NCBI GenBank assembly: GCA_036386675.1 | Contig: DASVVE010000016.1 | Span: forward strand, 122,561-186,560 | Length of the DNA stretch: 64,000 bases | DNA from: Chloroflexia bacterium | Lineage (GTDB): Bacteria > Chloroflexota > Chloroflexia > QHBQ01 > JADMIH01 | Direction: 5' to 3' | Shown: positions 1 through 64,000 of the stretch, in pieces | Numbering within the stretch: position 1 is the first letter of the stretch | Layout: every line of letters starts with the position of its first letter | Notes under the pieces: generated by a model | The model's input: the letters and a program-made list of their open reading frames with translations, nothing else | Databases searched by the model: none | What the model was told of the DNA's origin: nothing | Made by a program: the position numbers and the translations under genes

Positions 1-305
1 GTGTTCTGGCAGGAGGCGTTCCTCAACGTGCTAAACCCCAGGACGGCCCTTTTCTTCTTCGCCTTCCTGCCCAGTTTGTAGACCCCTCCCGCGGCTCGGT
101 GGCTTTGCAAGTCCTGGTATTCGGCCTGGTCCTCGCCGTCATGCGAACCGTCAGCGCTAGTCTCTACGCGCTCCTGGCCGGGGCGCTGGGCACGTGGCTC
201 CGGGGCAATACGCGCTTCCTACAAGTTCAGCGTTATACCACCGGGGGAGTGTACATCGCACTCGGTCAGACCGCCGCAATCGCCAGCCAGGGTAAAGGCA
301 AGTAG
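1..305 (+). pseudogene. LysE/RhtB-family amino-acid exporter, 3' part, with an apparent -1 frameshift in a C-run. Frame 1 reads ...NPRTALFFFAFLPSL* and frame 3 continues ...QFVDPSRGSVALQVLVFGL... to the stop at 305.
   Basis: The LysE family motif NPKxxLFFxAFLPQFVDP is split between frame 1 (1-81, stop tag at 79-81) and frame 3 (ORF 99-305). Inserting one C at ~70-75 (ccc->cccc) restores AFLPQFVDPS. Confidence 0.6.
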
Positions 306-312
306 CCTGGTA

Positions 313-801
313 TCAGGTGCCGGCGCGGTCATTCCGCCTGTGAGTCTCTATTTCAGCCAGCAAGCCAGTATTACGCTCTATGAGGTCGTTAGCGATCCGG
401 CGGAACATTTCTCGGCGGTTGGCTTCGTCCTTGATGCTGGATGGGTCCGGGTAGCTCCAGTGGAGGTGCGCCGGTTTGCCTGGAAAGACGGGGCACGCCT
501 CCCGCGCCTGGTCGCAGACCGTCACAATGTAGTCGAAGTCTTGCCCGAGGAACTCCTTCAGGTGCTTTGACGTGAGTCCCTCCGTGCTGATGCCCAGGCT
601 CTCTAGCGTGCGTACAGCTTCAGGGTGCACGCGTCCCGGCTCGCTGCCCGCGCTGTAAGCCCTCACTCTGTCACCAGCCATGTGCCGCAGGGTCGCCTCG
701 GCCAATTGCGACCGCGCGCTGTTGTGGGTGCAAAGGAAGAGCACTGTGGCGGGGGCCTCTCCGTCCGCTGATTGCTTGTTCTGGTCCGCGTTCCTGTTCA
801 T
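313..801 (-). CDS. arsC: Arsenate reductase, LMW-PTP family, thioredoxin-coupled type
   Basis: P-loop CTHNSARS (C-x5-R) and the Cys pair CDQAREAC typical of Trx-dependent ArsC. 162 aa. Confidence 0.8.
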   Translation of the reverse strand: MNRNADQNKQSADGEAPATVLFLCTHNSARSQLAEATLRHMAGDRVRAYSAGSEPGRVHPEAVRTLESLGISTEGLTSKHLKEFLGQDFDYIVTVCDQAREACPVFPGKPAHLHWSYPDPSSIKDEANRREMFRRIANDLIERNTGLLAEIETHRRNDRAGT

Positions 802-1010
802 GTTGTAGGTCCTCTATGTGCTTTCTCTGCTTATCATCTTGGTCTAAGCCAAATTATCGTGCCTTTCCCGCGCCATTATAGGGTCGGCTCTTGCGAGGGT
901 CAAGGTAGCCTTTCCGGCCTCTTTGTACCTGGTCTCACTTTGCCTAAGACCTATTGACGAGCTAAATAAATTGTGTTACTATTTAGCCAGCTAAGTATAT
1001 TGGGTGGAAG

Positions 1011-1439
1011 ATGAAACAGTTCGAGGACAAAGTAGGGTACCTGCTCGTGCAGGTGTGCAAGGCCCACAGGCAATGCGCCGGTGTGGCCCTCAACGAGCAT
1101 GGCGTGCATGTAGGGCAGGAAATGATCCTCATGCAGCTTTATTGCCAGGAGGGCGTGCCGCAGTCCCAGCTTGTGGAGGCGCTTGGGGTGGGGCCTCCAA
1201 CGGTGACCAAGATGCTGCAACGAATGGAGGCAGCAGGGTTGGTCGAACGCAGGGTGGACCCCTACGACGCTCGCGTGTCGCTGGTCTACCTGACGGAACA
1301 GGGCAGGCAGACGGAGCCTCCCGTGATGCGCTCCTGGGAGCAACTGGAAGAGCGATTCGTCGCTGGCCTCACCGACATGGAGAAGGCCTTGCTGCGCCGT
1401 CTGCTGATGCAGGTCCTGAACAACCTCAACTCACAATAA
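1011..1439 (+). CDS. MarR-family transcriptional regulator
   Basis: 142 aa with a winged-helix MarR-like pattern (QSQLVEALGVGPPTVTKMLQRMEAAGLVERRVDP.DAR). Divergent from arsC. Confidence 0.8.
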   Translation: MKQFEDKVGYLLVQVCKAHRQCAGVALNEHGVHVGQEMILMQLYCQEGVPQSQLVEALGVGPPTVTKMLQRMEAAGLVERRVDPYDARVSLVYLTEQGRQTEPPVMRSWEQLEERFVAGLTDMEKALLRRLLMQVLNNLNSQ

Positions 1440-1534
1440 CATACCGACACTCCCTCGCGGAAGGCAAACCCGCGGGGGCTTCTTATTACTTTATAGTTTG
1501 CCGACTAAGCAATCTACAGCAAGGAGAACGCGAA

Positions 1535-1978
1535 ATGGCAACTCAAAATATGACCCTGGACAGGCAGACATACTCAATAGCGGATATATTCAAGGCGGCT
1601 CTGGTGGCGGTGGCGGCCGGTTCGGTGGCAAACATAGTGTTGTGGCTGCTGGCGGTTGGGGTGGGGCTGGTGCCCGGCGACTTCTGGGTGTTGCAGCCGG
1701 TCTCAATCATCACCTCGACGCTGGCATTCACTTTGGTTGGTGCGGTCGTGCTAGCGGTGCTGACACGGGTCAGCCGCAACCCGATGCGCACCTGGCGGGT
1801 AGTAGCGGTAGTGGGGCTGGTCCTATCCTTCTCCAAACCCTTCATGCTTCTCACAGGCAGCATGAAGGGCTTCCCGGTGCCTACCGCCTCGACTGTGGCG
1901 GTCATGCTCCTCATGCACACGATAGCGGGGATTTCGGCTATCTACTTCATGACCACCATGCCGAAGCCACGAAGCTAG
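1535..1978 (+). CDS. Small integral membrane protein (~147 aa, 4 predicted TM), unknown function
   Basis: ATG at 1535 preceded by aaggagaac. Hydrophobic segments ALVAVAAGSVANIVLWLLAVGVGLV and AFTLVGAVVLAVL. Shares the reading frame with the spurious longer ORF 1004-1978. Confidence 0.5.
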   Translation: MATQNMTLDRQTYSIADIFKAALVAVAAGSVANIVLWLLAVGVGLVPGDFWVLQPVSIITSTLAFTLVGAVVLAVLTRVSRNPMRTWRVVAVVGLVLSFSKPFMLLTGSMKGFPVPTASTVAVMLLMHTIAGISAIYFMTTMPKPRS

Positions 1979-2313
1979 GTCTTGGGGTCGTAACACCACA
2001 CAGATACGAAGCTGGCGAATTGCACCGCAGAGACGCAGAGAGCCTGCCCTGAGCGTAGCCGAAGCGCCGCGGAGATTACGCAGAGGAGAATTGTGGGGGT
2101 TCTTTGTAAGGGCAGCATCGTGCAGTACGATGCTGCCCTCGTTCACATCCAAACAACCCCCATCTCAGCGTACCCTTTGCGCTCTCTGCGTCTCTGCGGT
2201 GAATAATCTATTCCAGTGTGTCCATGCCAACCTATTAGATTTGCTGACACGTGTTGGCCCAGCATGTATAATAGGGCGGCATGCAGGGTACGTACTAATG
2301 GAGGCTTGAACCC

Positions 2314-2829
2314 TTGGACGTCGCTTCAGTTGTGATACGTGAAGCCCGCATCTCAGACGCCGCCGGGTGCATCACTTTCTTGCGCGAGATTACTTCCGAG
2401 CCTGACATCATGATCCCCGGCTACCCTGACGATTGGGACTTTCCGGTGCAGGATGAAGAGGCTTTTATCCAGGACATGGTGGCTACGCCCAATTGCCTGA
2501 TGCTGGTCGTGGAAGCCGAGGGGAGGATAATGGGCATCCTGACCTGTCACGGCGGCAAGCGGCGCGCTATGCAACATGCAGTGATGCTGGGTGTCTCGCT
2601 ACACAAGGACTACCGCGACCGTGGACTGGGCCACCAATTGATGCAACGAGCCATAGATTGGGCCAGGGCTACCGGCATCACACGTATCGAGCTATTTGTC
2701 TATGTAGAAAACGCAAAGGGCATCCACCTGTATGAGAAGTTCGGCTTCAAGATCGAGGGCCGCCGCACCCGCGCCTACTACCACCATGGCAGGTATATAG
2801 ACGACCTAATTATGGCGCTGTTGCTTTAG
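2314..2829 (+). CDS. GNAT-family N-acetyltransferase
   Basis: 171 aa with acetyl-CoA binding-like motifs (HQLMQRAIDWARATGITRIELFV...NAKGIHLYEKFGF). TTG start; an alternative GTG lies ~18 nt downstream. Confidence 0.75.
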   Translation: MDVASVVIREARISDAAGCITFLREITSEPDIMIPGYPDDWDFPVQDEEAFIQDMVATPNCLMLVVEAEGRIMGILTCHGGKRRAMQHAVMLGVSLHKDYRDRGLGHQLMQRAIDWARATGITRIELFVYVENAKGIHLYEKFGFKIEGRRTRAYYHHGRYIDDLIMALLL

Positions 2830-2978
2830 ACGATGGACGATAGACGATGGACTATGGCAGACGAAAACGCAAAGACGCAAAGAACTCAAAGGACGCGCAA
2901 AGTAGATTACTGTTGGGAAGGGTGCTGACCTCTACTCAGTCCTCAGTCCTGTCGTCCATCGTCCATCGTCCATCGTCC
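2829..2978. repeat. Modular palindromic tandem-repeat element (copy E1): [GACGATrGAC]n-[ACGCAAAG]n-conserved core-[CAGTCCT]n-[GTCCATCGTC]n
   Basis: gacgatggacgatagacgatggac...cgcaaagacgcaaag...tagattactgttgggaagggtgctgacctctactcagtcctcagtcct...gtcgtccatcgtccatcgtccatcgtcc. Lies between the GNAT stop and the plsX RBS. Confidence 0.85.
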
Positions 2979-2996
2979 CCAAAGGAGACTTACTAG

Positions 2997-3998
2997 ATGA
3001 GAATTGCCCTGGATGCAATGGGGGGCGACCACGCCCCGCTTGAGACAGTGAAGGGAGCCATCGAGGCGGCGCGGGAGTACGGCATCGAGGTGGTGCTGGT
3101 GGGGCAGGAGGCTGCTATCCAGGCTGAGCTTGCTAAGGGCGGTACGTCGGGTCTCAAGCTCACGATTGAGCCTGCCGCCTCCGTCATCCCGATGGACGAG
3201 CACCAGCCCTCTACGGCGTGGCGGCGGCAGCGCGATTCGTCCCTCACCGTCGGCTTGCAGTTGCTGGCCGACCGCAAGGTGGACGCGTTCGTGTCGGCGG
3301 GCAACACCGGCGCTGTGGTGTCAGGTGGGACGTTCGTGCTGCGGCGCATCGAGGGCATAGACCGCCCTGCATTGGGGGTGCCGTTCCCCGCGATGGGTAA
3401 CATAGGCAAAATATTCCTCGTAGACGTGGGGGCCACACCTGACGCCAAGGCTCACTACCTGCTACAGTGGGCGCGTCTCGCTTCAATCTACATGGAGCGC
3501 GTGTACGACGTGAAGAACCCGCGCGTGGGCCTTGTATCTAACGGTGAGGAGGAGATCAAAGGCTCGGAGCTGGTGCGCGAGACGTTTCCGCTGTTGCAGA
3601 ATAGCGGCCTCAACTTCGTGGGCAATGTGGAGGGCAAGGACGTGCCCAACGGCGTGGCCGACGTGGTGGTGACCGATGGCTTCACCGGCAACGTGCTCCT
3701 TAAGACCACTGAGGGTGTCGCCAAGATGATCTTCGACCTGCTCCGCGCCGAACTGACTTCCAGCATGGTGAGCAAGCTGTTCGCCGCCGCCCTGCGCCCC
3801 AACTTCCGCCGTATAGCCGCCCGCCTGGACTACGCTGAATATGGCGGCTCAATAGTGATGGGTGTGGACGGTCTGCTCATCAAGCCGCACGGCCGCTCCA
3901 ACGCCAAGGCGATCAAGAACGCCATCCGGGTAGCCAAGAGCGGGGTCGAGCAGGATGTGATGAGCATCTTCCGCCAGGTGGGGGCGGCTGGACAATAG
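2997..3998 (+). CDS. plsX: Phosphate acyltransferase PlsX
   Basis: MRIALDAMGGDHAP... N-terminus and PlsX-typical GNTGA and FTGNV regions. RBS aaaggagac upstream. Confidence 0.9.
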   Translation: MRIALDAMGGDHAPLETVKGAIEAAREYGIEVVLVGQEAAIQAELAKGGTSGLKLTIEPAASVIPMDEHQPSTAWRRQRDSSLTVGLQLLADRKVDAFVSAGNTGAVVSGGTFVLRRIEGIDRPALGVPFPAMGNIGKIFLVDVGATPDAKAHYLLQWARLASIYMERVYDVKNPRVGLVSNGEEEIKGSELVRETFPLLQNSGLNFVGNVEGKDVPNGVADVVVTDGFTGNVLLKTTEGVAKMIFDLLRAELTSSMVSKLFAAALRPNFRRIAARLDYAEYGGSIVMGVDGLLIKPHGRSNAKAIKNAIRVAKSGVEQDVMSIFRQVGAAGQ

Positions 3999-4194
3999 AC
4001 GATGGACGATGGACGATAGTAGGAGAGACGGAACCGCCAAGACGCCAAGGACGCCAAGGACGCCAAGAACCCGCCAAGGTTTAGAATTGTTGTTGCGAAG
4101 AGTGCTAACAGCTACTCAGTCCTCCTCACTCCTCACTCCTCACTCCTCACTCCTATCGTCCATCGTCCATCGTCCATCGTCCATCGTCCATCGT
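3999..4194. repeat. Modular palindromic tandem-repeat element (copy E2), same family as E1
   Basis: (gacgatggac)x3 - (gacgccaagg)x4 - tttagaattgttgttgcgaagagtgctaacagctactcagtcctc - (ctcactcct)x4 - (atcgtccatc)x4. Sits between convergent plsX and the methyltransferase gene. Confidence 0.85.
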
Positions 4195-4201
4195 CTGCCC
4201 T

Positions 4202-5044
4202 CTATCGTTCTCGCCGCACAACGGCGATGATGTGCGTGCCTCCGTCTAGCGCGCCCGGCTCCTTGCAGTAGTCTAGCTCCCATGCGAGGAGAGTCTGCCA
4301 TAGTTGGGGATCGGACCTGGCCTGTTGCGCGGTCTCTTTGTTGTGGAGTGACAGGTAGTTGGAGGCCGAGGCGGCTACTATCTCACAGTGGTGCGCCCGC
4401 AGCAAGGCTTCTAGCTCGGACCACCTGAACATGTGGCAATAGTGCCCACCCGCGATCTCGCCGTAGAGGTCCCCGGTGCTATTTACGCGATTCGCAGCCT
4501 CTAGCCCGAATTCCTCGGTTGCTTTGAACACGCCTGCTAAGAAGGCGTTTGTAGAGCCTATCATCGACATCACGCTGAGCAGCACGTAACCGCCTGGTTT
4601 GGTGACCCGCAACAGTTCCTCCAACGCCTGTCCCGCCCTATCGAACACGTAGCTGAGCGCGCCGCCATAGCAGACCGCCGCGTCAAATGTGCCGTCGGCT
4701 ATGGCTGACAGGTCGGTGACGTCCATCACCTGCCGGGCGACCACGGAGCCTTCAAGCCCTGCTTCCTCCAGCCTCCGGCGGTTCATCTCAAGCTGCACGG
4801 GCGATATATCCCCGACCGTTACGCGAGCACCTATCCCGGCCATCTCGATTGTGAAACGTCCGGGTCCTGCACCAACGTCGAGGACATGGTCGCCGGGCTG
4901 TATGAAGCGGCGCAGGTAGTGCGTGTGCAGGTGCAGGTTGACGAGGTTGGCAGCACCCGCCTCCTGCTCGAAGCGCTGCCACTCACGCTCGCCGTAGTTG
5001 TCGTAGAAGCGGCTGATGTAGTTGGGGTCGTACTTCTTGGTCAT
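4202..5044 (-). CDS. Class I SAM-dependent methyltransferase
   Basis: Motif I VLDVGAGPGRFT and a Rossmann-fold MTase pattern. 280 aa. Confidence 0.75.
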   Translation of the reverse strand: MTKKYDPNYISRFYDNYGEREWQRFEQEAGAANLVNLHLHTHYLRRFIQPGDHVLDVGAGPGRFTIEMAGIGARVTVGDISPVQLEMNRRRLEEAGLEGSVVARQVMDVTDLSAIADGTFDAAVCYGGALSYVFDRAGQALEELLRVTKPGGYVLLSVMSMIGSTNAFLAGVFKATEEFGLEAANRVNSTGDLYGEIAGGHYCHMFRWSELEALLRAHHCEIVAASASNYLSLHNKETAQQARSDPQLWQTLLAWELDYCKEPGALDGGTHIIAVVRRER

Positions 5045-5054
5045 GTGGTTTGAG

Positions 5055-5453
5055 TTATTGGGCTTGCGCCCTGGAGGGCATGCGGTGGGTGGAGGCGGCT
5101 TCTAGCAGGTGGCGCACGGCTGGGCGGGTGAGGTCTTCAGGCGTCGTTATCTTCAGGTGTCGGAACAGCTTGCCGGTGCCTTGCAAAAGTCCGTCGGGGT
5201 CGGGTAGCTCGCTCCCGTAGTTGAAGCCGAGGTCTATGTGGTTCTTGTGCACGCTGATGTAGCAGAAGTGCTCGGTCATCTTCTTCGGCCCCACGCCGTA
5301 GCCCGCGATCCGCTGGCGGGGCCAGGGCACCTCAACGATGTCCGGCATTACGTCTCTGATCAACTCCCTCGCTTGCAACGCAAGGTCTCGCACCTTCGGG
5401 GTGGCAGAGGCCAGGATTTCGTTGAAGCCCTCATCGGGTGATGCGTAGCTCAT
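5055..5453 (-). CDS. DUF1801 (YdhG-like) domain protein
   Basis: 132 aa with overall similarity to DUF1801 proteins. This is a family-level guess. Confidence 0.45.
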   Translation of the reverse strand: MSYASPDEGFNEILASATPKVRDLALQARELIRDVMPDIVEVPWPRQRIAGYGVGPKKMTEHFCYISVHKNHIDLGFNYGSELPDPDGLLQGTGKLFRHLKITTPEDLTRPAVRHLLEAASTHRMPSRAQAQ

Positions 5454-5576
5454 GTTTGTTTCCTCCTTAGCCCACGTTTGGCATGAACTTGTGTCCCATT
5501 ATAGGGGCTACTTGCCACTAACGACTACGAAATGCTACCTGCACCCAGTAAAGTAGGGAGCCTGAACTACAGGCAC

Positions 5577-5742
5577 CACACTCCCCCGTGTCATCCTGAG
5601 CGCAGCGAAGGATCTCAAATGCTCCTCTTGTCGTTGCGGTGAACCCACAGCACCCTACCTTTTTTGCTCAAAGTTCAACAGCCTCCCTACTCAGCTTCTT
5701 GAGATCCTTCGCTGCGCTCAGGATGACACGGGGGAGTGTGGT
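5577..5742. repeat. MITE-like palindrome: 43-bp perfect terminal inverted repeats (ccacactcccccgtgtcatcctgagcgcagcgaaggatctcaa) around an ~80-bp spacer
   Basis: The left arm 5577-5619 is the exact reverse complement of the right arm 5700-5742. Located immediately upstream of the wecB-like gene. Confidence 0.85.
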
Positions 5743-5850
5743 CCCACTGGTCCCGCTTTGACACAGCCGTGGCTATCACCTGTGCTGCTTTGCCTGCATC
5801 GCTTCCGGGGTGTTATAATAGCCGTTGGCTCTCGAGGAGCCTGCTCAACC

Positions 5851-6912
5851 ATGAAGATACTCTCTGTTGTAGGCGCACGGCCGCAATTTATCAAGGCTGC
5901 TCCCGTGAGCCGGGCTATGTCGAGGGCAGGCGTCGAAGAAGTGCTCTTGCATACGGGGCAACACTACGACCCCGCGATGTCCGAGGTCTTTTTCGCGGAG
6001 CTGGACATTCCCGCGCCACGGCACAACCTGGGGGTAGGTTCTGGCTCGCACGCGGGCCAGACCGCTGCTATGCTTGTGGGCATCGAGCAGGTGCTGCTGG
6101 AAGAACGGCCCGATTACCTGCTGATATACGGCGACACCAACTCCACGCTGGCCGGGGCGCTGTCGGCAGCCAAGCTGGGCGTGCCGGTGGCCCACATCGA
6201 GGCGGGGTTGCGCTCCTACAACCGCGCTATGCCGGAGGAGATCAACCGCGTGGTGGCCGACAGCCTATCCAGCCTGCTCTTCTGCCCGACGGCTGCAGCT
6301 TCGGCCAATCTGCAACGCGAAGGCATCACGGGCGGTGTGTTCGTGATCGGTGACGTGATGTACGACGCCATACTCGACTCTCTGCCACGTGCCGAGGACA
6401 TGGCGTCCTCGCTCCTGTCGCGGATTGGAGTGGAGAGCGGTGGGTACTTGCTGGCGACGGTGCACCGGGCGTCCAACACCGACGACCCACGCAACCTGGC
6501 TAACATAGTAGGGGCGCTGAGCGACTCCGGCATGCCTGTGGTCTTCCCGGTACACCCACGCACCCGGAGGGCGCTGGAACAGGCGGGCGTCGTCCCCGGC
6601 GAAAACGTGCGGCAGGTGGAGCCGGTGTCCTACCTTGAGATGGTGGCGCTGGAAAAGCACGCCCGCAAGATACTCACCGACTCGGGAGGCGTGCAAAAGG
6701 AGGCGATGTGGCTGGCGGTGCCCTGCATCACCATGCGCGACGAGACCGAATGGGTGGAAACGGTGGAGCTGGGTTGGAATACCCTCACCGGCACCGACCC
6801 CGCCCGCATACGAGCCGCCATACAAGCCCCGCGTATCCATTCCACCCCACCCGACGTGTATGGTGATGGACACGCGGCAGAGAATATCGTGAATGTGATA
6901 TGTAACACGTAA
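5851..6912 (+). CDS. UDP-N-acetylglucosamine 2-epimerase (non-hydrolysing), WecB/MnaA family
   Basis: MKILSVVGARPQFIKAAPV...HTGQHYD...GDTNSTLAGALSAAKLGVPVAHIEAGLRS. The ORF-track start at 5758 is upstream of the true ATG at 5851. Confidence 0.85.
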   Translation: MKILSVVGARPQFIKAAPVSRAMSRAGVEEVLLHTGQHYDPAMSEVFFAELDIPAPRHNLGVGSGSHAGQTAAMLVGIEQVLLEERPDYLLIYGDTNSTLAGALSAAKLGVPVAHIEAGLRSYNRAMPEEINRVVADSLSSLLFCPTAAASANLQREGITGGVFVIGDVMYDAILDSLPRAEDMASSLLSRIGVESGGYLLATVHRASNTDDPRNLANIVGALSDSGMPVVFPVHPRTRRALEQAGVVPGENVRQVEPVSYLEMVALEKHARKILTDSGGVQKEAMWLAVPCITMRDETEWVETVELGWNTLTGTDPARIRAAIQAPRIHSTPPDVYGDGHAAENIVNVICNT

Positions 6913-6965
6913 CGCGTAACAGACGGGTGCCATTTACGACTTACGAGTTACGTGTTACGAGTCAC
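6901..6965. repeat. Short palindromic element built of CGTAAC/GTTACG repeats, overlapping the last codons of wecB
   Basis: tgtaacacgtaacgcgtaac...ttacgagttacgtgttacgagtcac. The wecB stop taa (6910-6912) lies inside the left arm. Confidence 0.7.
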
Positions 6966-6983
6966 CAAGGAAGGAAACAAGCC

Positions 6984-8063
6984 ATGATTAACATAGCCCG
7001 GCCCATGATAGGGGAGGAGGAGAAGGCGGCGGTGCTTGCCGTGCTCGAGTCGGGGCAACTCGCCCAGGGGGGCGTAGTGGCCGAGTTCGAGCGGGCCTTT
7101 GCCGACTATTGCGGCGTCAAGCACGCGATTGCCACGAGCAACGGCACTACCGCCCTGCACGTGGCCCTTCTCGCCCATGACATAGGGCCGGGAGATGAAG
7201 TAATTACGGTGCCGTTCACCTTCATCGCCTCGGCTAACTCCGTGCTCTACACCGGGGCGAAGCCTGTGTTCGTAGACATTGAGCCGGACAGCTTCAACAT
7301 CGACGTGGACCAGGTTGAGGCGGCGATTACCCCTCGCACGAAGGCCATCATGCCGGTGCATTTGTACGGTAATATAGCCGAGATGTCGCGCCTTATGGAG
7401 ATAGCAGAGCGGCACGGCCTTGTCGTGATCGAAGATGCCGCCCAGGCGCATGGGGCCGAAGATGGTGGAAAGCGGGCCGGTAGCTGGGGCACGGGCTGCT
7501 TTTCTTTCTACCCGACTAAGAACATCACCACCGGCGAGGGTGGGATGATTACCACCGACGACGACTGCGTAGCCGACAAGGCCCGGCTGGTGCGCGGACA
7601 TGGCATGCGCGTGCGCTACTACCACGAGATGCTGGGCTTCAACTTCCGCATGACCAACATCCACGCCGCGATAGGCATGGCACAACTCCCCAAGCTCGAA
7701 GGCTTCAACGCTCGCCGCATCGAGAACGCCGCGTATTTGAGCGAGCACCTGCCTTCCGACAAGGTGCGCGTGCCCACGGTCCGGCCCGGCACGCGCCACG
7801 TCTTCCACCAGTACACGGTGCGCATACTTCCACCGCTGGACAGGGACGACGCCCGCAAGCAGCTTGCCGAGTCGGGAGTGGGCAGCGAAATCTACTACCC
7901 CGTGCCCGTCCACCGGCAGCAGTTCTACACGGAGCAGGGCGACTGGGGGAGTTTCCCTGTGTCGGAGCAGGCCTCTCAGGAGGTGCTGTCGCTCCCGATC
8001 CACCCAGGCCTCAGCCGCCAGGACCTTGAGACTATTGTAGATGCCGTGCGGGGCCTGGGCTAA
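6984..8063 (+). CDS. DegT/DnrJ/EryC1/StrS-family PLP-dependent sugar aminotransferase (WbpE/PglE-like)
   Basis: MINIARPMIGEEEKAAVLAVLESGQLAQGG...ATSNGTTALH. RBS aaggaagg. The ORF-track start at 6927 is not the real start. Confidence 0.85.
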   Translation: MINIARPMIGEEEKAAVLAVLESGQLAQGGVVAEFERAFADYCGVKHAIATSNGTTALHVALLAHDIGPGDEVITVPFTFIASANSVLYTGAKPVFVDIEPDSFNIDVDQVEAAITPRTKAIMPVHLYGNIAEMSRLMEIAERHGLVVIEDAAQAHGAEDGGKRAGSWGTGCFSFYPTKNITTGEGGMITTDDDCVADKARLVRGHGMRVRYYHEMLGFNFRMTNIHAAIGMAQLPKLEGFNARRIENAAYLSEHLPSDKVRVPTVRPGTRHVFHQYTVRILPPLDRDDARKQLAESGVGSEIYYPVPVHRQQFYTEQGDWGSFPVSEQASQEVLSLPIHPGLSRQDLETIVDAVRGLG

Positions 8064-8065
8064 CG

Positions 8066-9100
8066 ATGAGCAACCCGCCCGGCATGGACTCCCGCCCTCC
8101 GAAGCTAGCCGTCATAGGCGCAGGCTCGATGGGCCGCAACCACCTGCGCGTGCTGAACGACCTGGAGTCGGTGGATCTGGTGGGCGTGGCCGATGCAGAC
8201 CTTGCCACCGCCGAGCGGGTCGCCCGCCGCTTCCACATCTCGGCTTATGGTAGCTACGCCGATCTGCTGGACAGGGAACGGCCTGATGGGGTGGTAGTGG
8301 CGGTGCCCACGGTGCTGCACCGGGAGGTGACGCTGGCGGCCATAGAACGCGGGGTGCATGTGCTGGTGGAGAAGCCGATAGCATTCACGGTAGCCGAGGG
8401 CCAGGAGATGATCGAGGCGGCCCGGCAGGCAGGGGTGATCCTCACGGTGGGGCATATCGAGCGCTACAACCCGGCGATACTGGAGTTGCACAAGCGGCTC
8501 AGGGAGCAGCAGCTTGGCCGGGTCTTCCAGATGAACGCACGCAGGCTCGGCCCCTTCCCGCCCCGCGTGCGTGACGTTGGTGTGGTCATCGATCTGGCGA
8601 CGCACGATGTCGACATAATGCGCTTCTTGAGCGGCTCGGAAGTGGTGCGGGTGCAGGCCGAGACCGCCCGCCGCATCCACACCGAGCACGAGGACCTGCT
8701 GTCCGGGCTGCTCCGTTTCGAGAACGACTCGATTGGTGTGCTAGATATTAACTGGCTGACGCCCACCAAGATACGCGAGCTGATGATTACCGGGGAGCGG
8801 GGCGCGTTCCAGGTGAACTACCTGACCCAGGACCTATACTTCTACGAGAATAATTACGCCAAGACCGACTGGGACACCATCTCGAACATCGAGGGGGTGA
8901 GCGAGGGCGACATGGTCCGCCTACGCATCGAGAAGACCGAACCGCTACGCGTGGAACTTGACCGATTCGCCCGCGCCATCAGGGGCGAAGAAGTGTCCAT
9001 AGTATCGGGCGAGGACGGGCTGCACGCCCTGCACGTAGCTACAAAAATTGTGGAGTCGGGGCTAGAGGGTAGGGCCATCTATTTGAGCGAGGAAGGTTAG
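8066..9100 (+). CDS. Gfo/Idh/MocA-family NAD-dependent oxidoreductase (WbpB-like UDP-sugar 3-dehydrogenase)
   Basis: N-terminal Rossmann fold KLAVIGAGSMGRNHL and the EKP motif of the Gfo/Idh/MocA family. Adjacent to the aminotransferase. Confidence 0.8.
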   Translation: MSNPPGMDSRPPKLAVIGAGSMGRNHLRVLNDLESVDLVGVADADLATAERVARRFHISAYGSYADLLDRERPDGVVVAVPTVLHREVTLAAIERGVHVLVEKPIAFTVAEGQEMIEAARQAGVILTVGHIERYNPAILELHKRLREQQLGRVFQMNARRLGPFPPRVRDVGVVIDLATHDVDIMRFLSGSEVVRVQAETARRIHTEHEDLLSGLLRFENDSIGVLDINWLTPTKIRELMITGERGAFQVNYLTQDLYFYENNYAKTDWDTISNIEGVSEGDMVRLRIEKTEPLRVELDRFARAIRGEEVSIVSGEDGLHALHVATKIVESGLEGRAIYLSEEG

Positions 9101-9103
9101 GTC

Positions 9104-10408
9104 TTGGAGAAAGCAGCGCGGAGTGAGTACAGAGTAGCGGTCGTGGGCCTGGGCAAGATCGGCCTGCCCCTGGCGGCGCAGTTCGCGCACAACGGCCTGG
9201 AGGTCATGGGCTGCGACATATCCCAAGAGGTAGTAGATACCATCAACTCCGGGCACTCCCACGTCAAAGAGGAGCCGGGGCTTGAAGAGATGGTAGCCGA
9301 GGGAGTGAGCGCGGGCCGCCTTACCGCCACCATCGACACGTCCGCCGCCGTAAGCCGCTGCAACGTGGTAGTTGTGATTGTACCGCTGATGGTGGACGAG
9401 GGGCGCAACATCGATTATCGAGCTATTGATTCCGCCACTCGCTCGGTCGCTGAGGGGTTGCAGCGCGAAACGCTGGTCATATACGAAACGACGCTGCCCG
9501 TGGGCACCACGCGCACCCGGCTGGGTTCGATGTTGGAGCAGGGTTCAGGGCTGGCTGCCGGCCGCGATTTCTGCCTGGCGTTCAGCCCTGAGCGCGTCTA
9601 CAGCGGTCGTATATTCAGCGACTTGCACAAGTACCCCAAGGTGGTCGGCGGGGTGACGCCGGAGTGCACAGCTTCTGCCGAGCGTTTCTACGCCGTGGCC
9701 CTGGAAGGCGCGCCCGTATTGCCCATGCGCGATGCCGATACCGCCGAGTTCGTCAAGCTGGTCGAGACCACCTATCGCGACGTGAACATCGCCCTCGCCA
9801 ACGCCTTCGCCCGCTTCGCCGCCGAGCGCGACATACCTGTGCTAGAGGCGATTGCGGCGGCCAACACGCAGCCTTTCTCCCACGTCCACCGGCCCGGCAT
9901 AGCGGTGGGCGGGCACTGCATCCCTGTCTACCCCTACTTCCTGATGAACAGTACCGAGGACGACGGTATGTCGCTGGTACGGCGCGCCCGCGAGCTTAAC
10001 GACAGCATGGTAGCGTGGGCGCTCGACCGGCTTGAGGAGTCGCTGGGCGGGTTGAGCGGCAAGAGGGTGCTGGTGCTGGGGCTAGCATACCGGGAGAACG
10101 TCAAGGAAACGGCTTTTTCCGGGGCCGTCCGCCTGCTGAGCGAGTTGAAGGCGCGGGGCGCGGTGCCTCTCATCAACGACCCGCTCTACAGCACCGAGGA
10201 ACTCGCCCGCTACGCCGAGCCTAGCCAACTGGACGACCTGCCTGCCTTCGATGCGCTGGTGCTCCAGGCGTACCACGAGGAATACCGCAACCTCGATTGG
10301 ATCCGCATGTCAGAGCATGGTTGCAAGGTGGTGCTCGACGGACGCAACGCGCTCGCTCGCGCCGAAATAGAGGGCTCCGGTATGCGCTACACCGGCATAG
10401 GGCAATAG
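9104..10408 (+). CDS. UDP-sugar 6-dehydrogenase (UDP-GlcNAc/ManNAc dehydrogenase, WbpA/WecC family)
   Basis: RVAVVGLGKIGLPLAAQF with nucleotide-sugar dehydrogenase central and C-terminal domains. TTG start. Confidence 0.85.
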   Translation: MEKAARSEYRVAVVGLGKIGLPLAAQFAHNGLEVMGCDISQEVVDTINSGHSHVKEEPGLEEMVAEGVSAGRLTATIDTSAAVSRCNVVVVIVPLMVDEGRNIDYRAIDSATRSVAEGLQRETLVIYETTLPVGTTRTRLGSMLEQGSGLAAGRDFCLAFSPERVYSGRIFSDLHKYPKVVGGVTPECTASAERFYAVALEGAPVLPMRDADTAEFVKLVETTYRDVNIALANAFARFAAERDIPVLEAIAAANTQPFSHVHRPGIAVGGHCIPVYPYFLMNSTEDDGMSLVRRARELNDSMVAWALDRLEESLGGLSGKRVLVLGLAYRENVKETAFSGAVRLLSELKARGAVPLINDPLYSTEELARYAEPSQLDDLPAFDALVLQAYHEEYRNLDWIRMSEHGCKVVLDGRNALARAEIEGSGMRYTGIGQ

Positions 10409-10456
10409 CCCGTGAGTTCCGATGCCTGACGCTGTCAAGAAGGTGGGTGTTCGCGC

Positions 10457-11647
10457 ATGAAGGTCCTCTGTATATTCGGCACGCGGCCGGAGGCGATCAA
10501 GATGGCCCCTGTGCTCCACCACTTGCGCCAATACCCGGGCACCATCAGCGCCAAGGCTTGCGTGACCGGGCAGCACAGGCAGATGCTCGACCAGGTGCTA
10601 CAGGTCTTCGACATCCAACCCGATTACGACCTGTCTATCATGACTGAGGACCAGACCCTTGCTACACTGACGGCCAGGGCACTTACCGCCCTCGACCCGG
10701 TCATCGCGCAGGAACGGCCGGACTGGATATTGGTGCAGGGCGATACCACCACCGCTATGGTGGGTGCGCTGGCGGCCTTCTACCATCGCCTGCAAGTGGG
10801 GCACGTCGAAGCCGGGTTGAGGACCTGGAACAAATACCATCCCTATCCCGAAGAGATCAACCGGAGAATAGTGGATTGCATCGCCGATCTGCATTTTGCC
10901 CCGACACAATGGGCGGCTGATAATTTGTTGCGGGAGGGGGTGCCGGAGAGTGGCGTGCTCGTCAGTGGGAACACCGTTGTAGACGCTCTCATCTCCGTCA
11001 CCGAAAAGCCGCTGTCCGAGCAGACCGAGCGTATACTTAGGGAGTTGGGAGTTTCCCCGGAAAGAGGTCACTCGGACCCGACAAGTGGCCTGTCGCTCGC
11101 GGCACGGGGTCACGGTCCGCCATTGCTCCTGGTAACTGCCCACCGCCGCGAGAACTTCGGCGGCCCCCTGGAGAACATATGTGACGCCCTGGGTGAAATC
11201 GCCAGGCGGCGGAGTGACGTACGCATCGTGTTCCTGGTGCATCTGAACCCCAACGTCCAGAAGGTAGTGCGTTCTCGCCTGGGGGAAGCAAAGAACATAA
11301 GCCTGATACCGCCCGTTGACTATCAGACGATGGCCCACCTGATGAAGCATTCCTACCTGATACTTACCGATTCGGGCGGGCTACAGGAGGAAGCGCCGAC
11401 GTTCCACGTGCCTGTACTGGTGATGCGCGAAACCACCGAGCGGCCGGAGGCCCTTGAGGCTGGTACGGCCCGGCTGGTAGGCACTCAGGCTGAGGATATA
11501 GTAGATCACGTGTCGCGCCTTCTCGACCGTTCGGATGAATATCGCGCCATGTCGGGGGCGCCGAACCCTTTTGGTGACGGGCATGCCGCCCCACGTATAG
11601 TGAAGGCCCTGATGGAGCGCAGCTCCAGGTTAGCGTACAGAGGCTGA
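10457..11647 (+). CDS. Second UDP-N-acetylglucosamine 2-epimerase paralog (WecB/WbpI-like)
   Basis: MKVLCIFGTRPEAIKMAPV...TGQHRQMLDQVL...GDTTTAMVGALAAFY...VEAGLRT. Confidence 0.85.
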   Translation: MKVLCIFGTRPEAIKMAPVLHHLRQYPGTISAKACVTGQHRQMLDQVLQVFDIQPDYDLSIMTEDQTLATLTARALTALDPVIAQERPDWILVQGDTTTAMVGALAAFYHRLQVGHVEAGLRTWNKYHPYPEEINRRIVDCIADLHFAPTQWAADNLLREGVPESGVLVSGNTVVDALISVTEKPLSEQTERILRELGVSPERGHSDPTSGLSLAARGHGPPLLLVTAHRRENFGGPLENICDALGEIARRRSDVRIVFLVHLNPNVQKVVRSRLGEAKNISLIPPVDYQTMAHLMKHSYLILTDSGGLQEEAPTFHVPVLVMRETTERPEALEAGTARLVGTQAEDIVDHVSRLLDRSDEYRAMSGAPNPFGDGHAAPRIVKALMERSSRLAYRG

Positions 11648-11677
11648 TGTATAGTCCTTCTCCTGTAACAGCATAGA

Positions 11678-13018
11678 TTGAACAAGTTTTTACCACCCTG
11701 GGCCAGAAATAAGCGTGCGGCGATGCTGCCGATAGGGTCGGTACGAGCGCGCCTGGCCTCCGGCACCTTCTGGGCGGTAATCGGGGCGGTACTATCGCAG
11801 GTGCTGGCATTGGTGGCTGCCGTCATTGTGGCGAGGTTGTTGGGCCGCACGGGCTTCGGGGAGCTAGGCATCCTCATCAGCACGGTCGGCACGTTCGGGA
11901 TAGTCGCGGGACTGGGGCTGGGTACCACCGCCACCAAGTACGTGGCCGAGCTACGTACAAGCGACCCGGCGCGTGCGGGGCAAATCCTCGGCTTATCAAT
12001 CTGGACTGCCGTGGTGACGGGCAGCCTTGCATCGGTGCTGCTCTTTGTGCTCGCGCCGGTGCTTGCGGCGGACGTCATCAACGCCCCTCACCTGGTGAAC
12101 GAGCTACGCCTGAGTTGCGGAGTGCTATTCTTCAGCGCCCTCAACGGCGCGCAACTGGGCGTGCTCTCGGGTCTTGAGGCGTTCAAACCCCTTGCCTACT
12201 TGAACGTGGTACGAGGGTTGCTTCAATTCCTCCTGACCGTAGCGGGGGTGGTGCTGTTCGGCTTTGTGGGAGCCGTGCTTGCGCTCGTAGCGGGCAATGC
12301 TCTGGCCTGCGCGCTCTATGAAGTGGCGGTTCGACGTGAGTGCCGCCGCGCCAACATCAAGTTTGAGTACCGGGGTACTCGTTCCGAGTGGCGCATTTTG
12401 TGGACGTTCGCCTTTCCCGCTTTCATGTCCGGAGCGATGTATACGCCTGTTGTCTGGGCGGGGAACGCGGCGCTGGCTAATCAGCCGAACGGGCTGGATG
12501 AACTCGGCTTGTTCAACGCCGCCAACCAGTGGCGCATGGCGATGATGTTCCTCCCCGGCGTGCTGGGTCAGGTTGTGATGCCTATCTTATCCAACTTATA
12601 CGGCGAGGGACGTGGCAGTAGCTATCGCAAGGTGTTGTTCGGCAACCTGGCGATTACGTTTGTCCTGAGCTTTGGCGCGGCGCTCGTACTTATCCTGGCC
12701 GCGCCCCTCATCATGTCGGCCTACGGCAGCGACTTCACTCAGGGCACGCAGGTACTCATACTCATGCTCCTTTCAACGGTACTCACATCAACCTCGGGCG
12801 TGGTCGGATACAGCATAGCGAGCCAGGACCGCATGTGGCACGCCTTCTGGCTCAATCTCATATGGGCGGCGGCTTTCGGCCTCTTCGTCTACCTCTTCAT
12901 CGGTCTGAAAGCTTATGGGCTGGCGCTGGCGTACCTGCTCTCCTACGCTATACACGCCGTCACGAGCACGTTGTATATGGTCTGGTCCCTTAAAAACAAG
13001 CGAGTGGCCGATGCCTAG
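11678..13018 (+). CDS. MOP-superfamily oligosaccharide flippase (Wzx-like)
   Basis: 446 aa with ~12 TM and a Polysacc_synt-like profile. TTG start at 11678; an alternative ATG is at 11723. Confidence 0.7.
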   Translation: MNKFLPPWARNKRAAMLPIGSVRARLASGTFWAVIGAVLSQVLALVAAVIVARLLGRTGFGELGILISTVGTFGIVAGLGLGTTATKYVAELRTSDPARAGQILGLSIWTAVVTGSLASVLLFVLAPVLAADVINAPHLVNELRLSCGVLFFSALNGAQLGVLSGLEAFKPLAYLNVVRGLLQFLLTVAGVVLFGFVGAVLALVAGNALACALYEVAVRRECRRANIKFEYRGTRSEWRILWTFAFPAFMSGAMYTPVVWAGNAALANQPNGLDELGLFNAANQWRMAMMFLPGVLGQVVMPILSNLYGEGRGSSYRKVLFGNLAITFVLSFGAALVLILAAPLIMSAYGSDFTQGTQVLILMLLSTVLTSTSGVVGYSIASQDRMWHAFWLNLIWAAAFGLFVYLFIGLKAYGLALAYLLSYAIHAVTSTLYMVWSLKNKRVADA

Positions 13019-14282
13019 AGTGCTGGTAATAAGATACGAGGGCCAACCTTTCCTGGTGAGGATGTCGAAGCTGCTGAGGACGATGCTCGACTCCGGCTGG
13101 CAGGTGGACGTGCTGATTCCCAGGGGCGGGTTGGGTGCGACAAACGTCTCTAAGGAAATGGGGCGCGACCTCACCGGGGAAGTAACATTGCTGGAGTTTC
13201 CCCATGAACTTCCCCGCACGATACCAGAGAGGTTGCTATATCGTCTCTCCGGGACGGGCTTCTTCGGCAGCAGCGAGTTCCGGCGCTACCTGACCGGTCT
13301 CCTTTCGAGGCAGAAGTACGACCTTATCTGGGCCAAGGATACGCCTATACTCCCGGCTGTCTTTCATGCGATAAAGAGGTCCGGCCACCCTCCGGTGCGG
13401 GTCGTGTGCGACATGTACGAGAATATCACCGAGCAGGTCTATGATACGTTCGTACGATACGGCAAGCTGTACGAACGGCTGTTGACGCAGGCTTCGCTGC
13501 TGATTAGCCGCCTGCGCCGGGCTGAGAGGCTATACCTTGCACGCTGCGACCATATATTCGTTGTGGTGGATACGGCCAAGACTTTTCTTGTGAAGCGCTA
13601 CGGTCTCGAGCCGTCCCGCATAACGGTAGTGCACAACGTCGAGATTCTGTCGGACTTCGACCGGATCGAGCCTGGACAGCCACTGCTTGATACGGACGTG
13701 CCGCTCATTTCCTTCGTCGGCGGTTTCGGCCCCCATCGTGGCATAGACACGCTGCTGGAGGCTGTGGCGCTGCTGGTTTCAAGGGGTGAGACGCGCTTCC
13801 GGCTGGCCCTGGTTGGTGCTTCCGGCTCGGAGCTTGCTCGCCTGGAAAGCGTCTGCCGGGAGCGCGGCCTGCAAGAGGTAGTTGTGCTGCGGGGGTATCT
13901 CTCACACCGCGAGGCGATGCGCTGGATGAAGCAGTCGAATATCGGTGTCATTCCGCACGTGAACACGCCGCAGATCAGAACTACCATACCAAATAAGTTG
14001 TTCCAGTATATGGCTGCCGGGGTACCTTGTATCGTGTCCGATGTGGGGCCGCTCGGCAGGATCGTGCGTCAGACAGGCTGTGGTCTTACCTTCCCGGCGG
14101 GGAACGCGCCGGAGCTAGCGGCTAGAATCGCCGATTTGCTGGCACACCCGGAGCAGATGCTGGAGCTTGGCAGGAACGGCAGAGCCAGTGTCGAGCGCCA
14201 ATACAGGTGGGAGATAGAAGGGCAAGAGTATGCTCGTTACCTCCTGGGCGTCATGAGTGCTATCCAGGACGTAAGCAAATAG
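13011..14282 (+). CDS. Glycosyltransferase family 4 (GT-B)
   Basis: C-terminal EX7E-type region (FVGGFGPHRGIDTLLEAV...IPNKLFQYMAAGVPCIVSD). The ATG at 13011 overlaps the flippase stop, so the ORF-track start at 12915 is too early. Confidence 0.8.
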   Translation: MPRVLVIRYEGQPFLVRMSKLLRTMLDSGWQVDVLIPRGGLGATNVSKEMGRDLTGEVTLLEFPHELPRTIPERLLYRLSGTGFFGSSEFRRYLTGLLSRQKYDLIWAKDTPILPAVFHAIKRSGHPPVRVVCDMYENITEQVYDTFVRYGKLYERLLTQASLLISRLRRAERLYLARCDHIFVVVDTAKTFLVKRYGLEPSRITVVHNVEILSDFDRIEPGQPLLDTDVPLISFVGGFGPHRGIDTLLEAVALLVSRGETRFRLALVGASGSELARLESVCRERGLQEVVVLRGYLSHREAMRWMKQSNIGVIPHVNTPQIRTTIPNKLFQYMAAGVPCIVSDVGPLGRIVRQTGCGLTFPAGNAPELAARIADLLAHPEQMLELGRNGRASVERQYRWEIEGQEYARYLLGVMSAIQDVSK

Positions 14283-14291
14283 AGGCTCCTG

Positions 14292-14300
14292 TGCTATACT
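14292..14300 (+). promoter_or_regulatory. Extended -10 promoter (TGcTATAcT) positioned for a leaderless transcript of the downstream GT-like gene
   Basis: tgctatact ends 7 nt before the ATG at 14308, and no RBS is present. Confidence 0.4.
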
Positions 14301-14307
14301 TTTAGTT

Positions 14308-15399
14308 ATGGGACGCACACGGGAGCCGGTTTCTCACTTATCCAGGCCGCGAATCCTCCACGCCCCCGCGAACATAGCGGGCATAGCGGGACTCCTCGCA
14401 CAGGCGCAACGGGACCTGGGCATCGACTCTACATCCGTCGAGTACTTTCAACGACCCTTCAGCTTTGGCGTTGACAGGACGCTAGCTTTGCAAGCCACGG
14501 ACGGGCGTGTCAAGAAAGCGGCCGCGATGGGCAGGTTCGCACTGGGTGCCCTTGCGCGTTACGACGTGTTTCACCTCTATTTCGGTAACACTTTGCTGCC
14601 GCGTCCATACCCTGATTTGCGGCTGCTTCGCGCGCTCGGCAAGCGTATTGTCTTCCACTTTTGCGGCTGTGAGTTGCGGCGACGGGAACCAAACGTCACC
14701 AAGTATTCGCTCAGCGCCTGCACCGATTGCGTGTCACACAGGTGTTCGTACCTGAAACACCCAGACCTCTCTTCGGCTGACGTGCTGATAGTGTCCACAC
14801 CCGACCTGCTCGAATTCGCTCCAGGGGCGCACGTATTGCCGGGGCCGGTGGACCTCGACCGCTGGACGCCAAAGGTCTCGCGTGGGGTACCGGTATCCAG
14901 GTCCGAGCCGGTACGGATCGTTCACGCGCCGACGAACCGGGAAGTAAAAGGTACCAAACATCTGCTTGCCGCGGTTGAGCGCCTCAACAGTGCCGGGTAC
15001 CCGGTTGAACTCGACCTGCTGGAGGGATTGCGGCACGAGCAAGTGCAGGTGCTCTCCGGGCGGGCGGATATCGCGGTGGACCAGCTGATGATTGGCTCAC
15101 ATGGCACCTTCTCGGTTGAGATGATGGCAATGGGCCTGCCGGTGGTCTGCCGCATACGTGAAGACTTGCGGAAGTTCTATCCACCCGACTTGCCTGTGAT
15201 AACCGCAGAGCCGGGCAGCATCTACGAGGTGCTGGAGTCGCTAATAACGCGGCCGGACACCTGGGCGGAACATGGCAGGCGTGGTATCCGGTACGTGCAA
15301 CGCGAGCACGAGATGCACCGTGTGGCCGCACGCGCCCTGTCGCTCTACAAAGTGGGCCTCAGTACGGCTGTCGCTGAGTACGTGGCAGCCGAGGCGTAA
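14308..15399 (+). CDS. GT-B-fold glycosyltransferase-like protein with a conserved Cys cluster (paralog A)
   Basis: C-terminal half is GT4-like (KGTKHLLAAVERL...SVEMMAMGLPVVC). Unusual insertion HFCGCELRRREPNVTKYSLSACTDCVSHRC. Confidence 0.6.
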   Translation: MGRTREPVSHLSRPRILHAPANIAGIAGLLAQAQRDLGIDSTSVEYFQRPFSFGVDRTLALQATDGRVKKAAAMGRFALGALARYDVFHLYFGNTLLPRPYPDLRLLRALGKRIVFHFCGCELRRREPNVTKYSLSACTDCVSHRCSYLKHPDLSSADVLIVSTPDLLEFAPGAHVLPGPVDLDRWTPKVSRGVPVSRSEPVRIVHAPTNREVKGTKHLLAAVERLNSAGYPVELDLLEGLRHEQVQVLSGRADIAVDQLMIGSHGTFSVEMMAMGLPVVCRIREDLRKFYPPDLPVITAEPGSIYEVLESLITRPDTWAEHGRRGIRYVQREHEMHRVAARALSLYKVGLSTAVAEYVAAEA

Positions 15400-15464
15400 G
15401 CAACCTGCTTCTTCCAGCATTTCGGCTCGCCTGTACGTGTACTGGCGGCAAGTCACGGTAGCTG

Positions 15465-15473
15465 TGCTATAAT
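15465..15473 (+). promoter_or_regulatory. Extended -10 promoter (TGcTATAAT), leaderless arrangement for paralog B
   Basis: tgctataat ends 8 nt before the ATG at 15482. The same ctgtgctataNtttt context is duplicated upstream of paralog A. Confidence 0.45.
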
Positions 15474-15481
15474 TTTCTCGT

Positions 15482-16612
15482 ATGAAACGTACATGGGAGC
15501 CGGTGCATCTCAAACATAGACCCAGGATACTCCATGCTCCGGCCAATGTCGCGGGCAGAGCCGGACTACTCGCCAGGGCGCAGCGTGACCTTGGTTTTGA
15601 CGCAACATCCGTCGAATACTTCCAACGTCCCTTCGACTTTGGTGTGGACCGGTCGTTAGGTCTGCGGCCGGCGGATGGCCGGGTGAAAAAAACGGCCAGG
15701 ATGGGCATGTTTGCCCTCGGTGCCTTCAGGCGGTACGATGTGTTCCATCTCTATTTCGGTAACACTTTGCTGCCGCACCCTTACCCGGACTTGCCGGTCC
15801 TTCGCTCCCTGGGTAAACGCATTGTCTTTCATTTTTGCGGCTGTGACATACGCCAGCGGGAATATACCCTCGATAAGTATTCACTCAGTGCGTGCACAGA
15901 CTGTATCTTGCAACCGTGCAAGCACGCGAGACACCCGGACCTCTCCGCGTGTGACATCGTCTCTGTGTCGTCGCCGGACTTACTGGAGTTCGCTCCGGGG
16001 GCGCAGCTGCTGCCGGGACCGATTGACCTGGAAAAATGGAGGCCGAAGGTATTGCGCCGGGAGCCGCCATCCCACTCTGACCCCGTACGTATCATTCACG
16101 CACCGACCGACCGCGACATAAAGGGTACTAAATACCTGCTTGCCGCAGCCGAGCGGCTCAAGAGTGCCGGGTACCCTGTGGAAGTTACCCTCCTGGAGGG
16201 CCTATCCCACGACCAGATACACGTGCTCTCCGAGCAGGCCGATATCGTGGTGGACCAACTGATGCTCGGCGTACATGGCATGTTTGCCGTCGAGATGATG
16301 GCAAGGGGCCTGCCCGTAATATGCCGGATACGCGAGGACCTGAGACGGTTCTATCCTCCCGACCTACCCCTAATCACGGCAGAGCCGGGCAGCATTTACG
16401 ACGTCCTCGAATCGCTGCTTACTCAGCCGGAGCGTTGGGCTGACCTCGGCCGCCGGGGCATCGAGTACGTACGGCGCGAGCATGAGATGCACCGTGTGGG
16501 GGCTCTTTCCCTGTCGCTGTATAACGTGCACGTGGATACGAGCATCAAGTCTACGCTACACGACGCTGTTCCTGGTTCTAATGGCTTCGAGAGCGAGCTA
16601 AGGCAAAATTGA
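15482..16612 (+). CDS. GT-B-fold glycosyltransferase-like protein with a conserved Cys cluster (paralog B)
   Basis: Roughly two-thirds identical to paralog A by eye; same HFCGCDIRQREYTLDKYSLSACTDCILQPC motif. Confidence 0.6.
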   Translation: MKRTWEPVHLKHRPRILHAPANVAGRAGLLARAQRDLGFDATSVEYFQRPFDFGVDRSLGLRPADGRVKKTARMGMFALGAFRRYDVFHLYFGNTLLPHPYPDLPVLRSLGKRIVFHFCGCDIRQREYTLDKYSLSACTDCILQPCKHARHPDLSACDIVSVSSPDLLEFAPGAQLLPGPIDLEKWRPKVLRREPPSHSDPVRIIHAPTDRDIKGTKYLLAAAERLKSAGYPVEVTLLEGLSHDQIHVLSEQADIVVDQLMLGVHGMFAVEMMARGLPVICRIREDLRRFYPPDLPLITAEPGSIYDVLESLLTQPERWADLGRRGIEYVRREHEMHRVGALSLSLYNVHVDTSIKSTLHDAVPGSNGFESELRQN

Positions 16613-16654
16613 CATACCATCTTCACTTACCAAATATTCCTACGAGCCACGTAC

Positions 16655-18178
16655 GTGCTGTCCAGGCTCTCTAGTCTCTCCAAAGATGCCGTCGTCTACG
16701 GGCTGGCCGGGGCCGTCGCGCGCGTCTCCGGGCTGGTGCTCCTGCCTGTGTACACCCGCGTCTTCGAGGACACAGAGAGCTACGGCGTATGGCAGATAGT
16801 GAGCATCTTCGGCGCTTTGCTGGTGGCGGTGGCCGCGCTGGGTCTTGACGGCGCGACCTCAATCCTCTACTTCGCGACCGACTCCCCTGACGAGCGGAAG
16901 CGCATCACTACGCTGTGGGCCTCTATGTCGCTGGTGGTGGCGGTGCCGCTTACCCTGCTGCTCGTTCTGCTCTCCGGCCCGATTTCCAGCCTGACCACCG
17001 GCTCGGAGCGGTATACGGACCTCTTTATTGTAGGCATAGCCCTGCTGCCGTTCAACATACTGCAACTGGTGGTGGCGGGCATCTTGCGCTTGCACTTCCG
17101 ACGCCTAGCTTACGCCGCGCTCAACCTGGGGCTGACGGTCTTGGTGCTCTCCACAAGCATCTACCTGGTGGTTGGCCTCCGCATGGAGGTGATGGGCGCG
17201 CTGCTGGGCACGCTGCTGGGCACGGCGGTGGCCGCAATCGCCGGCCTATGGACGGTGCGCTCCGCCGTCGATTGGCGGCTGCTGACTTCGGAGGCCTGGC
17301 CTCTGGCTGCCAGGCTGCTCCAACTGGGCGCGCCCCTGGTGCCGGCGGCTGCCGCCCTGTGGGTACTCGGCTTCTCCAATGCCTTCTTCGTGGCTCGCCT
17401 CCTCAGTACCAGCGATACCGGCGTTTTCCGCGTCGGCGCGCAGATCGCCTCGGTGCTGGGGATAGCGGTGTACGCTTTCCAGTTCGCGTGGTCGCCGTTC
17501 AGCCTCTCCATAGCGCGGGAGCCTGATGCCGGGAAGGTCTATTCCAGGGTAGGGATACTCTATACCGCGGTTTCGGTGGGAGCCGCCGTCCTGCTGGGTG
17601 GGGCCGCTCCCATAGTGCTGCTGCTGGCAAGGGGTGACTACGCCCCGGCCGCTACGGTAATTGGGCTGCTTGCCCTGTCCATGGCCTCGGTCGGCTCGTA
17701 CTATATCTTTGCGGTAGGCGGGGGTATCGCCCAGCGGACCGGGCCGGTGGGTTGGACCAACGTGGTCGCGGCCATCGCCAACGTCGCCCTCAACGCCGCA
17801 CTCATCCCGCTCTGGGGCATCGTGGGCGCGAGTATTGCTTCGCTGGCCGCGAATCTATTATCTATAATACTCCTCTATACCGTGTCGCAACGCATCTACC
17901 CGGTACCCTTCGACGGGTTGAGGATGGCGGGCGTCTGGCTGGTGGGTACGGCGGCGGTAGCAATTGCGGCCCTGTTCAACATCTCGGTACAACCGTCACC
18001 GCTGATGTCGATGGGGTTTACGCTCCTGCTCATGCTAGGTTACGTAGTGGCGCTCTTCCTCATGGGCGCGGTCACGCCTCGACAGCTATCGTTGGGGCTG
18101 GCGGGGGTCAGGTCGGCGCTGGGGAGAGGTCCGGCCGCCCCGGTATCGGGGGGCACGGCGGGCGAGGGCAGGAGGTAG
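16655..18178 (+). CDS. Second MOP-family polysaccharide biosynthesis/flippase protein (507 aa, ~14 TM)
   Basis: GTG start; hydrophobic throughout with a Polysacc_synt-like N-terminus (VVYGLAGAVARVSGLVLLPVYTRVF). Confidence 0.7.
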   Translation: MLSRLSSLSKDAVVYGLAGAVARVSGLVLLPVYTRVFEDTESYGVWQIVSIFGALLVAVAALGLDGATSILYFATDSPDERKRITTLWASMSLVVAVPLTLLLVLLSGPISSLTTGSERYTDLFIVGIALLPFNILQLVVAGILRLHFRRLAYAALNLGLTVLVLSTSIYLVVGLRMEVMGALLGTLLGTAVAAIAGLWTVRSAVDWRLLTSEAWPLAARLLQLGAPLVPAAAALWVLGFSNAFFVARLLSTSDTGVFRVGAQIASVLGIAVYAFQFAWSPFSLSIAREPDAGKVYSRVGILYTAVSVGAAVLLGGAAPIVLLLARGDYAPAATVIGLLALSMASVGSYYIFAVGGGIAQRTGPVGWTNVVAAIANVALNAALIPLWGIVGASIASLAANLLSIILLYTVSQRIYPVPFDGLRMAGVWLVGTAAVAIAALFNISVQPSPLMSMGFTLLLMLGYVVALFLMGAVTPRQLSLGLAGVRSALGRGPAAPVSGGTAGEGRR

Positions 18179-18180
18179 CG

Positions 18181-18600
18181 GCGAGTGCCGAGTGCGAACG
18201 ACCGGCTAATGGTACTTATCCTACCATCCTGGTACCCTACTGGGAGGTACCCGATGGGTGGGGTCCTCATGGAGGAGCAGGCGCGGCCTCTATACTGAAG
18301 AAGCGTGGGGTTGAAGTGATGTTGGACCTTATGGGAGATGGCCGCAACGGACGCGAATACGCGGCGACCGGCGTGGCCGACCTATGCCGTTTCCATGATA
18401 CGCTGCGACATGAGGAAGTAGTCAAAATGATACGTGGTTATGATGTGCTGGTGGTGTGCTCCCTTGCCGAGACCTTTGGGGTGGTGGCGGTGGCGGCGAT
18501 TGCCCCGGAGTGCCGGTGGTGGCGACACGCTCTGGCGGGCCGGAGGGGATAGTGACGGCCACCAGGGCGGCACTTTACAGGGAAGTCCTAGGGGGTTGCG
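18181..18600 (+). pseudogene. Remnant of a GT4 glycosyltransferase (C-terminal domain only, frameshifted)
   Basis: Frame 1 encodes ...ILKKRGVEVMLDLMGDGRNGREY...EEVVKMIRGYDVLVVCSLAETFGVVAVAAIA, then the +1 frame encodes PVVATRSGGPEGIV. No N-terminal GT domain is present because the fragment directly abuts the flippase stop. Confidence 0.6.
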
Positions 18601-18606
18601 GTTAAT

Positions 18607-19809
18607 ATGAAAGTGCTGATGATCGTGCAGGAGCCGGTAATCACCCGGCGCATCCTCCAGGAAGCCCGCAGCCTCATAGAAGCAGGGCACAGCGTCAGCA
18701 TCCTTTCGCGCGCCGGGGGCACGGAAGATACGGTTGAGGAAGTGGACGGCATAACTGTGGAATGGGTGGCCGTGAGGGGCCGCGATCCTCGCTTTGGTTG
18801 GCTTTACCGCCTGGTGGGCGACAACCTCGGCAGCAACGTGGCCGCCCTGTGGAGCGTGCTGACGATGCGTCACACCTTTACCTTGAGGGCCTTCGCCAGG
18901 GCTGTAGCGGCTAAAGCGGACGTGTATCACGCGCACGACCTGAACAACCTTGAGCTTGCCTGCCGCGCCGCTCGGTCGAACGAGGCTCGCGTAGTATTCG
19001 ATTCCCACGAGCTATTCACCGAGCTAGGCAACCGCTGGATACAGTTGAGGCGCAGGGCCTGGACGAGGCTGGAGAGCAAGCTCATCAAGCGGGCGGAATT
19101 CGTGGTGACGGTCAACGAGTTCATCGGTGAAGAACTAGCCACGCGGTATGGCGTGCCTGCCCCGCTCGTAGTGATGAACTGCCCCGATCCACCATCTGAC
19201 TTCGACCCCTCCAAGGGCTACAACATCCTCCGCGAGCGCCTCGGAATGTCTTCCGATCGCAAGATTGTGCTTTACCAGGGCTGGATGTCGGAGGGGCGGG
19301 GCCTCGAAAGCCTGGTGAGGTGCGCGCCCCTGCTGGCGGATGACGCGGCGGTGGTCTTCATAGGCTACGGCGACTACCAGGAGGTGCTGGCGCGTATCGC
19401 GCTGGAGGAAGCGCCGGGGCGGGTGTACTTTCTCCCGGCTGTGTCCCACCGTGAGCTGCTGCCATACTGCGCCTCGGCTGACGTGGGCCTCATCCCCTAC
19501 CAGGCCGTGGACCTGAACAACTACTATTCCTCGCCCAACAAGCTCTTCGACTACATCCAGGCTGGTCTGCCGATAGTCGCCAGCGACTTCCCGTTCCTGC
19601 GCAAGGTAATAGCCACCGACAACCTGGGCGTGGTGGCCGAGTTGAGCACGCCGGAGAGCTACGCCAGGGCCATCAACCAGGTGCTGACCCTGCCCGATGG
19701 CGGTGAGCAAATACGGTCCAACATGCGCCGCGTCGCCCCAGGTTACACGTGGCAGAGCCAGGCACGCGGGCTGGTCTCGGCATATGAAAAGCTGTCAGCG
19801 GGCGGCTGA
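18607..19809 (+). CDS. Glycosyltransferase family 4
   Basis: 400 aa; YHAHDLNNL...FIGYGDYQEV...SPNKLFDYIQAGLPIVASD. Confidence 0.85.
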   Translation: MKVLMIVQEPVITRRILQEARSLIEAGHSVSILSRAGGTEDTVEEVDGITVEWVAVRGRDPRFGWLYRLVGDNLGSNVAALWSVLTMRHTFTLRAFARAVAAKADVYHAHDLNNLELACRAARSNEARVVFDSHELFTELGNRWIQLRRRAWTRLESKLIKRAEFVVTVNEFIGEELATRYGVPAPLVVMNCPDPPSDFDPSKGYNILRERLGMSSDRKIVLYQGWMSEGRGLESLVRCAPLLADDAAVVFIGYGDYQEVLARIALEEAPGRVYFLPAVSHRELLPYCASADVGLIPYQAVDLNNYYSSPNKLFDYIQAGLPIVASDFPFLRKVIATDNLGVVAELSTPESYARAINQVLTLPDGGEQIRSNMRRVAPGYTWQSQARGLVSAYEKLSAGG

Positions 19810-19891
19810 GAAATTGGTGCCGCTCGCGTGCTCCCCGGTGGTCTGTGGGCGTGCCGGCGCGTTTGGAGCCTTGAGGGTTGCGTCCAACGCG

Positions 19892-19924
19892 AACGGGCGG
19901 CAGAATAAGGCTCTGCCGCCCGTT
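19892..19924. terminator. 13-bp perfect stem-loop between the convergent GT4 and oppF genes (no U-tract)
   Basis: aacgggcggcaga-ataaggc-tctgccgcccgtt. Confidence 0.45.
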
Positions 19925-19946
19925 GCGAATGGAGATATGCCGTGTT

Positions 19947-21164
19947 CTAGTGGTGCACTACCGTCGTCTCGTCCTTGCCGAGGAGCGAGCTTGTTTCGCC
20001 CGGCAGAGGCATCTTGGTGAAGGGTGCGAAGTGGCAGGCGACGAAGTGCTCCAACTGGCCGGGAGGGGCCACGTTGCGCCATTCGGGTACCTGCTGCTTG
20101 CATATGTCCTGCGCCAGCCAACAGCGGGTGTGGAAGCGGCAGCCGGTCGGCGGGTTGAGCGGCGAAGGCACGTCACCCTTGAGGATGATGCGTTCGCGCC
20201 TGATCCGGGGATCGGGCACCGGGATGGCTGACAGCAGCGCGTGAGTGTAGGGGTGCTGGGGGCTGGCGAAAAGCGCGGTGCGTTCCGCAAGCTCCGCCAT
20301 CTTGCCCAGGTACATCACGCCCACGCGGTCGGAGATATGCTCCACCACGCTCAGGTTGTGCGCGATGAAGAGATAGGTGAGGCCCATCTCCCCCTGCAAG
20401 TCCTTCAAGATGTTGAGCACCTGCGACTGAATGGACACGTCGAGGGCCGACACCGGCTCGTCGCACACGATGAACCTGGGCCGTAGCACCAGCGCACGAG
20501 CGATACCGATACGCTGCCTCTGGCCGCCGGAGAACTCGTGCGGGTAGCGCTTGGCGTGCTCCGGGAGCAGACCCACATGGGCCAGTGCGTCGTATACGCG
20601 GTCCTGGCGCTCCGTCTTGGGAACGCCGTGAATGATCAGGCCCTCACCGATGCTCTCACCTATAGGAACGCGTGGGTCGAGCGAGGAGAAGGGGTCCTGG
20701 AAGATGATCTGCATGTCCCTGCGGGCCTTCTTCAGTTCGTCGGCCTTTAGCTCGAACAGGTTCCTCCCCTGGAAGCGCACCTCGCCCCCGGTGGCCGGGG
20801 TGAGGCGGAGCAACGTGCGGCCAACCGTGGTCTTGCCACAGCCGGACTCTCCCACCAGGCCGAGCGTTTCGCCCTCCCGGATGAAGAAGCTTACGTCATC
20901 GACCGCTTTCGTCCAGGCCACCGTGCGCTGGAGGAGGCCGCCGCGTACCGGGAAATACTTCACCAGCCGGTCCACTTCGAGCAGCACGTCCGACTTCTTG
21001 CCGTTGGTCGATTTGACCCTTTCAGTCGAGGCCGTAGCGACGGACACTCTGCCACTACTCGACCCGTTGCTGCCCTCTAACGAACCATCAGCCCCCGGCT
21101 CCGTGGGAGTGGGTGAGCCGAGGTCTTCCGGCGAGTGCAGTGATGTGCTTTGCTGGTCGCTCAT
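19947..21164 (-). CDS. ABC transporter ATP-binding protein, OppF/DppF type
   Basis: Walker [10 protein letters not shown], signature FSGGQRQR, and a C-terminal oligopeptide/nickel TOBE extension. N-terminal S/T/G-rich low-complexity region. Confidence 0.85.
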
Positions 21165-21178
21165 AAGCAGTTGCTCCT

Positions 21179-21250
21179 TGGACGGACGATAGACGATAGA
21201 CGATAGACGATGGCTTGTTTCCTATCGTCCGCCGTCCATCGTCTATCGTC
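21179..21250. repeat. Minimal GACGATAGAC/GTCTATCGTC hairpin element inside the oppD-oppF intergenic gap
   Basis: ggacggacgatagacgatagacgatagacgatgg-cttgttt-cctatcgtccgccgtccatcgtctatcgtcc. Confidence 0.75.
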
Positions 21251-21251
21251 C

Positions 21252-22439
21252 TCATACTACTGGTTCCGCTCCTTCTGGTTGGCCCACACCGTCAGTCACC
21301 CGTGTGGGGGGCTTGTCTTTCTGACCCTGTTCGGCAATCTCGTCCGCGTAGAGCCAGCATCGCGCGCTGCGGAACTCGCTCAACCGGATGAGGCCGGGTT
21401 CTTCTGTCCGGCAAATATCCATCACGTAGGGACAGCGGTTGGCGAAGCGGCAGCCCGGCGGCAGGTTACGCAACGAAGGCACCGAGCCAGGTATGACCGC
21501 CAGCTTGTCTTTGATCTCGCCAAGCACCGGGATAGAAGCCAGCAGGCCCTGTGTGTAAGGGTGCTTAGGCTCGTCAAATAGCTCCTGTACCGGCGATTCC
21601 TCCACCACCTTGCCCGCGTACATCACCACCACGTTGTCGGCCATCTCGGCTATAACGCCCAGGTCGTGCGTGATCAGCATGATACCCGTGTTGTAGCGGG
21701 ACTTGAGGTCGCGCATCAACTCCAAGATCTGCGCCTGGATCGTCACGTCGAGCGCGGTGGTCGGCTCGTCGGCGATCAATAGTTCCGGCTCGCAGGCGAG
21801 GGCCATAGCGATCATCACGCGCTGGCACATACCACCCGACATTTCGTGCGGGTAGGAGTCGACGCGGGTCTTGGCGGAAGGAATACCGACCATCGTCAAC
21901 AGTTCAATTGCGCGCTGGCGGGCCTGCTGCTTGGTGAAGCTGCGGTGGATCATCAGCGATTCCGAGATCTGGTCGCCCACGCGGAACACGGGGTTGAGGC
22001 AGGAGGTCGGCTGCTGGAAAATCATCGAGATGCGGTTGCCCCGGATGTGGCGCATCTCTTCTTCGGAGAGGTGGGCGATTTCGAGACCTCGCAGCCTGAT
22101 TTCCCCCTCTATGATCTTGCCCGGAGAGGAGATGAGGCGCATGATCGACATGGATGTAACGCTCTTGCCGCACCCCGACTCGCCCACCACGCCGAGCGTC
22201 TCGCCCTGGCGCACCTTCAGGCTGACCCCATCTACTGCCCTGACGACGCCGTCTTCGGTGAAGAAGTGGGTCTTGAGGCCCTCCACACGCAGAAGCTCCG
22301 TAGGCTCATTCATGTTCTCGGGGTAGTCCTTCATCAGGGCATCGTGTTCCGTCCCCGTGTTTGCCCCGGTCCTACGCGCCGAGCCCTGGGTCCTCTCCCT
22401 ATTTTTCGTCTGAGTGTCCAGAGTGCTACCTCCTTTCAA
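21252..22439 (-). CDS. ABC transporter ATP-binding protein, OppD/DppD type
   Basis: Walker [11 protein letters not shown], signature MSGGMCQRV, and a C-terminal oligopeptide ABC extension. Confidence 0.85.
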
Positions 22440-22853
22440 AATCCGCCCGGTGCTGTGACGTGTCGCGCGCCTACTGTCGTGTTACGCGACCCATGCCCCG
22501 CGGTTCCAGTCCCTTACATGATATGTTGCTCAACTATTACTATGCTTGCGCTATGTTTCCGGCTCCAGCAGACTCACATGCGAAAATCTGAAGCCATGCC
22601 GAAGTAAAGGGGATTTACATGGCAGTAAAGTCAATCAACCGGACAGGGTATCGCTGCTCTCTAGTTCGCTTTCCTGGTTCCTTGGTTGGCTTGCTAAGGG
22701 GATCCGCTTCTCGTGTGTTGACCGCGCACACTACGGCAAAAAGCGTGCCCCCAGTGTAGCAAATGTGCGCACAGGTGTCAACTGCGACATCAAATGTGAC
22801 AGTCACCTGCGTTCCTAATGCAATACACAACGGCGTGCCTGGAAAGGTTCAAA

Positions 22854-23018
22854 GGGACGAGGGACGATAGGAGACGGAAACGCCAAGACGCTAAGACGCC
22901 AAGTACCACGCCAAGGTTAAAGATTGTTTTTAGTTGGGTGCTGACCTGTACCCAGTCCTCAGTCCTCAGTCCTCAGTCCTCAGTCCTCAGTCCTCATCAC
23001 TCCTATCGTCCATCGTCC
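22854..23018. repeat. Modular palindromic tandem-repeat element (copy E4) with a conserved core
   Basis: gggacgagggacgatagg...(acgccaaga-like)x4...ttaaagattgtttttagttgggtgctgacctgtacccagtcctc(agtcctc)x5...atcgtccatcgtcc. Confidence 0.8.
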
Positions 23019-23020
23019 AC

Positions 23021-24277
23021 TCAAGCCAGTTCCAACAGTGACCCTGTGAAGAGACCCGCGCCTGCTTGTACGGGGGGTACGTGCATGACTTTGCCCCTGG
23101 CGAAATAGGGGAAATCAGGCCACTCGGCTGGCTCTCCGGCGTTCTTGCCGGGTACTGGGAAGAGGCGGGCGGTGAGGGGCTTGTCCAGCTTGACGGCCAG
23201 CGCGGCCATGTCGGTGATGATGCGTTCGAGTTGCGGCAGGGTCACGTCGCCGGGTAGGGGCACCGTGTCGAGGCCGAGGCCGCACACGGCGGACATGAGG
23301 AGCAGGGTGTCTATGGTCACCAGCCCTTCGGCGGCGCGGTCGGCCAGCGTCTGGTCTTCGAGGGCGGGCAGCATGAGGCCGGAGTAGCCGACGGTGGGTA
23401 GCTGCTCGCGGGCCTGCTTGAGGACGCTTGTGAAGAAGGCAGCGGCGGTCAGGGTGCCGGGGCTACCCAGCGGTGCGCCACTCAGCAGCTCCAGCGCGTA
23501 GCCTATGCTCCTACTCTGCTCCGGGAAGGGGGCCATCGAAATGTCGAGGCCGGTGAAAGTGTAGCCATGCTCGGCAGCCAGGCCCACGCACACGTCGGCG
23601 GCCTTCCCGGCTTCCTCTTCCAGCAGGCCGAGCAGCCTTAGTCTCGCCTCTTCCAGCGAGCCTGCTCCCTCGAATGCCCGCACGGCCAGGTCCGCCGCTT
23701 CAAGGGCCAGGCCGAACTCGGGTCGCCCGCCGTTGCGGTCGTCCTCCTTGTAGTAGGCGGCGGGGAAGAAAGGGACGTGGGGAGGGCAGTTGCAGGCCGC
23801 CGCGAAGCGCAGGTTGCCGAAACCCTCAGGGGTGCGCTCGGCCAGCGCCTGTGTGATGTGGGCGGAGGCCCTCACGGCCTCAAGGTTGACTACGCCGCCG
23901 CTCCCGGTGCGCGTCCCCACCTGTATGCTGGCGAAGGCGTTACCCGCCGCGAGCAGTAGCTCCGGGACCAACTCGAAGAACGGCTCTGACCCATTCTGGG
24001 GCGTGGTCGCCTGGAGCGTACCCATCGAGAAGTAGTCTATACCGGCCTCAGCGCACGCACTCCCCAGGTCCGCGACTTTGTCCGGCGCTGCATCGTCAGG
24101 CAGGAGCCACTCTTCCAGGGGCTGCGCTGCCAGGCGGGTGGTCTGCACGGTGAAGCCCTGGGCCTCCAGCGCCTGCCTGCCCGCCGTAGCGAACGACCCC
24201 AACCTCGTGGCAAGCTCAAGCCGCTCTGCGTCCTCGGTGGAAAGCGCCGCCCCGGTCGTAAGCGAGCGGATGTTCAC
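23021..24277 (-). CDS. Conserved hypothetical protein (possibly DUF711/UPF0210-like)
   Basis: 418 aa, soluble, no confident motif. The family assignment is from memory only. Confidence 0.35.
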   Translation of the reverse strand: MNIRSLTTGAALSTEDAERLELATRLGSFATAGRQALEAQGFTVQTTRLAAQPLEEWLLPDDAAPDKVADLGSACAEAGIDYFSMGTLQATTPQNGSEPFFELVPELLLAAGNAFASIQVGTRTGSGGVVNLEAVRASAHITQALAERTPEGFGNLRFAAACNCPPHVPFFPAAYYKEDDRNGGRPEFGLALEAADLAVRAFEGAGSLEEARLRLLGLLEEEAGKAADVCVGLAAEHGYTFTGLDISMAPFPEQSRSIGYALELLSGAPLGSPGTLTAAAFFTSVLKQAREQLPTVGYSGLMLPALEDQTLADRAAEGLVTIDTLLLMSAVCGLGLDTVPLPGDVTLPQLERIITDMAALAVKLDKPLTARLFPVPGKNAGEPAEWPDFPYFARGKVMHVPPVQAGAGLFTGSLLELA

Positions 24278-24912
24278 TACGGAGCCGAGCCTTCGACCGG
24301 GTAGCCCGCCTGCTCCCAGAGGGTGCGCGCGTACGGCCCCTGCATTACTTTCAGGTTCGTGTACCCAAGGCTTCGCATCAGGCTCTTGGTCGAGCCTAGG
24401 CTCTCTTCATCGTTGGGGCACTCGCAGTAGATGGCTACATTCCCGGTCTTGGGTATCTCAGCCGCGCGCGTGATGATGTCGGCCTGGGGGATGTTTATTG
24501 CCCCGGCCACGTGGCTCTGCGCGTAAATCTCTGGCCGCATCACGTCTATGATCGTGACGTCGTTCGCCTCTTGCAAGGCCCGCACCTCCTGTATCGAGAG
24601 GCGCGGCACGTCAGCCACTAAGCCGAGGAAGGAGACTATGGTTGCCGTCGCCGCCGCGCTCGGATCGAGGTTCTGCGGGGCGGTGTTGCCTGATGGGTCC
24701 TGGCCGGTACTGGCGGTGTTGGTCGCTGTGCTGCCACTGTTCTGCAATACAACAAAGAGTATCACCAGCACCACAAAGGCGGCGCTGACCCCAAGTAGTA
24801 CCATGCCGAAGGTATCGGGGCCGGACTTCACGGGCTTGTAGCCGGGTGCGTTGCGGGGGTCTATCGGCCTGCTCGGCCCCCGTAGCTTGGTGGGTTTTCG
24901 CTTGGTGCTCAT
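24277..24912 (-). CDS. Membrane-anchored rhodanese-domain protein
   Basis: Internal start MSTKRKPTKL, one TM (MVLLGVSAAFVVLVILFVVL), and a C-terminal rhodanese fold with active-site CECPND. The stop overlaps the downstream start (ATGA). Confidence 0.7.
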   Translation of the reverse strand: MSTKRKPTKLRGPSRPIDPRNAPGYKPVKSGPDTFGMVLLGVSAAFVVLVILFVVLQNSGSTATNTASTGQDPSGNTAPQNLDPSAAATATIVSFLGLVADVPRLSIQEVRALQEANDVTIIDVMRPEIYAQSHVAGAINIPQADIITRAAEIPKTGNVAIYCECPNDEESLGSTKSLMRSLGYTNLKVMQGPYARTLWEQAGYPVEGSAP

Positions 24913-25036
24913 GTTGCCCTTTCTGAGGGAGAATTGCGAAACTATAACATAGCGAACGTGGGAGCAACAAGCCAGTTCCTGAGCCAGGGAAGGTAGGAGC
25001 CAATGCGGTGACACACCAATTGTGACGCTAATATCC

Positions 25037-27979
25037 CTAACTCGGACCCAGAGTGGGTATAGTTGCGGGAAGAGTCTTGATTAGCTCAACAATGGCTTCC
25101 TGGGCCTGCCCTGAAAGCAGTTGTTGACCTACGGTGATTAACACGATAGCCAGCGGAGACAGATAGCCTAAGATGAAGCGTGCATCTCGTAGCGGGTAGA
25201 AATCAAAAATGTGTCGCCAGTAGTAGCCCTTCTCCCGGACGGTTGTAACGTCCATGAGCACTCCCAGTGCTACCAAAAATACCACTAATTCTAAAGTGCG
25301 GAAGAACCAACTGGTGCTCAGTGCTTGCCCGGTCCATGCATGGATTAAGGCATCGAAGCCCAAGGATAACCCATAAACACCTGCCAGGGCCACACCCTTA
25401 AGTGCACCATTGTTCCACGGCAGGTAAGTCGGCAAGTACGCATACAGACACCCCATGATGAATGCGGCAACTAGCCAGAAAGCTATCTCGTCGAGCACCC
25501 CCCTGGCAATCTGGAACACTGCCATAGTGGATGATGAGAATGCTTCTACTCCGCCCTGAGTGAGAAGTACATAGATGTAAAAGACAATAGGGAACAGGGC
25601 AAGCTTCCAACCGATAGTTACTGCTAGTTGTCCATTCTCCCACCAAGTGTTCCTAGGCCCCAATGCTAAACCGAGCCTATGTGGTGACAAACGCGACGGT
25701 GCCATGTGCGGTAAACGCAGCCATCTCGTCCTTCTGGTCGTGCCCCGTCGCAATGCCTCAATTTCCTGTTCTATAGCTTGATACTCCCGGCTGCTCTCAC
25801 CTGCATCCTTCTTGCCTTCCGAGAATTCCTTGTATTGAGTCGCCTCCTTGTTTTCCAGCCCTCTAATTGCTTTTGCCCGTTCGAGAAATTCGCTAACGAG
25901 GGCGGCACGTCTCGCGAACAGGTCTTCCTGCGTCAAACCAGGATTATGCGCAAGAATGCTGGAAATAACCCTTTCGACAGCCCTGAAGCGCCTCGTAAAA
26001 AGCTTGTTCATCAAGAAGAGAGCTGCGATGAAAGCAAGTGGGACCCCAAAGCCAAATAGTTGGCCGTCGGTGCCCACCACGAACGTGGCAAATAGGAGTG
26101 CCATTGAAGCCAAAGCCCAGCGGTCAGCGCTAAAAAGTAGGACGTTTGGAGACTGCGAAGCCTGGATATACAGCACGCGTAACAAGCCGAACAATGCTAT
26201 GTATGGTAAGAAGGCTATTAATTGAGCAAAAAGACTGAAGGGGTAACTTCCAAGTGAGGCAATTACCGACTCGAACCACTCTGAAGATCCAAAAGTGGAG
26301 GTATTGAATACAGTTTCCGGTGCGCTCCAGATCTTACTTCTTCTATATTCAAGTCTCACCCACTGTGCGAACGTGAGGAGCGCAAGCAAGGCAGGAATGG
26401 CGTTGAGCCACCACTGGTACCTGGCTCCGCGCGCCGGGTCGATCTTGATTACCTTCGCTGCGACTGGGTGCGGAGCGAGTGCGATGGCAAAGCGCACCAG
26501 TCCAGCCAACACGAAATACACCAGGCACAAGAATACCAGGCCGACGAGTAGCAACCACCACGGCTGATCGAACCATTCCCACAACTTATTGTCATTCGGT
26601 GCAGAGCTTGACATAAAATAGGCTATGGAACTGAACGCCGAGGGTAGGTTCAGCACTGTTAAGCTCGCCAAAGTAGTAAGTCCAATCAACAAGCGGTAGA
26701 CAAGTGGTAGCTTTCGGTTAATTTTCCGCCAGAATAGGACAGAGGCTAATGAGAAGAAAAAAGCAGAGGTAAGCAACAAAATTGAGTTCTTGAAGCCGAG
26801 GAGGAGGACCGAATTTCTGACTGTCTCATCGTAAAACCCGGAACCAGGAGCGCTGCTAGAGATGATAAGCGGATAAGCGAATATCCATAATCCATAATAT
26901 AGGAGTCCTTCCGCCGGTAGCAGCATTAGGACCAAAAGCATCCAACGTAGTGATTTTCTTGCAGGTGTCACTACATCTCTTGTGTTCTTTTTCTTCTCGG
27001 CTCCCTTTGCCGCCAGGATTCTAAACGTAGAAAAGAGAATGACGGTAGGTATAGCATAGCTTACGAGTAGGTGCAGAAAGGACCACATCGATTGATCAAC
27101 AAGAGAGCGTAGCACTGTCAGGGACAAATCAGAGGTAAGATGGCCCCGCACAGTCACATCCTGGTCAATGGCATTTTCTGACAGGTTCCAACTCACACTA
27201 CCTTGTTCGTTCAATATTGATGGTGACGGGCTTGCAGAGATGACTCTCATCCCTATCAGTTGCATGTCAATGATCCAGGTTGTCGGCGTCAGCCACTCGG
27301 CGGTTGTGAGTGCATCCCTGCCGCTTATCTCGAAAAATACCTCTGATTCAGAGGAGCTAATGTACCATGGCATTATTGTGCGAGGGTAGGAATAGAGCGC
27401 ATTAGTATTGGTGATAGTCACAGTAGCGACGTTCTGGTCTACTGATATGACAGGCGGCGCAATGCGGCTGAAGCTCTCGTGCCAGGACCCAGGCAATATG
27501 TCTTTCAAAGCCGCAAGGTAGTTCTCATCGTTCCGAGTGTGCCGTAGTAAGGTAGCTACTTCGGGACGGCTCGCGGGGAGGCTGATTGAAAAAGTACTGG
27601 TGACGATAGGGTAGGTAGCGGTGGTTGCGTCAACATCGAGTCGTGTTGTCACAGTTATTGGAGCGGGTGGGGAAGGCGGCGTAGCTACCGTATCGCTCGC
27701 ACCCTCGGGAAGTATAGTGATAGTGAGGGGTGACTGTAGAGTAAGAGTTAATACGGCAGAGACGGCTTCCGCCGGCAGGAGAGATGTTCCTGGCATGCGT
27801 CCAACACCGGGCTCACTATGTAGAGCAGCATTACCAAGCTTTACGTAACTTGACTGCGAAGCCAAATAAGCTGTTGCTCTGGCGGATGTGGTAGTTACAG
27901 TTGAGGCAGCCAAACCAAGGAGTAACAACAATCCGCCGAGTAGCCATATGCTGCGTGGTTGAATTGAGAAGTGTGACAT
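25037..27979 (-). CDS. Large polytopic membrane protein (~980 aa) with a ~330-aa N-terminal extracytoplasmic domain, unknown function
   Basis: Start MSHFSIQPRSIWLLGG... at 27979, preceded by GGAGG. Signal/anchor, then ~18 hydrophobic segments. Visibly lower GC than the flanks. Confidence 0.6.
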   Translation of the reverse strand: MSHFSIQPRSIWLLGGLLLLLGLAASTVTTTSARATAYLASQSSYVKLGNAALHSEPGVGRMPGTSLLPAEAVSAVLTLTLQSPLTITILPEGASDTVATPPSPPAPITVTTRLDVDATTATYPIVTSTFSISLPASRPEVATLLRHTRNDENYLAALKDILPGSWHESFSRIAPPVISVDQNVATVTITNTNALYSYPRTIMPWYISSSESEVFFEISGRDALTTAEWLTPTTWIIDMQLIGMRVISASPSPSILNEQGSVSWNLSENAIDQDVTVRGHLTSDLSLTVLRSLVDQSMWSFLHLLVSYAIPTVILFSTFRILAAKGAEKKKNTRDVVTPARKSLRWMLLVLMLLPAEGLLYYGLWIFAYPLIISSSAPGSGFYDETVRNSVLLLGFKNSILLLTSAFFFSLASVLFWRKINRKLPLVYRLLIGLTTLASLTVLNLPSAFSSIAYFMSSSAPNDNKLWEWFDQPWWLLLVGLVFLCLVYFVLAGLVRFAIALAPHPVAAKVIKIDPARGARYQWWLNAIPALLALLTFAQWVRLEYRRSKIWSAPETVFNTSTFGSSEWFESVIASLGSYPFSLFAQLIAFLPYIALFGLLRVLYIQASQSPNVLLFSADRWALASMALLFATFVVGTDGQLFGFGVPLAFIAALFLMNKLFTRRFRAVERVISSILAHNPGLTQEDLFARRAALVSEFLERAKAIRGLENKEATQYKEFSEGKKDAGESSREYQAIEQEIEALRRGTTRRTRWLRLPHMAPSRLSPHRLGLALGPRNTWWENGQLAVTIGWKLALFPIVFYIYVLLTQGGVEAFSSSTMAVFQIARGVLDEIAFWLVAAFIMGCLYAYLPTYLPWNNGALKGVALAGVYGLSLGFDALIHAWTGQALSTSWFFRTLELVVFLVALGVLMDVTTVREKGYYWRHIFDFYPLRDARFILGYLSPLAIVLITVGQQLLSGQAQEAIVELIKTLPATIPTLGPS

Positions 27980-28180
27980 AACTCGACTACCTCCACTATG
28001 GGAAAGTTCGCTACCATCAGGTGCCCGACATCCCTGCATGTGTCTCACAACGTCCTATATTGTACACAGAACTCATCAAATTTCCATGCAGGGTGAGAGG
28101 TATCCGTAGATGCTGCTAAGGACACGTATCGTGGCGGCATGTGTCCTTAGCAGCATCGCACATGTCGGATGTAATTAAGG

Positions 28181-28343
28181 ATGCAACTACAGGTCAAAAC
28201 TTGCCCATGTTTGCAGTGAAACTTTGCAACTGCCTGTGGAGAAAGTCTGCAACTACCCTCAATTTAGCAAACAAAGTATGCAACTGGCCTCGTACTCCTG
28301 TGCTGCGACGTCGGCCACAGAGTCGCAAATCTCTGCAACTAGC
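28181..28343. promoter_or_regulatory. Array of five direct repeats TGCAACT(A/G)(C/G)C in the upstream region of the large membrane-protein gene
   Basis: Copies at 28181, 28224, 28247, 28278 and 28333. A further copy plus its inverted partner at 28381/28431 form a hairpin. Confidence 0.35.
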
Positions 28344-28380
28344 CTAACCCTCTCTCCTCACAAACTGGTGTAGCTAAACA

Positions 28381-28441
28381 TTGCAACCAGCCTACAGGAC
28401 TCTGAGTTGTTTCTCAAGTCAGAGTCCTGTAGGCTGGTTGC
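28381..28441. terminator. 24-bp perfect inverted repeat hairpin downstream of the lipoprotein gene
   Basis: tgcaaccagcctacaggactctga-gttgtttctcaag-tcagagtcctgtaggctggttgca. Confidence 0.45.
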
Positions 28442-28526
28442 ACTGGGTGTCCGTCCCGAATTGTGGAGCAAAGCTAGACCGATACCACGTGGGGAGCGAG
28501 TAGGCTGTTACGTGCTAGAGATCCAA

Positions 28527-29651
28527 TTATTTATCTGCGCAACTCGCAGTTCCCCAGGATTCGAGTGATAGACTGGTTGGCGGGAACGACTCGTATGCAG
28601 CAACCCTCGTCCAAGCAAAGCCTGAGATATGATACCTTAGACCTTTACCCTGACCTGTCGCTCTGTCCCAGAGGGGTACAGGGACTATGAAACCACTCGT
28701 CTGTAAGAAGTCAAGGGTGCTCCTGGTCTCCGGACTTGTGCCGATGTTCTCGATTGTCTGTAGCCAGTCTCCTACAGATGCCCTATGGTCGTTGGCATCC
28801 TCTGAGTTGGCGTAATTTACGTTCTCGCCGGGCGTTGGTAAGGCAGAAGCTCTACCCGGACTGCCTGTGCCGGAACTGAATGCTAACCATCTGAAGCCCC
28901 GGGCACCCGCAGTATCTAGACTCACCTTGTTCTTGTCGTGGCGACTTTTCGATCCTTTGAAGCTGTCGGCGTGAACTGCCAGAGGATACACCTTACAGGG
29001 GGTGTTGGTCTCCCACTGTCTTGTTTGTAGGTTGTAAGCAATCATAGAGGTGGAACCGTCTTTCTGGGGAGCGATCAGAATAACGCGAGGCAAGTCTATG
29101 TATGCGATGTCCAGGGCGCCTTGCTTCTGTGGCGAGGTATACAGGATAACGTCACTTAGGTCCCGGCCTTCGAGTGTGGTCGTAAAAACCTGAACCGCAC
29201 CCTGTAGCGGATCATCACTTAGCACTCCGGCGTTCAGATACGCATATTCGTTACCCAACTTACCTCCCCAACAGGAAGTCACATGAAAAGTCCTGCTACC
29301 CCCTCCGCACGTTCCCAAACCGGGTTCAGGCGTGTCTTGCGGCTCAGGAGTGGCCGGAGGAGGTAGTGTCGGCATGGGTGCCTTGTTCTCAGCGACCCTG
29401 GTCTTCGCTGCGTCTCGCTTCGCTTGATCCATATCCAGGAAGGCTTGTTTTGTAGCCTCTACTTCCGCACGCGTCGGCGTATGAGTCTGGGAGGCGGCGA
29501 CTGTCTGATTCGGCACGCTGAGGGCATTGCCGGAGTCGTTCTGCGTGTCGTCGTTGTTACCGTTACATCCTGCGATGAGCAACAGGCTCACTAGTAGAGC
29601 AGGTCCCAGTACCCTTATGGCTGTGGTCCGTCTCTTGGTACTCACTTTCAC
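28527..29651 (-). CDS. Lipoprotein (lipobox LIAGC), unknown function
   Basis: N-terminus MKVSTKRRTTAIRVLGPALLVSLLLIAGCNG with a Pro/Thr-rich linker. 374 aa. Confidence 0.65.
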   Translation of the reverse strand: MKVSTKRRTTAIRVLGPALLVSLLLIAGCNGNNDDTQNDSGNALSVPNQTVAASQTHTPTRAEVEATKQAFLDMDQAKRDAAKTRVAENKAPMPTLPPPATPEPQDTPEPGLGTCGGGSRTFHVTSCWGGKLGNEYAYLNAGVLSDDPLQGAVQVFTTTLEGRDLSDVILYTSPQKQGALDIAYIDLPRVILIAPQKDGSTSMIAYNLQTRQWETNTPCKVYPLAVHADSFKGSKSRHDKNKVSLDTAGARGFRWLAFSSGTGSPGRASALPTPGENVNYANSEDANDHRASVGDWLQTIENIGTSPETRSTLDFLQTSGFIVPVPLWDRATGQGKGLRYHISGFAWTRVAAYESFPPTSLSLESWGTASCADK

Positions 29652-29740
29652 TTTGTTCCTCCTGACCCTGGCTTGCTACAAAAGTATGCCCAACCGTACA
29701 CAGTTGATCGCTGGAGTGGTACAAACCTGAGCATACAGGC

Positions 29741-32700
29741 TTATGGATAAATAATGTCGGTTACTCCATATTGCAAAATTGACTGAGGTTCAAGTAAAGG
29801 GTTAGGCACCTTCTGGGGTGCAGTAGGAGATCCAGTTAGGGGAGCATGAGGCGAGCTAAGCATATCTGTCAATGCTTGCCATGCTCGATGAGGTGGTAAG
29901 TAGGGACAGCCAGCACCTCCTGCCGCGCCGCTAGTGCAGGAGTAGGGTTGCCAATTACCCGTGCAGTCGGCCCCGTCCTGGGTCGTACATTTGTCATTAA
30001 ACCGCTCGTTGAAGCGTGCCGGTGTACTTGTCATACGTGCGGCACATGTGCTGTTTACGGCACAGCCTGACATGGCTCCTAAGAAACGCATATTGCTGCC
30101 CTGGTGAACCTTGGCATACCATTTGACGTTGTACCATTCCCACATGTAGGGTGTGAGGTATATTTGTGGCAGCGGCCAGGCATTAACCAAACCATATGAC
30201 ACATAGTACACACGATTCAGTGCCTCGCTTACTAGAGGACTTTGCGCCCATGTTGTCGGGCTCCCGCCTCGGGGGCAGCCCTCACAACTACCAAAGTTGA
30301 ACGCCGCCACATCTGGAATTGAGGTAAAGCCTTCTGCCCAGTACTTGGTCCCAGACTTCGCCGAGTCGTTGATCCTGTATCTACTCCATCGATCTGGATC
30401 GGCTGTCACGTTGTCAGCATTCACATTGGGGCAGGGACCTCGTTCACCTAGCACGGTATCCCTACAGTCCAGGTCAGTGGATGCATAGTACTCAAAGTCA
30501 TAACCACCTGCAAAGCTGACAGCACCACTCAAATATGGGTCTGACGCAGCTTCCTGACGCAGAGCACTTACCATTCCGGCCCACGCCGCTCCATGGCTGT
30601 AATTCAGATCCATATTATCCTGCCAGATATGTGGGCCATCAGCCAGGTACGCGGTATTGCTAACGCCTAGAACGATCGTCAGGTCAGCCACCGTGTTAGG
30701 AGCCTGGCAGCCCTGTCCAAGCGTATAGCCTAGGGCGAACTCTCGCGCTATAGCCTGGACTTCAGCCAACGAAACTAACGTACGAACAACTATGAGTCGT
30801 GCTCCATATTCGACACCTGGTGGGGAACTTACGCTTTGGATATATGGCCCTCCAAAATCCAGCACTACCAGACCTGTCTCGCCTCTTTGCCGCGCTTCAC
30901 ACCCCAAGAGCCGTGCATCGGCAGGATCGGCACTCTGTATGTAATAACTTGTGGTATGTTTTGGAGGTGTCGGTAAGGCAAAGCCCTGGGCTGAAGATAC
31001 CGCCCACTGACCTGTACCTGACTGTGCAGTAGCTACAATTTGATACATCCGGTATGCTGAATCTCCCGGCAGCGTAACTGTGTTCCATCCGCCTGTCAGC
31101 GTAACGGCAGATGTAATCGTTTGGGCGTCAGACATACCGCAGATACCCCATTGGTCGCAACTAACCTGATTTCCAGCTCTAATGTCAATTGTAGTAGCGT
31201 AGTTGCCTTCCTGGTATAGCCTGATAGTACCAACATTCGTAGGTGTTGTCAGGTCAACACGCCAGTTGTCACTTCGTGCCCCCCATATTGTAGCTTCGTT
31301 GCCATCCGTGGCGTTACCGGCCATGTATGCACAGCCACCGAAACATTCGGCACCATCCCAGGCGCGCTTGCCCAGGAACACGTCATCGGGAGGTGGAGGA
31401 GGCGGAGGAGTACCCATGATCCCTTGTATGGTGTGTACTCTCCAGCCGTCCTGTATCCCAATATGTGCTGTTGCTACAATGCTATACATACGGTACGCTG
31501 CATCTCCGGGCAGAGCAATCTCGTTCCACCCATTTACCACAGCCACATTGGCCTTTATTGTTCGCGGATCGCTCGTATCACAAATGCCCCAGCCGTCGCA
31601 CCCTACGACAGTGCCTGCGACTATGTCAACAGCCGTAGCATAGTTTCCGTCCTGGAAGAACGTTATCTTTACGATCGGCACTTGCTGCCCAACATCTACA
31701 CGCCAACTGTTGCTTCTGGCTCCCCAGTACGTGGTGCTGTTGTTGTCTACGGCATTTCCTGCCATGTTGGCACAGCCGCCAAAGCACTCGTTTCCGTCCC
31801 ACGCCGGCTTGCCTAGGAAGACGTCCTCCCCGGCCGCCGGGGTGGCCGGAGTGCTGGAAGGAGTAGCCGTGTTTGTTGATGTGGGTGTCGAGGTAGGTGT
31901 CGAAGTGGATGTAGATGTTGCTGTGAATGTTGGCGTGGGAGTAGCTCCAGGAACACCGTTACAGATGTAGGCATCCTGCACCTTGCTGCCCGTGTTATAG
32001 AGCGAACTGTCCATGTATAGAGGAGCGGACGGCGCGGTTACGGTGCTCGTGTACACAGCTACACCGTTGCGGTAGTAGCGCACTAGCCCCGAGCTACCCA
32101 CTCCAATAGCCAGCTCGTCACCTACGTCGTACAAGCTCACCGCTCCTTTAGTGGTACCGCTCTCTGCAACCGTCAAGCCACTGGTGCCCGGGTCTATATA
32201 GAAGGCGTAGTCCAGGTTCTGCCAGGTAACGTTGTTGGAGGGGTCATCGGAGAGGCCAAACATCAATATGTCCTGCGTCGAGGCCACCGTGGCGCGCACG
32301 TATCCTGTGCTGCCGGGCTGCAGGGCCGCACTAGATATGGCACCCGCGTTCCAGCCCGTACCTCCCGCCGTCTTCGCCAGGGTATTGCCTGTGGGGGTGG
32401 CATTCTGCCCGCCGGTCCACGTTACCGGCTGGCAGTTGCTCGTAGATATAGGTTCAGTGAGGCTGGCACCGCAAAGAGATGCATCCTGCACCTTGCTGCC
32501 CGAAGTGTAAAGGGAGCTATCTAGGAACAGTGGGTACTTGGGCGCTACCGTGCTGGTGTAGAGTAGCTCACCGTTCTTGTAGTAGCGGACGATCTGTGTA
32601 TCGTCCACGGCCACTCGCAACGTGTCCCCGGCATCGTACAGCCCATATCCTCCCCTGTTGGTCCCCTTCTCCACGATCTGTAATTTGCCCGCGTACGGGT

Positions 32701-34150
32701 CTATGTAGAAAGCATAATCGATGCTCTGCCACTGCACGTCAATATCGGAATTGGACAGGCCAAACATGAGGATGTCGCCGGACGAAGCCACTGTCATCTG
32801 AACATAGCCACGCCCTGACAGGATGCCCTTCCTGGAGGCACCTCCTGCGTTCCAGGCGCTGCCCCCGCTTACCTTTGTGATCGTATTCCCTGCGGCCGAG
32901 ACGTTGCGCTTACCCGTCCACGCCCCGTCCAGGCTGTCGCATGGCGACTGAGGCAAAGCCGGGTGCGCGCTCGCCCCACAAATCTGAGCATTCTGTACCT
33001 TACCACCCACATTCCAGATGGAGCTATCCATATAAAGGGGGTAAGTGGGTGCCGCTGTGCTGGTGTAGACGAGCTGGTTATTGAGATAGTATCGCACTAC
33101 CCCCGCTTGGTCTACCGCGATAGTTAGTTCATCTCCCGCATCATACATGCTCCACAAGGCTTTGGTGTTGCCCTTCTCCTGGACTGATAGCACGCCTACG
33201 CCCGGGTCTATATAGAAGGCGTAGTCCAGACTGGTCCAGTTTACGTCGCTGTCCTGGTGGGAGAGGCCAAACATGAGGGTATCGATGCCTGAAGCTATGG
33301 TGGCTCGCACGTACCCGCTGTTGCCGGACTGTATAGCCTGGCTGGAAGCAGCCCCGGCGTTCCAGCCGCTGCCCCCGGCCGTCTTCTGAACAGTGTTGCC
33401 GGTGGACATAGCGTTGCGGGTGTGGACCCACGTCACCGCCTCACAGGTGGAGGTAGGCAGCGGCGCGGGCGCACTGCCCCCGCAAATCTGCGCGTTCTGC
33501 ACCTTGCCGCCCGAGTTCCAGATGGAGCTATCCATGTACAAAGGAAAGGTCGGGGCTACCAGGCTGGTGTAAAGGAGGTTGCCATTGCGATAGTAGCGTA
33601 CTGAAGTACCCTCTACAGCTACTCGCAGTACATCTCCGGCCGCGTATGCGCCGTAGCTGGCGAGGCCAGCTCCACGCTCTATTATCGTGAGACCCCCCGA
33701 GACTGCCGGGTCTATGTAGAACGCGTAGTCAAGAGACTGCCAATGTGCATCTTTATCAATGCGAGACAGCCCGAACATGAGCGTATGGCTGGTTGAAGCC
33801 ACCGTCGCTTCAACATGCCCGCTGCTTCCCGATTGGATGCCTACACTGGAAGCGGCACCTGCATTCCAGGCGCTACCGCCCGCTGTTTTCTCAATCGTGT
33901 TGCCGGTAGCAACCACGTTCCGCTTGTGGACCCATGTTACTGCCTGGCAGTCTTCCGGTCCGCTCATGAGGGCTGCCGCCGACGCAACGTCAACACCTGG
34001 GAAGGGGGTGAGGGTGACCGACTGTAGTGAGAGGGATGAAAGGGTGAGAAACAGGATCACCATGAAGACGATGCGAAGATACCAATGGGAAGAGCGTGGG
34101 CGGAACATGATGTGGGGGCATCCCTTCGCGTGTGAACGCATGTAGAACAC
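29741..34150 (-). CDS. Giant secreted multidomain protein (1469 aa): 5x LamG/ConA-like repeats, 2x discoidin (F5/8 type C)-like domains, and a ~500-aa Cys-containing C-terminal domain
   Basis: Five ~150-aa repeats with TGNTxxKTAGGxxWNAGAxS...MFGLS...DYAFYIDP...GDxLxVAV...RYYxNGxLxYTS. PT/S-rich and poly-Pro linkers. AWDGxECFGGCAxMAGNAxDxNxxTxWGARS discoidin-like modules. The start is uncertain among three Met codons (34150, 34141, 34108). Confidence 0.7.
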   Translation of the reverse strand: MFYMRSHAKGCPHIMFRPRSSHWYLRIVFMVILFLTLSSLSLQSVTLTPFPGVDVASAAALMSGPEDCQAVTWVHKRNVVATGNTIEKTAGGSAWNAGAASSVGIQSGSSGHVEATVASTSHTLMFGLSRIDKDAHWQSLDYAFYIDPAVSGGLTIIERGAGLASYGAYAAGDVLRVAVEGTSVRYYRNGNLLYTSLVAPTFPLYMDSSIWNSGGKVQNAQICGGSAPAPLPTSTCEAVTWVHTRNAMSTGNTVQKTAGGSGWNAGAASSQAIQSGNSGYVRATIASGIDTLMFGLSHQDSDVNWTSLDYAFYIDPGVGVLSVQEKGNTKALWSMYDAGDELTIAVDQAGVVRYYLNNQLVYTSTAAPTYPLYMDSSIWNVGGKVQNAQICGASAHPALPQSPCDSLDGAWTGKRNVSAAGNTITKVSGGSAWNAGGASRKGILSGRGYVQMTVASSGDILMFGLSNSDIDVQWQSIDYAFYIDPYAGKLQIVEKGTNRGGYGLYDAGDTLRVAVDDTQIVRYYKNGELLYTSTVAPKYPLFLDSSLYTSGSKVQDASLCGASLTEPISTSNCQPVTWTGGQNATPTGNTLAKTAGGTGWNAGAISSAALQPGSTGYVRATVASTQDILMFGLSDDPSNNVTWQNLDYAFYIDPGTSGLTVAESGTTKGAVSLYDVGDELAIGVGSSGLVRYYRNGVAVYTSTVTAPSAPLYMDSSLYNTGSKVQDAYICNGVPGATPTPTFTATSTSTSTPTSTPTSTNTATPSSTPATPAAGEDVFLGKPAWDGNECFGGCANMAGNAVDNNSTTYWGARSNSWRVDVGQQVPIVKITFFQDGNYATAVDIVAGTVVGCDGWGICDTSDPRTIKANVAVVNGWNEIALPGDAAYRMYSIVATAHIGIQDGWRVHTIQGIMGTPPPPPPPDDVFLGKRAWDGAECFGGCAYMAGNATDGNEATIWGARSDNWRVDLTTPTNVGTIRLYQEGNYATTIDIRAGNQVSCDQWGICGMSDAQTITSAVTLTGGWNTVTLPGDSAYRMYQIVATAQSGTGQWAVSSAQGFALPTPPKHTTSYYIQSADPADARLLGCEARQRGETGLVVLDFGGPYIQSVSSPPGVEYGARLIVVRTLVSLAEVQAIAREFALGYTLGQGCQAPNTVADLTIVLGVSNTAYLADGPHIWQDNMDLNYSHGAAWAGMVSALRQEAASDPYLSGAVSFAGGYDFEYYASTDLDCRDTVLGERGPCPNVNADNVTADPDRWSRYRINDSAKSGTKYWAEGFTSIPDVAAFNFGSCEGCPRGGSPTTWAQSPLVSEALNRVYYVSYGLVNAWPLPQIYLTPYMWEWYNVKWYAKVHQGSNMRFLGAMSGCAVNSTCAARMTSTPARFNERFNDKCTTQDGADCTGNWQPYSCTSGAAGGAGCPYLPPHRAWQALTDMLSSPHAPLTGSPTAPQKVPNPLLEPQSILQYGVTDIIYP

Positions 34151-34865
34151 CTGTCTATAGAGGATACTGCCTCAAGACCAGGTGCTCGCCTTTATTAGGT
34201 TGTAACAGCTTGCAGTAGGAATAGAGTTCCTACCGGAGTCCAACAGAACAGCAAACGTAGGGCGTGACAACGACGATAAATCTCCTGACTATAGAGGTCA
34301 AGAGACTGAACGGCCTTGGTAAACACGTAAGGTCGCTGCACACGCTACACGGCGATACAGAGCGCGCCCGTGTGCAATCAACGCGAAGTGACGGTTTGCG
34401 GTTTTTGGTGAGCTTAGTTTACGAAAGTCGACCTTTACAAACAAGCTAATTGACTACGTAGTTTAGCGTAACTATGGTCTTAAGCACGTGGCGATGGAAA
34501 TGGAGAGCGACCAATTACGGAATGTAGTGAGAAATGGCGGATTGGCAGACATAGTAACATGAATTACAAGCCACAACCCCACTCCCTGGTAGGTCAGCCC
34601 ACTCTATCGGAGATAGGGTGCGCGCAACGTTATTGGTGTTAATCATGATTGCTAAGATACGGGCGTCACACCTAAATCCTCCATCCATATGTGTTGCACT
34701 TGACTGGTTACCAACCTGTGACTACACACATCATGACGCGGCTGCATGTTAGGCCCGACACAAAGAACATGTAGCGGTGAAGATCAGCATTGTTGTAATG
34801 GACCACCCGCCACGGGTATAGATGGAAAAGAAAGGACATATGCGATATGACTAAAGTCGATACTA

Positions 34866-35766
34866 AGAGCGCCTTTCAAAACCTGGCCCGTGACTTGCGG
34901 TGGTAGTGGGCACTATGAGCAAGCCACTAGTACCAGACGAACTATGGGAGATTGTAGAGCCACTGTTGCCAGCTGAGCCACCTAAGCCAAAGGGAGGTCG
35001 TCCTCGCGGGCCGGGCCGAGCAGCCCTTGCAGGGCTCATCTTCGTGCTGCGAAGGGGCCTACCCTGGGAGATGCTACCCCAAGAGATGGGCTGTGGGAGT
35101 GGAGTAACCTGCTGGCGCAGATTGCGTGAGTGGCAGAAGAAGGGAGTGTGGCGCAAGCTGCACAGGGCGTTGCTCAACCGCCTGGGAGAAGCAGACAAGA
35201 TAGATTGGTCACGCGCCAGCCTGGACTCAGATACTGTTCCAGCTAAGGGTGTAAAAAGGGGGACCCGAAAGCTACGGCTGTTGGGCCGAACCCCACAGAT
35301 AAGGGCAACACCCAGAGGGTGCCCGGCACGAAGCGCCATGTTGTGGTCGAGCGGCAAGGCATACCGCTGGCCGTGAAACTCACCGGTGCCAACACCCACG
35401 ACTCGAAGGTGTTCGAGGAGATGGTGGACAGCATAGAACCTATCAAACGTCCACTCGGCAAGCCTGGCCGACCTCGCAAGCGCCCGGACAAGTTGCACGC
35501 TGACAAGGCGTATGACATATCCAGGTGCCGCAAGGCTCTTGCGAAGAGGGGCATCAAGTGTCGCATAGCGCGTAAAGGAGTAGAGAGCAGCCAGAAGCTG
35601 GACAGGCACAGGTGGGTGGTTGAGCGCACCCTCTCCTGGCTCGACCGTAAACGTCGGCTCACCATCCGCTACGAGCGTCGTGACGATATTCACCTGGCGT
35701 TCCTGCATCTTGGTTGTGTCCTCATCTGCCTCAATCACCTGTTATGATGGTTTTGAAGGGCGCTCT
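34866..35766 (+). mobile_element. IS5-family (IS427-group-like) insertion sequence, ~900 bp, with 18-bp imperfect terminal IRs
   Basis: IRL agagcgcctttcaaaacc (34866-34883) matches IRR ggttttgaagggcgctct (35749-35766) with one mismatch. Encloses orfA/orfB. Confidence 0.85.
34900..35747 (+). CDS. IS5/IS427-type transposase orfAB, produced by a -1 programmed frameshift at A AAA AGG (35253-35259)
   Basis: orfA 34900-35376 (frame 1) and orfB 35319-35747 (frame 3). The -1 fusion reads ...GVKKGDPKATAVGPNPTDKGNTQRVPGTKRHVVVERQGIPLAVKLTGANTHDS, the typical IS5 DDE transposase context. Confidence 0.8.
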
Positions 35767-35892
35767 AAGCACATCGCACTTGGCCAGTTGCAGACTTTTG
35801 CTTCACCTCAGTTGCAAGGCTTGTCACACTATAGTTGCAAACTTTATGGGATCCGACAGTGCAGTAGGAGATCCTCGCCTATCGTCCATTGT

Positions 35893-36831
35893 CTACTTCA
35901 GTAGCGGGCTTTTGCCTCCCCAGTGCTTGGAGAAGTGGTCGTAGAATAGGAAGTTCTGGGCGTAGCCTGCATACTTGCCGAAGCGGTCGCGGAAGGCCCC
36001 GACCACGGCGTTGTAGGCGGAGGTGGTAATCGTCTTGCGGTCGGCCCAGTCGGGGAAGTAGAGGTCCTTGGCAAGCTGCCACACGTGGGTGTCTACCGGC
36101 ACCGCCTCGGGCTTGTCCAGCGAGAAGAGGCACACGCAGTCGGCTATCTTGGCCCCGATGCCGTTTAGAGCCACCAGTTCGCGGTGAGCTTGCTCGTATG
36201 GCATGTCGCGCAACGAGTAGGCCCAGCCCGGCCCCCGCTCTACTATTTGCCTGGCGACCTTAACGATGTTGGTTGCTCTGAAGCCCAGCGAAGATATGCG
36301 CGTCAGGTGGTTCACGTCGCAGTGGGCCAGGGTCTCCGCGTTGGGGAAGGAAAAGTAGCGCGTGCCGTCCAGTTCTGCTACCAGGTCTCCATACTCGCGG
36401 CTGAACACGCTGATGGAGTAGGCGATCCGGGGTACGCTGTTCGCGGTGGAGCAGACGAACGATAGGATACACTCCTCCGGCTCTTGCCGCGCCACCCGCA
36501 GGCCCGACCAACGCCGCGCCGCCTCACCCGCAGCCGGGTCTGCCGCCTCGATAAGCCGGACGATTTCTCCCATGTTTACACCAAGTTGGAAATAGTCGCG
36601 GATCAGCGCATCGTCGGAGGCCTGCGGATAAGTCCACCATGTGAAGCGCTCACCGTCCTGCCTTATGCCTACGACGGTGGCCCGCACCACGCCCGTCCAC
36701 CAGCCGTCCGCGTTGCGCTTCCAGCGGAAAGCTTGCCCGGAGGCCAGCGTGTCGTCAAGGGAGAACTGTAGAGGGTCGTAAGTGAACGAGTTAAGTTGCA
36801 ACTGGGGAGGGGTGTATGTGGTCATACGCAA
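35893..36831 (-). CDS. ogg: 8-oxoguanine DNA glycosylase / AP lyase (OGG1 family, HhH-GPD)
   Basis: OGG_N region followed by an HhH-GPD motif LVALNGIGAKIADCVCLF...PVDTHV. Confidence 0.75.
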   Translation of the reverse strand: MRMTTYTPPQLQLNSFTYDPLQFSLDDTLASGQAFRWKRNADGWWTGVVRATVVGIRQDGERFTWWTYPQASDDALIRDYFQLGVNMGEIVRLIEAADPAAGEAARRWSGLRVARQEPEECILSFVCSTANSVPRIAYSISVFSREYGDLVAELDGTRYFSFPNAETLAHCDVNHLTRISSLGFRATNIVKVARQIVERGPGWAYSLRDMPYEQAHRELVALNGIGAKIADCVCLFSLDKPEAVPVDTHVWQLAKDLYFPDWADRKTITTSAYNAVVGAFRDRFGKYAGYAQNFLFYDHFSKHWGGKSPLLK

Positions 36832-36884
36832 TTATAGTCCAATATCGTGGCGGAAGGGGAATAGGAGCAGTGTTGTACAGCGAT

Positions 36885-37022
36885 CCGCAAAGGCTCAAAG
36901 AGCGCAAAGATAACACGGAGAACAATAGAGTGTTCCAACGAGAGGAGCAGGGTACGTGCTGTCGTACCCTGCTCCTCATTGAACTCTCCGAACCTTAATT
37001 TACCCGGCCTGGTCCTTTGCGG
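36885..37022. repeat. Palindromic element with CGCAAAG repeats and a central hairpin gagcagggtacgtgctgtcgtaccctgctc
   Basis: ccgcaaaggctcaaagagcgcaaag ... gaggagcagggtacgtgctgtcgtaccctgctcctc ... cctttgcgg. Lies between ogg and tdk. Confidence 0.7.
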
Positions 37023-37039
37023 CTTAACGTTTCAGTTCC

Positions 37040-37780
37040 TTATGCGCTGGCGAGGTCCGAGGGTTTGCCACCGGAGACCACGCGGAGGTGGGAGGGCGGT
37101 TCTTCTGGGTTATTAGCAGCGTCTTCCAGGGGCACTTCTATGACGCCCTGGTCCGGGCGTGGTACCTCGTGGCAATGGCGGCAGCGCGCTTCGTAGTTTT
37201 CTTTGGCCCCGACCATGATTATTGGGTCGTCGTAGTTGGCTGGTCGTCCGTCGATGAGGCGCTGGGTGCGGCTGGCGGGTGCCCCACACGCCACGCAAAT
37301 CGCCTGCAGCTTGTCCACCATCTCGGCCTCGGCCATGAGCAGGGGCATAGGGCCGAACGGCTCTCCCCTGAAGTCGAGGTCAAGCCCCGCCGCGATTACC
37401 CTCACGCCGTTGTGGGTCAGCCGCTTGCACAGGTCAACCACACCCTCATCGAAGAACTGCGCCTCGTCAATGGCGACCACGGTGGTGTCAGGCTCTACCA
37501 GGCCCTCTAGCTCGGTGGAGCCACCTACGGGGACGGCTGTGTGCAGCACGCCGTTATGCGAGGCGACCTGCACGGCTGAATAGCGCGTGTCGATGCGAGG
37601 CTTGAAGACCTGCACCTTCTGCCGGGCAATCTGCGCCCTTTTGACTCGGCGGATCAACTCCTCCGTCTTACCGGAGAACATACTGCCGCAGACCACTTCC
37701 AGCCACCCGCCCGCGTAATGCTTGGGGTGTGGGCCGAGCGGCCCCTGGTCCTGCATGTAGCGTTGCACGTAATCTCCCAT
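37040..37780 (-). CDS. tdk: Thymidine kinase
   Basis: [15 protein letters not shown]-loop and a C-terminal Zn ribbon (CVACG...CRHCH). Start MGDYV, preceded by aaggtggg. Confidence 0.9.
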
Positions 37781-37891
37781 CTTCCCACCTTTCAACCGGG
37801 ATAACCGCAATCATACGGTGGAAAAGGTGGCACGCTCTCTGTTTGCGCATCGATGCGAGGTATTGTTTTGCACAAGCTGAGCCAGGTTAGG

Positions 37892-38013
37892 AAGGACGAT
37901 AGAGGAGTGGTTAGTGGTTAGTGGTTAGTGGTTAGTTATTATCCGACCATCCTAATCTTTGCGCGTCCTTTGCGCTCTTTGCCTCTTTGCGTTTTCGTCT
38001 CCTACCATCGTCC
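37892..38013. repeat. Modular tandem-repeat element (copy E5), inverted orientation of the E1 family
   Basis: The reverse complement contains gacgatgg...acgaaaacgcaaagaggcaaagagcgcaaaggacgcgcaaag (near-identical to the E1 segment) followed by (actaacc)x4. Confidence 0.8.
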
Positions 38014-38072
38014 ATTAAAGCAAAAGAGACCAGAGCGCGAGGCCCGGTCTCTTCTCTGCTAACCCAATCGAG

Positions 38073-38408
38073 TTAGGCTTCGGTCGCGACCTCTTCAGTC
38101 TCGGTGGCCTCAGCCTGTGGGGCGGGGCGGCGCTCCTGGGGAGGAGGCGGCACGTTGGCCCTGTTGCCGGAGCCGCGGCGGGCGACCCGGACCTCATTGC
38201 TGGTCACGGTGCGGTTGCCCATGCGGCGCATGAAGCGCTCTACCTGGCCCGCCGTGTCAACGATGCGCTGCTCGCCGGTATAGAATGGGTGACAATTGCT
38301 GCAAAGGTCCGTCTTGAGGACTTCCTTGGTAGACATCGTCTGCCAGGTGTTGCCGCAAGCGCAGTGAACCGTTGCAAGTACGTACTTGGGGTGGATTCCT
38401 GCCTTCAT
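38073..38408 (-). CDS. rpmE: 50S ribosomal protein L31 with a ~40-aa Pro/Glu-rich C-terminal extension
   Basis: MKAGIHPKY...CxC...CSNCHPFYTG core, then ...NVPPPPQERRPAPQAEATETEEVATEA. Confidence 0.9.
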   Translation of the reverse strand: MKAGIHPKYVLATVHCACGNTWQTMSTKEVLKTDLCSNCHPFYTGEQRIVDTAGQVERFMRRMGNRTVTSNEVRVARRGSGNRANVPPPPQERRPAPQAEATETEEVATEA

Positions 38409-38428
38409 TGTTGTTTTACCTCGCTTGT

Positions 38429-38529
38429 TTAATTACGAATTACTAATTACGAATTACCAATTGTTTGTTACGAACCACGAATTACCACTTCCGAAATACC
38501 TGAGTAATTCGTAATTAGTAATTCGTAAC
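38429..38529. repeat. Palindromic element of TAATTACGAAT tandem repeats between rpmA and rpmE
   Basis: aattacgaattactaattacgaattaccaatt ... gagtaattcgtaattagtaattcgtaa. Confidence 0.75.
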
Positions 38530-38533
38530 TCGG

Positions 38534-38830
38534 CTACGCAGTAGCCGTAGCGGTCTCGGCAACCTGTCCGTTGGCGCGCTCGGCGTACACGCTGACCCGC
38601 TTCCTGTCCTTGGTGGCGTTCTCAAACTTGACGTAGCCATCCACGAGCGAGAAGAGGGTGTGGTCGCGGCCGAGGCCCACGTTGTTGCCGGGGTGGATCT
38701 TGGTGCCGCGCTGGCGCACGATGATGCTGCCGGAGCGGACGGCCTGTCCATCGCCGCACTTCACGCCGAGCATCTTCGGGTTGCTGTCTCGACCGTTGCG
38801 GGACGAACCTACACCTTTTTTATGAGCCAT
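38534..38830 (-). CDS. rpmA: 50S ribosomal protein L27
   Basis: [19 protein letters not shown]...[19 protein letters not shown]. Confidence 0.95.
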
Positions 38831-38847
38831 TGCTTTCTCCCTTCGGG

Positions 38848-38934
38848 AGAGTGGATAGTGGATAGTGGATAGTGGTTAGAAGCTCTTTGCTAACCACTAT
38901 CCACTATCCACTATCCACTATCCACTATCCACTC
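38848..38934. repeat. Palindromic element of GTGGATA tandem repeats between rplU and rpmA
   Basis: gagagtggatagtggatagtggatagtggttag-aagctctttg-ctaaccactatccactatccactatccactatccactcc. Confidence 0.75.
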
Positions 38935-38937
38935 CAG

Positions 38938-39252
38938 TTACAGAGCGATTTCCTTGATCGAGAGCCTGGTGAGGCCCTGGCGGTGACCCGTCTTGCGGCG
39001 GATGCGCTTCTTCGGCTTGTACTTGAACACAACGAGCTTGGGGCCTTTGGCCTGCCCGATGACGGTGGCGATCACACGAGCGCCCGCGACTGTGGGTGTG
39101 CCAACTTGCACGCCGTTGTCGCCCCCGCCCACCATGAGCACCTCGCCCAGCTCTACCTGGCTGCCCTTCTCGGCATCAAGCAGTTCTACCTCTATCGTAT
39201 CACCGGGAGCTACCCTGAACTGGTGGCCTCCGGCCTTTATGATTGCGTACAC
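38938..39252 (-). CDS. rplU: 50S ribosomal protein L21
   Basis: MYAIIKAGGHQFRVAPGDTIEVE...KYKPKKRIRRKTGHRQ. Confidence 0.95.
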   Translation of the reverse strand: MYAIIKAGGHQFRVAPGDTIEVELLDAEKGSQVELGEVLMVGGGDNGVQVGTPTVAGARVIATVIGQAKGPKLVVFKYKPKKRIRRKTGHRQGLTRLSIKEIAL

Positions 39253-39488
39253 CTAATTTCCTCCGCTACTATTTGGGTCACAGCCTCTAATTATATCCGC
39301 GTTTGGGCGTGCTGTCAAGCGTGAAACTCGAGGCGAGAGCGCAGCTTAGGGGTCGCGGATTCTCTGCATGTGCAGTACGTACGGTATGCAGCCGGAAGCA
39401 GCGGAAGCGCAAGTAGTACAAATACGAGGAGGACTTGCACCGGCTCATGCTCTGCATGTTCAGGAAGCTGGCTGAAGGGGCAAGACAG

Positions 39489-40088
39489 CTAAGGACTAGC
39501 GTGGAGAGTGTTGAGGATCAGAGAAGCATTGCGCGCCCAAGTCTCACGATAGAAGGCGAGGATTAAGAGGTCCATGTAATGGCCGTTCCAAAAGACGTGC
39601 TCCCGCAATCGCCCTTCTTCAACGAAGAACCGCCCAATGCCGCTCTTGAAGCCCTGGTAGCTCTCTTCAGTGCTCTCCATATAGATCTTTCTGAAGGGCC
39701 AGGCGTTGAACGCATAGTTGAAGCCCAGCGCTATGCCCTCGGCAATCAGCCCGGCCCCCTGCACTTCGGGCACGCCAATCGCTGAAAGGTAGGCGAAGCC
39801 ATCCCGAAAGTTGGGCGAAGTAATTGCGATTAGTCCCAAAGGTTGCCCGGAATCGACGCCTTCGACAATAAACTGGGCAAGGACGCTCTCCCATAGTGAC
39901 CCGGCGATCTTGTCTGGGCTAGGCGTGGCCCCGGCGAAACGGACACGCCCGCCGGACAACGGCGAGGTCATAAGGTCATAAAGAAAGAAGCTGTCCTGGT
40001 CTGAAATGACCCGCAGGCGGATGTGCCGCGTGCGCATCAGCGGGAAGGGACGTAGTGGCTGTTGTCCGGTAGCGGAGTCGTCAGACAA
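39489..40088 (-). CDS. GNAT-family acetyltransferase (Acetyltransf_3/RimL-like)
   Basis: TRHIRLRVISDQD...LYDLM N-terminus typical of PF13302. Last gene of the MauE-like operon. Confidence 0.7.
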   Translation of the reverse strand: MSDDSATGQQPLRPFPLMRTRHIRLRVISDQDSFFLYDLMTSPLSGGRVRFAGATPSPDKIAGSLWESVLAQFIVEGVDSGQPLGLIAITSPNFRDGFAYLSAIGVPEVQGAGLIAEGIALGFNYAFNAWPFRKIYMESTEESYQGFKSGIGRFFVEEGRLREHVFWNGHYMDLLILAFYRETWARNASLILNTLHASP

Positions 40089-40812
40089 GACTTATGGCCC
40101 CGGCCAGAATGAACAGGCTGGCAGCTACCGAGACGAAGCTGTCAGAGCCGCGAATGAAGAGGCTGGCGGACTGCAAGCGGTTGGAGGCGACCAGTTGCAT
40201 CATAAGCGGCACGGCTCGCCCGAGTCCAAACCCCAGGGCCACAAGCAGAGCATTTGCAAGGGTGAATTGTGCAAGGAGTAGTGCGAGCAGCAGAATATAG
40301 GGTGCGGCTGAGGGCACGTAGGTGCGCAGTCCCGTTCCTAGTTCCACTCCGAACCGGTAGGCACCGCGAACGAGGCTCCCACCGAACACCTCGGCAGGGA
40401 TCAGGCGCCGCGACTCAGGTAAAGAGATGATGCTCGACAGCGGGCCATCCTTGGACAACAAGACAAAGACCGCTGCTATGCCAAGCATGGCAGCCCGCAC
40501 CTCAGCACTGAGCGGTTCGGCAAAACCGCTCAGTACCCACGCGCAAAATCCTGTGAGCAAGGCTCCATGCGAAGTCCCCACCAGGTATGCGGCGACGATC
40601 TTATAGTCGAACAGGGACCGATGTCTCTTGGGCGGCAGCAACACGGCTGCGCTGTTAAGACTTCAAATCGACCCCGCGAGCGACAACCCCGCAGCGAAGC
40701 CTATGCTCAGTGTAATGAGTGTTTCGGTCCGCACGAGCGCGGTCGCACCGATAAGCCCGGCGAGGATCACCCAGATCCACGAAACTGGTCTTGTCAAGGC
40801 ACTTATGGACAT
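40081..40812 (-). CDS. Integral membrane protein interrupted by a single in-frame TGA (plus 40663-40665). Possibly a CcdA/DsbD-like thiol-disulfide transporter; either a pseudogene or recoded.
   Basis: ORFs 40663-40851 and 40081-40644 are in the same frame, separated only by tga: ...FAAGLSLAGSI*SLNSAAVLLPPKRH.... ~8 TM in total. The resemblance to the CcdA motif AGLxSFxSPCVLPLLP is loose. Confidence 0.35.
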
Positions 40813-41447
40813 AGCGTTAGCTGGTCGTCGCAGGACACGAGGCCCTGGCATATAGTAGGCTCCCAGTAATCGTTACCGTCAAACTTCTTGTAGCCATCGT
40901 GGCACCGGAATACCGCCGACTGCTGGCAGTTCCCACAAGCGCCCACCTTCCACTTCCAGGCATCTTTGCCGTTGCAAACGTCAGGCTCTCTGTCTTTGTA
41001 CTGAATACTACCTCGCAGGCCGGTGAAATGCCAGTTGTACGATGGATTGTTGACTGGATCGGCAGCCTGCTCGGCGCACGTAGCACAAAACCAGGGGTCC
41101 ATATGGTCTGGAGCGAAGCCAAAGCAAGCTTCGTTGCAGGTACCGCCATATGGAGGATAGCCTGCACAATCGTAGTAGGTGGTGTAACTTGCACTGGCTG
41201 CCCGTTCGAGCGTCCCGATATTCGCTAATTCGCCGAGCGCTCCGAGAGCGCCTCCTCTTGCGGCCGTTGCCGTCTGCAAGCGCTGCACAAGTTGCATTCC
41301 GAGAGGTACCCCAATCAAGCTCAAGATGTTGCCCTTGCGCATTGGATGGTCCGGGTATGCTTCCACAACGTCCGAGTCGGTGCTGGGCCGCCGCCCCAAC
41401 CTTTCCGCTCCTTCGATAGTAGGAATGTCCTGTATGTCAAAGTTCAT
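40803..41447 (-). CDS. 12-Cys protein with an N-terminal ~90-aa non-hydrophobic region and a ~125-aa C-terminal Cys/Trp-rich domain
   Basis: Strong RBS aggagg 6 nt upstream of ATG 41447. C-terminal domain YYDCAGYPPYGGTCNEACFG...DPWFCATCAEQ...VCNGKDAWKWKVGACGNCQQ...RCHDGY...YWEPTICQGLVSCDDQLTLCP. No N-terminal signal peptide. Confidence 0.55.
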   Translation of the reverse strand: MNFDIQDIPTIEGAERLGRRPSTDSDVVEAYPDHPMRKGNILSLIGVPLGMQLVQRLQTATAARGGALGALGELANIGTLERAASASYTTYYDCAGYPPYGGTCNEACFGFAPDHMDPWFCATCAEQAADPVNNPSYNWHFTGLRGSIQYKDREPDVCNGKDAWKWKVGACGNCQQSAVFRCHDGYKKFDGNDYWEPTICQGLVSCDDQLTLCP

Positions 41448-41494
41448 GGTGGTCCTCCTGTCATTTGATCCCCACTAGCTAGATGGAATATCGA

Positions 41495-42013
41495 CTATGC
41501 AACCGCCAGCAGTTTATTAAGCGAATCCAACGAATTGATTGGCGTTGCTTTGAGGACTCTGCCATCTGCGCCTGCTACGAGTGCAAAAGGGGTGACCCGG
41601 ATCCCAAGCTCGGTACTGATTTGCGGCCCGGCGTGCAGGACGGTGGCATTTGAGGGAATGTCCGGGGCAGGCGAGGGCAACTGATCGACCCAGGCAACGG
41701 CCAGGGGGGCGTTCGACGGCAGATGCAGATGCTGTAGCTCGTTCAATACGCGCGCGCATGAAGTGCAATTCGAGGAGAGGAATACAAGCACCCGTGGTAC
41801 TACAGGCGACTCCCCGAGGAGGTCCTGTAATCGTCTACCGAGCAAGTTAGCATAGGGTGTGTTTTCCTTGGAAACGGACGCGGCCCGTTCGAGTCGCTGT
41901 AGCCGCGAGTGCAGGTTCCCGATTACCAGCATGAGCAAGAGCACCGCAACCCAGGTGACAAAGAGAGCGGCGAAAGCGAAGCTTGACCGGGAGTCCAGCA
42001 AAGTATCAAACAT
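41495..42013 (-). CDS. Membrane-anchored thioredoxin-like protein (TlpA/ResA/MauD-like), CxxC = CTSC
   Basis: N-terminal TM FAFAALFVTWVAVLLLMLVIG, then a redoxin-fold region VLVFLSSNCTSCARVL. Confidence 0.7.
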   Translation of the reverse strand: MFDTLLDSRSSFAFAALFVTWVAVLLLMLVIGNLHSRLQRLERAASVSKENTPYANLLGRRLQDLLGESPVVPRVLVFLSSNCTSCARVLNELQHLHLPSNAPLAVAWVDQLPSPAPDIPSNATVLHAGPQISTELGIRVTPFALVAGADGRVLKATPINSLDSLNKLLAVA

Positions 42014-42581
42014 TGTTGCTACCTTCTGTTTGGCGTAGCCCCGCCGAGAAGGCGGGGAGCATGAAGACGGCTGTGGTTAGTGTCATACCCCAGGCGAGGG
42101 GCAATGCGGCAGCGAAACCTAATAGCTCATATCCGGCATCCAGCGAGCGGCCAAATCCGAGTCCGGTAACTACCAGACCCAGCACCGACATCAACAGAAG
42201 CGCGGAAGCTGGAACGATGGAGGCCGGTGTTAGGGGGCCTGCGAAGGGCGAGCAGCCACAGGAGGTAATACCCGCCGGCCTTCTGAGCAGCAGACGGATA
42301 TATAACACGAACGCAGCCCCGGCTACAGTGGAGAGCGCGAAGAGAGGTAATGCCACTGGCGCAAACTCTGAATTTAGCAGCACCAACACGAACGCACCGC
42401 CTGCTACAGTTTCCAGGACTGTAACCAGGATTGAAGCCGGGGTCGCAAGCCGGGTTGGAACGATGCCATGAGAGCGCACAAGGCTTCTAAAGTGAGCGAA
42501 GCCCAGCAGATGGCCCATGCCGCCGATCAAAAGTGTCGTAGCAACATATCCGAGACTAAGGTAGTAGGCGAAAGTCATCAA
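42006..42581 (-). CDS. MauE-like (methylamine-utilisation protein MauE / DoxX-like) membrane protein with a CGC motif
   Basis: 191 aa, 4-5 TM, with ...LETVAGGAFVLVLL... and GITSCGCSPFAGP resembling the MauE xDCGCFG signature. Confidence 0.55.
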   Translation of the reverse strand: MMTFAYYLSLGYVATTLLIGGMGHLLGFAHFRSLVRSHGIVPTRLATPASILVTVLETVAGGAFVLVLLNSEFAPVALPLFALSTVAGAAFVLYIRLLLRRPAGITSCGCSPFAGPLTPASIVPASALLLMSVLGLVVTGLGFGRSLDAGYELLGFAAALPLAWGMTLTTAVFMLPAFSAGLRQTEGSNNV

Positions 42582-43285
42582 CGGTTACTTCTCGGCGACC
42601 ATTCCACCCGCAAGCTCTGCGTCATAGCCAGCATCTCTCGTGAGTCGGCTTCAGTGAGCGGATCAATCCTCACGACAGATGTTGGACTCACGAATATCAA
42701 CGCATTGCTGCCCTCTCGAATACGAAAGAGCTCTCCAGTGTTGGTCGCGAGTCCTCTCATCCTGGGGATGCCTTGAAGTGTACTGTGGATTGCAGGCTGG
42801 ATGTTGAGCACGCCCAATCCGGGGATTTCTTTGATCACTTGAGGCTCTCGCGGCTGCGGTGTAATAGGGGAGTCGATAGCGACCCCTGCCGAGCGTTCGC
42901 TAAACTGGAGGGTATCGAAGACCTCAATGAGGCGCTCTCGCTCCGTGCCGACCATCGAGGTAGTGAGGCAGCCGCTCTTGCCTTCCCAGGCACCAACGGT
43001 CAAGTCCCTGAAGCCGCCTGTCGCCGTTGCCATCCTCACCTCGGCGACCCGGAGCTTCCCGCCTTTGAGGTCGTAGTCCTCTACCGCCTTACGTGTAATT
43101 GCGTTATTTCGGCGTACTGCCTTCTCGACGGAGGCGGTATAACCAGCAGGATATACCGCGAATGGGTGCGCACGCATAAGCGAGGGAACGATTGCCCAGC
43201 CGGTCGTGCTGATTCGCGTGGACAGATCAGCGTCCGCTTCAACCGTAATTATGGACCCGTCGATTGCTAGATGTTCCACCCTCAT
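42578..43285 (-). CDS. Hypothetical soluble protein (235 aa), first gene of the MauE-like operon
   Basis: No recognisable motif. Overlaps the MauE-like start by 4 nt; a ~490-bp AT-rich region lies upstream. Confidence 0.5.
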   Translation of the reverse strand: MRVEHLAIDGSIITVEADADLSTRISTTGWAIVPSLMRAHPFAVYPAGYTASVEKAVRRNNAITRKAVEDYDLKGGKLRVAEVRMATATGGFRDLTVGAWEGKSGCLTTSMVGTERERLIEVFDTLQFSERSAGVAIDSPITPQPREPQVIKEIPGLGVLNIQPAIHSTLQGIPRMRGLATNTGELFRIREGSNALIFVSPTSVVRIDPLTEADSREMLAMTQSLRVEWSPRSNR

Positions 43286-43779
43286 AAGACACCTCCTCGC
43301 TCAATAGTTCAGCTTTAAGGAACATATTGCGGTCTATTCGAGGCTGAATAGACCTTGTTGTCAGGGGACTCCCAGGCCGCCGGGCCGGCTAAGAAGGATA
43401 CGCTAGAGGTATGGCGGGTGCGGAAGCTATGATTCGAGTATGGACCAGTCGAATGGAGAGCTTTACCGGTTGTTAGATTTGCAAGTTGCCTGGGGACGTT
43501 ATAGCAGTCTAGCTTTGAAGCATAGATTCTCGTGCAAAGTAGTTAGATCTTGTTAGACCAGTAGATTGTACGACAATCAGATAGCTAACATTCTACATCC
43601 AGTCAACTCCTATGTCAATAGGTTTCACAAGAAACGACGAAGCAGTAGAGTGAGCTAGGCCTTGACGTTTGGACCAGGGAAGCAAATTTCACCGTTCCCT
43701 CTATTACCGGGTGCTCATAAGTGGGGCTGTGCCGTGGCTGGTTTGTTGCTCATGGACACTAGTTTTCACCGAACGTGCT

Positions 43780-44955
43780 CTAACACGACTTGTCCGTGAC
43801 GGGCAGTGCTGCCTCAATCCTGACTGAGTGGCTGGACAGCCAGCTACGCCCCTTCAGGAGGAGCGCGCCGCACAACAACGCCACCAGCGCTGACATGGCA
43901 AGGTATGTTGTGTGGACCCCGAACCCGTCGGCCAGCAGCCCCAGTCCAGGCTCGGTTACCGTCAGGAAGACTGTAGCAAATAGGGACTGTATCGAGAGGA
44001 CCGTAGCCCGCGCATCATCCGGTACGCGGCCCTGGATGACGGCAAGCAGCACCGGCTGGGTAAGCGCGAACAGAAAGGCGGCCATAGCGGCCATGATGAG
44101 GATTGGTATGACCGGGGCTACACCGAGCAGCAGCAGGCAGAATACCAGGAATAGAGGCACGCCAAGGAGGAGTCTGTCTGTGCCGATGCTCCTCTGTGCC
44201 CCTGGCACGGCAAGCGACCCGGCGATGCTCATCCCTTGCACGCCCACCATGACCACCCCCAACGCTACTACCGGCAGACCCACAGCGAGCGTATAGGGCT
44301 GCAGGAAGACCTCCACATAGAAGCCGACGCAACCCAACACGACCAGGTACGCGATCGCCCAACGCAGAGTAGCGTGTTCGCGTAACGCTGATACGGCCTG
44401 TATGACGATCTGTGTGTACGGCGGGTCCTTGCCTGCGTGCTCCTTTCCTTCAGCGACCTGAGATGCCCCACGCGTTTCTCTGAAGGAGAGGATGGGGATT
44501 AGCGTTGCGCCGATAAGGGCGCTCGTGATGAAGGCGGGTAGCACCAGGTCTACGGAGGCGATGGCCCCCACCGCCAGGCCCGCGATCATGGCGCTGACCA
44601 TTCTGATTGCCCTGGCATGCCCGGCGATCTTCGCGTACTCACCTTCTCTGCCCAGGATTTTCATCGTCTCGAAGAGCAGGGCTTCGTCCGCGCCCGAGCT
44701 AAAGGTCACAGCCAACCCGCCGATGAACTGCGCGGAGGCCATCACCAGGAAGTCACCGGAGAGGGCGAACACCAGCCAAATTACGCAGCCAATGACGGCG
44801 CTGAGTGACAGCGAGAGCTTACGGCCGTACTTGTCGGCTACGATGCCAGTAGGTATCTCAAACAGGAAGATGCCGAGCCAGAAGGGGAGGTCGAGGAGGG
44901 TGACTTCCGTAAGACTGTACCCATAGTGCTGCTGTAGAAAGACCACCCACAGCAC
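43780..44955 (-). CDS. MFS transporter
   Basis: 12-TM pattern with a DKYGRK loop motif. The annotated GTG start likely truncates the N-terminus: the upstream in-frame sequence ...RLRLLTTEQKYRPNIRSYFLLSGLRGAATGTPIV looks like MFS TM1, but the only candidate start there is CTG. Confidence 0.75.
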   Translation of the reverse strand: MLWVVFLQQHYGYSLTEVTLLDLPFWLGIFLFEIPTGIVADKYGRKLSLSLSAVIGCVIWLVFALSGDFLVMASAQFIGGLAVTFSSGADEALLFETMKILGREGEYAKIAGHARAIRMVSAMIAGLAVGAIASVDLVLPAFITSALIGATLIPILSFRETRGASQVAEGKEHAGKDPPYTQIVIQAVSALREHATLRWAIAYLVVLGCVGFYVEVFLQPYTLAVGLPVVALGVVMVGVQGMSIAGSLAVPGAQRSIGTDRLLLGVPLFLVFCLLLLGVAPVIPILIMAAMAAFLFALTQPVLLAVIQGRVPDDARATVLSIQSLFATVFLTVTEPGLGLLADGFGVHTTYLAMSALVALLCGALLLKGRSWLSSHSVRIEAALPVTDKSC

Positions 44956-45116
44956 AATGGGTGTGCCGGTTGCCGCGCCCCTCAGCCCCGACAGGAGGAA
45001 GTAGCTCCTGATGTTGGGGCGGTACTTTTGCTCTGTCGTTAGAAGACGCAGCCTATTGGACCTCCAGGGTGGCTTTCTTACTGGTGTGGGAGTTTACCAG
45101 ACCTGTGGCGCTCACG

Positions 45117-46640
45117 CTAGTTGCCTGTAAAGGTGTCTTCGAACAGCAGCCAGCGGTCGGCGTGGTAGAAATTGGGCGACTGCCTTACCATGCCCCGCAA
45201 TTCAACGCTGCCTGAGGAGGCGTACAGGACGTATATCTGCCGCGCTGCCAGGTTGGGGTAGACCATCAAGCCGCCGTCGAAGTAGGCCACCACGCCGCCC
45301 GCCTGCGTGCCTGGGGTGTGAGTCTGCACGTCGGCGGGTCCGGTGGCCCAGCCCAGCCTCTCCCGCAGGTTGCGTTCCTTCCATACCTTGAGCATCGTGC
45401 CGGATGGCGCATGGAGGCCTGGGGGTACGTCGGTGGGCGCGGCGGGTATGTTCGCCTCGTACTGCTCGACCCAGTTGAACGTTTGCACGCGCCCATCCTC
45501 GAACAGTGCGTATATGTCATGCACCTCAAGTTGCCGGTAAGCGTCCCGGACCGTGACACTGAGCATTTGCCCATGCTCGAAAAACTGCCGGGCAACTGTC
45601 GTAAACTTCTCCGGCTGGGTCAGGCAGTTCAGGCGTACTTTCACTACCTCGTTCTCGCTGTAGACCTTGCCGAAGCCCCGTGTCGGCCCGTTGGGTGGGC
45701 ATGCGTTCAGCAGCACGCCTGGCTTGCCCGCGCCCTTGTAGCGCCAGTCGTAGTAGTGCTGGCCCACGTTGCCCATCTGCACCTTGAAGCCTTCGGGCGC
45801 GTCGGGCACGTAGGTGAGCACCCGCCGCTCGTACGCCTGCAACAGGGCCAGCGTCTGCTTGCCCGCGATTCCTATACGGGTCCAGTAGGCTTCGCTAACC
45901 GGGTAGCCTGTTACGTAAAAGTACGGCTCGCTCAACCGGGCGGACTTCTGCCGGCCGTTCTCTATCACCGGCCCTTCGGCGTTGAGGAACTGCCAGAACA
46001 CGTCGGGGATGTTGTGTTTGGTGGCAGGCTCGTAGTACGCATACTTGACCCCGAACTGCTCCGGCTGCCCTACCTCTATCGAGGCGGTCACGGAGTTCGG
46101 GTAGCCATCGCCCGCTAGCACCTGGGTGACTGTCGCCCCCACTGCCGCCTGTGCTTCCAACTCTAGCACGTACCCGAGGCTGGCGTAAGTGATCGCTCCC
46201 GTATCACCCGCCACCGGGATCTTCGCGGGGTAGCGGAAGGAGAACTTGCTGTTCCCGGTTTGCATGTTGCCGCTGACAAGCTCTCTTGTCAGCAAGCCGT
46301 TGGTGACGTAGAAGGGGCTGCCTGGGTCCGCGTTGGGGTCGTTGATCTCCATGCGGCTCTTGTCAAAGTACTGCACCTTGCGCTGCCCGCCCGGCCCTTC
46401 GGCGTAGTCTTCCAGCAGCTGGCCGGTGTTGGGCTGCGGCCCCCAGTACCAGCTTCGCTTTACAGCGCCGGTGGCTACCAGGGAATCGGTGCGGTTCCAC
46501 ACTCTCTCGAAAGCAGGGTCGGCAAAGGCGCGTGCCTGTCCCTGGCCAGCTTGTGCAGTCGAGTCAGCGGGCGTGGCGTTCAACAAGATGGGTGCAAGCA
46601 GGGACAGAGTGGTCAGGGCTAGAGGCTGCTGGGTCTTCAC
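45117..46640 (-). CDS. Secreted protein of unknown function (paralog 1)
   Basis: Signal peptide MKTQQPLALTTLSLLAPILLNA. Shares the FADPAFERVW...RSWYWGPQPNTGQ...YFDKSRMEINxP...FYVTNGLLTRELVSGNMQTGNSKF core with the next gene. Confidence 0.6.
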   Translation of the reverse strand: MKTQQPLALTTLSLLAPILLNATPADSTAQAGQGQARAFADPAFERVWNRTDSLVATGAVKRSWYWGPQPNTGQLLEDYAEGPGGQRKVQYFDKSRMEINDPNADPGSPFYVTNGLLTRELVSGNMQTGNSKFSFRYPAKIPVAGDTGAITYASLGYVLELEAQAAVGATVTQVLAGDGYPNSVTASIEVGQPEQFGVKYAYYEPATKHNIPDVFWQFLNAEGPVIENGRQKSARLSEPYFYVTGYPVSEAYWTRIGIAGKQTLALLQAYERRVLTYVPDAPEGFKVQMGNVGQHYYDWRYKGAGKPGVLLNACPPNGPTRGFGKVYSENEVVKVRLNCLTQPEKFTTVARQFFEHGQMLSVTVRDAYRQLEVHDIYALFEDGRVQTFNWVEQYEANIPAAPTDVPPGLHAPSGTMLKVWKERNLRERLGWATGPADVQTHTPGTQAGGVVAYFDGGLMVYPNLAARQIYVLYASSGSVELRGMVRQSPNFYHADRWLLFEDTFTGN

Positions 46641-47017
46641 TGAATGCTCCTCTCTACACTCACTTGTGTTACTACCGTGCTACTGTAATGTTACTACAAA
46701 ATAACTGCCTTGTAACTCCTATGTCTTAAATGTGGACGGACGCCTATTTCAAGCGGTTGCGAGGTATCGTGAGGTATCGCATTGTCTTCCCTACCTGAAC
46801 GTCCGCCAATCCGAACACTCTACCGGCTACACGCTGGCCTGCCTCAGACCGTACAGGAATGAGCTTTCATGCTGTTGTCCCAGACCCCTCACTCTAACCC
46901 TACGGCTAACAACCGGCCCACTTATATTCGCCTGCCCGCGGTCCACGAACCGCGCGCTTAAGTCCTAACCGGGTGGCCTTTCTCGGGTAGCAGCATAGGG
47001 CCTGTAGAGGTATTGAG

Positions 47018-49075
47018 TTACCAATCGCGAGCGTCGTTGCGGTACTTCCACTCATGTGGAAACGGTCCTGACCGGGAAGGGGCAACCGGACCTGCTGGGG
47101 CCGCTGAGGTCTGGAATAATGGTTGGGTTACAGGTCCAGGTATCACCGGGGAGATAGAAGAACCTGTAGTGAGGCTAACGGGTAACGTAGCAGTAGGGCT
47201 GGGGACCAGTACGGGAGTGAAGGTAGGGGGCGGAGTAGGGGGTAGAGTCGGGGGTAAAGTAGGAGGTAGCGTAGCAGTAGGGCTGAGAACCAGCACAGGA
47301 GTGAAGGTAGGAGGCACAATAGGAACTGGAGTATCAGTGTAAGTAGCAGTAGCAACGGGAACCGAAGTAGGATCAAGGTCTGGAGTTGGAGCAATAATGT
47401 AAGTAGTTGCGGTGGCGGTGGAGCCAAGAACCAGGGTAGCACTAGGCTTGGGAATCGACGTAGGATCAAGGTCTGGAGGTGGGCCCGTGGTGGAGGTAGA
47501 CGTGGGAGTATTCTGGGGCGTGTCCGCGTCGGTGAGTGTATCGGGAAAGACCAGCCAGTGGTCGGCGTGGAACCATCTGGCCGAGGGATTTTCAGCGGGG
47601 TTTAGCTCGGCGCTACCCGACGAGGCGTACAGCACGTATATCCGCCGCACCGCCAGGTTCGGGTAGATCATCAGCCCTCCCTCGAAGTAAGCTACCAGAC
47701 CGCCGGTCTCCGTGCCTGGGGTATTCGTCTGTACGTCCGCGGGTGCGGTAGCCCAGCCTAGGCTTTCGCGCAGGTTCTGTTCGATCCAGACTTTGAGGAA
47801 AGTGCCGGTGGGTGGATAGAGGCCAGGCGGCACGTCCTTGGGCGACTCGGGTATATTGGTGGGGTCTACGTCGTTGAATGTCAGGACGCGCCCGTTATCG
47901 AACAACACATAGATGTCCTCGCGATCAGACATCCCGAATGTGTGAATACCTGCTTCATCGACGGTACCGCCCGCAGCACGTGCCGTTACGCTCACCATCT
48001 CACCACGCTGGTAGATCTGGCGCGTCACGGTGGCAGCCTTCTCCCGCTCGCGCATACACTTCAGGCGGACCCTTACGAACTCGTGATCCTGATATATGGG
48101 AGAGAATTTTCGCCCTGGGGTGCCGGACTGGCATGGCTTTAGAAGCACTTCGGGCTTGCCCGCGCCCTTGTAACGCCAATCGAGATAGTGCAGGCCCACG
48201 TTGCCCATCTGCACCTTGAAACCCTCTGGGGCGTCGGGTACGTAGGTGAGCACCCGCCGCTCGTATGCCTGCACCATGACGGGCGTCTGCTTACCCTCTA
48301 TCATCACCTTGGTCCAGTAGGCTTCACTTACCGGATAGCCCGTTACGTAGAAGTACGGCACGCTGAGTTGCGCGGTCGTCTTCTGGTCGTTCTCCATAAC
48401 GGGTCCCTGGGCGTTGAGGAAGTCAAAGAACACAGTGGGGATGTTGTGTTTGGTGGCAGGCTCGTAGTACGCATATGTAACACCAAACTCCCTGGCACGC
48501 TGTACATAAAACTGGGCTCTCGCGGAGTCGGGGTAGCCGTCGTCGGCAAGCCTTTGGACGACTTGCTTGCCTACGGCCTGCTGCGCGTCCTGCTCTATCA
48601 CGTAACCCAGGCTTGCGTACTTAACCGTTCCTGAGGCACCTGGCGAGTCGCCCGCCACCGGGATTTCGGCTGGGTAGCGAAAAGTGAACTTGCTGTTCCC
48701 GGTCTGCATGTTGCCGCTAACAAGCTCCCTGGTGAGCAGGCCGTTGGTGACGTAGAAGGGGCTGTTCTTGTCACCCGCGGGGTTGTTGATCTCCATGCGG
48801 CTCTTATCGAAATACTGCACGAGATGCTTACCCTGCGGCCCCTCTGCATAGTCCTCAAGTACCTGCCCTGTGTTAGGTTGCGGACCCCAGTACCAGCTTC
48901 GCTTTACTGCCCCATTCGCGACAAACGAATCGGTGCGGGTCCACACTCGCTCGAAGGCGGGGTCCGCGAACCTGCCTTCCTGATTAGCATGCACGGCCGA
49001 GCTACCGGGCGTGACACTAAGCAGGGGCAGTACAAGCAACAAGCTGATACAGACGAGAAGCTGTCGAGTCTTCAT
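47018..49075 (-). CDS. Secreted protein of unknown function (paralog 2) with a ~180-aa Pro/Thr-rich C-terminal extension
   Basis: Roughly two-thirds identical to paralog 1 over ~500 aa by eye, then ...PTLPPTLPPTPPPTFTPVLV... low-complexity repeats. Confidence 0.6.
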   Translation of the reverse strand: MKTRQLLVCISLLLVLPLLSVTPGSSAVHANQEGRFADPAFERVWTRTDSFVANGAVKRSWYWGPQPNTGQVLEDYAEGPQGKHLVQYFDKSRMEINNPAGDKNSPFYVTNGLLTRELVSGNMQTGNSKFTFRYPAEIPVAGDSPGASGTVKYASLGYVIEQDAQQAVGKQVVQRLADDGYPDSARAQFYVQRAREFGVTYAYYEPATKHNIPTVFFDFLNAQGPVMENDQKTTAQLSVPYFYVTGYPVSEAYWTKVMIEGKQTPVMVQAYERRVLTYVPDAPEGFKVQMGNVGLHYLDWRYKGAGKPEVLLKPCQSGTPGRKFSPIYQDHEFVRVRLKCMREREKAATVTRQIYQRGEMVSVTARAAGGTVDEAGIHTFGMSDREDIYVLFDNGRVLTFNDVDPTNIPESPKDVPPGLYPPTGTFLKVWIEQNLRESLGWATAPADVQTNTPGTETGGLVAYFEGGLMIYPNLAVRRIYVLYASSGSAELNPAENPSARWFHADHWLVFPDTLTDADTPQNTPTSTSTTGPPPDLDPTSIPKPSATLVLGSTATATTYIIAPTPDLDPTSVPVATATYTDTPVPIVPPTFTPVLVLSPTATLPPTLPPTLPPTPPPTFTPVLVPSPTATLPVSLTTGSSISPVIPGPVTQPLFQTSAAPAGPVAPSRSGPFPHEWKYRNDARDW

Positions 49076-49360
49076 TGCCGACTCCTCTCAAGTCACACGT
49101 GCGTGACCGGCACGTAACTCCTATGTAACTACGGCGGCTACAATAGGCATGCGGTCGGCACTTGCCGGTTGCCTTGGTGGCCGTTGCACATCTTCGCCGA
49201 ACCCTGGCACGAAACTAGCTACACATCAGGCTGTCGCAGACCGTCCAGAATCGGCTCTTGCAAGATGTGGATGGGTTATACTGGCCGTACCAAACCGCTG
49301 TCCCTGCCTAGCGGCGATAGGGAAGTGGTGTACACCCATTCTATCTCAATGAGGAGAAGA

Positions 49361-50920
49361 ATGATAGACGAAAGAATAAATATCACCCCACTTGACTTCG
49401 ACGCAGAAGCACACCTGCCTTCGGGCTTCCTCGATTTCTTCCTGCCGCTGCACCGAGAGTTCACCCGCCGCCAGCAGGCGCTGGCTCGCAGGCGTGCTGA
49501 TGTGCTTGCCTACGCCCATATGGGCAACCTGCCCGACCATCTGCTACCCTCTGAGGCCACTACGGGCGACTGGCGTATAGACCTGCCGGAATGGTGCCGC
49601 GACCAGCGCAACCAGATGACCGGCCCCGCCGACGATGCCGAGCTAGTGGTAAAGATGCTCAACTCCGGCGCGCCCGGCGTGATGCTCGACCTCGAAGATT
49701 CGATGGCGAACTCCTGGCCTAACACGCTGAAGGGTATCAGCAACGTCCTCTCCGCGCTGGTGGGTGAGCTAACTTATGCGGACCAAAAACGGGGCAGCGA
49801 GGTGGGCATCAAAGACAGCCCCACCGTCATCTGGACCCGGCCGCGCGGCCTGCACATCTCGCAGGCAGGGGTGGTGCCCGGCGACGAACTGACTTCAGCC
49901 TCGCTGTTCGACGTAGCCATGATTGCGTACCAGGCGGACCCGGCGAGGCTTAAGCACCCGCTGTGCATCTACATCCCCAAGACCGAGTCGGCGGACGAAG
50001 CCTTGTGGTGGCGCGATCTCTTCCAGGCTATATCGGTGGCAAAAGGTTTGCCGCGCGACTACATCAAGTGCATGGCGCTGGTAGAGTCGCACCCGCTGGC
50101 GTTCCAGATGGAGGAGTTCGTCTACAACCTGCGCGAGCACATACTCGGTCTTAACCTGGGGCGGTGGGACTACATGGCGAGCCTCATCCACTTCAACTTC
50201 AACGATCCCCGTTGGGTGCTGCCCGACCGCAACACGATACCCCACAACGTGCCCTTCTTCCAGAACCTGCGCGAGTTAATACCGGAAATCTGTCATAAGC
50301 GTGGCATCCTCGCTATCGGCGGCATGACGGCCCTCTTTCCCAGCCGCGTCGACTCCGAATTGAACGAACGAGCGCTCAAAGTGCTTGCCGAGGACAAAAA
50401 GAACGAGGCGAACAGCCTGATGGACGGCGCGTGGACCGGCCACCCCGACCAGAACGAGATCGCGGTGAGCCAGTTCCCATATCCGAACCAGCTAGATGCC
50501 CGTCCGCAGGGTATAGACAGGTACCCCGACCTGCGCCCCTCGCCCGAAGGTGTGGGCAAGCGGACCCTGGCGGGCACGCGCGCCGCCGTGAGGACGGTCA
50601 TACGCTATCGCAACGGCGTGCTAAACGGTAAGGGCGCGAGCCTGCTCGATGGCTACATGGAGGACTTGGCGACCGACCGCATCTACCGGCTGATGATCGC
50701 CCAGCGCATCAAGCACCGCGGCTCCGTGACCATCACCGGCGAAGAAGGGGAGACGGTCGAGCACACGCCCGACCTCGTGAGCCGCCTGTTTGACGAGGAG
50801 CTTGACAGGCTGCTACGGGAGTTGCCTGAGAATGCTCCCCCGGACGCTGCGGGCAAGTTCAAGATGGCCCGCGAGATAAGCGAAAGGATGATTACCAGGG
50901 GCGAGTTCGACCCGGTTTAG
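49361..50920 (+). CDS. aceB: Malate synthase A
   Basis: MIDERINITPLDF...LPxFL...DWRI..xP.DLRDRRVEITGP-like N-terminus and the ...WTGHPDQ... pattern. ATG at 49361 after gaggag; the ORF-track start at 49169 is too early. Confidence 0.9.
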   Translation: MIDERINITPLDFDAEAHLPSGFLDFFLPLHREFTRRQQALARRRADVLAYAHMGNLPDHLLPSEATTGDWRIDLPEWCRDQRNQMTGPADDAELVVKMLNSGAPGVMLDLEDSMANSWPNTLKGISNVLSALVGELTYADQKRGSEVGIKDSPTVIWTRPRGLHISQAGVVPGDELTSASLFDVAMIAYQADPARLKHPLCIYIPKTESADEALWWRDLFQAISVAKGLPRDYIKCMALVESHPLAFQMEEFVYNLREHILGLNLGRWDYMASLIHFNFNDPRWVLPDRNTIPHNVPFFQNLRELIPEICHKRGILAIGGMTALFPSRVDSELNERALKVLAEDKKNEANSLMDGAWTGHPDQNEIAVSQFPYPNQLDARPQGIDRYPDLRPSPEGVGKRTLAGTRAAVRTVIRYRNGVLNGKGASLLDGYMEDLATDRIYRLMIAQRIKHRGSVTITGEEGETVEHTPDLVSRLFDEELDRLLRELPENAPPDAAGKFKMAREISERMITRGEFDPV

Positions 50921-51015
50921 GAAGAGGGAACAGAGACGTTCTTCATGCCTATGGTCGAACGCCCGGCCGGAATGTTGTTCAGAACGGATAGGTTAACAAG
51001 GAGGTTAACAGCGCT

Positions 51016-52233
51016 ATGGTACAAGAAGTAACTAAGAATGTGACACAGGACGGGCACAGCAACGGTCATGGTAACGGTCAGAATCCGACGTCTGAACAGC
51101 CCCAGCTAGAGCTTGCGCCCACGCCGCTCTTGCCTGAAGGGTACATGGTGCCTAAGTCACGTTGGACGCACCCCAGCACTCGGATGCGGCAGTTGCTGGA
51201 AACTGAGCCATACTTGTTCGGGCCGGGGGTGTACGATCCTTTCGGCGCGCAGCTTGCGATGTACTACGGCTTCAAGGCGGTCTACTTCAGCGGCTATTCC
51301 TTCGCGATAGGCCACCTCGGCACCACCGATATGGACCTCTACTCCAGCGTGGAGATAGCCGACGCCGCCCGCCGCACGGTGAGCGCCCTGCGCAAGTTCC
51401 AGCTAACGATGGCTGTTGGCGAGCCGGAGAAGGGCACACCTCCGAAGCACCTGGAGATGCCGCCCCTCATCGTGGACATGGACGGCGGCTATGGCAACAT
51501 CTTCAACGTCCAGCGGACGGCGGAGCTTTACGTTGGCGCGGGCGTGGCGGCCGCCCACATCGAGGACCAGGTGCTGCCTAAGCGCTGCGGCCACATCGGT
51601 GGCAAGGCCCTCATCGGGGTGAACGAGATGGTCGGCAAATTGCGCATGGCCCGCGCCGTGGCCGACGACCTGGGCAACAGCGATTTTGTAATCATCGCCC
51701 GCACCGACGGTCTGAGCGCGGTAGACGCGCCGGAATCGCAGCGCGGGATGGAGTTGGCAATCGAGCGTGGCTTGCGCTACCTCGACACCGGCATCCCCGA
51801 CCTGCTCTGGTGCGAGTTCCCCACCTCCGACCGCGAACCTGTTGAGACGTTCGCCAGCGAAATCAGGAAGCGCTTCCCTGAAGCACGCTTCGCCTTCAAC
51901 TGGTCCTCCTCGTTCAAGTGGTTCAACGACCCCAACCCGACTACCTTTGCCGAGCTAGGCGACATGGGCTTCAAGTTCCTGTTCATCACCCTGGGCGGGC
52001 AGCACGCCACCGGCTACGGCCTCAGCAACCTCCTGCAAGAGATGTCCCAGACGCAGGAGCAAGGCTACATCAATCTGCAACGCAAGGAGTTCGTAGAAGG
52101 CGGCGACTACCCCACCAAGAGCCACCACTTCTTCTCCGGTGTGCCCTACCACCACGCCGTAGGCAAGCTATACGACGCGGCCCGCCTCGGCACCGAGTAC
52201 ATGGAGGAGCTACCGGAGGGGAAGGTAGTCTAG
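51016..52233 (+). CDS. aceA: Isocitrate lyase (ICL/PEP-mutase superfamily)
   Basis: Signature KRCGHIGGK and adjacency to aceB. RBS aaggagg. N-terminal ~45-aa extension. Confidence 0.75.
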   Translation: MVQEVTKNVTQDGHSNGHGNGQNPTSEQPQLELAPTPLLPEGYMVPKSRWTHPSTRMRQLLETEPYLFGPGVYDPFGAQLAMYYGFKAVYFSGYSFAIGHLGTTDMDLYSSVEIADAARRTVSALRKFQLTMAVGEPEKGTPPKHLEMPPLIVDMDGGYGNIFNVQRTAELYVGAGVAAAHIEDQVLPKRCGHIGGKALIGVNEMVGKLRMARAVADDLGNSDFVIIARTDGLSAVDAPESQRGMELAIERGLRYLDTGIPDLLWCEFPTSDREPVETFASEIRKRFPEARFAFNWSSSFKWFNDPNPTTFAELGDMGFKFLFITLGGQHATGYGLSNLLQEMSQTQEQGYINLQRKEFVEGGDYPTKSHHFFSGVPYHHAVGKLYDAARLGTEYMEELPEGKVV

Positions 52234-52293
52234 GGACGATGGACGATGGACGATGGACGATGGGTAGAGGGAACAAACCCCTCTGCCCATCGT
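52234..52293. repeat. (GGACGATGGAC)x4 ... cccatcgtc hairpin element directly after the aceA stop
   Basis: gggacgatggacgatggacgatggacgatggg-tagagggaacaaacccctctg-cccatcgtc. Confidence 0.7.
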
Positions 52294-52344
52294 CTGTTGT
52301 AGTGGCTGGAGCAACATAGAGCACGGGAACCAGTCTTGCCCTTC

Positions 52345-52538
52345 TCATCTTGAGCGTAGCAAAGGATCAGTGGCTCGTGCTTGGTTGCGTAACAGTGGCG
52401 ACCAAAGCCTCGGCCTTGTCATTCTGAACGCAGTGAAGAATCTCGTCCTTCAGCACCCAAGTTTCACCTTTCCTACAGCAACAGAGTCCCATAAGAAAGC
52501 GGGAGCATACTGGTATGGGACGAGATTCTTCGCTACGC
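52345..52538. repeat. Diverged copies of the 5577-5742 palindrome family (arms gtcattctgaacgcagtgaagaatctcgtc / gacgagattcttcgctacgctcagaataac, plus a third partial arm tcatcttgagcgtagcaaaggatc)
   Basis: Arms at 52417-52446 and 52509-52538 are imperfect reverse complements and differ at ~5 positions from the gtcatcctgagcgcagcgaaggatctc arms at 5590. The partial arm is at 52345-52368. Confidence 0.6.
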
Positions 52539-52620
52539 TCAGAATAACAAAGGGGGTAAGGTTCCGCAGCTCGATAGTAGCGCAGCCGCGTTCTATCTTA
52601 GAGAGGGGCACCGCAGGGGA

Positions 52621-53445
52621 TTATCTCCGCGCTACGAACAGGCCGTTGTCCTTGCGGATGTGGAGCGGTCCGTTGGCGTCGAGTTCCGCCTGAACGAAGG
52701 CTGCTAGCGCCTGGGTCTGATCCGTGTCGAAGACGGAGCCTGAACTGGAGAGTATGTAGTCTATCAGCGGGCGGGCTTCGGTTACTTCCAGCGAATCCTC
52801 GTAGCGCAGTAGCTCAACATGGCTGAAGTGCCGCGCGATTTCCTCGCCGCCGGTTTCCAGCACGAAGCCCAGCCTGTGCTCTTGTGTGTCCGTCGTAGCC
52901 GGGCCGAATGGCAGCCTTGCCGCTGCTACCGGGTCGAAGCGGTCCAACATCTCGAAAATCTCGTACAGGTGCATGCGGCCAAGCGTTGACACGTACAGCT
53001 TGCCTTCCGCTTTGAGCACGCGCCGCATTTCGGCAAGCGCCTTGCTGCGGTCCGGCACGTGATAGAGCATGTACATTGCCAGCACGCCGTCGAAGCTCTC
53101 ATCAGGGAAAGGGAGCGACATGGCATCCGCCTGCTGGAAGCTGAAGCCCTCCGCACCTTCCAGGTTGGCTCGCGCCTCCTCGACCATGCCTGGGGAGAGA
53201 TCGGTGAGCACCACTTCCCAGTCCTGGGGCATCCGAGTCAGGTTCTCCTCCCAGAGGGTGCCTGGGCCGCAACCTACTTCCAGGACCCTGGCTCTTTCCG
53301 GCAGGTCAAGCTGGTGGAACAACCAGCGGAACCAGCCGTACTTGTTGGTGCTGTAAAGCTCGTGCAGGCGTATCCGCGCGTTGAGGTTGTCCGCCGTCTT
53401 GTACTGGCTGGAAAGTAGGTAGTTCTGGTCGGAGATGCTTGACAT
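52621..53445 (-). CDS. Class I SAM-dependent methyltransferase
   Basis: VLEVGCGPGTL motif I; 274 aa. Confidence 0.75.
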   Translation of the reverse strand: MSSISDQNYLLSSQYKTADNLNARIRLHELYSTNKYGWFRWLFHQLDLPERARVLEVGCGPGTLWEENLTRMPQDWEVVLTDLSPGMVEEARANLEGAEGFSFQQADAMSLPFPDESFDGVLAMYMLYHVPDRSKALAEMRRVLKAEGKLYVSTLGRMHLYEIFEMLDRFDPVAAARLPFGPATTDTQEHRLGFVLETGGEEIARHFSHVELLRYEDSLEVTEARPLIDYILSSSGSVFDTDQTQALAAFVQAELDANGPLHIRKDNGLFVARR

Positions 53446-53460
53446 AAATAGAAACGAAAC

Positions 53461-55374
53461 CTACAAGTAGAGCATACCGAAGGTGAGAGGTTGCTTGAAT
53501 TGTAGGCGATTGCCGGTGGAGGTCATTAGCTCCTGCTGGGCTGGGTTGGGGTTGTCGTTATCGCCCGCCGAAGCCACGAAGCCGATACCCATGCCGGGCT
53601 GCGGGCGAAAGCCCCCAAAGGCGGCCCAGGGCAGCATAGCCTCGATGACGTAGCCGTTATTGGTGAGCCTGCGTTGGGCGCGTACCATGACGAGCTTGTT
53701 GCGGTTGGGGTCCCTGTCCGGGTTCCAGAATACCGCTTCGGGGCCGTGGCTGGCGAAGTCGCCTGGGGAGAGACCTAGCTGGAAGTCGTCGCCGTTGCCG
53801 GCGGCCACATTGAAGTCACCTGCCAGGTCTAGGTCGAACCATATCTCAATATCGTCGCCGTTGTACAGGCTGTAGCTGCGGGTACCGGCAGTCTGCACGT
53901 GCACGTCGTCGGTGACTACCGCGCCTATGTAGAAGTTGACGTCGTCCCAGGCAAAATTGAAGGTGGCGCTCAGGTCCTGGGGGCCTTCCCAGCGCAGGTC
54001 GCGCACCTTTTCGTTGATGTAGGTAATATCCGGGGCGGGCACCGCCCACTGCTCCGCCCCGGCCCAATCGGACATATCACCGTCAATGGTAAGAGGCTGG
54101 AGCGCGCGCGGCACGTGGATGTCGGGTCCGTTGCCGGTGCGCACGGGGCCGCTGTAGGTGGTAGGGCCGGGGGCCTGGAAGCGGTCCGCGCCGCCGTAGC
54201 CGGCCTGGCCGTTCTGCCCGATCCTGAGCGGGAATACACCCGCCCCCGCCGCCATGACGACCACCCCCAGCGCCACCAGCAACAGCGCGAAGAAGAGCAG
54301 CACCGTCCGGCGACCGCGTCCCCGCTGCTGGGGCATACGCGTATAGGTGACGTGCGGGTCGAACTGCTCGTAAACTTCGTAGGGTGGGTCTACCTCGTTG
54401 ACGTAGGGATTTATCGTCTGCTGTCCGCCGTTCCACTGCTGCGCGTTGTTGTCGTAGCCCCCGGCAGGTTGCGGCACGTAGCGGGTAGCGTTCCCAGACC
54501 CGTTGGTGCCAGGCTTGGCTTTGAGCCAGGGTCCACCTTGGGGAAGCCAGCGGGCCACTTCTTCCAGGTCGCGGGCTAGGTCCAGAGCGTCGGAGTAGCG
54601 CAGGGTAGGGTTCTTGGCGAGGGCGCGGTCGATGATCGGTTGTAGCTCCTGGGGCAATCGCGGGTTCATCGAGCGAAGGGGCGGCGGCGCGTCGTGTACC
54701 TGCCGGTAGAGGACGCTGGCGGTGTTTTCCCCCGCGAACGGTGTCACTCCGGTGAGCATCTCGTACAGCACCACGCCGAGCGAATAAATATCTGAGCGCT
54801 GTTCCGCCGGGCGGCCGCTAATCTGCTCCGGCGCTAAATAGTCGGCAGTGCCCATTACCAGGCCCGTGGCCGTCAGCCCCGCCTGTGCCGCTCCCCCCGC
54901 CCGCGCGATGCCGAAGTCCGAGAGCACCACAGAGCCGTCCGGCTCTACAAGGATGTTGCCGGGCTTTACGTCGCGGTGGATGACGCCGTTCTTGTGTGCG
55001 TAATGTAACGCGTGGGCCACGGGCACGATGACATTGACGGCGGTTTCGAGGGGCAGAGGGCCGTTGTCTTGCAGGATGTCGCGCAGAGTAGTGCCCTGCA
55101 CGTAGCGCATGGAGATGTAGTGGAGGCTGCCGTCCTGCTGCACGTCGTACACGCGTACGATGTTGGGGTGCTCCAGGTTGGCCGCGGTGACCGCCTCGCG
55201 CTTGAAGCGCTCTACCGCCTTGGGGTCTATGGCGAGCGCAGGGTCGAGCACCTTGATAGCCACCGCGCGGTTGAGCACCGTATCATGCGCCCTGTAGACC
55301 GTAGCCATGCCGCCCCTGCCAAGGAGGGACTCCAGGTGGTACTTGCCTAATCTGCGGCCTAGGAGTGTATCCAA
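53461..55374 (-). CDS. Ser/Thr protein kinase with one TM and an extracellular CBM9-like C-terminal domain
   Basis: Hanks kinase motifs (GRGGMATVYRA, HRDVKPGNIL, DFGIAR), a Pro/Gln-rich linker, TM VLLFFALLLVALGVVVMAAGA, and a C-terminal beta-sandwich-like domain. Confidence 0.85.
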   Translation of the reverse strand: MDTLLGRRLGKYHLESLLGRGGMATVYRAHDTVLNRAVAIKVLDPALAIDPKAVERFKREAVTAANLEHPNIVRVYDVQQDGSLHYISMRYVQGTTLRDILQDNGPLPLETAVNVIVPVAHALHYAHKNGVIHRDVKPGNILVEPDGSVVLSDFGIARAGGAAQAGLTATGLVMGTADYLAPEQISGRPAEQRSDIYSLGVVLYEMLTGVTPFAGENTASVLYRQVHDAPPPLRSMNPRLPQELQPIIDRALAKNPTLRYSDALDLARDLEEVARWLPQGGPWLKAKPGTNGSGNATRYVPQPAGGYDNNAQQWNGGQQTINPYVNEVDPPYEVYEQFDPHVTYTRMPQQRGRGRRTVLLFFALLLVALGVVVMAAGAGVFPLRIGQNGQAGYGGADRFQAPGPTTYSGPVRTGNGPDIHVPRALQPLTIDGDMSDWAGAEQWAVPAPDITYINEKVRDLRWEGPQDLSATFNFAWDDVNFYIGAVVTDDVHVQTAGTRSYSLYNGDDIEIWFDLDLAGDFNVAAGNGDDFQLGLSPGDFASHGPEAVFWNPDRDPNRNKLVMVRAQRRLTNNGYVIEAMLPWAAFGGFRPQPGMGIGFVASAGDNDNPNPAQQELMTSTGNRLQFKQPLTFGMLYL

Positions 55375-55551
55375 TGTGAGTTGTTAGCTGCCGATGGTTG
55401 GTGCTCAGGGGATCGCAAGAGACGGAACGCGCGTGCGATACCAGCGACATTATACGGCCAATTGCCGCCTGCTTACCAGCGTTTGCACGTTGCACCGGGT
55501 TGGGCACTGCCGCCAGCAGTACTCCGGCCGACGCACGGTGACGTGCCGCTT

Positions 55552-56865
<1,314 letters not shown>

Positions 56866-56937
56866 TTAACATCAGGGTCGAATATCCGATGCATGATACC
56901 CCAGGCAGGGGGAGTTGGCAAGACGCGCTTGATGTTT

Positions 56938-57093
56938 AAACGCCAAGACGCGGAGACGCCAAGGACGCGCCAAGTAAACTAAGGTTTAGAGAGTACAAGA
57001 GGACCAGGGTACAGTATGTCGTACCCTGGTCCTTTATCTTGAGCCACAATCCTACTATTGGCGTGGTCCTTGGCGTCTCCGCGTCTTGGCGTT
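56938..57093. repeat. Palindromic element: ~37-bp near-perfect IR arms of ACGCCAAG-type repeats around the central hairpin ggaccagggtacagtatgtcgtaccctggtcc
   Basis: aaacgccaagacgcggagacgccaaggacgcgccaag ... ggaccagggtacagtatgtcgtaccctggtcc ... ttggcgtggtccttggcgtctccgcgtcttggcgttt. Confidence 0.8.
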
Positions 57094-57102
57094 TAGACGT
57101 GG

Positions 57103-59328
57103 CTACTGCTTGGGCAGCGGCATGCGCAGGAACGGCTCGGTCGGGGTGCGTTGGCCGGGGATGTAGCCTCTGGGCGTTTCTGGAGCCATTTCTACGCCCG
57201 CGCCGTTGGTGCTCGACGTGTCAGGCTCGTCGGTCTTCAGGGCTATAAGCTCGGACCGGGGCACCGGCACCTGGATGCCTTCGCGCTGAAACACCTCGTA
57301 GATGTCCATCATCAGGTCGTTGGTCACTTTGGATTGGCGCTCGAAGTTTTCCAGCTTGATGTCATCGATGTAGTAACTCATGTTGTAGAAGTAGAAGTAG
57401 TCACCGAAGCCCTTGAAGCTGGCACCTGGCACCTTCCAGTCCTCGAACGGCTCGTGGAACCTGTTGCTGTTGATCCACCGCTTGATGTTCGTCAGGTAGT
57501 TGTCGAGCAACTCCTCGTCGCCAGCGGGGAGCGACAGGAGCCTGGTGCTGAGCAGGCGCAGCTTGCGTTCCCACTGTTCGACCAATCGCTTGTATTCGCT
57601 GGGGGGAAGCACGTCTTCTTCCTTCCACTGCGTATAGCGCATGATGCGCGGGCGCAATTCGTTCAGCCGCCGCTCGCACATTGCCTGCATGCCGCCCCAC
57701 TGCGTGAACAAGCCCCTGATGCGCAATCGCTCCTGCCTGCTCAGGCCGCCCGCTTCCAGGGTGCGTAGCCAGTGGATAAGGCCGTCAAGCTCCGCGTTCA
57801 GCCCCTCAATCGAATCGAGCATCTCCATCTCGTTGTAGACGACCGCCACGTTCTGCACCCACAGCTTGATGCGCGACGATTCCTTGTAGAACCCCTTGAT
57901 GTGCAGCGCCTCGGCTACCACGTTGCCCGCCTCCACCAGCCGCGTCAGCAGGCCGTCCAACTCCTCAATTGCCCTCTTTTCGTGCGCGAGTAGCTCTTGC
58001 TCGATGGCTTCAGCTTTGACGTGCAACTCTTCAATCGAATTAAGAGCGGCGCGCAGAGGCTCCAATTCCACTTGGGACAGCGTGTTCGCGAGGCCATGCC
58101 AGGCCACATCTATCTCCGCTATCCTGTCGGTCTGCTGCCCGCCCATCGTCCGGCCGCTCGCGTCGACTCCGCCCAGGATGGTGCGCAACTGCTCCACGTC
58201 CCTCACCGCCTCGCCACGCGCCCGTAACTGGCTCAAGGCGATTTGCGCGTCTATCAAGCACTGGGTAAGCTGCGTGCGCACCTGGAGCAAGTTGCTGTAG
58301 AGGTCGTTGTTCGTGGCGGTATGCTCGCGCCACCATTCCTCGAGCGCGGTCTGGGCCATAGTGAGCACGGTGCTGCTGGCACCTGAGAGCATGGCTATCT
58401 TGTTGATCCGGTTGCGTAGCACCAACAGCTTCTTTTCGGGCACGTGGAGCACGTTACGGTGGCTCTGCACGATCTCCCTCAGCAGCGCCCTCACGCGTGC
58501 GGGGTCGGCGTCCATCGTGGTGCGTATCTGCGTGATCGTCCTCATGTCAACGGTCGGCTTGTTGATGTTAGCGATAGAGGACCGGGTGAGTACGTTGTTC
58601 GGCATGTAGATGAGGGCGTGGTTAGTCATGTCGTAAAGCTGGGTCATGCGCAGGCCCACCTTTTCCACACGGTAGATCTTGTTTTCGGGCAGGATGATAA
58701 GGTCGTCTTCCCGGAAGGGCGGGTCTATCATCAGGTAGACCCCGCTGAACAGGTTGCCTAACGTGTCCTGAAAGGCGAGACCGATGATGAGGCTGACCGC
58801 GCCGATGCTGGCGAGCAATACGCCGATGTTCACGTCAAGCGCCTGCAATATGAACGCGAGCGCCACCAGGAAGAAGACCAGCGGGCCGAGCGTCTTGACG
58901 ATGGGCACCATCAGGTCGTCCACGTTGCTCTCAGTCTCGGCCGCCCTGGATGCCAGCCACCGCAGCAAGAACTCGCGGACGACGCGCCAGGCCAGGTAGA
59001 ACACCACCGCTAACACGACCACGGTGTAGAGCCTGCGCAGCATGAGGGTGAAGTCCGGCCCCAGGGGCACTTCTTCGAGCGCCTGCACGACGCCGTACGC
59101 CACGATAGCGACGAAGATGGGCGCTCGTACTGTGCGCAACACCATATTGTCGAACTCGTTGCGTGTGGAACTCACCAGCATGCGCCCGACAGGGAACAGC
59201 AGCCAGTAAGCGAGCGCCCCTATAGCAGCCCAGACAACGAAGGTGAGCAAGACCTGTAACAGCCGGTCTTCAGGCCAGCCGTTTATCTGTATGAGAAGCG
59301 TGCCAAGAACCATGTTCAAACCTGCCAT
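57103..59328 (-). CDS. MscS-family mechanosensitive channel with a long (~450 aa) coiled-coil-rich cytoplasmic C-terminal extension
   Basis: MscS core ...SIGAVSLIIGLAFQDTLGNLFSGVYLMIDPPFREDDLI.... RBS GGAGG. Confidence 0.85.
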   Translation of the reverse strand: MAGLNMVLGTLLIQINGWPEDRLLQVLLTFVVWAAIGALAYWLLFPVGRMLVSSTRNEFDNMVLRTVRAPIFVAIVAYGVVQALEEVPLGPDFTLMLRRLYTVVVLAVVFYLAWRVVREFLLRWLASRAAETESNVDDLMVPIVKTLGPLVFFLVALAFILQALDVNIGVLLASIGAVSLIIGLAFQDTLGNLFSGVYLMIDPPFREDDLIILPENKIYRVEKVGLRMTQLYDMTNHALIYMPNNVLTRSSIANINKPTVDMRTITQIRTTMDADPARVRALLREIVQSHRNVLHVPEKKLLVLRNRINKIAMLSGASSTVLTMAQTALEEWWREHTATNNDLYSNLLQVRTQLTQCLIDAQIALSQLRARGEAVRDVEQLRTILGGVDASGRTMGGQQTDRIAEIDVAWHGLANTLSQVELEPLRAALNSIEELHVKAEAIEQELLAHEKRAIEELDGLLTRLVEAGNVVAEALHIKGFYKESSRIKLWVQNVAVVYNEMEMLDSIEGLNAELDGLIHWLRTLEAGGLSRQERLRIRGLFTQWGGMQAMCERRLNELRPRIMRYTQWKEEDVLPPSEYKRLVEQWERKLRLLSTRLLSLPAGDEELLDNYLTNIKRWINSNRFHEPFEDWKVPGASFKGFGDYFYFYNMSYYIDDIKLENFERQSKVTNDLMMDIYEVFQREGIQVPVPRSELIALKTDEPDTSSTNGAGVEMAPETPRGYIPGQRTPTEPFLRMPLPKQ

Positions 59329-59346
59329 AACTCCTCCATGTCATAA

Positions 59347-59443
59347 GTGCCGAGTGCCGAGTGCCGAGTACCGAGTGCCGAGTACCGGGTACCGAGTGAT
59401 TGTTGCGTACCTACTTGGCGCTCGGTACTCGGTACTCGGTACT
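59347..59443. repeat. Palindromic element of GTGCCGAGT/GTACCGAGT repeats; its right arm encodes the last ~10 residues of the histidine kinase
   Basis: gtgccgagtgccgagtgccgagtaccgagtgccgagtaccgggtaccgagtg-attgttgcgtacctacttggcg-ctcggtactcggtactcggtac. The HK C-terminus STEYRVPSAK* is read from this arm. Confidence 0.75.
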
Positions 59444-61294
59444 TCCTAGCGGTATTGTGAACCAGAAGATGCTGCCACCTTCGGGGTTGGGCGTCATGCC
59501 GATTTCGCCGCCGTGCGCCTGCACTATTTCCTTGCTGATATGCAGCCCCAGGCCCAAGCCGCGTTCCCGCCGAAGGGCCGCCGGTGCTCCACCGTTTGTA
59601 CTTGCGTCCTGTCCGGCGGGCCTGCGGTCCTGGTAGTAGCGGGAGAACAGGTGTGGGCGCATCTCCTCCGGCACGCCCGGCCCGTTGTCCGCCACCTCTA
59701 CGCGAGCCTGTCCGTCCTGCTGCTCCACGCGCACGAGCACGAGAGTACCGGGCGGGCTATAGCGTATGGCATTACCTACCAGATTGGTAAGCACCTGCTC
59801 GATCCTGGTCGCATCTACCACGCCTATTATACTGGCGGGAGCAACTAACTCAAGCCTGTGAGCACCCTGGTCAATCGACTCGGCTGCGGACATGGCAGAG
59901 CGTACAATCTCAGCCATATCACTCTCTCGCCTATCGAGCACCAACCTGCCTAACGAGATGCGGGAAGCATCCAGTAGTAGCTCTACGAGGGCGTTCAACC
60001 TCTTGGAGAGCTTGGTCATCTCCTCCAGGTACCGCACGAAACCGGGCGGCACATCGTCTTTGGCTGCCTGCCTGTTTTGAAGCTGGATGTAGCCGTGGAG
60101 CGCGGTGAGCGGGTTGCGTATCTCGTGAGCGGCGGTGGCGATGAACTCGTCCTTGCGGGCGTCCAACTCGCGCATGCGTGTGACGTCCTGCAACACCACA
60201 GCCGCGATGGTGATGTTGCCCCTGTCGTCGCGCAATGGGACGGCGCTCACGAGCAACGAGTGTCTGCCTTGTCCCGGTATTTCGGCCAGCATCTCTTCCT
60301 CGCGCACAACCTGGCCGTGGGTCAGCGCCCGCACGCTGGGGAACTCCTCGTGCGTGTAGGCCGTGCCGTCGGGTCGTGTGAAACCGTAGTGGGCGGCCCG
60401 GTCTTCAGGACGCAGGGCGTTCCACTCGTCGGTAGGGAAGAGGTGCTCGGCGGCATGGTTCTGGAGCACGGTGTTGCCGTCTGGAGGCACGATCAGCCTG
60501 ACGGGCACCGGTAGGCTTTCGATGATGGCCTGGAGGCGGGCGCTCTCGGCTTCAGCCGCCTCCGTGGCCTCCTTTTGCAACTTGGTCTCCCGCCTGGACA
60601 CCGCCGCCGCGAATATGGCGCTTGACAGGGCGAGCACTCCCACTCCAATCAGCAGGTAGAGTTCGTTGCGGCGGATGCGGAGCAGGTCGGCGTTGTACTG
60701 GCGCACCCGGTCGTTCAGCAGGTCGTTGAGCCTGGTGCTGCGCTCGCGGAAGCTGTTGAAGAGGTCGTTCCCCCTCCCGCTGACCACTATGTCCACGGCT
60801 TCCTGGGTGCGCCCTGAGCGGACCAGCTCGGTCGTCACCTGGGAGAAGTCCTCCCTCCATATGGTCGCCGCCGCCTGCATGTCGCGCACGAGGGTGGTGA
60901 TGGGCTGCGCATTCGGCTCGTCCACCGCGTCGAGGGCGGCGGCATCCTTCTCAAGTGTCTCCCACAGGCCCGGTAGTCGTTGCTCCGCCTGCCTGTAAGG
61001 TTCGAGGAACTGCTCGTCCTCGGTGATGATGTAGCCCCGGTTGGCGGCCTGCATGTCTACGTGCATGCCGTAGAGCGTGCGCTCCACCAGCAGGAGGTCG
61101 TTCGTTATGCGTATGTTCTCCTGCGCTCCCCGCCCCAGCAATTCGGTCACCACTCCCACGCCCGCCAGCACGAATACGAGCACAATCACCACGCCTATGA
61201 GTATAGGCGCTAACCGGTTGTTACTTCGATTCTGGACTGTGCGTAGGCGCGAGAGCATCGGGTCTTCCTGGGCAAGCGAAAAGAGGGCTTCCAC
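59411..61294 (-). CDS. Sensor histidine kinase (CHASE3-like extracytoplasmic domain, PAS, HisKA, HATPase_c)
   Basis: H-box ATAAHEIRNPLTAL, N-box LVGNAIRYS, and G-boxes DNGPGV / GLGLGL. The TM region flanks an N-terminal periplasmic domain. The start may be the internal MLSRL. Confidence 0.85.
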   Translation of the reverse strand: MEALFSLAQEDPMLSRLRTVQNRSNNRLAPILIGVVIVLVFVLAGVGVVTELLGRGAQENIRITNDLLLVERTLYGMHVDMQAANRGYIITEDEQFLEPYRQAEQRLPGLWETLEKDAAALDAVDEPNAQPITTLVRDMQAAATIWREDFSQVTTELVRSGRTQEAVDIVVSGRGNDLFNSFRERSTRLNDLLNDRVRQYNADLLRIRRNELYLLIGVGVLALSSAIFAAAVSRRETKLQKEATEAAEAESARLQAIIESLPVPVRLIVPPDGNTVLQNHAAEHLFPTDEWNALRPEDRAAHYGFTRPDGTAYTHEEFPSVRALTHGQVVREEEMLAEIPGQGRHSLLVSAVPLRDDRGNITIAAVVLQDVTRMRELDARKDEFIATAAHEIRNPLTALHGYIQLQNRQAAKDDVPPGFVRYLEEMTKLSKRLNALVELLLDASRISLGRLVLDRRESDMAEIVRSAMSAAESIDQGAHRLELVAPASIIGVVDATRIEQVLTNLVGNAIRYSPPGTLVLVRVEQQDGQARVEVADNGPGVPEEMRPHLFSRYYQDRRPAGQDASTNGGAPAALRRERGLGLGLHISKEIVQAHGGEIGMTPNPEGGSIFWFTIPLGSTEYRVPSAK

Positions 61295-61453
61295 TTATAT
61301 AGCGGCAGCCTATCCTTACTATAAAGCCGTATGCCTGCCCTGTCAATACGGCCAATGCCGCTAGAAAAAGCACAGCGGTGTGATCATTCTCCGGCAGGAG
61401 AGACACAGGAAAGTGTGGCATGTAACAAGTGGCATAGTAGCAGGCGGCATGGC

Positions 61454-61623
61454 GGCATGGTAGACGCCCGTCGATTGAAATCGAGGGCTACACATTGCGA
61501 AGTCTGCCCTGCGGCAGACTGGTTCACCTTGAGCATCTGTAAAGACCTAATGAAATGTTTCAGTCCCGCAGGGACTTTGCAAAGTGTAGCCCTCGATTTC
61601 AATCGACGGGCGTCTACCATGCC
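61454..61623. repeat. MITE-like palindrome: 39-bp perfect terminal inverted repeats (ggcatggtagacgcccgtcgattgaaatcgagggctaca) with an imperfectly palindromic interior, ~170 bp
   Basis: Left arm starts at 61454 and the right arm ends at 61623. Mirror-image ORFs 61331-61645(+) and 61384-61620(-) are artefacts of it. Confidence 0.85.
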
Positions 61624-61855
61624 GAGAATGACCTACGGAGAATGACCTCACCAAGGTATCGCAGCAAGGACGTTTGACGGTACCTGGCAGCCTACTGCGC
61701 TGCAACCCTTTGTGCAGGCTATAGCTAGCGTGTGGATTATCGTACGTTGAGGCCGTATTAGCTGCTATACTCGGCCCGAAACAGGAATGCCGCGATTGCG
61801 TGAGCGATCAACGTCTGCGGCATTTCCATGATTACCAGGAGCGAAGGGTAGGGTA

Positions 61856-62902
61856 ATGCAGATTCCCAGGGTGGGGTTTGACAAGCTACTGAATGCTACA
61901 GATGCCGCGAACAGGCTGTGGAGCCGCGTGGCCGTGGTGCGTTCGCGCCTCCAACGGAGGCAGTTGGCGGCTGTAGCCGTGTCGAGTGCGCCTATCACCA
62001 CCCAGCTAGTCGCGGCCGCGCTAGAGTCGCCCGACCGCTTCCAGATATCGGGCCTTCAGCCGGTGGACCGCTCGCGCACCTTCACTCTGCCCTGGGACCG
62101 GCAGCGCTTCGATGACGACGGCGGCCGGGACCAGGAACCCCGGAAGCCCCTCAACCTGCTCGACTGGCTCCTGCTCGGTTTGGAGGCGCTGGGTGCGCTG
62201 GTAGTGGCGTGGCTGGCCTTCCAGTACATCTACACGACCTATATCGACACCGCCCCTCGCAGGCTCACGCCGCCTCCCTCCAGGCCGGTCCCTTCAGGCG
62301 GTAGTGGGGCCATAGCGACCGCCACGCCGACCGTCCGGGTGACCGCCAGCCCTGAAGCCGAGGCCACCGCTACGTTTGTGTCTGAGGTGCTCCCACCCAT
62401 GATCGGGGGCGGGCCGGAGCCTACTGGGACTGCTACACCGGGTAGCGCCGGTACCCCCGCACCCACGGCTTCCCCCGAAGCCCTGCTCCCGAACCGGCTG
62501 CGCATTCCTGTCATGTTCCTGGACAGCGCCGTGCACGAGGTGACGGTGAACATGGGCGAGTGGGAGGTGTCCCCGATGGACGTGGGCCACCACGAGGGCA
62601 CGGCCAACCCCGGCGAAGTGGGCAACGTGGTGCTGGCGGGGCACCGGGACATCAATTCCGCGCTGTTCCGCGAGTTGGACCGGCTTCAGCCAGGCGACGA
62701 GGTATTCGTGGGCAACATGTTTGGCGAATACCGGTACCTGGTCGAAGAAAGCCTGGTGGTCAGCCCCGACTACGTGCAAGTCATGGACCCCACCGGCGAC
62801 AAACGCCTGACGCTGATTACGTGCACGCCCTTAGGCCTGGCTACCCAGAGGCTCGTAGTGATAGCCAAGCTGGATGAATCAAGCGTGGCGCAGGCACCCT
62901 AG
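61856..62902 (+). CDS. Sortase-family transpeptidase (class E/F-like) with an N-terminal cytoplasmic region, one TM and a Pro/Thr/Ala-rich linker
   Basis: Catalytic triad context: HEV...NVVLAGHRD...LTLITCTP. The start codon is uncertain. Confidence 0.7.
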   Translation: MQIPRVGFDKLLNATDAANRLWSRVAVVRSRLQRRQLAAVAVSSAPITTQLVAAALESPDRFQISGLQPVDRSRTFTLPWDRQRFDDDGGRDQEPRKPLNLLDWLLLGLEALGALVVAWLAFQYIYTTYIDTAPRRLTPPPSRPVPSGGSGAIATATPTVRVTASPEAEATATFVSEVLPPMIGGGPEPTGTATPGSAGTPAPTASPEALLPNRLRIPVMFLDSAVHEVTVNMGEWEVSPMDVGHHEGTANPGEVGNVVLAGHRDINSALFRELDRLQPGDEVFVGNMFGEYRYLVEESLVVSPDYVQVMDPTGDKRLTLITCTPLGLATQRLVVIAKLDESSVAQAP

Positions 62903-62970
62903 TAAAGAAAAAGCGCGCAACATTAGCCAATAAACCGATTTGCTAAGAGAGACAGGGAGATGAGATCGAG

Positions 62971-64000
62971 ATGAAGAACTACTTAGATGTGCAGAGTTCC
63001 GAGCGAAAGAACCTGAGGACTATTGTGTACTTGCTGCTGGCCGCATTGGTGTTGGGGTTGGGGCTGACCTTCGCTTCAACCGCCCAGGGCGCGCCACAAC
63101 AGCAGACCCAGGGCGCTATTACGGGCGCTGTGACGCTGGGCGAGGCGGGGGCTGAGGGTGTAACCGTGGAGTTGCGCCAGCACGCCAACAGCGGGGCAGA
63201 GAGCCTGCTCGCCACCACCACTACGGACGCCACCGGGCGCTACGTCTTCGTCAACCAGCCGAGCGCCCCCGGCGATGCCTTTTACTACATTCAGTTCCAG
63301 GGTGGCCCCGGCACGCTCGCTTCCTGGCGCACCTTCCCGATCATCTATCTCACCGGCACCGACTTCAACGTGCCCACCGTAGACATCTCCGACGTTACGC
63401 TGGTGGAGCCTGCGGCGGGAGGCACCGTCGCCCCCGGCAGCAAACTCAAGTGGAAGGCGCGACGTGCCGGGGAGACTTATCGCCTGTACATCTACGCGGC
63501 GGGGCAGGGAGACAAGCCGGTCGTGGACAGCGGCAGCCTCGGCGCAGGCACCGAGTACACGCTGGGTGAAGGCGGCCTGGCAGAGGGCCAGTATGAAGCT
63601 ATCGTGCAGGTGCGCGATGCGGTAATCGGTTTCGGACATAGCCGCGCCCGCTTCCAGTTCACAGTCACCAAAGCCCCGGTGAATACCCCGGTCGTAGGGG
63701 CCCAGCCGCAGGAGGGCAGCCCTGGCGCGCCCTCCGTGCAACTCACGCCCGAACAGCAGATAGCCCTTCCAACCACACAACCCCAGCAATCGGAAGGCGG
63801 CGAACCCGAAGCCGCTGAGAGTAACCCGGCGGCACAACCCACAGCCGAAACCCCCTCGCAGCCTGCGGGTAAGCCGGAACTGAAAGTACGCCTCTCCGCC
63901 GACAAGACCACCGTGGACCAGGGGCAATCGCTGGTGTACGTAATTGAGGTGCACAACGCCGGGGATGCCGCGGCCACCGATGTAGTGGTGACGGACAAGC
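62971..64000 (+). CDS. Secreted surface protein, 3'-partial: signal peptide, carboxypeptidase-regulatory-like domain, DUF11-type repeat. Likely a sortase substrate.
   Basis: ATG at 62971 after gggaga. MKNYLDVQSSERKNLRTIVYLLLAALVLGLGLTFASTAQG...ITGAVTLGEAGAEGVTVELRQ...TDATGRYVF...KVRLSADKTTVDQGQSLVYVIEVHNAGDAAATDVVVTDK. Continues past the window end. Absent from the ORF track, presumably because it has no stop. Confidence 0.6.
   Translation, partial: MKNYLDVQSSERKNLRTIVYLLLAALVLGLGLTFASTAQGAPQQQTQGAITGAVTLGEAGAEGVTVELRQHANSGAESLLATTTTDATGRYVFVNQPSAPGDAFYYIQFQGGPGTLASWRTFPIIYLTGTDFNVPTVDISDVTLVEPAAGGTVAPGSKLKWKARRAGETYRLYIYAAGQGDKPVVDSGSLGAGTEYTLGEGGLAEGQYEAIVQVRDAVIGFGHSRARFQFTVTKAPVNTPVVGAQPQEGSPGAPSVQLTPEQQIALPTTQPQQSEGGEPEAAESNPAAQPTAETPSQPAGKPELKVRLSADKTTVDQGQSLVYVIEVHNAGDAAATDVVVTDK

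What the first reader, a model, noticed from the sequence alone, without database searches (positions are those of the whole stretch)
29741..34150. Giant secreted protein: 5x LamG/ConA-like repeats + 2x discoidin-like domains + unknown C-terminal domain
Five consecutive ~150-aa repeats carry the pattern TGNTxxKTAGGxxWNAGAxS…GYVxATxAS…MFGLS…DYAFYIDP…GDxLxVAV…RYYxNGxLxYTS…PLYMDSSxxxxGxKVQxAxxCG, which is LamG_3/ConA-like. Two AWDGxECFGGCAxMAGNAxDGNxxTxWGARS modules are discoidin-like. Linkers are PT/S-rich or poly-Pro. The ~500-aa C-terminus has many Cys and Trp and no obvious family. It is probably a carbohydrate-binding adhesin and a candidate for a novel surface system with the neighbouring membrane protein and lipoprotein.
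Basis: partly seen in the sequence, partly recalled or inferred. Interest (0 to 1): 0.6.

Follow-up and report, generated by a model that had tools for sequence, protein, structure and literature searches.

The report
Secreted modular enzyme plus lipoprotein partner
This is a real 1,469-residue secreted bacterial protein that joins four SPRY-like and two discoidin-like binding modules to an undescribed TIM-barrel (probably sugar-cleaving) domain found so far only in Chloroflexota, a domain whose gene is nearly always followed by the gene for a small membrane-anchored protein like the one just downstream here.

Summary
The ORF (29741..34150, minus strand) is real, but the count and sizes were off. 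It has four 168-aa repeats, not five of about 150. It has two discoidin-like modules, and a 406-aa C-terminal domain, not about 500.

The repeats match no Pfam or NCBIfam model, Laminin_G_3 included. A high-confidence model (pLDDT 95.5) places them nearest SPRY/B30.2 within the ConA-like fold. They belong to a large uncurated family: 3,799 clusters, up to 25 copies per protein.

The C-terminal domain folds as a TIM barrel. It has a near-invariant Asp-x-Glu right after strand 4 and many conserved Trp/Tyr. Its family is small and has no Pfam or PDB sequence relative. All 28 genomic hits are in Chloroflexota.

In about 49 of 60 loci its gene is followed immediately by, or fused to, a homologue of the downstream lipoprotein gene (28527..29651). 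The DUF6185 membrane protein is never a neighbour.

The most likely reading is a modular secreted glycan hydrolase that works with a membrane-tethered partner, not a plain adhesin. Catalysis and substrate are inferred. The block has atypical GC3 and an IS5 element beside it. The closest relative lacks the SPRY-like repeats, so this gene is a chimera.

The parts
33950..34150 (-). N-terminal region, aa 1-67. Basic n-region plus a hydrophobic stretch, so a probable signal peptide or signal anchor. The likely true start is the ATG at 34108 (M15).
   Evidence: Translation; upstream sequence; sequence inspection only, no predictor run.
33446..33949 (-). SPRY-like (ConA-fold) repeat 1, aa 68-235
   Evidence: HMM domain E 9e-94; alignment A1.
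32942..33445 (-). SPRY-like repeat 2, aa 236-403. This is the unit that was modelled.
32435..32941 (-). SPRY-like repeat 3, aa 404-572
   Evidence: HMM domain E 4e-93.
31928..32434 (-). SPRY-like repeat 4, aa 573-741
   Evidence: HMM domain E 1e-88; weak Pfam Neuralized match at aa 589-724, 21 bits.
31826..31927 (-). Pro/Thr/Ser-rich linker, aa 742-775
   Evidence: Translation.
31406..31825 (-). Discoidin-like (F5/8 type C, galactose-binding-domain-like) module 1, aa 776-915
   Evidence: Pfam F5_F8_type_C and F5_F8_type_C_2 at threshold, with 2 stretches in the whole protein; as a single module E 0.011.
30971..31405 (-). Poly-Pro linker (aa 916-922) plus discoidin-like module 2 (aa 924-1060)
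   Evidence: Best Pfam stretch at aa 944-1046; 57% identical to module 1; weak PDB match to the Sm-hPAF lectin domain, E 0.026.
29744..30961 (-). C-terminal TIM-barrel domain, aa 1064-1469. New Chloroflexota-restricted family. It carries two Cys-rich insertions (domain residues about 158-202 and 299-356) that the distant standalone members lack or have much shorter.
30491..30499 (-). Candidate catalytic motif D1218-F-E1220 (D155-x-E157 of the domain), immediately after predicted strand 4
   Evidence: Invariant in 17/17 sequences. Glu in 45/45 and Asp in 44/45 aligned rows. Strand at domain residues 148-154. Numbering checked.
28527..29651 (-). Partner gene, 374 aa. It has a lipobox (LIAGC), a linker, a conserved roughly 95-aa beta-rich domain (aa about 125-218), and a clade-specific C-terminal extension (aa about 220-374). 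A strong AGGAGG lies 6 nt before the GTG start, 89 nt after the stop of the big gene.
   Evidence: 56%, 47% and 34% identical full-length homologues lie directly downstream of the TIM gene in L032, L033 and L034. HMM hits directly downstream or fused in about 49 of 60 loci. Fusions in P0166 and L006. Shine-Dalgarno sequence.

Best explanation
The gene encodes a secreted, modular extracellular enzyme, not a pure adhesin. After export, six beta-sandwich modules (four SPRY-like ConA-fold repeats and two discoidin-like modules, joined by PT and poly-Pro linkers) bind a surface or polymer ligand. That positions a C-terminal TIM-barrel catalytic domain.

The barrel belongs to an undescribed family seen only in Chloroflexota. 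It carries a near-invariant Asp-x-Glu just after strand 4 and a belt of conserved Trp/Tyr. From general knowledge, this is the arrangement used by GH18, GH25 and GH56 enzymes that cleave N-acetylhexosamine-containing glycans with substrate assistance. I therefore infer a glycoside hydrolase acting on an envelope-type glycan (peptidoglycan-like, chitin-like or a Chloroflexota wall polysaccharide).

The enzyme works as a two-component unit with the product of the next gene. That product is a lipobox- or TM-anchored protein whose conserved beta domain probably binds the barrel and tethers or regulates it at the membrane surface.

Shown: the domain anatomy, the folds, the family distribution, the gene-pair conservation and fusions, and the chimeric origin. 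Inferred: catalysis, the type of substrate, and the partner's role.
For: Anatomy and repeat count.

SPRY-like fold: (pLDDT 95.5).

The SPRY-like repeat family is extracellular and sits on other secreted binding or lytic proteins. Examples are Peptidase_M23 in Sorangium, a T9SS sorting domain in Flavobacteriales, and discoidin, BACON, PKD and CHB_HEX_C domains.

Discoidin modules.

Conserved D-x-E, D1465 and aromatic residues.

The family exists mostly as standalone secreted proteins of about 370-430 aa, or with other extracellular modules such as CARDB, DUF11 or DUF4114.

All 28 genome hits are Chloroflexota, each from a different genome record.

The partner gene lies directly downstream, often overlapping the stop codon, or is fused, in about 49 of 60 loci. 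The fusions are P0166 and L006.

Against: The barrel model is only moderate (mean pLDDT 61, 7-sequence alignment), and its two Cys-rich insertions are unmodelled.

No Pfam glycoside hydrolase model matches any of 17 members at E<=10. No PDB sequence matches.

Strand 1 lacks the Asp seen in GH25. Strand 7 lacks the Glu nucleophile of clan GH-A.

SPRY domains are classically protein-binding modules, so the ligand need not be a carbohydrate.

The partner's role (tether, activator or inhibitor) cannot be told apart by sequence.
Confidence: 0.5

Rival explanations
1. Non-catalytic carbohydrate-binding adhesin or surface protein. All modules, including the C-terminal one, only bind ligands, and the protein mediates attachment.
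For: Six lectin-fold modules separated by flexible linkers. The repeat family occurs in giant multi-repeat surface proteins with up to 25 copies. No catalytic family is assigned by sequence.
Against: The C-terminal domain is a TIM barrel with a near-invariant D-x-E at the usual catalytic position. Most members of its family are small standalone secreted proteins with no binding repeats, which is not what an adhesin stalk looks like. The closest relative (L032) has only one discoidin module and the barrel, so the barrel plus partner is the core and the repeats are add-ons.
Confidence: 0.12
2. Antibacterial lytic effector with a cognate immunity lipoprotein. The TIM barrel degrades the wall of competitors, and the downstream membrane-anchored protein protects the producer.
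For: Tight enzyme-then-small-membrane-protein gene order, often with overlapping stop and start codons. Atypical GC3 of the block and an adjacent IS5 element in this window. The SPRY-like repeats are fused to an M23 peptidoglycan peptidase in predatory Sorangium. L034 is flanked by an integrase and a Tn3 transposase.
Against: Enzyme and partner domain are fused in one polypeptide in two lineages, which is unusual for a toxin-immunity pair. Each of the 28 hits comes from a different genome record, and the neighbourhood is conserved across Anaerolineae, which looks like vertically inherited housekeeping. No secretion-system or polymorphic-toxin genes lie nearby. No match to known lysozyme-inhibitor families.
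Confidence: 0.15
3. Nutritional polysaccharide-degrading enzyme. This would be a CAZyme-type exoenzyme with CBM-like modules that harvests an environmental glycan rather than acting on the cell's own envelope.
For: The architecture (binding modules, linkers, TIM barrel) is typical of secreted CAZymes. The discoidin modules are the fold of CBM32. CBM66 is among the structural neighbours of the repeats. Relatives carry the NPCBM_assoc and CARDB modules common in glycosidases.
Against: There are no sugar-uptake or catabolic genes next to the pair in this window. The flanking genes are OGG, thymidine kinase, DUF711, rhodanese and an oligopeptide-type ABC transporter. The strictly conserved membrane-anchored partner and the restriction to one phylum fit an envelope-associated role better.
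Confidence: 0.18

Closest known systems
SPRY/B30.2 domains and the Neuralized homology repeat (ConA-like lectin/glucanase fold)
   Different: Sequence identity is 10-18%. No SPRY or PRY Pfam hit is reported. These repeats are extracellular, tandem, bacterial and bracketed by a Cys pair (C1 and C156 of each unit). Classical SPRY domains are intracellular protein-interaction modules.
Laminin_G_3 / LamG and lectin-type CBMs (CBM66, L-type lectins)
   Different: There is no HMM match to Laminin_G_3 or any lectin family. They rank below the SPRY domains structurally. No sugar- or Ca-binding residues could be checked.
F5/8 type C (discoidin) / CBM32 / NedA-like galactose-binding domains
   Same: Pfam F5_F8_type_C_2 scores 31.7 bits (cut-off 27.8) and F5_F8_type_C scores 28.2 (cut-off 28.2), across two modules. 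As in many bacterial glycosidases, they are attached to an enzyme-like domain.
   Different: The scores are marginal. The modules have extra Cys residues (CFGGC, GCDGWGIC). The ligand is unknown.
TIM-barrel glycoside hydrolases with a D-x-E or D-E pair after strand 4 (GH18 chitinases, GH25 muramidases, GH56 hyaluronidases, GH20). The motif knowledge is from memory.
   Same: A (beta/alpha)8-type barrel with a near-invariant Asp-x-Glu just after strand 4, and many conserved aromatic residues. The protein is secreted and disulfide-rich.
Cell-wall hydrolases controlled or tethered by a membrane or lipoprotein partner (for example amidase-NlpD/EnvC, FtsEX-PcsB; general knowledge)
   Same: An extracellular hydrolase-like enzyme is encoded with a membrane-anchored partner. 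The two are co-oriented and often translationally coupled.
   Different: Neither protein is homologous to those systems. The interaction and the regulation are inferred only.

Membership tests
Laminin_G_3 / LamG (Pfam PF13385) | Significant match to the family HMM | tested here: not met
   No hit for the whole protein at E<=1, for a single repeat at E<=10, or for 42 family members at E<=1.
ConA-like lectin/glucanase superfold | Curved two-sheet beta-sandwich (jelly roll) that superposes on known members | tested here: met
SPRY/B30.2 (Pfam PF00622) | Match to the SPRY HMM | tested here: not met
   No SPRY hit. Only sub-threshold Neuralized (21 bits against a 23.3 cut-off). P0013 reaches 35.7 summed bits.
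SPRY/B30.2 | Closest structural neighbours are SPRY domains | tested here: met
F5/8 type C (discoidin) domain | Score at or above the Pfam gathering threshold | tested here: met
   PF22633 scores 31.7 against 27.8. PF00754 scores 28.2 against 28.2, exactly at the cut-off. Both have two stretches. A single module alone gives only E 0.011.
F5/8 type C (discoidin) domain | Ligand-binding loops and demonstrated sugar or lipid binding | not testable with these tools
TIM (beta/alpha)8 barrel | Alternating beta/alpha topology that superposes on known barrels | tested here: met
Glycoside hydrolase (any CAZy family: GH18, GH20, GH25, GH56, clan GH-A) | Sequence membership in a curated GH family | tested here: not met
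   No GH Pfam model matches any of 17 members at E<=10. No PDB sequence match.
Glycoside hydrolase (substrate-assisted D-x-E type) | Conserved acidic pair at the C-terminal end of strand 4 | tested here: met
   D155-x-E157 follows the strand at residues 148-154. It is invariant in 17/17 sequences. Asp is present in 44/45 and Glu in 45/45 aligned rows.
Glycoside hydrolase | Hydrolytic activity on a glycan | not testable with these tools
   This needs biochemistry.
Clan GH-A (4/7 superfamily) | Asn-Glu acid/base after strand 4 and a Glu nucleophile after strand 7 | tested here: not met
   Strand 7 (M-x-F-x-G-V/A-M/T-T/S) has no conserved Glu. Strand 4 ends in D-x-E, not N-E.
Bacterial lipoprotein (partner gene) | Signal peptide ending in a lipobox [LVI][ASTVI][GAS]C | tested here: met
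   The window partner has ...SLLLIAGC. L032 has LLIGC, L034 LLASC, L004 LITGC and L001 LVSC. Most Anaerolineae homologues have a TM anchor without Cys instead.
DUF6185 as part of the system | Conserved co-occurrence with the TIM-barrel and partner genes | tested here: not met
   No DUF6185 homologue in any of the 60 related loci. No close DUF6185 relatives were retrievable from the metagenome scan.

The most novel reading that the evidence does not exclude
The TIM-barrel domain and its membrane-anchored partner form a Chloroflexota-specific two-component envelope glycan hydrolase. This would be a new glycoside hydrolase family with an obligate tethering or regulatory subunit. It could act in septum, sheath or wall-polysaccharide remodelling of these unusual, mostly filamentous bacteria. 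The window shows the first case where that enzyme has been re-targeted by capturing four copies of a widespread, uncurated bacterial SPRY-like extracellular repeat.
Probability: 0.3. Interest if true: 0.65.

Novelty: new variant of a known kind. Interest (0 to 1): 0.45.

Why it matters
Three uncurated protein families come out of one gene pair.

(1) An extracellular bacterial SPRY-like repeat. It has about 3,800 clusters at 50% identity, up to 25 copies per protein, and is spread over Chloroflexota, Bacteroidota, Myxococcota and Acidobacteriota. No Pfam or NCBIfam model covers it. SPRY is usually regarded as a eukaryotic intracellular protein-recognition module.

(2) A TIM-barrel family restricted to one phylum, with a catalytic-looking D-x-E. 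If it is active, it would be a new glycoside hydrolase family.

(3) Its conserved membrane-anchored partner.

The Chloroflexota envelope is poorly understood, so a phylum-specific wall-active enzyme pair would be a useful handle. Cultured hosts that carry the barrel gene exist (Thermanaerothrix daxensis and T. solaris). In those species the downstream gene is the alternative 320-aa protein, not this partner. None of this changes a paradigm. It is a well-defined target for annotation and biochemistry.

Tried and rejected
- NCBIfam on the three proteins gave nothing relevant.
- A word-index protein search with one repeat found nothing, which is a sensitivity limit of that tool. The full HMMER scan was needed.
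- Profile searches of the TIM family (A2, A5) and the partner family (A6) against PDB sequences gave only chance-level hits.
- Pfam on all members of the TIM family and the partner family gave no family for the core domains.
- The afdb50 fold library was unavailable. AlphaFold-DB relatives of the barrel could therefore not be checked.
- The repeat profile hit PDB 26gp_Q 'Structural protein' (E 1.8e-6). I could not identify that entry: no paper mentions it, and it was not among the best 50 to 60 matches listed by either fold search.
- tblastn of a repeat against 50,697 phage records gave no match. PHROGs gave nothing significant.
- Literature searches for bacterial SPRY repeats found nothing pertinent.
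- I looked for a fifth repeat and there is none.
- I looked for other conserved neighbours of the TIM/partner pair. I found only lineage-level synteny (a roughly 447-aa ORF cluster shared by 14 loci that is probably histidinol dehydrogenase but was not annotated, and GGDEF and GAF sensor genes), which is not informative.
- A metagenome scan for DUF6185 relatives found none.
- Rfam and tRNA scans of the window were empty.
- The promoter and terminator scan did not exceed shuffled expectation.
- I rejected the 291-aa ORF at 34863..35738 (-) as a gene. It is the antisense shadow of an IS5 transposase.


Full report
**Observation**

The window has a 1469-codon ORF at 29741..34150 on the minus strand. 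GNTxxKxxGGxxWNAG is at aa 83, 251, 421 and 588. DYAFYIDP and KVQ[ND]A also occur four times each. An HMM built from the repeats, and a broader one built from 42 family members, both find exactly four units even with all filters off. The units are aa 68-235, 236-403, 404-572 and 573-741, with E 1e-58 to 1e-97. They are 168-169 aa long and 56-65% identical to the first. Each begins and ends with an invariant Cys.

A PT-rich linker (aa 742-775) follows. Then come two AWDGxECFGGCA modules (aa 776-915 and 924-1060, 57% identical), separated by PPPPPPP. Last is a 406-aa C-terminal domain (aa 1064-1469) with 12 Cys and 11 Trp. The N-terminus reads as a signal peptide or anchor. The most plausible start is the ATG at 34108. 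This comes from reading the sequence, not from a predictor.

**The repeats**

No Pfam model matches a repeat unit at E<=10, and none matches any of 42 diverse relatives at E<=1. NCBIfam gives nothing either. The LamG_3 assignment therefore fails its own test.

The repeat is not an orphan. A full HMMER scan of 1.84 billion representatives finds 3,799 proteins at E<=1e-3, of which 442 are at E<=1e-30. Some carry up to 25 copies in one 6,469-aa protein. Ten members scanned against Pfam show no model over the repeat.

Source names and Pfam hits on relatives place the family in the following settings:
- Chloroflexota, Acidobacteriota and Flavobacteriales (the last with a T9SS sorting domain).
- A deltaproteobacterial MAG.
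- Sorangium, where it is fused to a Peptidase_M23 domain.
- Alongside discoidin, BACON, PKD, RCC1-like, CHB_HEX_C and MBG modules.

The only recurring sequence signal is the Neuralized homology repeat, itself SPRY-like. It scores 21 bits here and 35.7 summed bits in P0013. The repeat profile also matches a 620-aa 'Structural protein' in PDB 26gp (E 1.8e-6), which I could not identify.

Conclusion: these are ConA-fold modules of the SPRY branch, and the family is large, extracellular and uncurated.

**The discoidin-like modules**

Pfam F5_F8_type_C_2 scores 31.7 bits against a 27.8 cut-off. F5_F8_type_C scores 28.2, exactly its cut-off. Each has two stretches. A lone module gives only E 0.011 and a weak PDB match to the Sm-hPAF lectin domain. 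The assignment is acceptable but marginal.

**The C-terminal domain**

It has no Pfam, NCBIfam or PDB sequence match. A search of 5.8 billion proteins returns 6 relatives with the single sequence and 19 with a profile. All are 'hypothetical' and none has a precomputed Pfam domain over this region. A scan of one genome per species (185,579 species) finds 28 loci. Every one is in Chloroflexota, mostly Anaerolineae (Thermanaerothrix, Bellilinea, Longilinea, Anaerolinea) with some Chloroflexia-like MAGs. Each hit comes from a different genome record. A metagenome scan adds 26 loci.

Most members are standalone secreted proteins of about 370-430 aa. Some carry CARDB, DUF11, NPCBM_assoc or DUF4114 modules.

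Across 17 full-length members, the invariant residues of note are Y1070, L-G-C 1082-1084, D1218, E1220, W1271, W1339, W1424 and D1465 (domain numbering Y7, LGC19-21, D155, E157, W208, W276, W361, D402). In a wider set, Glu is present in 45/45 and Asp in 44/45 aligned rows. D-x-E sits immediately after predicted strand 4 (residues 148-154).

From general knowledge, an acidic D-x-E or D-E pair after strand 4, together with an aromatic-lined cleft, is the signature of GH18, GH25, GH56 and GH20 enzymes that cleave N-acetylhexosamine glycans. This is a lead, not a membership. The family lacks GH18's DxxDxD, GH25's strand-1 Asp and clan GH-A's strand-7 Glu.

**The neighbour that matters**

The downstream gene (28527..29651, 374 aa) starts 89 nt after the big gene's stop, behind a strong AGGAGG, and has a lipobox (LIAGC). 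It has no Pfam, NCBIfam or PDB relative.

Its central domain of roughly 95 aa is 33% identical (E 6e-14) to the product of the gene directly after the TIM-barrel gene of Chloroflexi bacterium AL-N10. It also matches the C-terminal extension of P0166, where it is fused to the barrel (E 5e-8).

An iterated HMM finds it as follows:
- Among L001-L031 it is immediately downstream, often overlapping the stop codon, in 21 loci, and fused in L006.
- It is immediately downstream in all three closest relatives: L032 at 56% identity over the full length, L033 at 47% and L034 at 34%.
- It is immediately downstream in 24 of 26 metagenome loci.

That makes about 49 of 60 loci, with some redundancy among them.

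The exceptions fall into three groups:
- Contigs that end at the barrel gene (L024, L044).
- L007.
- The Thermanaerothrix clade, where a different 320-aa secreted protein takes that position.

Homologues have either a lipobox or a TM anchor, then a helical or Pro-rich linker, then the conserved beta domain. The window clade adds an extension of about 150 aa.

The DUF6185 membrane protein (25037..28048, Pfam E 4.6e-36) has no homologue in any of the 60 loci. The conserved unit is therefore the barrel plus the partner, not a three-gene system.

**Origin of this particular gene**

The closest relative (L032, 75-81% identical over the second discoidin module and the barrel, aa 897-1469) has one discoidin module and no SPRY-like repeats. 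Its gene lies right after a mandelate-racemase-like gene. None of the 60 loci, and none of the 19 database proteins, has SPRY-like repeats on the barrel.

In the window, flanking housekeeping genes have GC3 of 0.76-0.83. DUF6185 has 0.53, the partner 0.56, the discoidin modules 0.48-0.57, the barrel 0.49 and the SPRY-like repeats 0.63-0.71. An IS5-family element with 21-nt terminal inverted repeats sits 700 nt upstream.

The simplest reading is that a laterally acquired discoidin-barrel-partner block gained a repeat array of different origin, which produced a chimeric, re-targeted enzyme. This is inference.

**Mechanism proposed**

- Export by the N-terminal signal.
- The six beta-sandwich modules bind a polymer or surface ligand. 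Carbohydrate is likely from the company these modules keep, but it is unproven, and SPRY domains often bind proteins.
- The TIM barrel cleaves a glycan using D1218 and E1220.
- The lipoprotein's beta domain binds the barrel and tethers or regulates it at the membrane.

Domain anatomy, folds, distribution, synteny and fusions are shown. Catalysis, substrate and the partner's role are inferred.

The rivals are a non-catalytic adhesin, an effector-immunity pair and a nutritional exo-enzyme. The fusions and the neighbourhood conserved across Anaerolineae argue against immunity. The standalone barrel homologues argue against an adhesin.

**Verdict**

It is a new variant of a known kind, a modular secreted TIM-barrel enzyme, built from three uncurated families. 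It is of moderate interest and gives clear experimental targets.

Noticed in passing
window 34863..35769 (+): IS5-family insertion sequence, 907 bp, with 21-nt terminal inverted repeats (34863-34883 and 35749-35769). It has two overlapping + strand ORFs: 34900..35376 (DUF4096, E 1.5e-24) and 35319..35747 (DDE_Tnp_1, E 5.7e-17). That layout suggests a frameshifted transposase. The 291-aa ORF 34863..35738 (-) is its antisense shadow.
   Followed up: yes
window 25037..34150: Compositional island. GC3 is 0.53 (DUF6185), 0.56 (partner) and 0.59 (big gene), against 0.76-0.83 in flanking housekeeping genes. Inside the big gene the SPRY-like repeats (0.63-0.71) differ from the discoidin and TIM parts (0.48-0.57), which suggests a chimeric origin.
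   Followed up: partly
window 25037..28048 (-): 1003-aa multi-pass membrane protein of family DUF6185 (Pfam E 4.6e-36). It lies 478 nt downstream of the partner gene and has the same low GC3, but it is not found next to any relative of the pair. No close relatives were found in the metagenome scan. Function unknown.
   Followed up: partly
L002, L012, L014, L016, L019 (Thermanaerothrix clade), gene just downstream of the TIM-barrel gene, e.g. L016:11050-12009: In this clade the usual partner is replaced by a different secreted protein of about 320 aa. It has repeated YGYPITGEF...QYFQRARFE motifs, which from memory resemble LGFP-type cell-wall repeats, and an Ig-like tail. It has no Pfam hit.
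   Followed up: partly
PDB 26gp chain Q (also 26la, 44nx), residues 107-197: A 620-aa 'Structural protein' matches the SPRY-like repeat profile, including the GWNAG motif (E 1.8e-6). The entry could not be identified in the literature and was not among the best matches listed by either fold search. It may be the first solved member of this repeat family.
   Followed up: partly
P0036 (Sorangium sp., 1257 aa), P0012 (Flavobacteriales), P0041 (Chloroflexia): The same SPRY-like repeat is fused to a Peptidase_M23 peptidoglycan endopeptidase in Sorangium. It is also fused to a T9SS type A sorting domain in Flavobacteriales and to three strong discoidin domains in a Chloroflexia MAG. This hints that it serves as a targeting module for secreted lytic or binding proteins.
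   Followed up: partly
alignment A5, just N-terminal of the TIM domain in standalone members (e.g. P0006 aa 46-56): A short conserved (L/I)-P-(V/L/Q)-I-(Y/F)-like motif (RLFLPVIY, TIYLPLVM, AWLPQIY) lies between the signal anchor and the barrel in most standalone homologues. It may be a processing or sorting signal. The window protein lacks it.
   Followed up: no
window partner aa ~220-374 (28527..~28990) and homologues in L004, L032-L034: Clade-specific C-terminal extension of the partner protein. Its conserved motifs are PGE-x-V-x-Y-x-N, DH-x3-VGDW, VP(L/V)WD-x-A-x-GQG and YH(I/V)SGFAW, with a terminal Cys. It has no family match.
   Followed up: no
L032:1957-4028: In the closest relative the discoidin-TIM gene is split over three reading frames (1957-3078, 2921-3115, 3102-4028). 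This is either assembly frameshifts or a pseudogene.
   Followed up: no

What the first reader, a model, noticed from the sequence alone, without database searches (positions are those of the whole stretch)
37892..38013. Inverted-orientation copy of the E1 element with near-identical CGCAAAG array but a different core and different far-side repeats
The reverse complement of 37892-38013 matches E1 almost base for base over ...gacgaaaacgcaaaga(c/g)gcaaag...aaaggacgcgcaaag. It then diverges into attaggatggtcggataataactaacc and (ACTAACC)4 instead of the E1 core and (CAGTCCT)n. This indicates modular shuffling: arms, spacer arrays and cores recombine independently.
Basis: seen in the sequence. Interest (0 to 1): 0.55.

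Follow-up and report, generated by a model that had tools for sequence, protein, structure and literature searches.

The report
Mosaic hairpin repeat in Chloroflexia spacers
This 120-base stretch between two housekeeping genes is one copy of a family of non-coding, hairpin-forming repeats built from short tandem units, found in an uncultured group of Chloroflexia bacteria; I found no description of the family in the searchable literature and it evolves fast, but it is of a familiar general kind (like REP/BIME or MITE repeats) and probably does nothing specific at this site.

Summary
The reverse complement of 37957-38000 matches E1 (2859-2902) at 41/44 bases, and an array profile built only from other genomes finds it at E 7e-8.

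The element (37894-38013, minus strand) lies between the rpmE terminator and the tdk promoter region. It reads GGACGAT-AGGAG / structured (CGCMAAG)x4 module / short core / (ACTAACC)4 / CTCCT-ATCGTCC.

It belongs to a multi-genome family restricted, in my sample, to a clade of Chloroflexia MAGs. That family includes a symmetric ~172-nt form, with two array modules inverted around a bidirectional terminator.

The "different core" is a diverged short allele of the same core. The heptamer array looks like a tandem expansion of the core's 3' end.

Orthologous spacers in relatives with 92-97% protein identity show:
- heptamer copy-number change;
- replacement of the core+heptamer module;
- concerted A/C switching of whole arrays;
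- inversion of the element;
- presence versus absence.

So modular exchange is real, by recombination or conversion, although the modules are not unrelated parts.

Orientation relative to genes is random, arm mismatches show no RNA wobble bias, and the closing stem decays in the orthologues.

Best reading: a DNA-level selfish or neutral mosaic repeat, a new variant of a known kind. Interest is moderate.

The parts
38007..38013 (-). Left outer arm: one GGACGAT heptamer, the inverted partner of 37894-37900
   Evidence: inverted repeat I7. In other copies the same unit forms arrays of 2-6.
37999..38006 (-). Junction GG+TAGGAG. AGGAG pairs with CTCCT at 37903-37907. TAGGAGACG is also the terminus of the symmetric (class B) form.
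   Evidence: RNA fold puts it in the 14-bp closing stem.
37957..37998 (-). Array module: leader ACGAAAA plus four CGCAAAG-type units with spacing 8-9-11
   Evidence: 41/44 identical to E1 2859-2902. Spacing pattern shared by 51/111 arrays. Profile hit E 6.8e-8. 90% identical in both positional orthologues.
37937..37956 (-). Core ATTAGGATGGTCGGATAATA, a short allele of the family core/linker
   Evidence: MAFFT of 16 copies. 86% full-length match to L004 from another genome.
37909..37936 (-). (ACTAACC)4 tandem heptamer array
   Evidence: TRF 100% matches. Three copies in orthologue L198; replaced by (AACTCAY)5 in L196.
37894..37908 (-). ACTCCTCT plus right outer arm ATCGTCC
38024..38053 (-). Flank, not part of the element: rpmE intrinsic-terminator hairpin AAGAGACC...GGTCTCTT followed by TTTGCTTT
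   Evidence: Inverted repeat I5. Stem conserved in L196, L198 and L204.
37781..37893 (-). Flank, not part of the element: conserved tdk upstream region (TTGTGCAAAACAA, ATGCGCAAA, -10-like TATGAT at 37810-37815, SD-overlapping inverted repeat)
   Evidence: 88% identical in L196 and L198. Retained in L199, L203 and L204, which lack the element.
2829..2978 (+).
   Evidence: Absent from the orthologous spacer in three relatives.
3989..4200 (+). Family member C2: C-type array of 5 units, long core, (CTCCTCA)4, (ATCGTCC)6. It fills the whole convergent plsX/methyltransferase spacer.
22853..23020 (+). Family member C3: C-type array, long core, (CAGTCCT)6. It is antisense to both flanking genes.
56938..57097 (.). 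Symmetric (class B) member: inverted (ACGCCAAG)n modules around the terminator-like hairpin AGGACCAGGGTAC...GTACCCTGGTCCT
36886..37021 (.). Degenerate class B member in the tdk-ogg spacer (CGCAAAG type)
   Evidence: Orthologues present in L196 and L198, absent in L199.
38846..38933 (.). Plain heptamer-array hairpin (GGATAGT)n/(ACTATCC)n in the rplU-rpmA spacer. Its unit differs by 1 nt from the array in the finding.

Best explanation
Window 37894-38013 (minus strand) is a non-coding copy of a lineage-specific family of mosaic, nested-palindrome intergenic repeats found in an uncultured Chloroflexia clade.

Anatomy (shown):
- The outer inverted heptamers GGACGAT/ATCGTCC, extended by AGGAG/CTCCT, close a 14-bp stem around a ~95-nt A/C-rich interior.
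- The interior has three parts:
  - the family's terminal module, GAGACGRAAM plus four CGCMAAG units at 8-9-11 spacing;
  - a short allele of the family core;
  - a heptamer array, (ACTAACC)4.
- The family's full symmetric form is ~172 nt. It carries two such array modules in inverted orientation around a bidirectional intrinsic terminator, and is sometimes itself nested inside GGACGAT arms.

Origin (inferred): the finding looks like a one-sided ('half') derivative of that symmetric form. Its heptamer array looks like a tandem expansion of the core's 3' end.

History at this site (shown by orthologues): the element was already here in the common ancestor of the window organism, SMAG_U3237 and GCA_030156085. 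Since then:
- the heptamer copy number changed (3 versus 4);
- the closing stem accumulated uncompensated substitutions;
- one lineage swapped the core+heptamer segment for that of another subfamily.

Mechanism (inferred):
- Arrays grow and shrink by replication slippage.
- The two arms of a palindrome are kept alike by intra-palindrome recombination or templated repair, which also flips the interior.
- Modules are exchanged between copies by ectopic gene conversion, using the shared arms and arrays as homology.
- How new sites are colonised is unknown.

Role at this locus (inferred): the copy most likely has no specific function. It sits in the gap between the rpmE terminator and the tdk promoter region as tolerated selfish or neutral DNA.
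For: Family membership and host range:
About 75 of them are in ten MAGs, nine labelled Chloroflexia/Chloroflexota/Roseiflexaceae and one contig labelled Actinomycetota.
- There were 144 arrays in ~520 kb of those MAGs' loci (plus 3 in the window, 147 in all) and 0 in 281 kb of other loci.
- The full-length element is 83-86% identical to non-orthologous copies L004 and L041.

Structured module.

Common core.

Symmetric form: length mode 171-175 nt, with conserved termini.

Turnover at orthologous sites:
- rpmE-tdk.
- plsX flanks, showing an A/C array switch, inversion, absence, and replacement by a different hairpin.
- Class B pairs L017/L021, L034/L093, L035/L107 and L025/L082 have switched array type in both arms together.

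Arm-to-arm recombination: the central 18 nt of the rplU-rpmA hairpin are exactly reverse-complemented between the window and L198, and the heptamer unit differs in every copy of both arms.

Concerted homogeneity: 104/147 arrays are homogeneous against 28.6 expected, and arm types are concordant.

DNA-level rather than RNA-level:
- Class C orientation relative to flanking genes is 8 sense and 9 antisense.
- Arm mismatches on the transcribed strand are 48 GU-type against 53 AC-type, p = 0.69.
- The closing stem is mutated without compensation in both orthologues: GGGCCAT and GGACCCT opposite ATCGTCC.
- There is no Rfam match.

Location: the element lies downstream of a conserved terminator hairpin and upstream of a tdk upstream block that persists in relatives lacking the element.
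Against: - Copies at non-orthologous sites stay ~77-86% identical whether compared within or between genomes, and no pair exceeded 86% (n = 15). This fits constraint or continual regeneration better than pure neutral decay, and gives no sign of a recent copy-paste burst.
- The array module is the best-conserved segment at the orthologous site, 90% against 80-88% for the flanks. The numbers are small.
- Elements sit mostly 3' of genes: class B contexts are 13 tandem, 10 convergent and 1 divergent. This would also fit a terminator or 3'-end function.
- No transposase, unambiguous target-site duplication or clean empty site with alignable flanks was found.
- Transcription across the element was not measured.
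Confidence: 0.62

Rival explanations
1. It is a functional RNA structure. Read-through transcripts from rpmE fold into the closing stem, which acts as a 3' exonuclease barrier, an RNase III site or a transcriptional insulator, as proposed for REP/BIME hairpins.
For: - RNA fold -34.5 kcal/mol, z = -3.6. E1 folds at -61.9 kcal/mol, z = -5.6.
- The family lies mostly downstream of genes.
- Class B has a canonical bidirectional terminator at its centre.
- Copies remain ~80% alike across genomes.
Against: - The stem decays without compensation in both orthologues.
- There is no GU-over-AC bias on the transcribed strand.
- Orientation is random. A symmetric stem is compatible with that, but the asymmetric interior is not.
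- The element lies after a conserved terminator, so it should be little transcribed.
- The closing stem is not followed by a U tract.
Confidence: 0.15
2. The (CGCMAAG)4 module is a binding platform for a lineage-specific DNA- or RNA-binding protein, such as a nucleoid-associated or termination-associated factor. The element acts through that protein.
For: - Fixed four-unit architecture with 8-9-11 spacing in 51/111 arrays.
- Invariant CGC-A-AG positions.
- It is the best-conserved segment at the orthologous site.
- In the symmetric form, transcripts arriving from either side would carry the same array sequence upstream of the terminator. This is read from the palindrome.
Against: - Whole arrays switch between CGCCAAG, CGCAAAG and CGCAGAG at orthologous sites.
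- Genomes differ strongly in preferred type, 164:15 against 19:47.
- One-sided copies occur in both orientations.
- No candidate protein was identified.
Confidence: 0.1
3. It is, or recently was, an active MITE-like element mobilised in trans by a transposase. It inserts at a TA in the centre of pre-existing heptamer hairpins, which would explain the nesting.
For: - Terminal inverted repeats GAGACGGAAAC...GTTTCCGTCTC and a ~172-nt modal size.
- Junctions often read ggacgaTA|GGAGACGG ... CTCC|TAtcgtcc.
- Presence/absence and replacement occur among relatives with 95-97% protein identity.
- Other MITE-like palindromes occur in the same window.
- Contigs often end in the arrays, as expected for a high-copy repeat.
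Against: - TA is self-complementary, so it may simply extend the palindrome.
- No empty site with alignable flanks was found.
- No cognate transposase was found or searched for genome-wide.
- No near-identical copies were seen; the maximum is 86%.
- No hits in viral contigs.
Confidence: 0.2
4. The similarity to E1 is a chance resemblance of two low-complexity microsatellites.
For: The matching segment is internally repetitive.
Against: - 41/44 identities, E 5e-13.
- Unit-specific spacers and a non-repetitive leader are shared.
- An independent profile hits at E 6.8e-8.
- Full-length homologues exist in other genomes.
Confidence: 0.01

Closest known systems
REP sequences and bacterial interspersed mosaic elements (BIMEs) of Proteobacteria; REPINs
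   Same: - High-copy, lineage-specific, extragenic palindromic DNA.
- Mostly 3' of genes or between convergent genes.
- Built as mosaics of inverted units and conserved linkers.
- Able to form long hairpins.
- Proposed to be selfish DNA that may be co-opted for termination or mRNA stability (PMC2817692, PMC3733652, PMC3116915).
   Different: - The units here are tandem 7-9-nt repeats, not single 20-40-nt imperfect palindromes.
- The layers are nested like an onion rather than alternating side by side.
- No GTAG head is present. CGTC occurs inside ATCGTCC and CCGTCTC, but not as a REP head.
- A RAYT link was not tested.
Tandem heptanucleotide repeats of bacteria: cyanobacterial STRR (my own knowledge, Mazel et al. 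1990), long simple sequence repeats (Mrazek et al. 2007, as summarised in PMC4679880), and TAACTGA repeats of Beggiatoaceae (PMC4679880)
   Same: - Period-7 arrays concentrated in non-coding DNA, including ribosomal-protein operons.
- Phylogenetically patchy distribution.
- Slippage is the accepted source of copy-number change.
   Different: - Here the arrays come as inverted pairs forming hairpins.
- Many different units are used (GGACGAT, AATTACG, GGATAGT, ACTAACC, AACTCAT, GTAACAC and others).
- The arrays are combined with a fixed four-unit 8-9-11 module and a core.
- TAACTGA repeats are direct repeats placed just upstream of start codons.
MITEs and modular intergenic repeats such as Neisseria Correia/NEMIS, enterobacterial ERIC, and pneumococcal BOX (boxA-(boxB)n-boxC) (my own knowledge; reviewed in PMC3184786)
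   Same: - Non-coding elements of 100-300 nt with terminal inverted repeats.
- Variable numbers of an internal subunit.
- Some carry terminators or promoters.
- Insertion polymorphism between close relatives.
   Different: - No demonstrated target-site duplication or parent IS.
- No sequence relation to these families.
- Arrays show concerted switching of unit type in both arms, which is not a described feature of those families.
Bidirectional intrinsic terminators
   Same: The symmetric members of the family have at their centre an A-tract / GC-rich hairpin / T-tract, for example AAAGAGGACCAGGGTAC...GTACCCTGGTCCTCTTT, and sit between tandem or convergent genes.
   Different: The finding itself lacks this centre. 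Its closing stem is not followed by a T tract, and it lies downstream of a separate rpmE terminator.

Membership tests
REP / BIME | Unit is a 20-40-nt imperfect palindrome with a conserved GTAG (or CGTC) head at one end (PMC3733652) | tested here: not met
   Arms are tandem 7-mers and the inner module is four 7-mers at 8-9-11 spacing. There is no GTAG head, and CGTC is internal to the units.
REP / BIME | High copy number, extragenic, preferentially at the 3' ends of genes | tested here: met
- 19-20 of 23 period-7 arrays in the window lie outside ORFs.
- Class B contexts are 13 tandem, 10 convergent, 1 divergent.
REP / BIME | Association with a RAYT (Y1, IS200/IS605-like) transposase gene flanked by the repeats | not tested
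   Whole genomes could not be scanned. The only transposase-like gene seen near the site is a DDE_Tnp_1 fragment, which is unrelated in kind.
MITE | Terminal inverted repeats | tested here: met
   - Symmetric form: GAGACGGAAAC(GCCAAG...)...GTTTCCGTCTC in 23 of 23 paired copies.
- The finding has only the 12-14-nt GGACGAT..AGGAG / CTCCT..ATCGTCC pair.
MITE | Target-site duplication flanking the element | tested here: inconclusive
   TA is frequent at both junctions, but TA is palindromic and indistinguishable from an extension of the inverted repeat.
MITE | Presence/absence polymorphism at orthologous sites | tested here: met
   - The plsX-methyltransferase spacer is filled in the window, L205 and L206, and nearly empty in L207.
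- E1's site holds a different hairpin in three relatives.
- The tdk-ogg class B element is absent in L199.
- Exact boundaries cannot be resolved.
MITE | A cognate autonomous IS with the same ends | not tested
   This needs complete genomes of the clade.
Cyanobacterial STRR / bacterial heptanucleotide LSSR | Tandem arrays of a 7-nt unit in non-coding DNA | tested here: met
   TRF finds (AGTGGTT)4.4 at 100% matches, and about 20 other period-7 arrays in the window.
Cyanobacterial STRR / bacterial heptanucleotide LSSR | Cyanobacterial host and the STRR consensus units (my own knowledge) | tested here: not met
   Hosts are Chloroflexia MAGs. The units differ, and the arrays are inverted pairs combined with other modules.
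Intrinsic terminator | GC-rich hairpin immediately followed by a U tract on the transcribed strand | tested here: not met
   The closing stem of the finding is followed by TTCCTAACC, and the scan found nothing there. The real rpmE terminator is the separate hairpin at 38024-38053.
Any Rfam RNA family | Covariance-model match | tested here: not met
   0 matches at gathering score in the whole window, and 0 at E <= 1 in 37700-38100.

The most novel reading that the evidence does not exclude
The family is not just passively decaying DNA but the product of a dedicated, still unknown system in this Chloroflexia clade. One possibility is an enzyme, such as a hairpin-targeting recombinase or transposase or a repeat-writing polymerase activity, that installs and symmetrises tandem 7-9-nt units on both arms of palindromes and swaps their interiors. 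Another is a protein that reads the (CGCMAAG)4 platform next to terminators. Either would explain three things: whole arrays and both arms switch unit type together; interiors flip; and copies stay ~80% alike across genomes without any near-identical pairs.
Probability: 0.1. Interest if true: 0.7.

Novelty: new variant of a known kind. Interest (0 to 1): 0.42.

Why it matters
- **Annotation and assembly.** This repeat family and its heptamer-hairpin relatives occupy most spacers I examined in the window, about 13 elements in 64 kb. They break short-read assemblies: contigs end in the arrays, and many plsX contigs are only 1-4 kb. They also supply or overlap stop codons of neighbouring genes.
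- **Genome evolution.** The family offers an unusually clear natural series. In relatives with 92-97% protein identity, slippage, palindrome flip-flop, concerted unit switching, ectopic conversion and gain/loss can all be read at the same orthologous sites.
- **Limits.** The family does not open a new mechanism by itself, and the single copy in the finding is probably inert.

Tried and rejected
- **Rfam.** The whole window at gathering score, and 37700-38100 at E <= 1, gave nothing.
- **Promoter/terminator consensus scan of 37700-38500.** No promoter was found. It missed the rpmE terminator because that loop exceeds 8 nt.
- **Metagenome scan with Tdk.** It returned only relatives of 75% identity or less, which were useless for orthologous comparison. 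This was replaced by protein-homologue look-ups.
- **Target-site duplication.** Only the ambiguous TA was found.
- **An RBS (CCAAAGGAG) as part of the element's right end.** Rejected: L207 keeps AAAGGAGAC at the same place next to a different hairpin.
- **Strand-specific RNA function** (leader, sRNA or rut-like C-rich tract). Rejected on random orientation and on the wobble test.
- **Recent copy-paste burst.** No pair above 86% identity among 15 class B copies.
- **Phage carriage.** 0 hits in viral contigs.
- **Literature search.** Four searches found no description of these elements in Chloroflexi.
- **Ideas seen but not pursued.** The resemblance of (TATCCAC)n to DnaA boxes, and the fact that GAGACG/CGTCTC is a type IIS restriction site. 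Both look coincidental, since the units change between orthologues.

Full report
**Source and setting**

The window is part of JGI metagenome contig Ga0334948_000014 (255 kb). The same L31 protein occurs on contigs from two other samples. Close protein homologues are labelled 'Chloroflexia bacterium' MAGs. GC content is 59%.

The finding lies on the minus strand between rpmE (38073-38408) and tdk (37040-37780), within the gene order rplU-rpmA-rpmE-tdk-ogg.

**Checking the observation**

On the minus strand the element reads GGACGAT-GG-TAGGAG-ACGAAAA-CGCAAAG-A-GGCAAAG-AG-CGCAAAG-GACG-CGCAAAG-ATTAGGATGGTCGGATAATA-(ACTAACC)4-ACTCCTCT-ATCGTCC. It spans 38013 down to 37894.

- TRF reports the heptamer array at 100% matches.
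- Ungapped blastn gives 41/44 identities between the finding's array and 2859-2902, E 5e-13.

The match is more than low complexity.
- The array is a fixed four-unit module whose 8-9-11 start-to-start spacing is shared by E1, the finding and 51 of 111 arrays elsewhere.
- A profile built from 50 arrays of other genomes finds the finding's array at E 6.8e-8.

**The family**

Four 'class C' copies occur in the window (2829-2978, 3989-4200, 22853-23020, 37894-38013). All have the same order of parts:
- (GGACGAT)n
- AGGAG
- ACGRAAM
- (CGCMAAG)4-5
- core
- (heptamer X)n
- CTCCT
- (ATCGTCC)n

The window also holds 'class B' elements (2026-2198, 36886-37021, 56938-57097). In these, two array modules in inverted orientation flank a terminator-like hairpin. 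There are also plain hairpins made of inverted heptamer arrays with various units (6902-6962, 21184-21251, 38431-38532, 38846-38933, 52234-52300, 59346-59443).

- About 75 come from ten MAGs, nine labelled Chloroflexia, Chloroflexota or Roseiflexaceae and one contig labelled Actinomycetota. Many are +/- pairs 150-320 nt apart.
- The remaining stretches are single chance hits without arrays: 0 arrays in 281 kb, against 144 in ~520 kb of the clade's loci plus 3 in the window.
- Class B has a modal length of 171-175 nt and termini GAGACGGAAAC...GTTTCCGTCTC. Longer copies carry an extra nested layer of CGCAGAG arrays or other insertions. Some are nested inside GGACGAT arms.

**The 'different core'**

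An alignment of 16 class C copies shows one common core, approximately GGATgATgGTT-(tgggaagg)-GGGTAC-TAt. It has a long and a short form, and the finding has the short form.

The whole finding matches L004 from MAG PEA bin11, at a non-orthologous site, at 86% over 115 nt, core and (ACTAACC)n included. It is 83% identical to L041. It therefore belongs to a recurrent 'ACTAACC subtype'.

In copy L005 the core ends ...GGTACTAACCACTAC and is followed directly by (TCAGTCC)n. I infer that the alternative right-hand arrays are tandem expansions of adjacent 7-mers of the same core end. The core also resembles the linker plus left terminator stem of class B, which suggests class C is a one-sided derivative. 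That comparison was made by eye sequences.

**Orthologous sites: rpmE-tdk**

Tdk homologues led to the same spacer in L198 (SMAG_U3237, 96%), L196 (GCA_030156085, 96%) and others. The element is present in all three close genomes.

| Comparison with the window | Upstream flank | Array module | Core + heptamers | Downstream flank |
|---|---|---|---|---|
| L198 | 81% | 90% | 76% | 88% |
| L196 | 80% | 90% | 43% | 88% |

- L198 has three ACTAACC units where the window has four.
- In L196 the core and heptamers have become the (AACTCAY)5 subtype.
- The left arm is GGGCCAT in L198 and GGACCCT in L196, opposite an unchanged ATCGTCC. The closing stem is therefore decaying without compensation.
- Relatives at 90-92% Tdk identity carry ltrA between rpmE and tdk and lack the element, but keep the tdk upstream block.
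- More distant relatives (80-86%) have other heptamer arrays or none.

**Orthologous sites: around plsX**

- E1's spacer holds a plain (GTAACAC)n hairpin in three relatives with 92-97% PlsX identity.
- The plsX-methyltransferase spacer (C2), compared with those relatives:
  - the 97% relative has an all-CGCAAAG array where the window has all-CGCCAAG;
  - the 92% relative has the element inverted, of ACTAACC subtype;
  - the 95% relative has almost no spacer.
- The stop codons of the GNAT gene and of plsX lie inside the first degenerate heptamer (TAGACGAT).

**Signs of DNA-level processes**

- The central 18 nt of the rplU-rpmA hairpin are exactly reverse-complemented between the window and L198. 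Its unit is GGATAGT in the window and GGTTAGT in L198, in every copy of both arms.
- Four orthologous class B pairs differ in array type in both arms together.
- 104 of 147 arrays are homogeneous in unit type, against 28.6 +/- 3.6 expected under within-genome shuffling. Left and right arms agree in type.
- Genomes differ in preferred type: 164 C to 15 A in SMAG_U3210, against 19 C to 47 A in PEA bin11.

**Tests for RNA function**

- The finding folds into a 14-bp closing stem round an unstructured interior. As RNA it gives -34.5 kcal/mol, z = -3.6. As DNA, z = -1.8.
- Class C orientation relative to flanking genes is 8 sense, 9 antisense, 6 convergent and 4 divergent.
- In 13 class B copies between co-directional genes, arm mismatches on the transcribed strand are 48 GU-type against 53 AC-type, p = 0.69.
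- There is no Rfam match.
- The finding lies after a conserved terminator hairpin (38024-38053, followed by a T-rich tail) and before the conserved tdk upstream block, so it should be little transcribed. This is an inference.

**Points that cut the other way**

- Class B copies are about as similar within genomes (median 0.79) as between genomes (0.77). None exceeds 0.86.
- Class B contexts are 13 tandem, 10 convergent and 1 divergent.
- These results leave room for a terminator-associated function of the symmetric form, or for a binding platform.

**Comparison with known systems**

The nearest kinds are listed below.
- REP/BIME/REPIN repeats (PMC2817692, PMC3733652, PMC3116915).
- Tandem heptanucleotide repeats (PMC4679880, which also summarises Mrazek et al. 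2007; cyanobacterial STRR from my own knowledge).
- MITE-like modular repeats (PMC3184786).

The family shares their location, copy number, palindromy, mosaicism and slippage. It fails the defining REP unit structure. A target-site duplication and a cognate transposase remain untested or inconclusive.

Four literature searches found no description of these elements in Chloroflexi.

**Verdict**

- The element is a real, apparently undescribed variant of a known kind of intergenic repeat.
- At this site it is probably inert.

Noticed in passing
window 38846-38933; L198 1379-1472; L196 1328-1426: The rplU-rpmA hairpin has a different heptamer unit in each of three close genomes: GGATAGT, GGTTAGT and GAGTTNT types. 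The change affects all copies of both arms. Between the window and L198 the central 18 nt are exactly reverse-complemented (flip-flop).
   Followed up: yes
L198 and L196 (rplU-rpmA spacer versus rpmE-tdk element, about 0.9 kb apart); window 37909-37936 versus 38846-38933: In each of L198 and L196 the right-hand heptamer of the rpmE-tdk element is the same unit as in that genome's rplU-rpmA hairpin (ACTAACC in L198, AACTCAN in L196). In the window the two differ by 1 nt. This suggests conversion between neighbouring arrays, but remains unexplained.
   Followed up: partly
window 37781-37893 (minus strand): The tdk upstream region is conserved. It is 88% identical in L196 and L198, and partly retained in relatives lacking the repeat. 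It contains TTGTGCAAAACAA, ATGCGCAAA, a -10-like TATGAT (37810-37815) and an inverted repeat CCACCTTT/AAAGGTGG (37823-37830 / 37785-37792) overlapping the Shine-Dalgarno sequence. It has no Rfam match and may be a promoter or leader control element.
   Followed up: partly
window 5575-5739 and 52414-52552: Two copies of another palindromic, MITE-like element of about 140-165 nt with long terminal inverted repeats (GTCATYCTGARCGYAGYGAAGRATC...). Copies occur in several of the fetched Chloroflexia loci, sometimes inserted inside class B/C elements.
   Followed up: partly
window 61463-61623: A third palindromic repeat family (TIR GGTAGACGCCCGTCGATTGAAATCGAGGGCTACA...), matching L083, L065 and L070 at 82-85%.
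   Followed up: no
window 2826-2831 and 3994-4000: The TAG stop codons of the GNAT gene and of plsX lie inside the first degenerate heptamer (TAGACGAT) of the adjoining repeat. The C-terminal residues and length of PlsX differ between relatives with and without the element (333-339 aa).
   Followed up: partly
window 25037-34150: A block of large minus-strand ORFs with low third-position GC (0.53-0.59, against about 0.8 elsewhere). It includes a 1003-aa DUF6185 protein and a 1469-aa protein with an F5/8 type C domain, and may be horizontally acquired.
   Followed up: no
window 47181-47353: An 84-nt tandem repeat (2.1 copies, with a 12-nt sub-repeat) inside a 685-aa ORF (47018-49075) that has no Pfam match.
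   Followed up: no
L199, L203, L204 (relatives with Tdk 90-92% identity): An ltrA gene lies on the opposite strand between rpmE and tdk in these relatives. Gene order at this site therefore differs within the clade. L203 has a small (ACTCGTC)3 array at the position where the window has the right arm.
   Followed up: partly
table; L002 end; several loci: Contigs carrying close plsX homologues are often only 1-4 kb long, and many contigs end inside the arrays. This is consistent with these repeats breaking short-read assemblies.
   Followed up: no

Follow-up and report, generated by a model that had tools for sequence, protein, structure and literature searches.

Heptamer repeats are the most over-represented of the long simple repeats in many bacteria, and to our knowledge their origin and function have remained unexplained for more than 30 years. 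The classical STRR1-3 units are reportedly CCCCAGT, TTGGTCA and CAACAGT. Enterobacterial REPs are a different kind of extragenic palindrome: they are imperfect, ~35 nt long, follow a consensus that holds across the species and are associated with a RAYT transposase. They include the RAYT-mobilised REPINs. Within operons, REP/BIME elements (the malE-malF case of Higgins and Newbury) are said to form a barrier to 3'-exonucleases and to produce differential stability.

Cyanobacterial STRR are tandem 7-nt units dispersed through intergenic regions, with hairpins between co-transcribed genes (PMC2670836; PMC4692102), among them the 7-bp-repeat hairpins found between hupS and hupL (PMC2670836). In Xanthomonas, GGGAATC heptamers occur as 70-75 convergent inverted pairs that are able to form stem-loops and are transcribed. 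These pairs lie near one flanking ORF (average 28 nt) and mostly between genes of the same direction, and their orthologous positions are kept between species while their length and sequence vary (Rehm et al. 2015, PMC4692102). In marine Beggiatoaceae, TAACTGA direct repeats are found within ribosomal-protein operons, always operon-internal, and have been interpreted either as tolerated or as influencing translation (MacGregor 2015, PMC4679880). In Chloroflexus aurantiacus, (GATAGRA)n satellites have been described (Subirana & Messeguer 2019, PMC6749651).

Here we describe two heptamer hairpins that separate the ribosomal-protein genes rplU, rpmA and rpmE in a 64-kb stretch of DNA (the window) from an uncultured Chloroflexota lineage. 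In both of them a 7-nt unit is repeated head to tail at least three times, the window has a dispersed and mainly intergenic excess of period-7 repeats, and the hairpin-forming inverted pairs lie between apparently co-transcribed genes, as in hupS-hupL and Xanthomonas. The hairpins are members of an already known, poorly understood class of heptamer repeats, in this case from an uncultured Chloroflexota clade; their nearest known counterparts are the hupS-hupL hairpins of cyanobacteria and the inverted pairs of Xanthomonas. They are not STRR in the strict cyanobacterial sense: the host belongs to the Chloroflexota, the units are GTGGATA, AATTACG, GGACGAT and others, nearly every locus has its own unit (though GGACGAT dominates), and the arrays are mostly palindromes that fill the spacer from stop codon to Shine-Dalgarno sequence. 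With the Xanthomonas repeats they share an intergenic position, mostly between same-direction genes and close to one flanking ORF, but those repeats consist of a single G-rich unit with G-quadruplex potential, whereas the units in the window are diverse and have no G-tracts. Heptamer repeats inside ribosomal-protein operons are common to the window and the Beggiatoaceae; in the latter a single unit is directly repeated immediately ahead of start codons, often in place of any recognisable Shine-Dalgarno sequence, whereas the window has inverted pairs after stop codons, with the Shine-Dalgarno sequence intact. REP/BIME elements are likewise extragenic palindromes inside operons and are transcribed within the mRNA. 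In contrast to them, the hairpins described here have a tandem-repeat substructure and lack a common consensus, whether between the two of them or with their orthologues, and no RAYT was present among the proteins scanned. The C. aurantiacus satellites come from the same phylum and are likewise heptamer-derived arrays, with a GATAG core that is related to GACGATA and GTGGATA. They form one heptamer family and are described as satellites, and, as far as the accessible part of that report extends, are presented without palindromes, operon context or orthologue comparison.

Results

Distinct heptamer palindromes separate rplU, rpmA and rpmE

The original prediction held that a different tandem-repeat palindrome lies at each of the two junctions of the operon. 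This was confirmed by the Pfam identities of the genes, by TRF, by the complementarity of the arms and by folding (Table 1).

Table 1. Features of the rplU-rpmA-rpmE region, in window positions.
Feature	Position	Strand	Details
rplU (ribosomal protein L21)	38938-39252	minus	Pfam PF00829, E 9e-38
rpmA (ribosomal protein L27)	38534-38830	minus	Pfam PF01016, E 2e-38
rpmE (ribosomal protein L31)	38073-38408	minus	Pfam PF01197, E 5e-30
Operon promoter TTGACA-17-TATAAT	39290-39318	minus	12/12 consensus match; 37 nt upstream of rplU start codon
Hairpin 1, between rplU and rpmA	38846-38934	minus	(GTGGATA)~4.9, 10-nt loop, (TATCCAC)~6.3
Small hairpin UCUCCC-GAA-GGGAGA, directly 3' of hairpin 1	38836-38850	minus	folded
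Hairpin 2, between rpmA and rpmE	38431-38530	minus	AATTACG/AATTACT heptamer arms
Spacer with rpmE Shine-Dalgarno (GAGGU), outside hairpin 2	38409-38429	minus	read from sequence
Canonical intrinsic terminator after rpmE (AGAGACCGG...CUGGUCUCUUUUGCUUU)	38016-38055	minus	RNAfold
Composite repeat element, rpmE-tdk spacer	37895-38015	minus	1 of 4 copies in window

Hairpin 1 has its arms at 38846-38879 and 38890-38934; around the 10-nt loop, 34-nt arms pair with 97% complementarity. The unequal arm lengths (period 7 by TRF, with 4.9 and 6.3 copies) allow three possible pairing registers, the alternatives having loops of 17 and 24 nt. A variant unit next to the loop, GTGGTTA, occurs in mirrored form in the two arms. 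We calculated stem-loop free energies, a check that had been proposed along with the prediction. As RNA, hairpin 1 had an MFE of -61.9 kcal/mol (z -9.6), and equally good folds were obtained in 0 of 200 shuffles; folded as DNA, it had an MFE of -36.6 kcal/mol (z -10.3). Hairpin 2 has arms of 25-28 bp that are 100% complementary and enclose 46 nt holding degenerate copies of the same unit. That unit had been read as an 11-mer, which proved incorrect: TRF gave a period of 7, with a 14-nt super-unit AATTACG/AATTACT in 4.6 and 4.1 copies. The RNA MFE of hairpin 2 was -37.1 kcal/mol (z -6.0), and the hairpin is orthologous and alignable in two related contigs, L082 and L083.

Both hairpins start 3-5 nt after the upstream stop codon. 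They stop 15-21 nt short of the following start codon, so that the stem does not include the Shine-Dalgarno sequence. The expectation that they adjoin both codons was therefore correct for the stop codon but not for the start codon, from which the Shine-Dalgarno sequence separates them. At the rplU-rpmA junction, the 3' half of the small UCUCCC-GAA-GGGAGA hairpin is the rpmA Shine-Dalgarno sequence, and this small hairpin was found in 8 of 11 orthologous spacers. Rfam covariance models gave 0 matches at the gathering score across the whole window; in E-value mode, generic miRNA-precursor hairpin models alone appeared, on both strands and far below the gathering score. An assembly artefact was ruled out because the same arrangement is present in independent assemblies of relatives, with identical hairpins in L175 (ENA) and L176 (Logan) and in L171 (NCBI) and L173 (JGI).

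The hairpins lie inside a predicted transcription unit

The 12/12 promoter before rplU recurs unchanged in all 10 relatives examined, together with a conserved 5'UTR. A consensus scan found no promoter-like match in the rplU-rpmA or rpmA-rpmE intergenic region, the other match in the operon being a weak one (9/12) ahead of rpmE, within the rpmA coding region. The GC stem and T-run that follow rpmE are also present in L085, L086, L087, L171, L173, L174 and L175; this terminator aligns with that of L085 and is conserved wherever the spacer downstream of rpmE was folded in a relative. It was identified by folding and conservation, and was missed by the simple consensus scan because its stem is bulged. 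Neither strand has a U-tract or T-run after hairpin 1 or hairpin 2, and the consensus scan (which also missed the bulged terminator) found no terminator-like site on the minus strand. Because they have no U-tracts, the hairpins are predicted to be transcribed through, as internal parts of a single tricistronic mRNA that would run from the promoter at 39318-39290 to the terminator at ~38055-38016. The palindromes are located within a unit that looks co-transcribed, in agreement with the proposal that such elements are tolerated in a highly expressed operon.

Heptamer arrays fill stop-to-Shine-Dalgarno spacers across the window

Exact runs in the window numbered 12 for period 7, as against 0-1 for periods 6 and 8-11. 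Heptamer arrays occupy ~10 of the ~34 intergenic regions of at least 30 nt and are found in 0 of the 4 divergent spacers. Most of them form inverted pairs that take up the stretch from the stop codon of one gene to the Shine-Dalgarno site of the following one. The arrays adjoin or overlap the upstream stop codon, and in the six cases internal to operons the stem stops 0-9 nt short of the Shine-Dalgarno sequence. Similar hairpins were observed between ABC-transporter ATPase genes, between sugar-modification genes, after isocitrate lyase and elsewhere, the flanking genes being unrelated housekeeping genes. Since hairpins of like kind are located at these other, unrelated junctions, their association with ribosomal proteins is incidental.

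The nearest relatives of the window are Chloroflexia/Chloroflexota MAGs, and the clade sample amounted to ~150 kb, of which ~86 kb came from relatives. A scan of genome contigs with L21 found no close genome (best 63% identity) and served as outgroup and background. As a further period-7 background we used the loci of at most 79% identity among the matches listed in a metagenome-contig search with the highly conserved L27. The density of period-7 arrays per 10 kb was 2.3 in the window and 2.9 in the relatives, compared with 0.29-0.41 in the other loci among the matches listed, that is, arrays were 6-10 times denser in the window and its close relatives. The same heptamers recur at non-orthologous loci and across genomes, with 8 arrays of the GGACGAT class, 4 of GACGATA, and AGTACCG at three loci in three genomes. 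We considered that stop codons embedded in the units might serve as frame-independent stops, which fits GATAGAC, GTAACAC and ACTAATT but fails for GGACGAT and AGTACCG.

The window also contains four copies of a composite element, one of them directly beyond the rpmE terminator. It consists of outer GGACGAT/ATCGTCC arms, ACGCAAAG-type 8-9-mers, a core and then an (ACTAACC)n array. This element is missing from the orthologous rpmE-tdk spacer of L085, and its core was not found in the ~86 kb of relatives searched.

The rplU-rpmA hairpin persists while its repeat unit changes

Comparison with orthologous operons, likewise suggested at the outset, showed that the rplU-rpmA hairpin is kept in 12 of 12 related contigs, which represent seven deep lineages (L21 74-100% identical) and are not independent samples. 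The heptamer unit differs almost every time among these contigs and changes even between contigs with 94-97% identical rplU DNA. The rpmA-rpmE hairpin and others were gained and lost among the relatives. In outgroup Chloroflexota the rplU-rpmA spacer is mostly 11-40 nt and has no hairpin, which bears out the premise that these two genes normally follow each other without a large gap. The orthologous units form a series of single substitutions (AGTGGTC, AGTGGAT, AGTGGTT, AGTTGTT, AGTTGTG, AGTTATG, AGTTTTG, AATTTTG), so that change in place fits better than replacement. The AATTACG/AATTACT unit makes up hairpin 2 in the window, whereas in L087 it is hairpin 1 that consists of it.

Most orthologous rplU-rpmA hairpins had z-scores between -5 and -15, and they vary from perfect palindromes in L083 and L086 to decayed ones in L084 and L168 (z -1 to -2). 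In the window and in L086, the order of variant units along one arm returns as a mirror image along the other. The finding of three different hairpins beside the same L21 protein might have been taken as proof of very fast change in place. That argument is weakened by L082 and L083, whose rplU DNA is 100% identical while their rpmA is only 91% identical, which suggests either recombination or a chimeric assembly with its join at the hairpin. Of 9 orthologous stems, 4 were more stable when folded as the sense strand and 5 as the antisense strand, and G·U pairs totalled 13 in the sense folds versus 19 in the antisense folds. Neither stability nor G·U pairing was thus biased toward the sense strand as a sign of selection on RNA, although a set of 9 stems is not decisive.

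Discussion

We consider it reasonably likely that both hairpins are local representatives of a larger population of heptanucleotide tandem-repeat palindromes, of the STRR/long-SSR type, which extends across the genome and the clade and has colonised the stop-to-Shine-Dalgarno spacers of this Chloroflexota lineage. They are probably not dedicated ribosomal-protein regulators or terminators. The palindromy looks DNA-made because there is no G·U bias toward the sense strand, and we also counted the mirrored variant units, the unequal copy numbers of the arms and the spread from perfect to decayed hairpins toward an origin at the DNA level. Palindromes of this kind would arise and be remodelled as DNA: slippage in 7-nt steps would alter copy number, inverted duplication or arm-to-arm template switching would mirror one arm in the other, and copying would spread a small heptamer vocabulary between loci. 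They may be tolerated because each hairpin would fold on itself, leaving the downstream ribosome-binding site free and bringing the upstream stop codon near. An RNA-stabilising role is possible. By analogy with enterobacterial REPs, the hairpins would most likely act in the RNA as a barrier to 3'-to-5' exonucleases, as an RNase III site (30-38 bp of near-perfect duplex), or both, and the effect would be modest and generic rather than a control specific to ribosomal proteins.

The retention of the rplU-rpmA hairpin in 12 of 12 contigs is nevertheless higher than would be expected of a purely neutral passenger. Long perfect palindromes are usually unstable in bacteria, and their abundance here therefore suggests either a benefit or active regeneration. 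The stem-loop at this junction, possibly together with the small hairpin that would sequester the adjacent Shine-Dalgarno sequence, might be selected for structure only, setting the output of L21 relative to L27 through RNase III processing, segmental mRNA stability or termination-reinitiation coupling while the heptamer is free to drift. This is possible, although on balance we think it unlikely. It would account for a hairpin that persists through seven deep lineages with strongly negative z-scores while its sequence is replaced, for a stem that ends just ahead of the conserved small hairpin in most orthologues, and for the much lower persistence of hairpins at rpmA-rpmE and other junctions. 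For the cyanobacterial hupS-hupL STRR hairpins, too, a role in transcript stability or translational coupling has been proposed (PMC2670836). Against such selection, stability and G·U pairs have no sense-strand bias, the hairpins of L084 and L168 have decayed but have been neither lost nor repaired, a like architecture recurs at many unrelated junctions, outgroups function with their short spacers, and the lineages that share the hairpin are non-independent.

A more speculative proposal, which we regard as doubtful, combines persistence with rewriting. The rplU-rpmA hairpin would be a functional structure-only RNA or DNA element kept throughout the history of the clade, and its sequence would be rewritten continuously by a heptamer-palindrome-writing process, either dedicated or intrinsic, that targets stop-proximal spacers and uses a shared vocabulary. 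That process would consist of 7-nt slippage and arm-to-arm conversion and might be protein-mediated, as by RAYT for REPs. If this were true, the Chloroflexota would have a self-renewing class of intercistronic elements.

The hairpins could instead be small mobile elements akin to MITEs or REPINs, which a transposase directed to stop-proximal sites would have inserted, with the differences among orthologues reflecting repeated independent insertions. Recurrence of the same heptamer families at non-orthologous loci and in different genomes is consistent with this, as are the switch of AATTACG/AATTACT between junctions in L087, the composite element with its conserved core, present in four window copies and missing from the L085 site, and other elements in the window with long terminal inverted repeats. 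We judge it quite improbable for the hairpins themselves: they are simple, with no conserved internal sequence or evident target-site duplication, neither the 35 window proteins scanned nor the relatives' gene tables include a transposase or RAYT-type protein, and the orthologous units form a one-substitution series. Least of all do we credit the suggestion that the hairpins are partial terminators or attenuators that lower expression stepwise from rplU to rpmA to rpmE, which is highly improbable because, for all that the stems are very stable and placed right after stop codons and that long hairpins can pause RNA polymerase, neither has the GC-rich stem with an immediate U-tract of a Rho-independent terminator, the consensus scan of the minus strand was negative, the clade uses canonical stem and T-run terminators such as that conserved behind rpmE, neither rpmA nor rpmE has a promoter of its own beyond the weak match within rpmA, and ribosomal proteins are needed in equimolar amounts.

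Colonisation of stop-to-Shine-Dalgarno spacers by a clade-wide heptamer population, the reading we prefer, has a practical side. Short-read assemblies break at heptamer arrays and may acquire chimeric joins from them, a point of importance for the reconstruction of MAGs in this group. For the biology of these repeats, the clade is a compact natural experiment: in one essential operon, one junction carries a hairpin in every sampled lineage while a second gains and loses it. The contrast between the two junctions makes it testable whether the stem-loop is selected or self-regenerating, and whether it acts on RNA or on DNA.

Two heptamer hairpins inside a probable single transcription unit

The 107-nt rplU-rpmA spacer contained (GTGGATA)~4.9 together with its reverse complement (TATCCAC)~6.3 (TRF), which can pair as 34-nt arms with 97% complementarity around a 10-nt loop (hairpin 1; two additional registers are possible). 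In the 125-nt rpmA-rpmE spacer, perfectly complementary arms of 25-28 bp flanked a 46-nt interior (hairpin 2). The original prediction had located both hairpins correctly and had read the second repeat unit as an 11-mer, which TRF showed to be the heptamer AATTACG/AATTACT. Computing the stem-loop free energies, a check it had proposed, gave strongly stable RNA folds in both cases, with minima of -61.9 kcal/mol (z -9.6) for hairpin 1 and -37.1 kcal/mol (z -6.0) for hairpin 2. None of 200 shuffles folded equally well for either hairpin, and DNA-parameter folding gave z scores of -10.3 and -5.8, respectively. The hairpins had also been described as abutting both stop and start codons. This held on the stop side, where 3-5 nt preceded the hairpin, but not on the start side, where 15-21 nt followed it and the Shine-Dalgarno (SD) sequence was left outside the stem.

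The consensus promoter upstream of rplU was identical in 10/10 relatives examined, in which the 5'UTR was conserved too. No promoter-like match was found by consensus scan in either intergenic region, and the sole other match was a weak one (9/12) within the rpmA coding region. No T-run followed hairpin 1 or hairpin 2. A terminator lay 3' of rpmE instead, with equivalents at the same position in seven related contigs (L085, L086, L087, L171, L173, L174, L175). The order therefore reads promoter, rplU, hairpin 1, rpmA, hairpin 2, rpmE, terminator, and expression of rpmA and rpmE would depend on read-through. Since, within the operon, the canonical-type GC stem and T-run occur only after rpmE, the partial-terminator role first suggested for the hairpins is poorly supported. 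The rplU 5'UTR (…GAGGCTGTGACCCAAATAGTAGCGGAGG…) showed strong clade-wide conservation, at the same position in L082-L087, L168, L171, L174 and L175; it matched no Rfam family and could be an uncharacterised L21-operon leader.

Features of the operon and repeats in the window
Feature	Position	Strand	Remarks
L21, L27, L31 genes	within 38073-39252	minus	Pfam E 9e-38, 2e-38, 5e-30
Operon promoter	39318-39290	minus	TTGACA-17-TATAAT; 12/12 sigma-70 consensus (consensus scan)
rplU 5'UTR	39253-39289		
Hairpin 1	38846-38934		
Hairpin 2	38431-38530		
Terminator	about 38055-38016	minus	3' of rpmE; GC stem + T-run
Thymidine kinase gene	37040-37810		downstream of rpmE
Array-bearing spacers	2830-2996, 3999-4201, 6895-6965, 21165-21251, 22440-23020, 37811-38072, 38409-38533, 38831-38937, 52234-52620, 59329-59443		
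Histidine-kinase ORF	59411-61294	minus	runs into array, 59411-59443
Composite repeats	2829-2978, 3989-4208, 22853-23025	plus	
Composite repeat	37895-38015	minus	3' of rpmE
MITE-like elements	5562-5755, 52416-52550		long terminal inverted repeats
Long palindrome	61453-61624		52-nt arms, 96% complementary; upstream of sortase gene
Long palindrome	56932-57100		33-nt arms of ACGCCAAG-type repeats flanking terminator-like hairpin
Long palindrome	28376-28448		31-bp hairpin inside low-GC region
Low-GC stretch	~25000-35800		49-54% GC vs about 60%
Tandem repeats	47181-47353		period 84 nt (2.1 copies, 76% match) + 12-nt G-rich repeat; inside 685-aa ORF without Pfam match

One junction persists and the other does not

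The source genome represents an uncultured Chloroflexota lineage, the best match among species-representative genomes being only 63% identical in L21. A large protein collection contained relatives with 74-92% identity, several of them under the label 'Chloroflexia bacterium', and their contigs were obtained via exact-protein look-up. Comparison of orthologous operons, also proposed at the outset, separated the two junctions. The rplU-rpmA hairpin was kept in every relative (12 contigs from seven deep lineages; spacers 63-112 nt), whereas the rpmA-rpmE hairpin was mostly missing: only L082 and L083 shared it with the window, a degenerate trace remained in L168, and the other relatives had either an unstructured spacer of 41-77 nt or one with different content. 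Outgroup Chloroflexota also have the rplU-rpmA-rpmE order, with rplU-rpmA spacers of mostly 11-40 nt containing the SD only. The density of period-7 arrays per 10 kb was 2.3 for the window and 2.9 for the relatives, versus 0.29-0.41 in other loci (about 800 kb).

The rplU-rpmA unit changed almost each time: AGTGGAT in the window, AGTGGTC in L082 and L174, AGTTGTT in L083, degenerate AGTTATG in L084 and L168, AGTTGTG and others in L085, AGTTTTG in L169 and L170, CTTAATn in L086, AATTACG/T in L087, AATTTTG/AATTCTA in L171-L173, and AATTTTG/AGTTCTG in L175 and L176. Many units were one substitution away from a neighbour, a series pointing to in-place descent and homogenisation. Different units were found even between contigs with 97% (L085 vs L169) or 94% (L087 vs L171) identity in rplU DNA. 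As a caveat, L082 and L083 had 100% identical rplU DNA but different hairpins and only 91% identical rpmA, and are mosaics joined at the hairpin, through recombination or assembly. Assembly artefact as the source of the hairpins was ruled out by identical hairpins in independent assemblies (L175 and L176; L171 and L173).

Several contigs among L001, L083, L169, L170 and L175 ended within heptamer arrays, L175 starting with (TCGTCCT)16.9. Heptamer repeats therefore break short-read assemblies, and the arrays may be places where sequences recombined or were joined as chimeras. Heptamer hairpins also lay at the rpmG-rplU junction of L171 (AGTGGTC, 9854-9925) and the tuf-rpmG junction of L087 (CGTAAAA, 4547-4639); several translation-gene spacers are therefore occupied in the clade.

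Placement of heptamer arrays across the window

The window had 12 exact period-7 runs, compared with 0-1 at periods 6 and 8-11. On a rough gene map, arrays occupied about 10 of ~34 intergenic regions of at least 30 nt and none of the four divergent spacers in the window. Every array-bearing spacer included a gene 3' end, arrays touched or overlapped the upstream stop codon, and at the six operon-internal hairpins 0-9 nt separated stem end from SD. Neighbouring genes were ordinary (GNAT/plsX; a UDP-GlcNAc 2-epimerase and DegT pair; two oligopeptide-type ABC ATPases; isocitrate lyase; a histidine kinase adjoining an MscS-like channel), and the hairpins have no ribosomal-gene specificity. One hairpin arm encoded the last ~11 codons of the histidine-kinase ORF, whose stop codon lay inside the loop. 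On either strand, the 5' arm tended to carry the unit in its G/T-rich form (GGACGAT, AGTGGAT, AGTGCCG, AGTTGTT) and the 3' arm in its C/A-rich form (by-eye count; window hairpins 21184, 38846, 52234 and 59346, and L082, L083, L085, L174 and L175), with 6895-6965 and L086 as exceptions. The trend matches the 'convergent' arrangement reported for Xanthomonas heptamers.

The four composite repeats ran (GGACGAT)n, GGAGACGRAAACGC, (ACGCMAAG)n 8-9-mers, the conserved core ~GAAGrGTGCTrACCnCTAC, a heptamer array that varied (TCAGTCC, CTCCTCA or ACTAACC) and (ATCGTCC)n. They had no Rfam match, and the copy 3' of rpmE was missing from the orthologous L085 spacer. Both MITE-like elements contained GTCATyCTGArCGCAGyGAAGrATCTC; the one at 5562-5755 had 47-nt arms with 98% complementarity and a fold of -120 kcal/mol. 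The low-GC stretch, which may be horizontally acquired, carried very large minus-strand ORFs of 1003 aa (DUF6185), 374 aa, 1469 aa (F5/8 type C-like domain) and 291 aa (no Pfam match).

Origin in DNA or in RNA

Among imperfect stems the transcribed strand was not favoured: folding was more stable in sense for 4 orthologues and in antisense for 5, with 13 G·U pairs in all sense folds together and 19 in all antisense folds, and preference among the remaining window hairpins went both ways. Orthologous hairpins varied between perfect and decayed (z -1 to -15). Variant units were mirrored in the same order in both arms (AATCCTT/AATGCTT/AATTCTT in L086; the loop-proximal GTGGTTA in the window), so the arms must have been copied from each other, not separately grown; the unequal copy numbers (4.9 vs 6.3) indicate that slippage continues after arm copying. 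Exact unit classes were shared by non-orthologous loci and different genomes (GGACGAT in 8 arrays, GACGATA in 4), and AGTACCG was seen at three unrelated junctions, spread over three genomes. Given about 1,170 unit classes that are possible, we estimate such recurrence to be far beyond coincidence, which implies either dispersal or a sequence-specific factor.

A structure selected for its own sake at the rplU-rpmA junction would fit the unbroken retention of that hairpin among relatives and the small SD-sequestering hairpin adjoining it in 8/11 orthologues; we consider this rather unlikely. In the best-supported reading, hairpins 1 and 2 are both local representatives of a family of heptamer-repeat palindromes that extends across the clade. 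They would be formed and remodelled at the DNA level, kept within the stop-to-SD spacer through purifying selection, and transcribed through within the tricistronic mRNA. By analogy with enterobacterial REP elements and with proposals for cyanobacterial STRR hairpins, they would likely act in RNA by blocking exonucleases, by offering a site to RNase III, or by folding back neutrally and so holding the stop codon near the next ribosome-binding site.

In many bacteria, no long simple repeats are more over-represented than heptamers, as papers citing Mrazek (2007) relate. Hairpins of 7-bp repeats lie between hupS and hupL in filamentous cyanobacteria (PMC2670836), and heptamer repeats occur within ribosomal-protein operons of Beggiatoaceae (PMC4679880). 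In Xanthomonas, 70-75 heptamer pairs in convergent, inverted arrangement are transcribed and lie near one flanking ORF (average 28 nt), with orthologous sites kept and sequence variable (PMC4692102). (GATAGRA)n satellites are described for Chloroflexus aurantiacus (PMC6749651). Rfam had no matching family at gathering score, and in E-value mode gave only generic miRNA-precursor hairpin models scoring far under that threshold. The hairpins therefore belong to an already known, unexplained kind of repeat, to which this clade adds unit diversity, strict stop-to-SD placement, and a persistent and a volatile junction within one operon.
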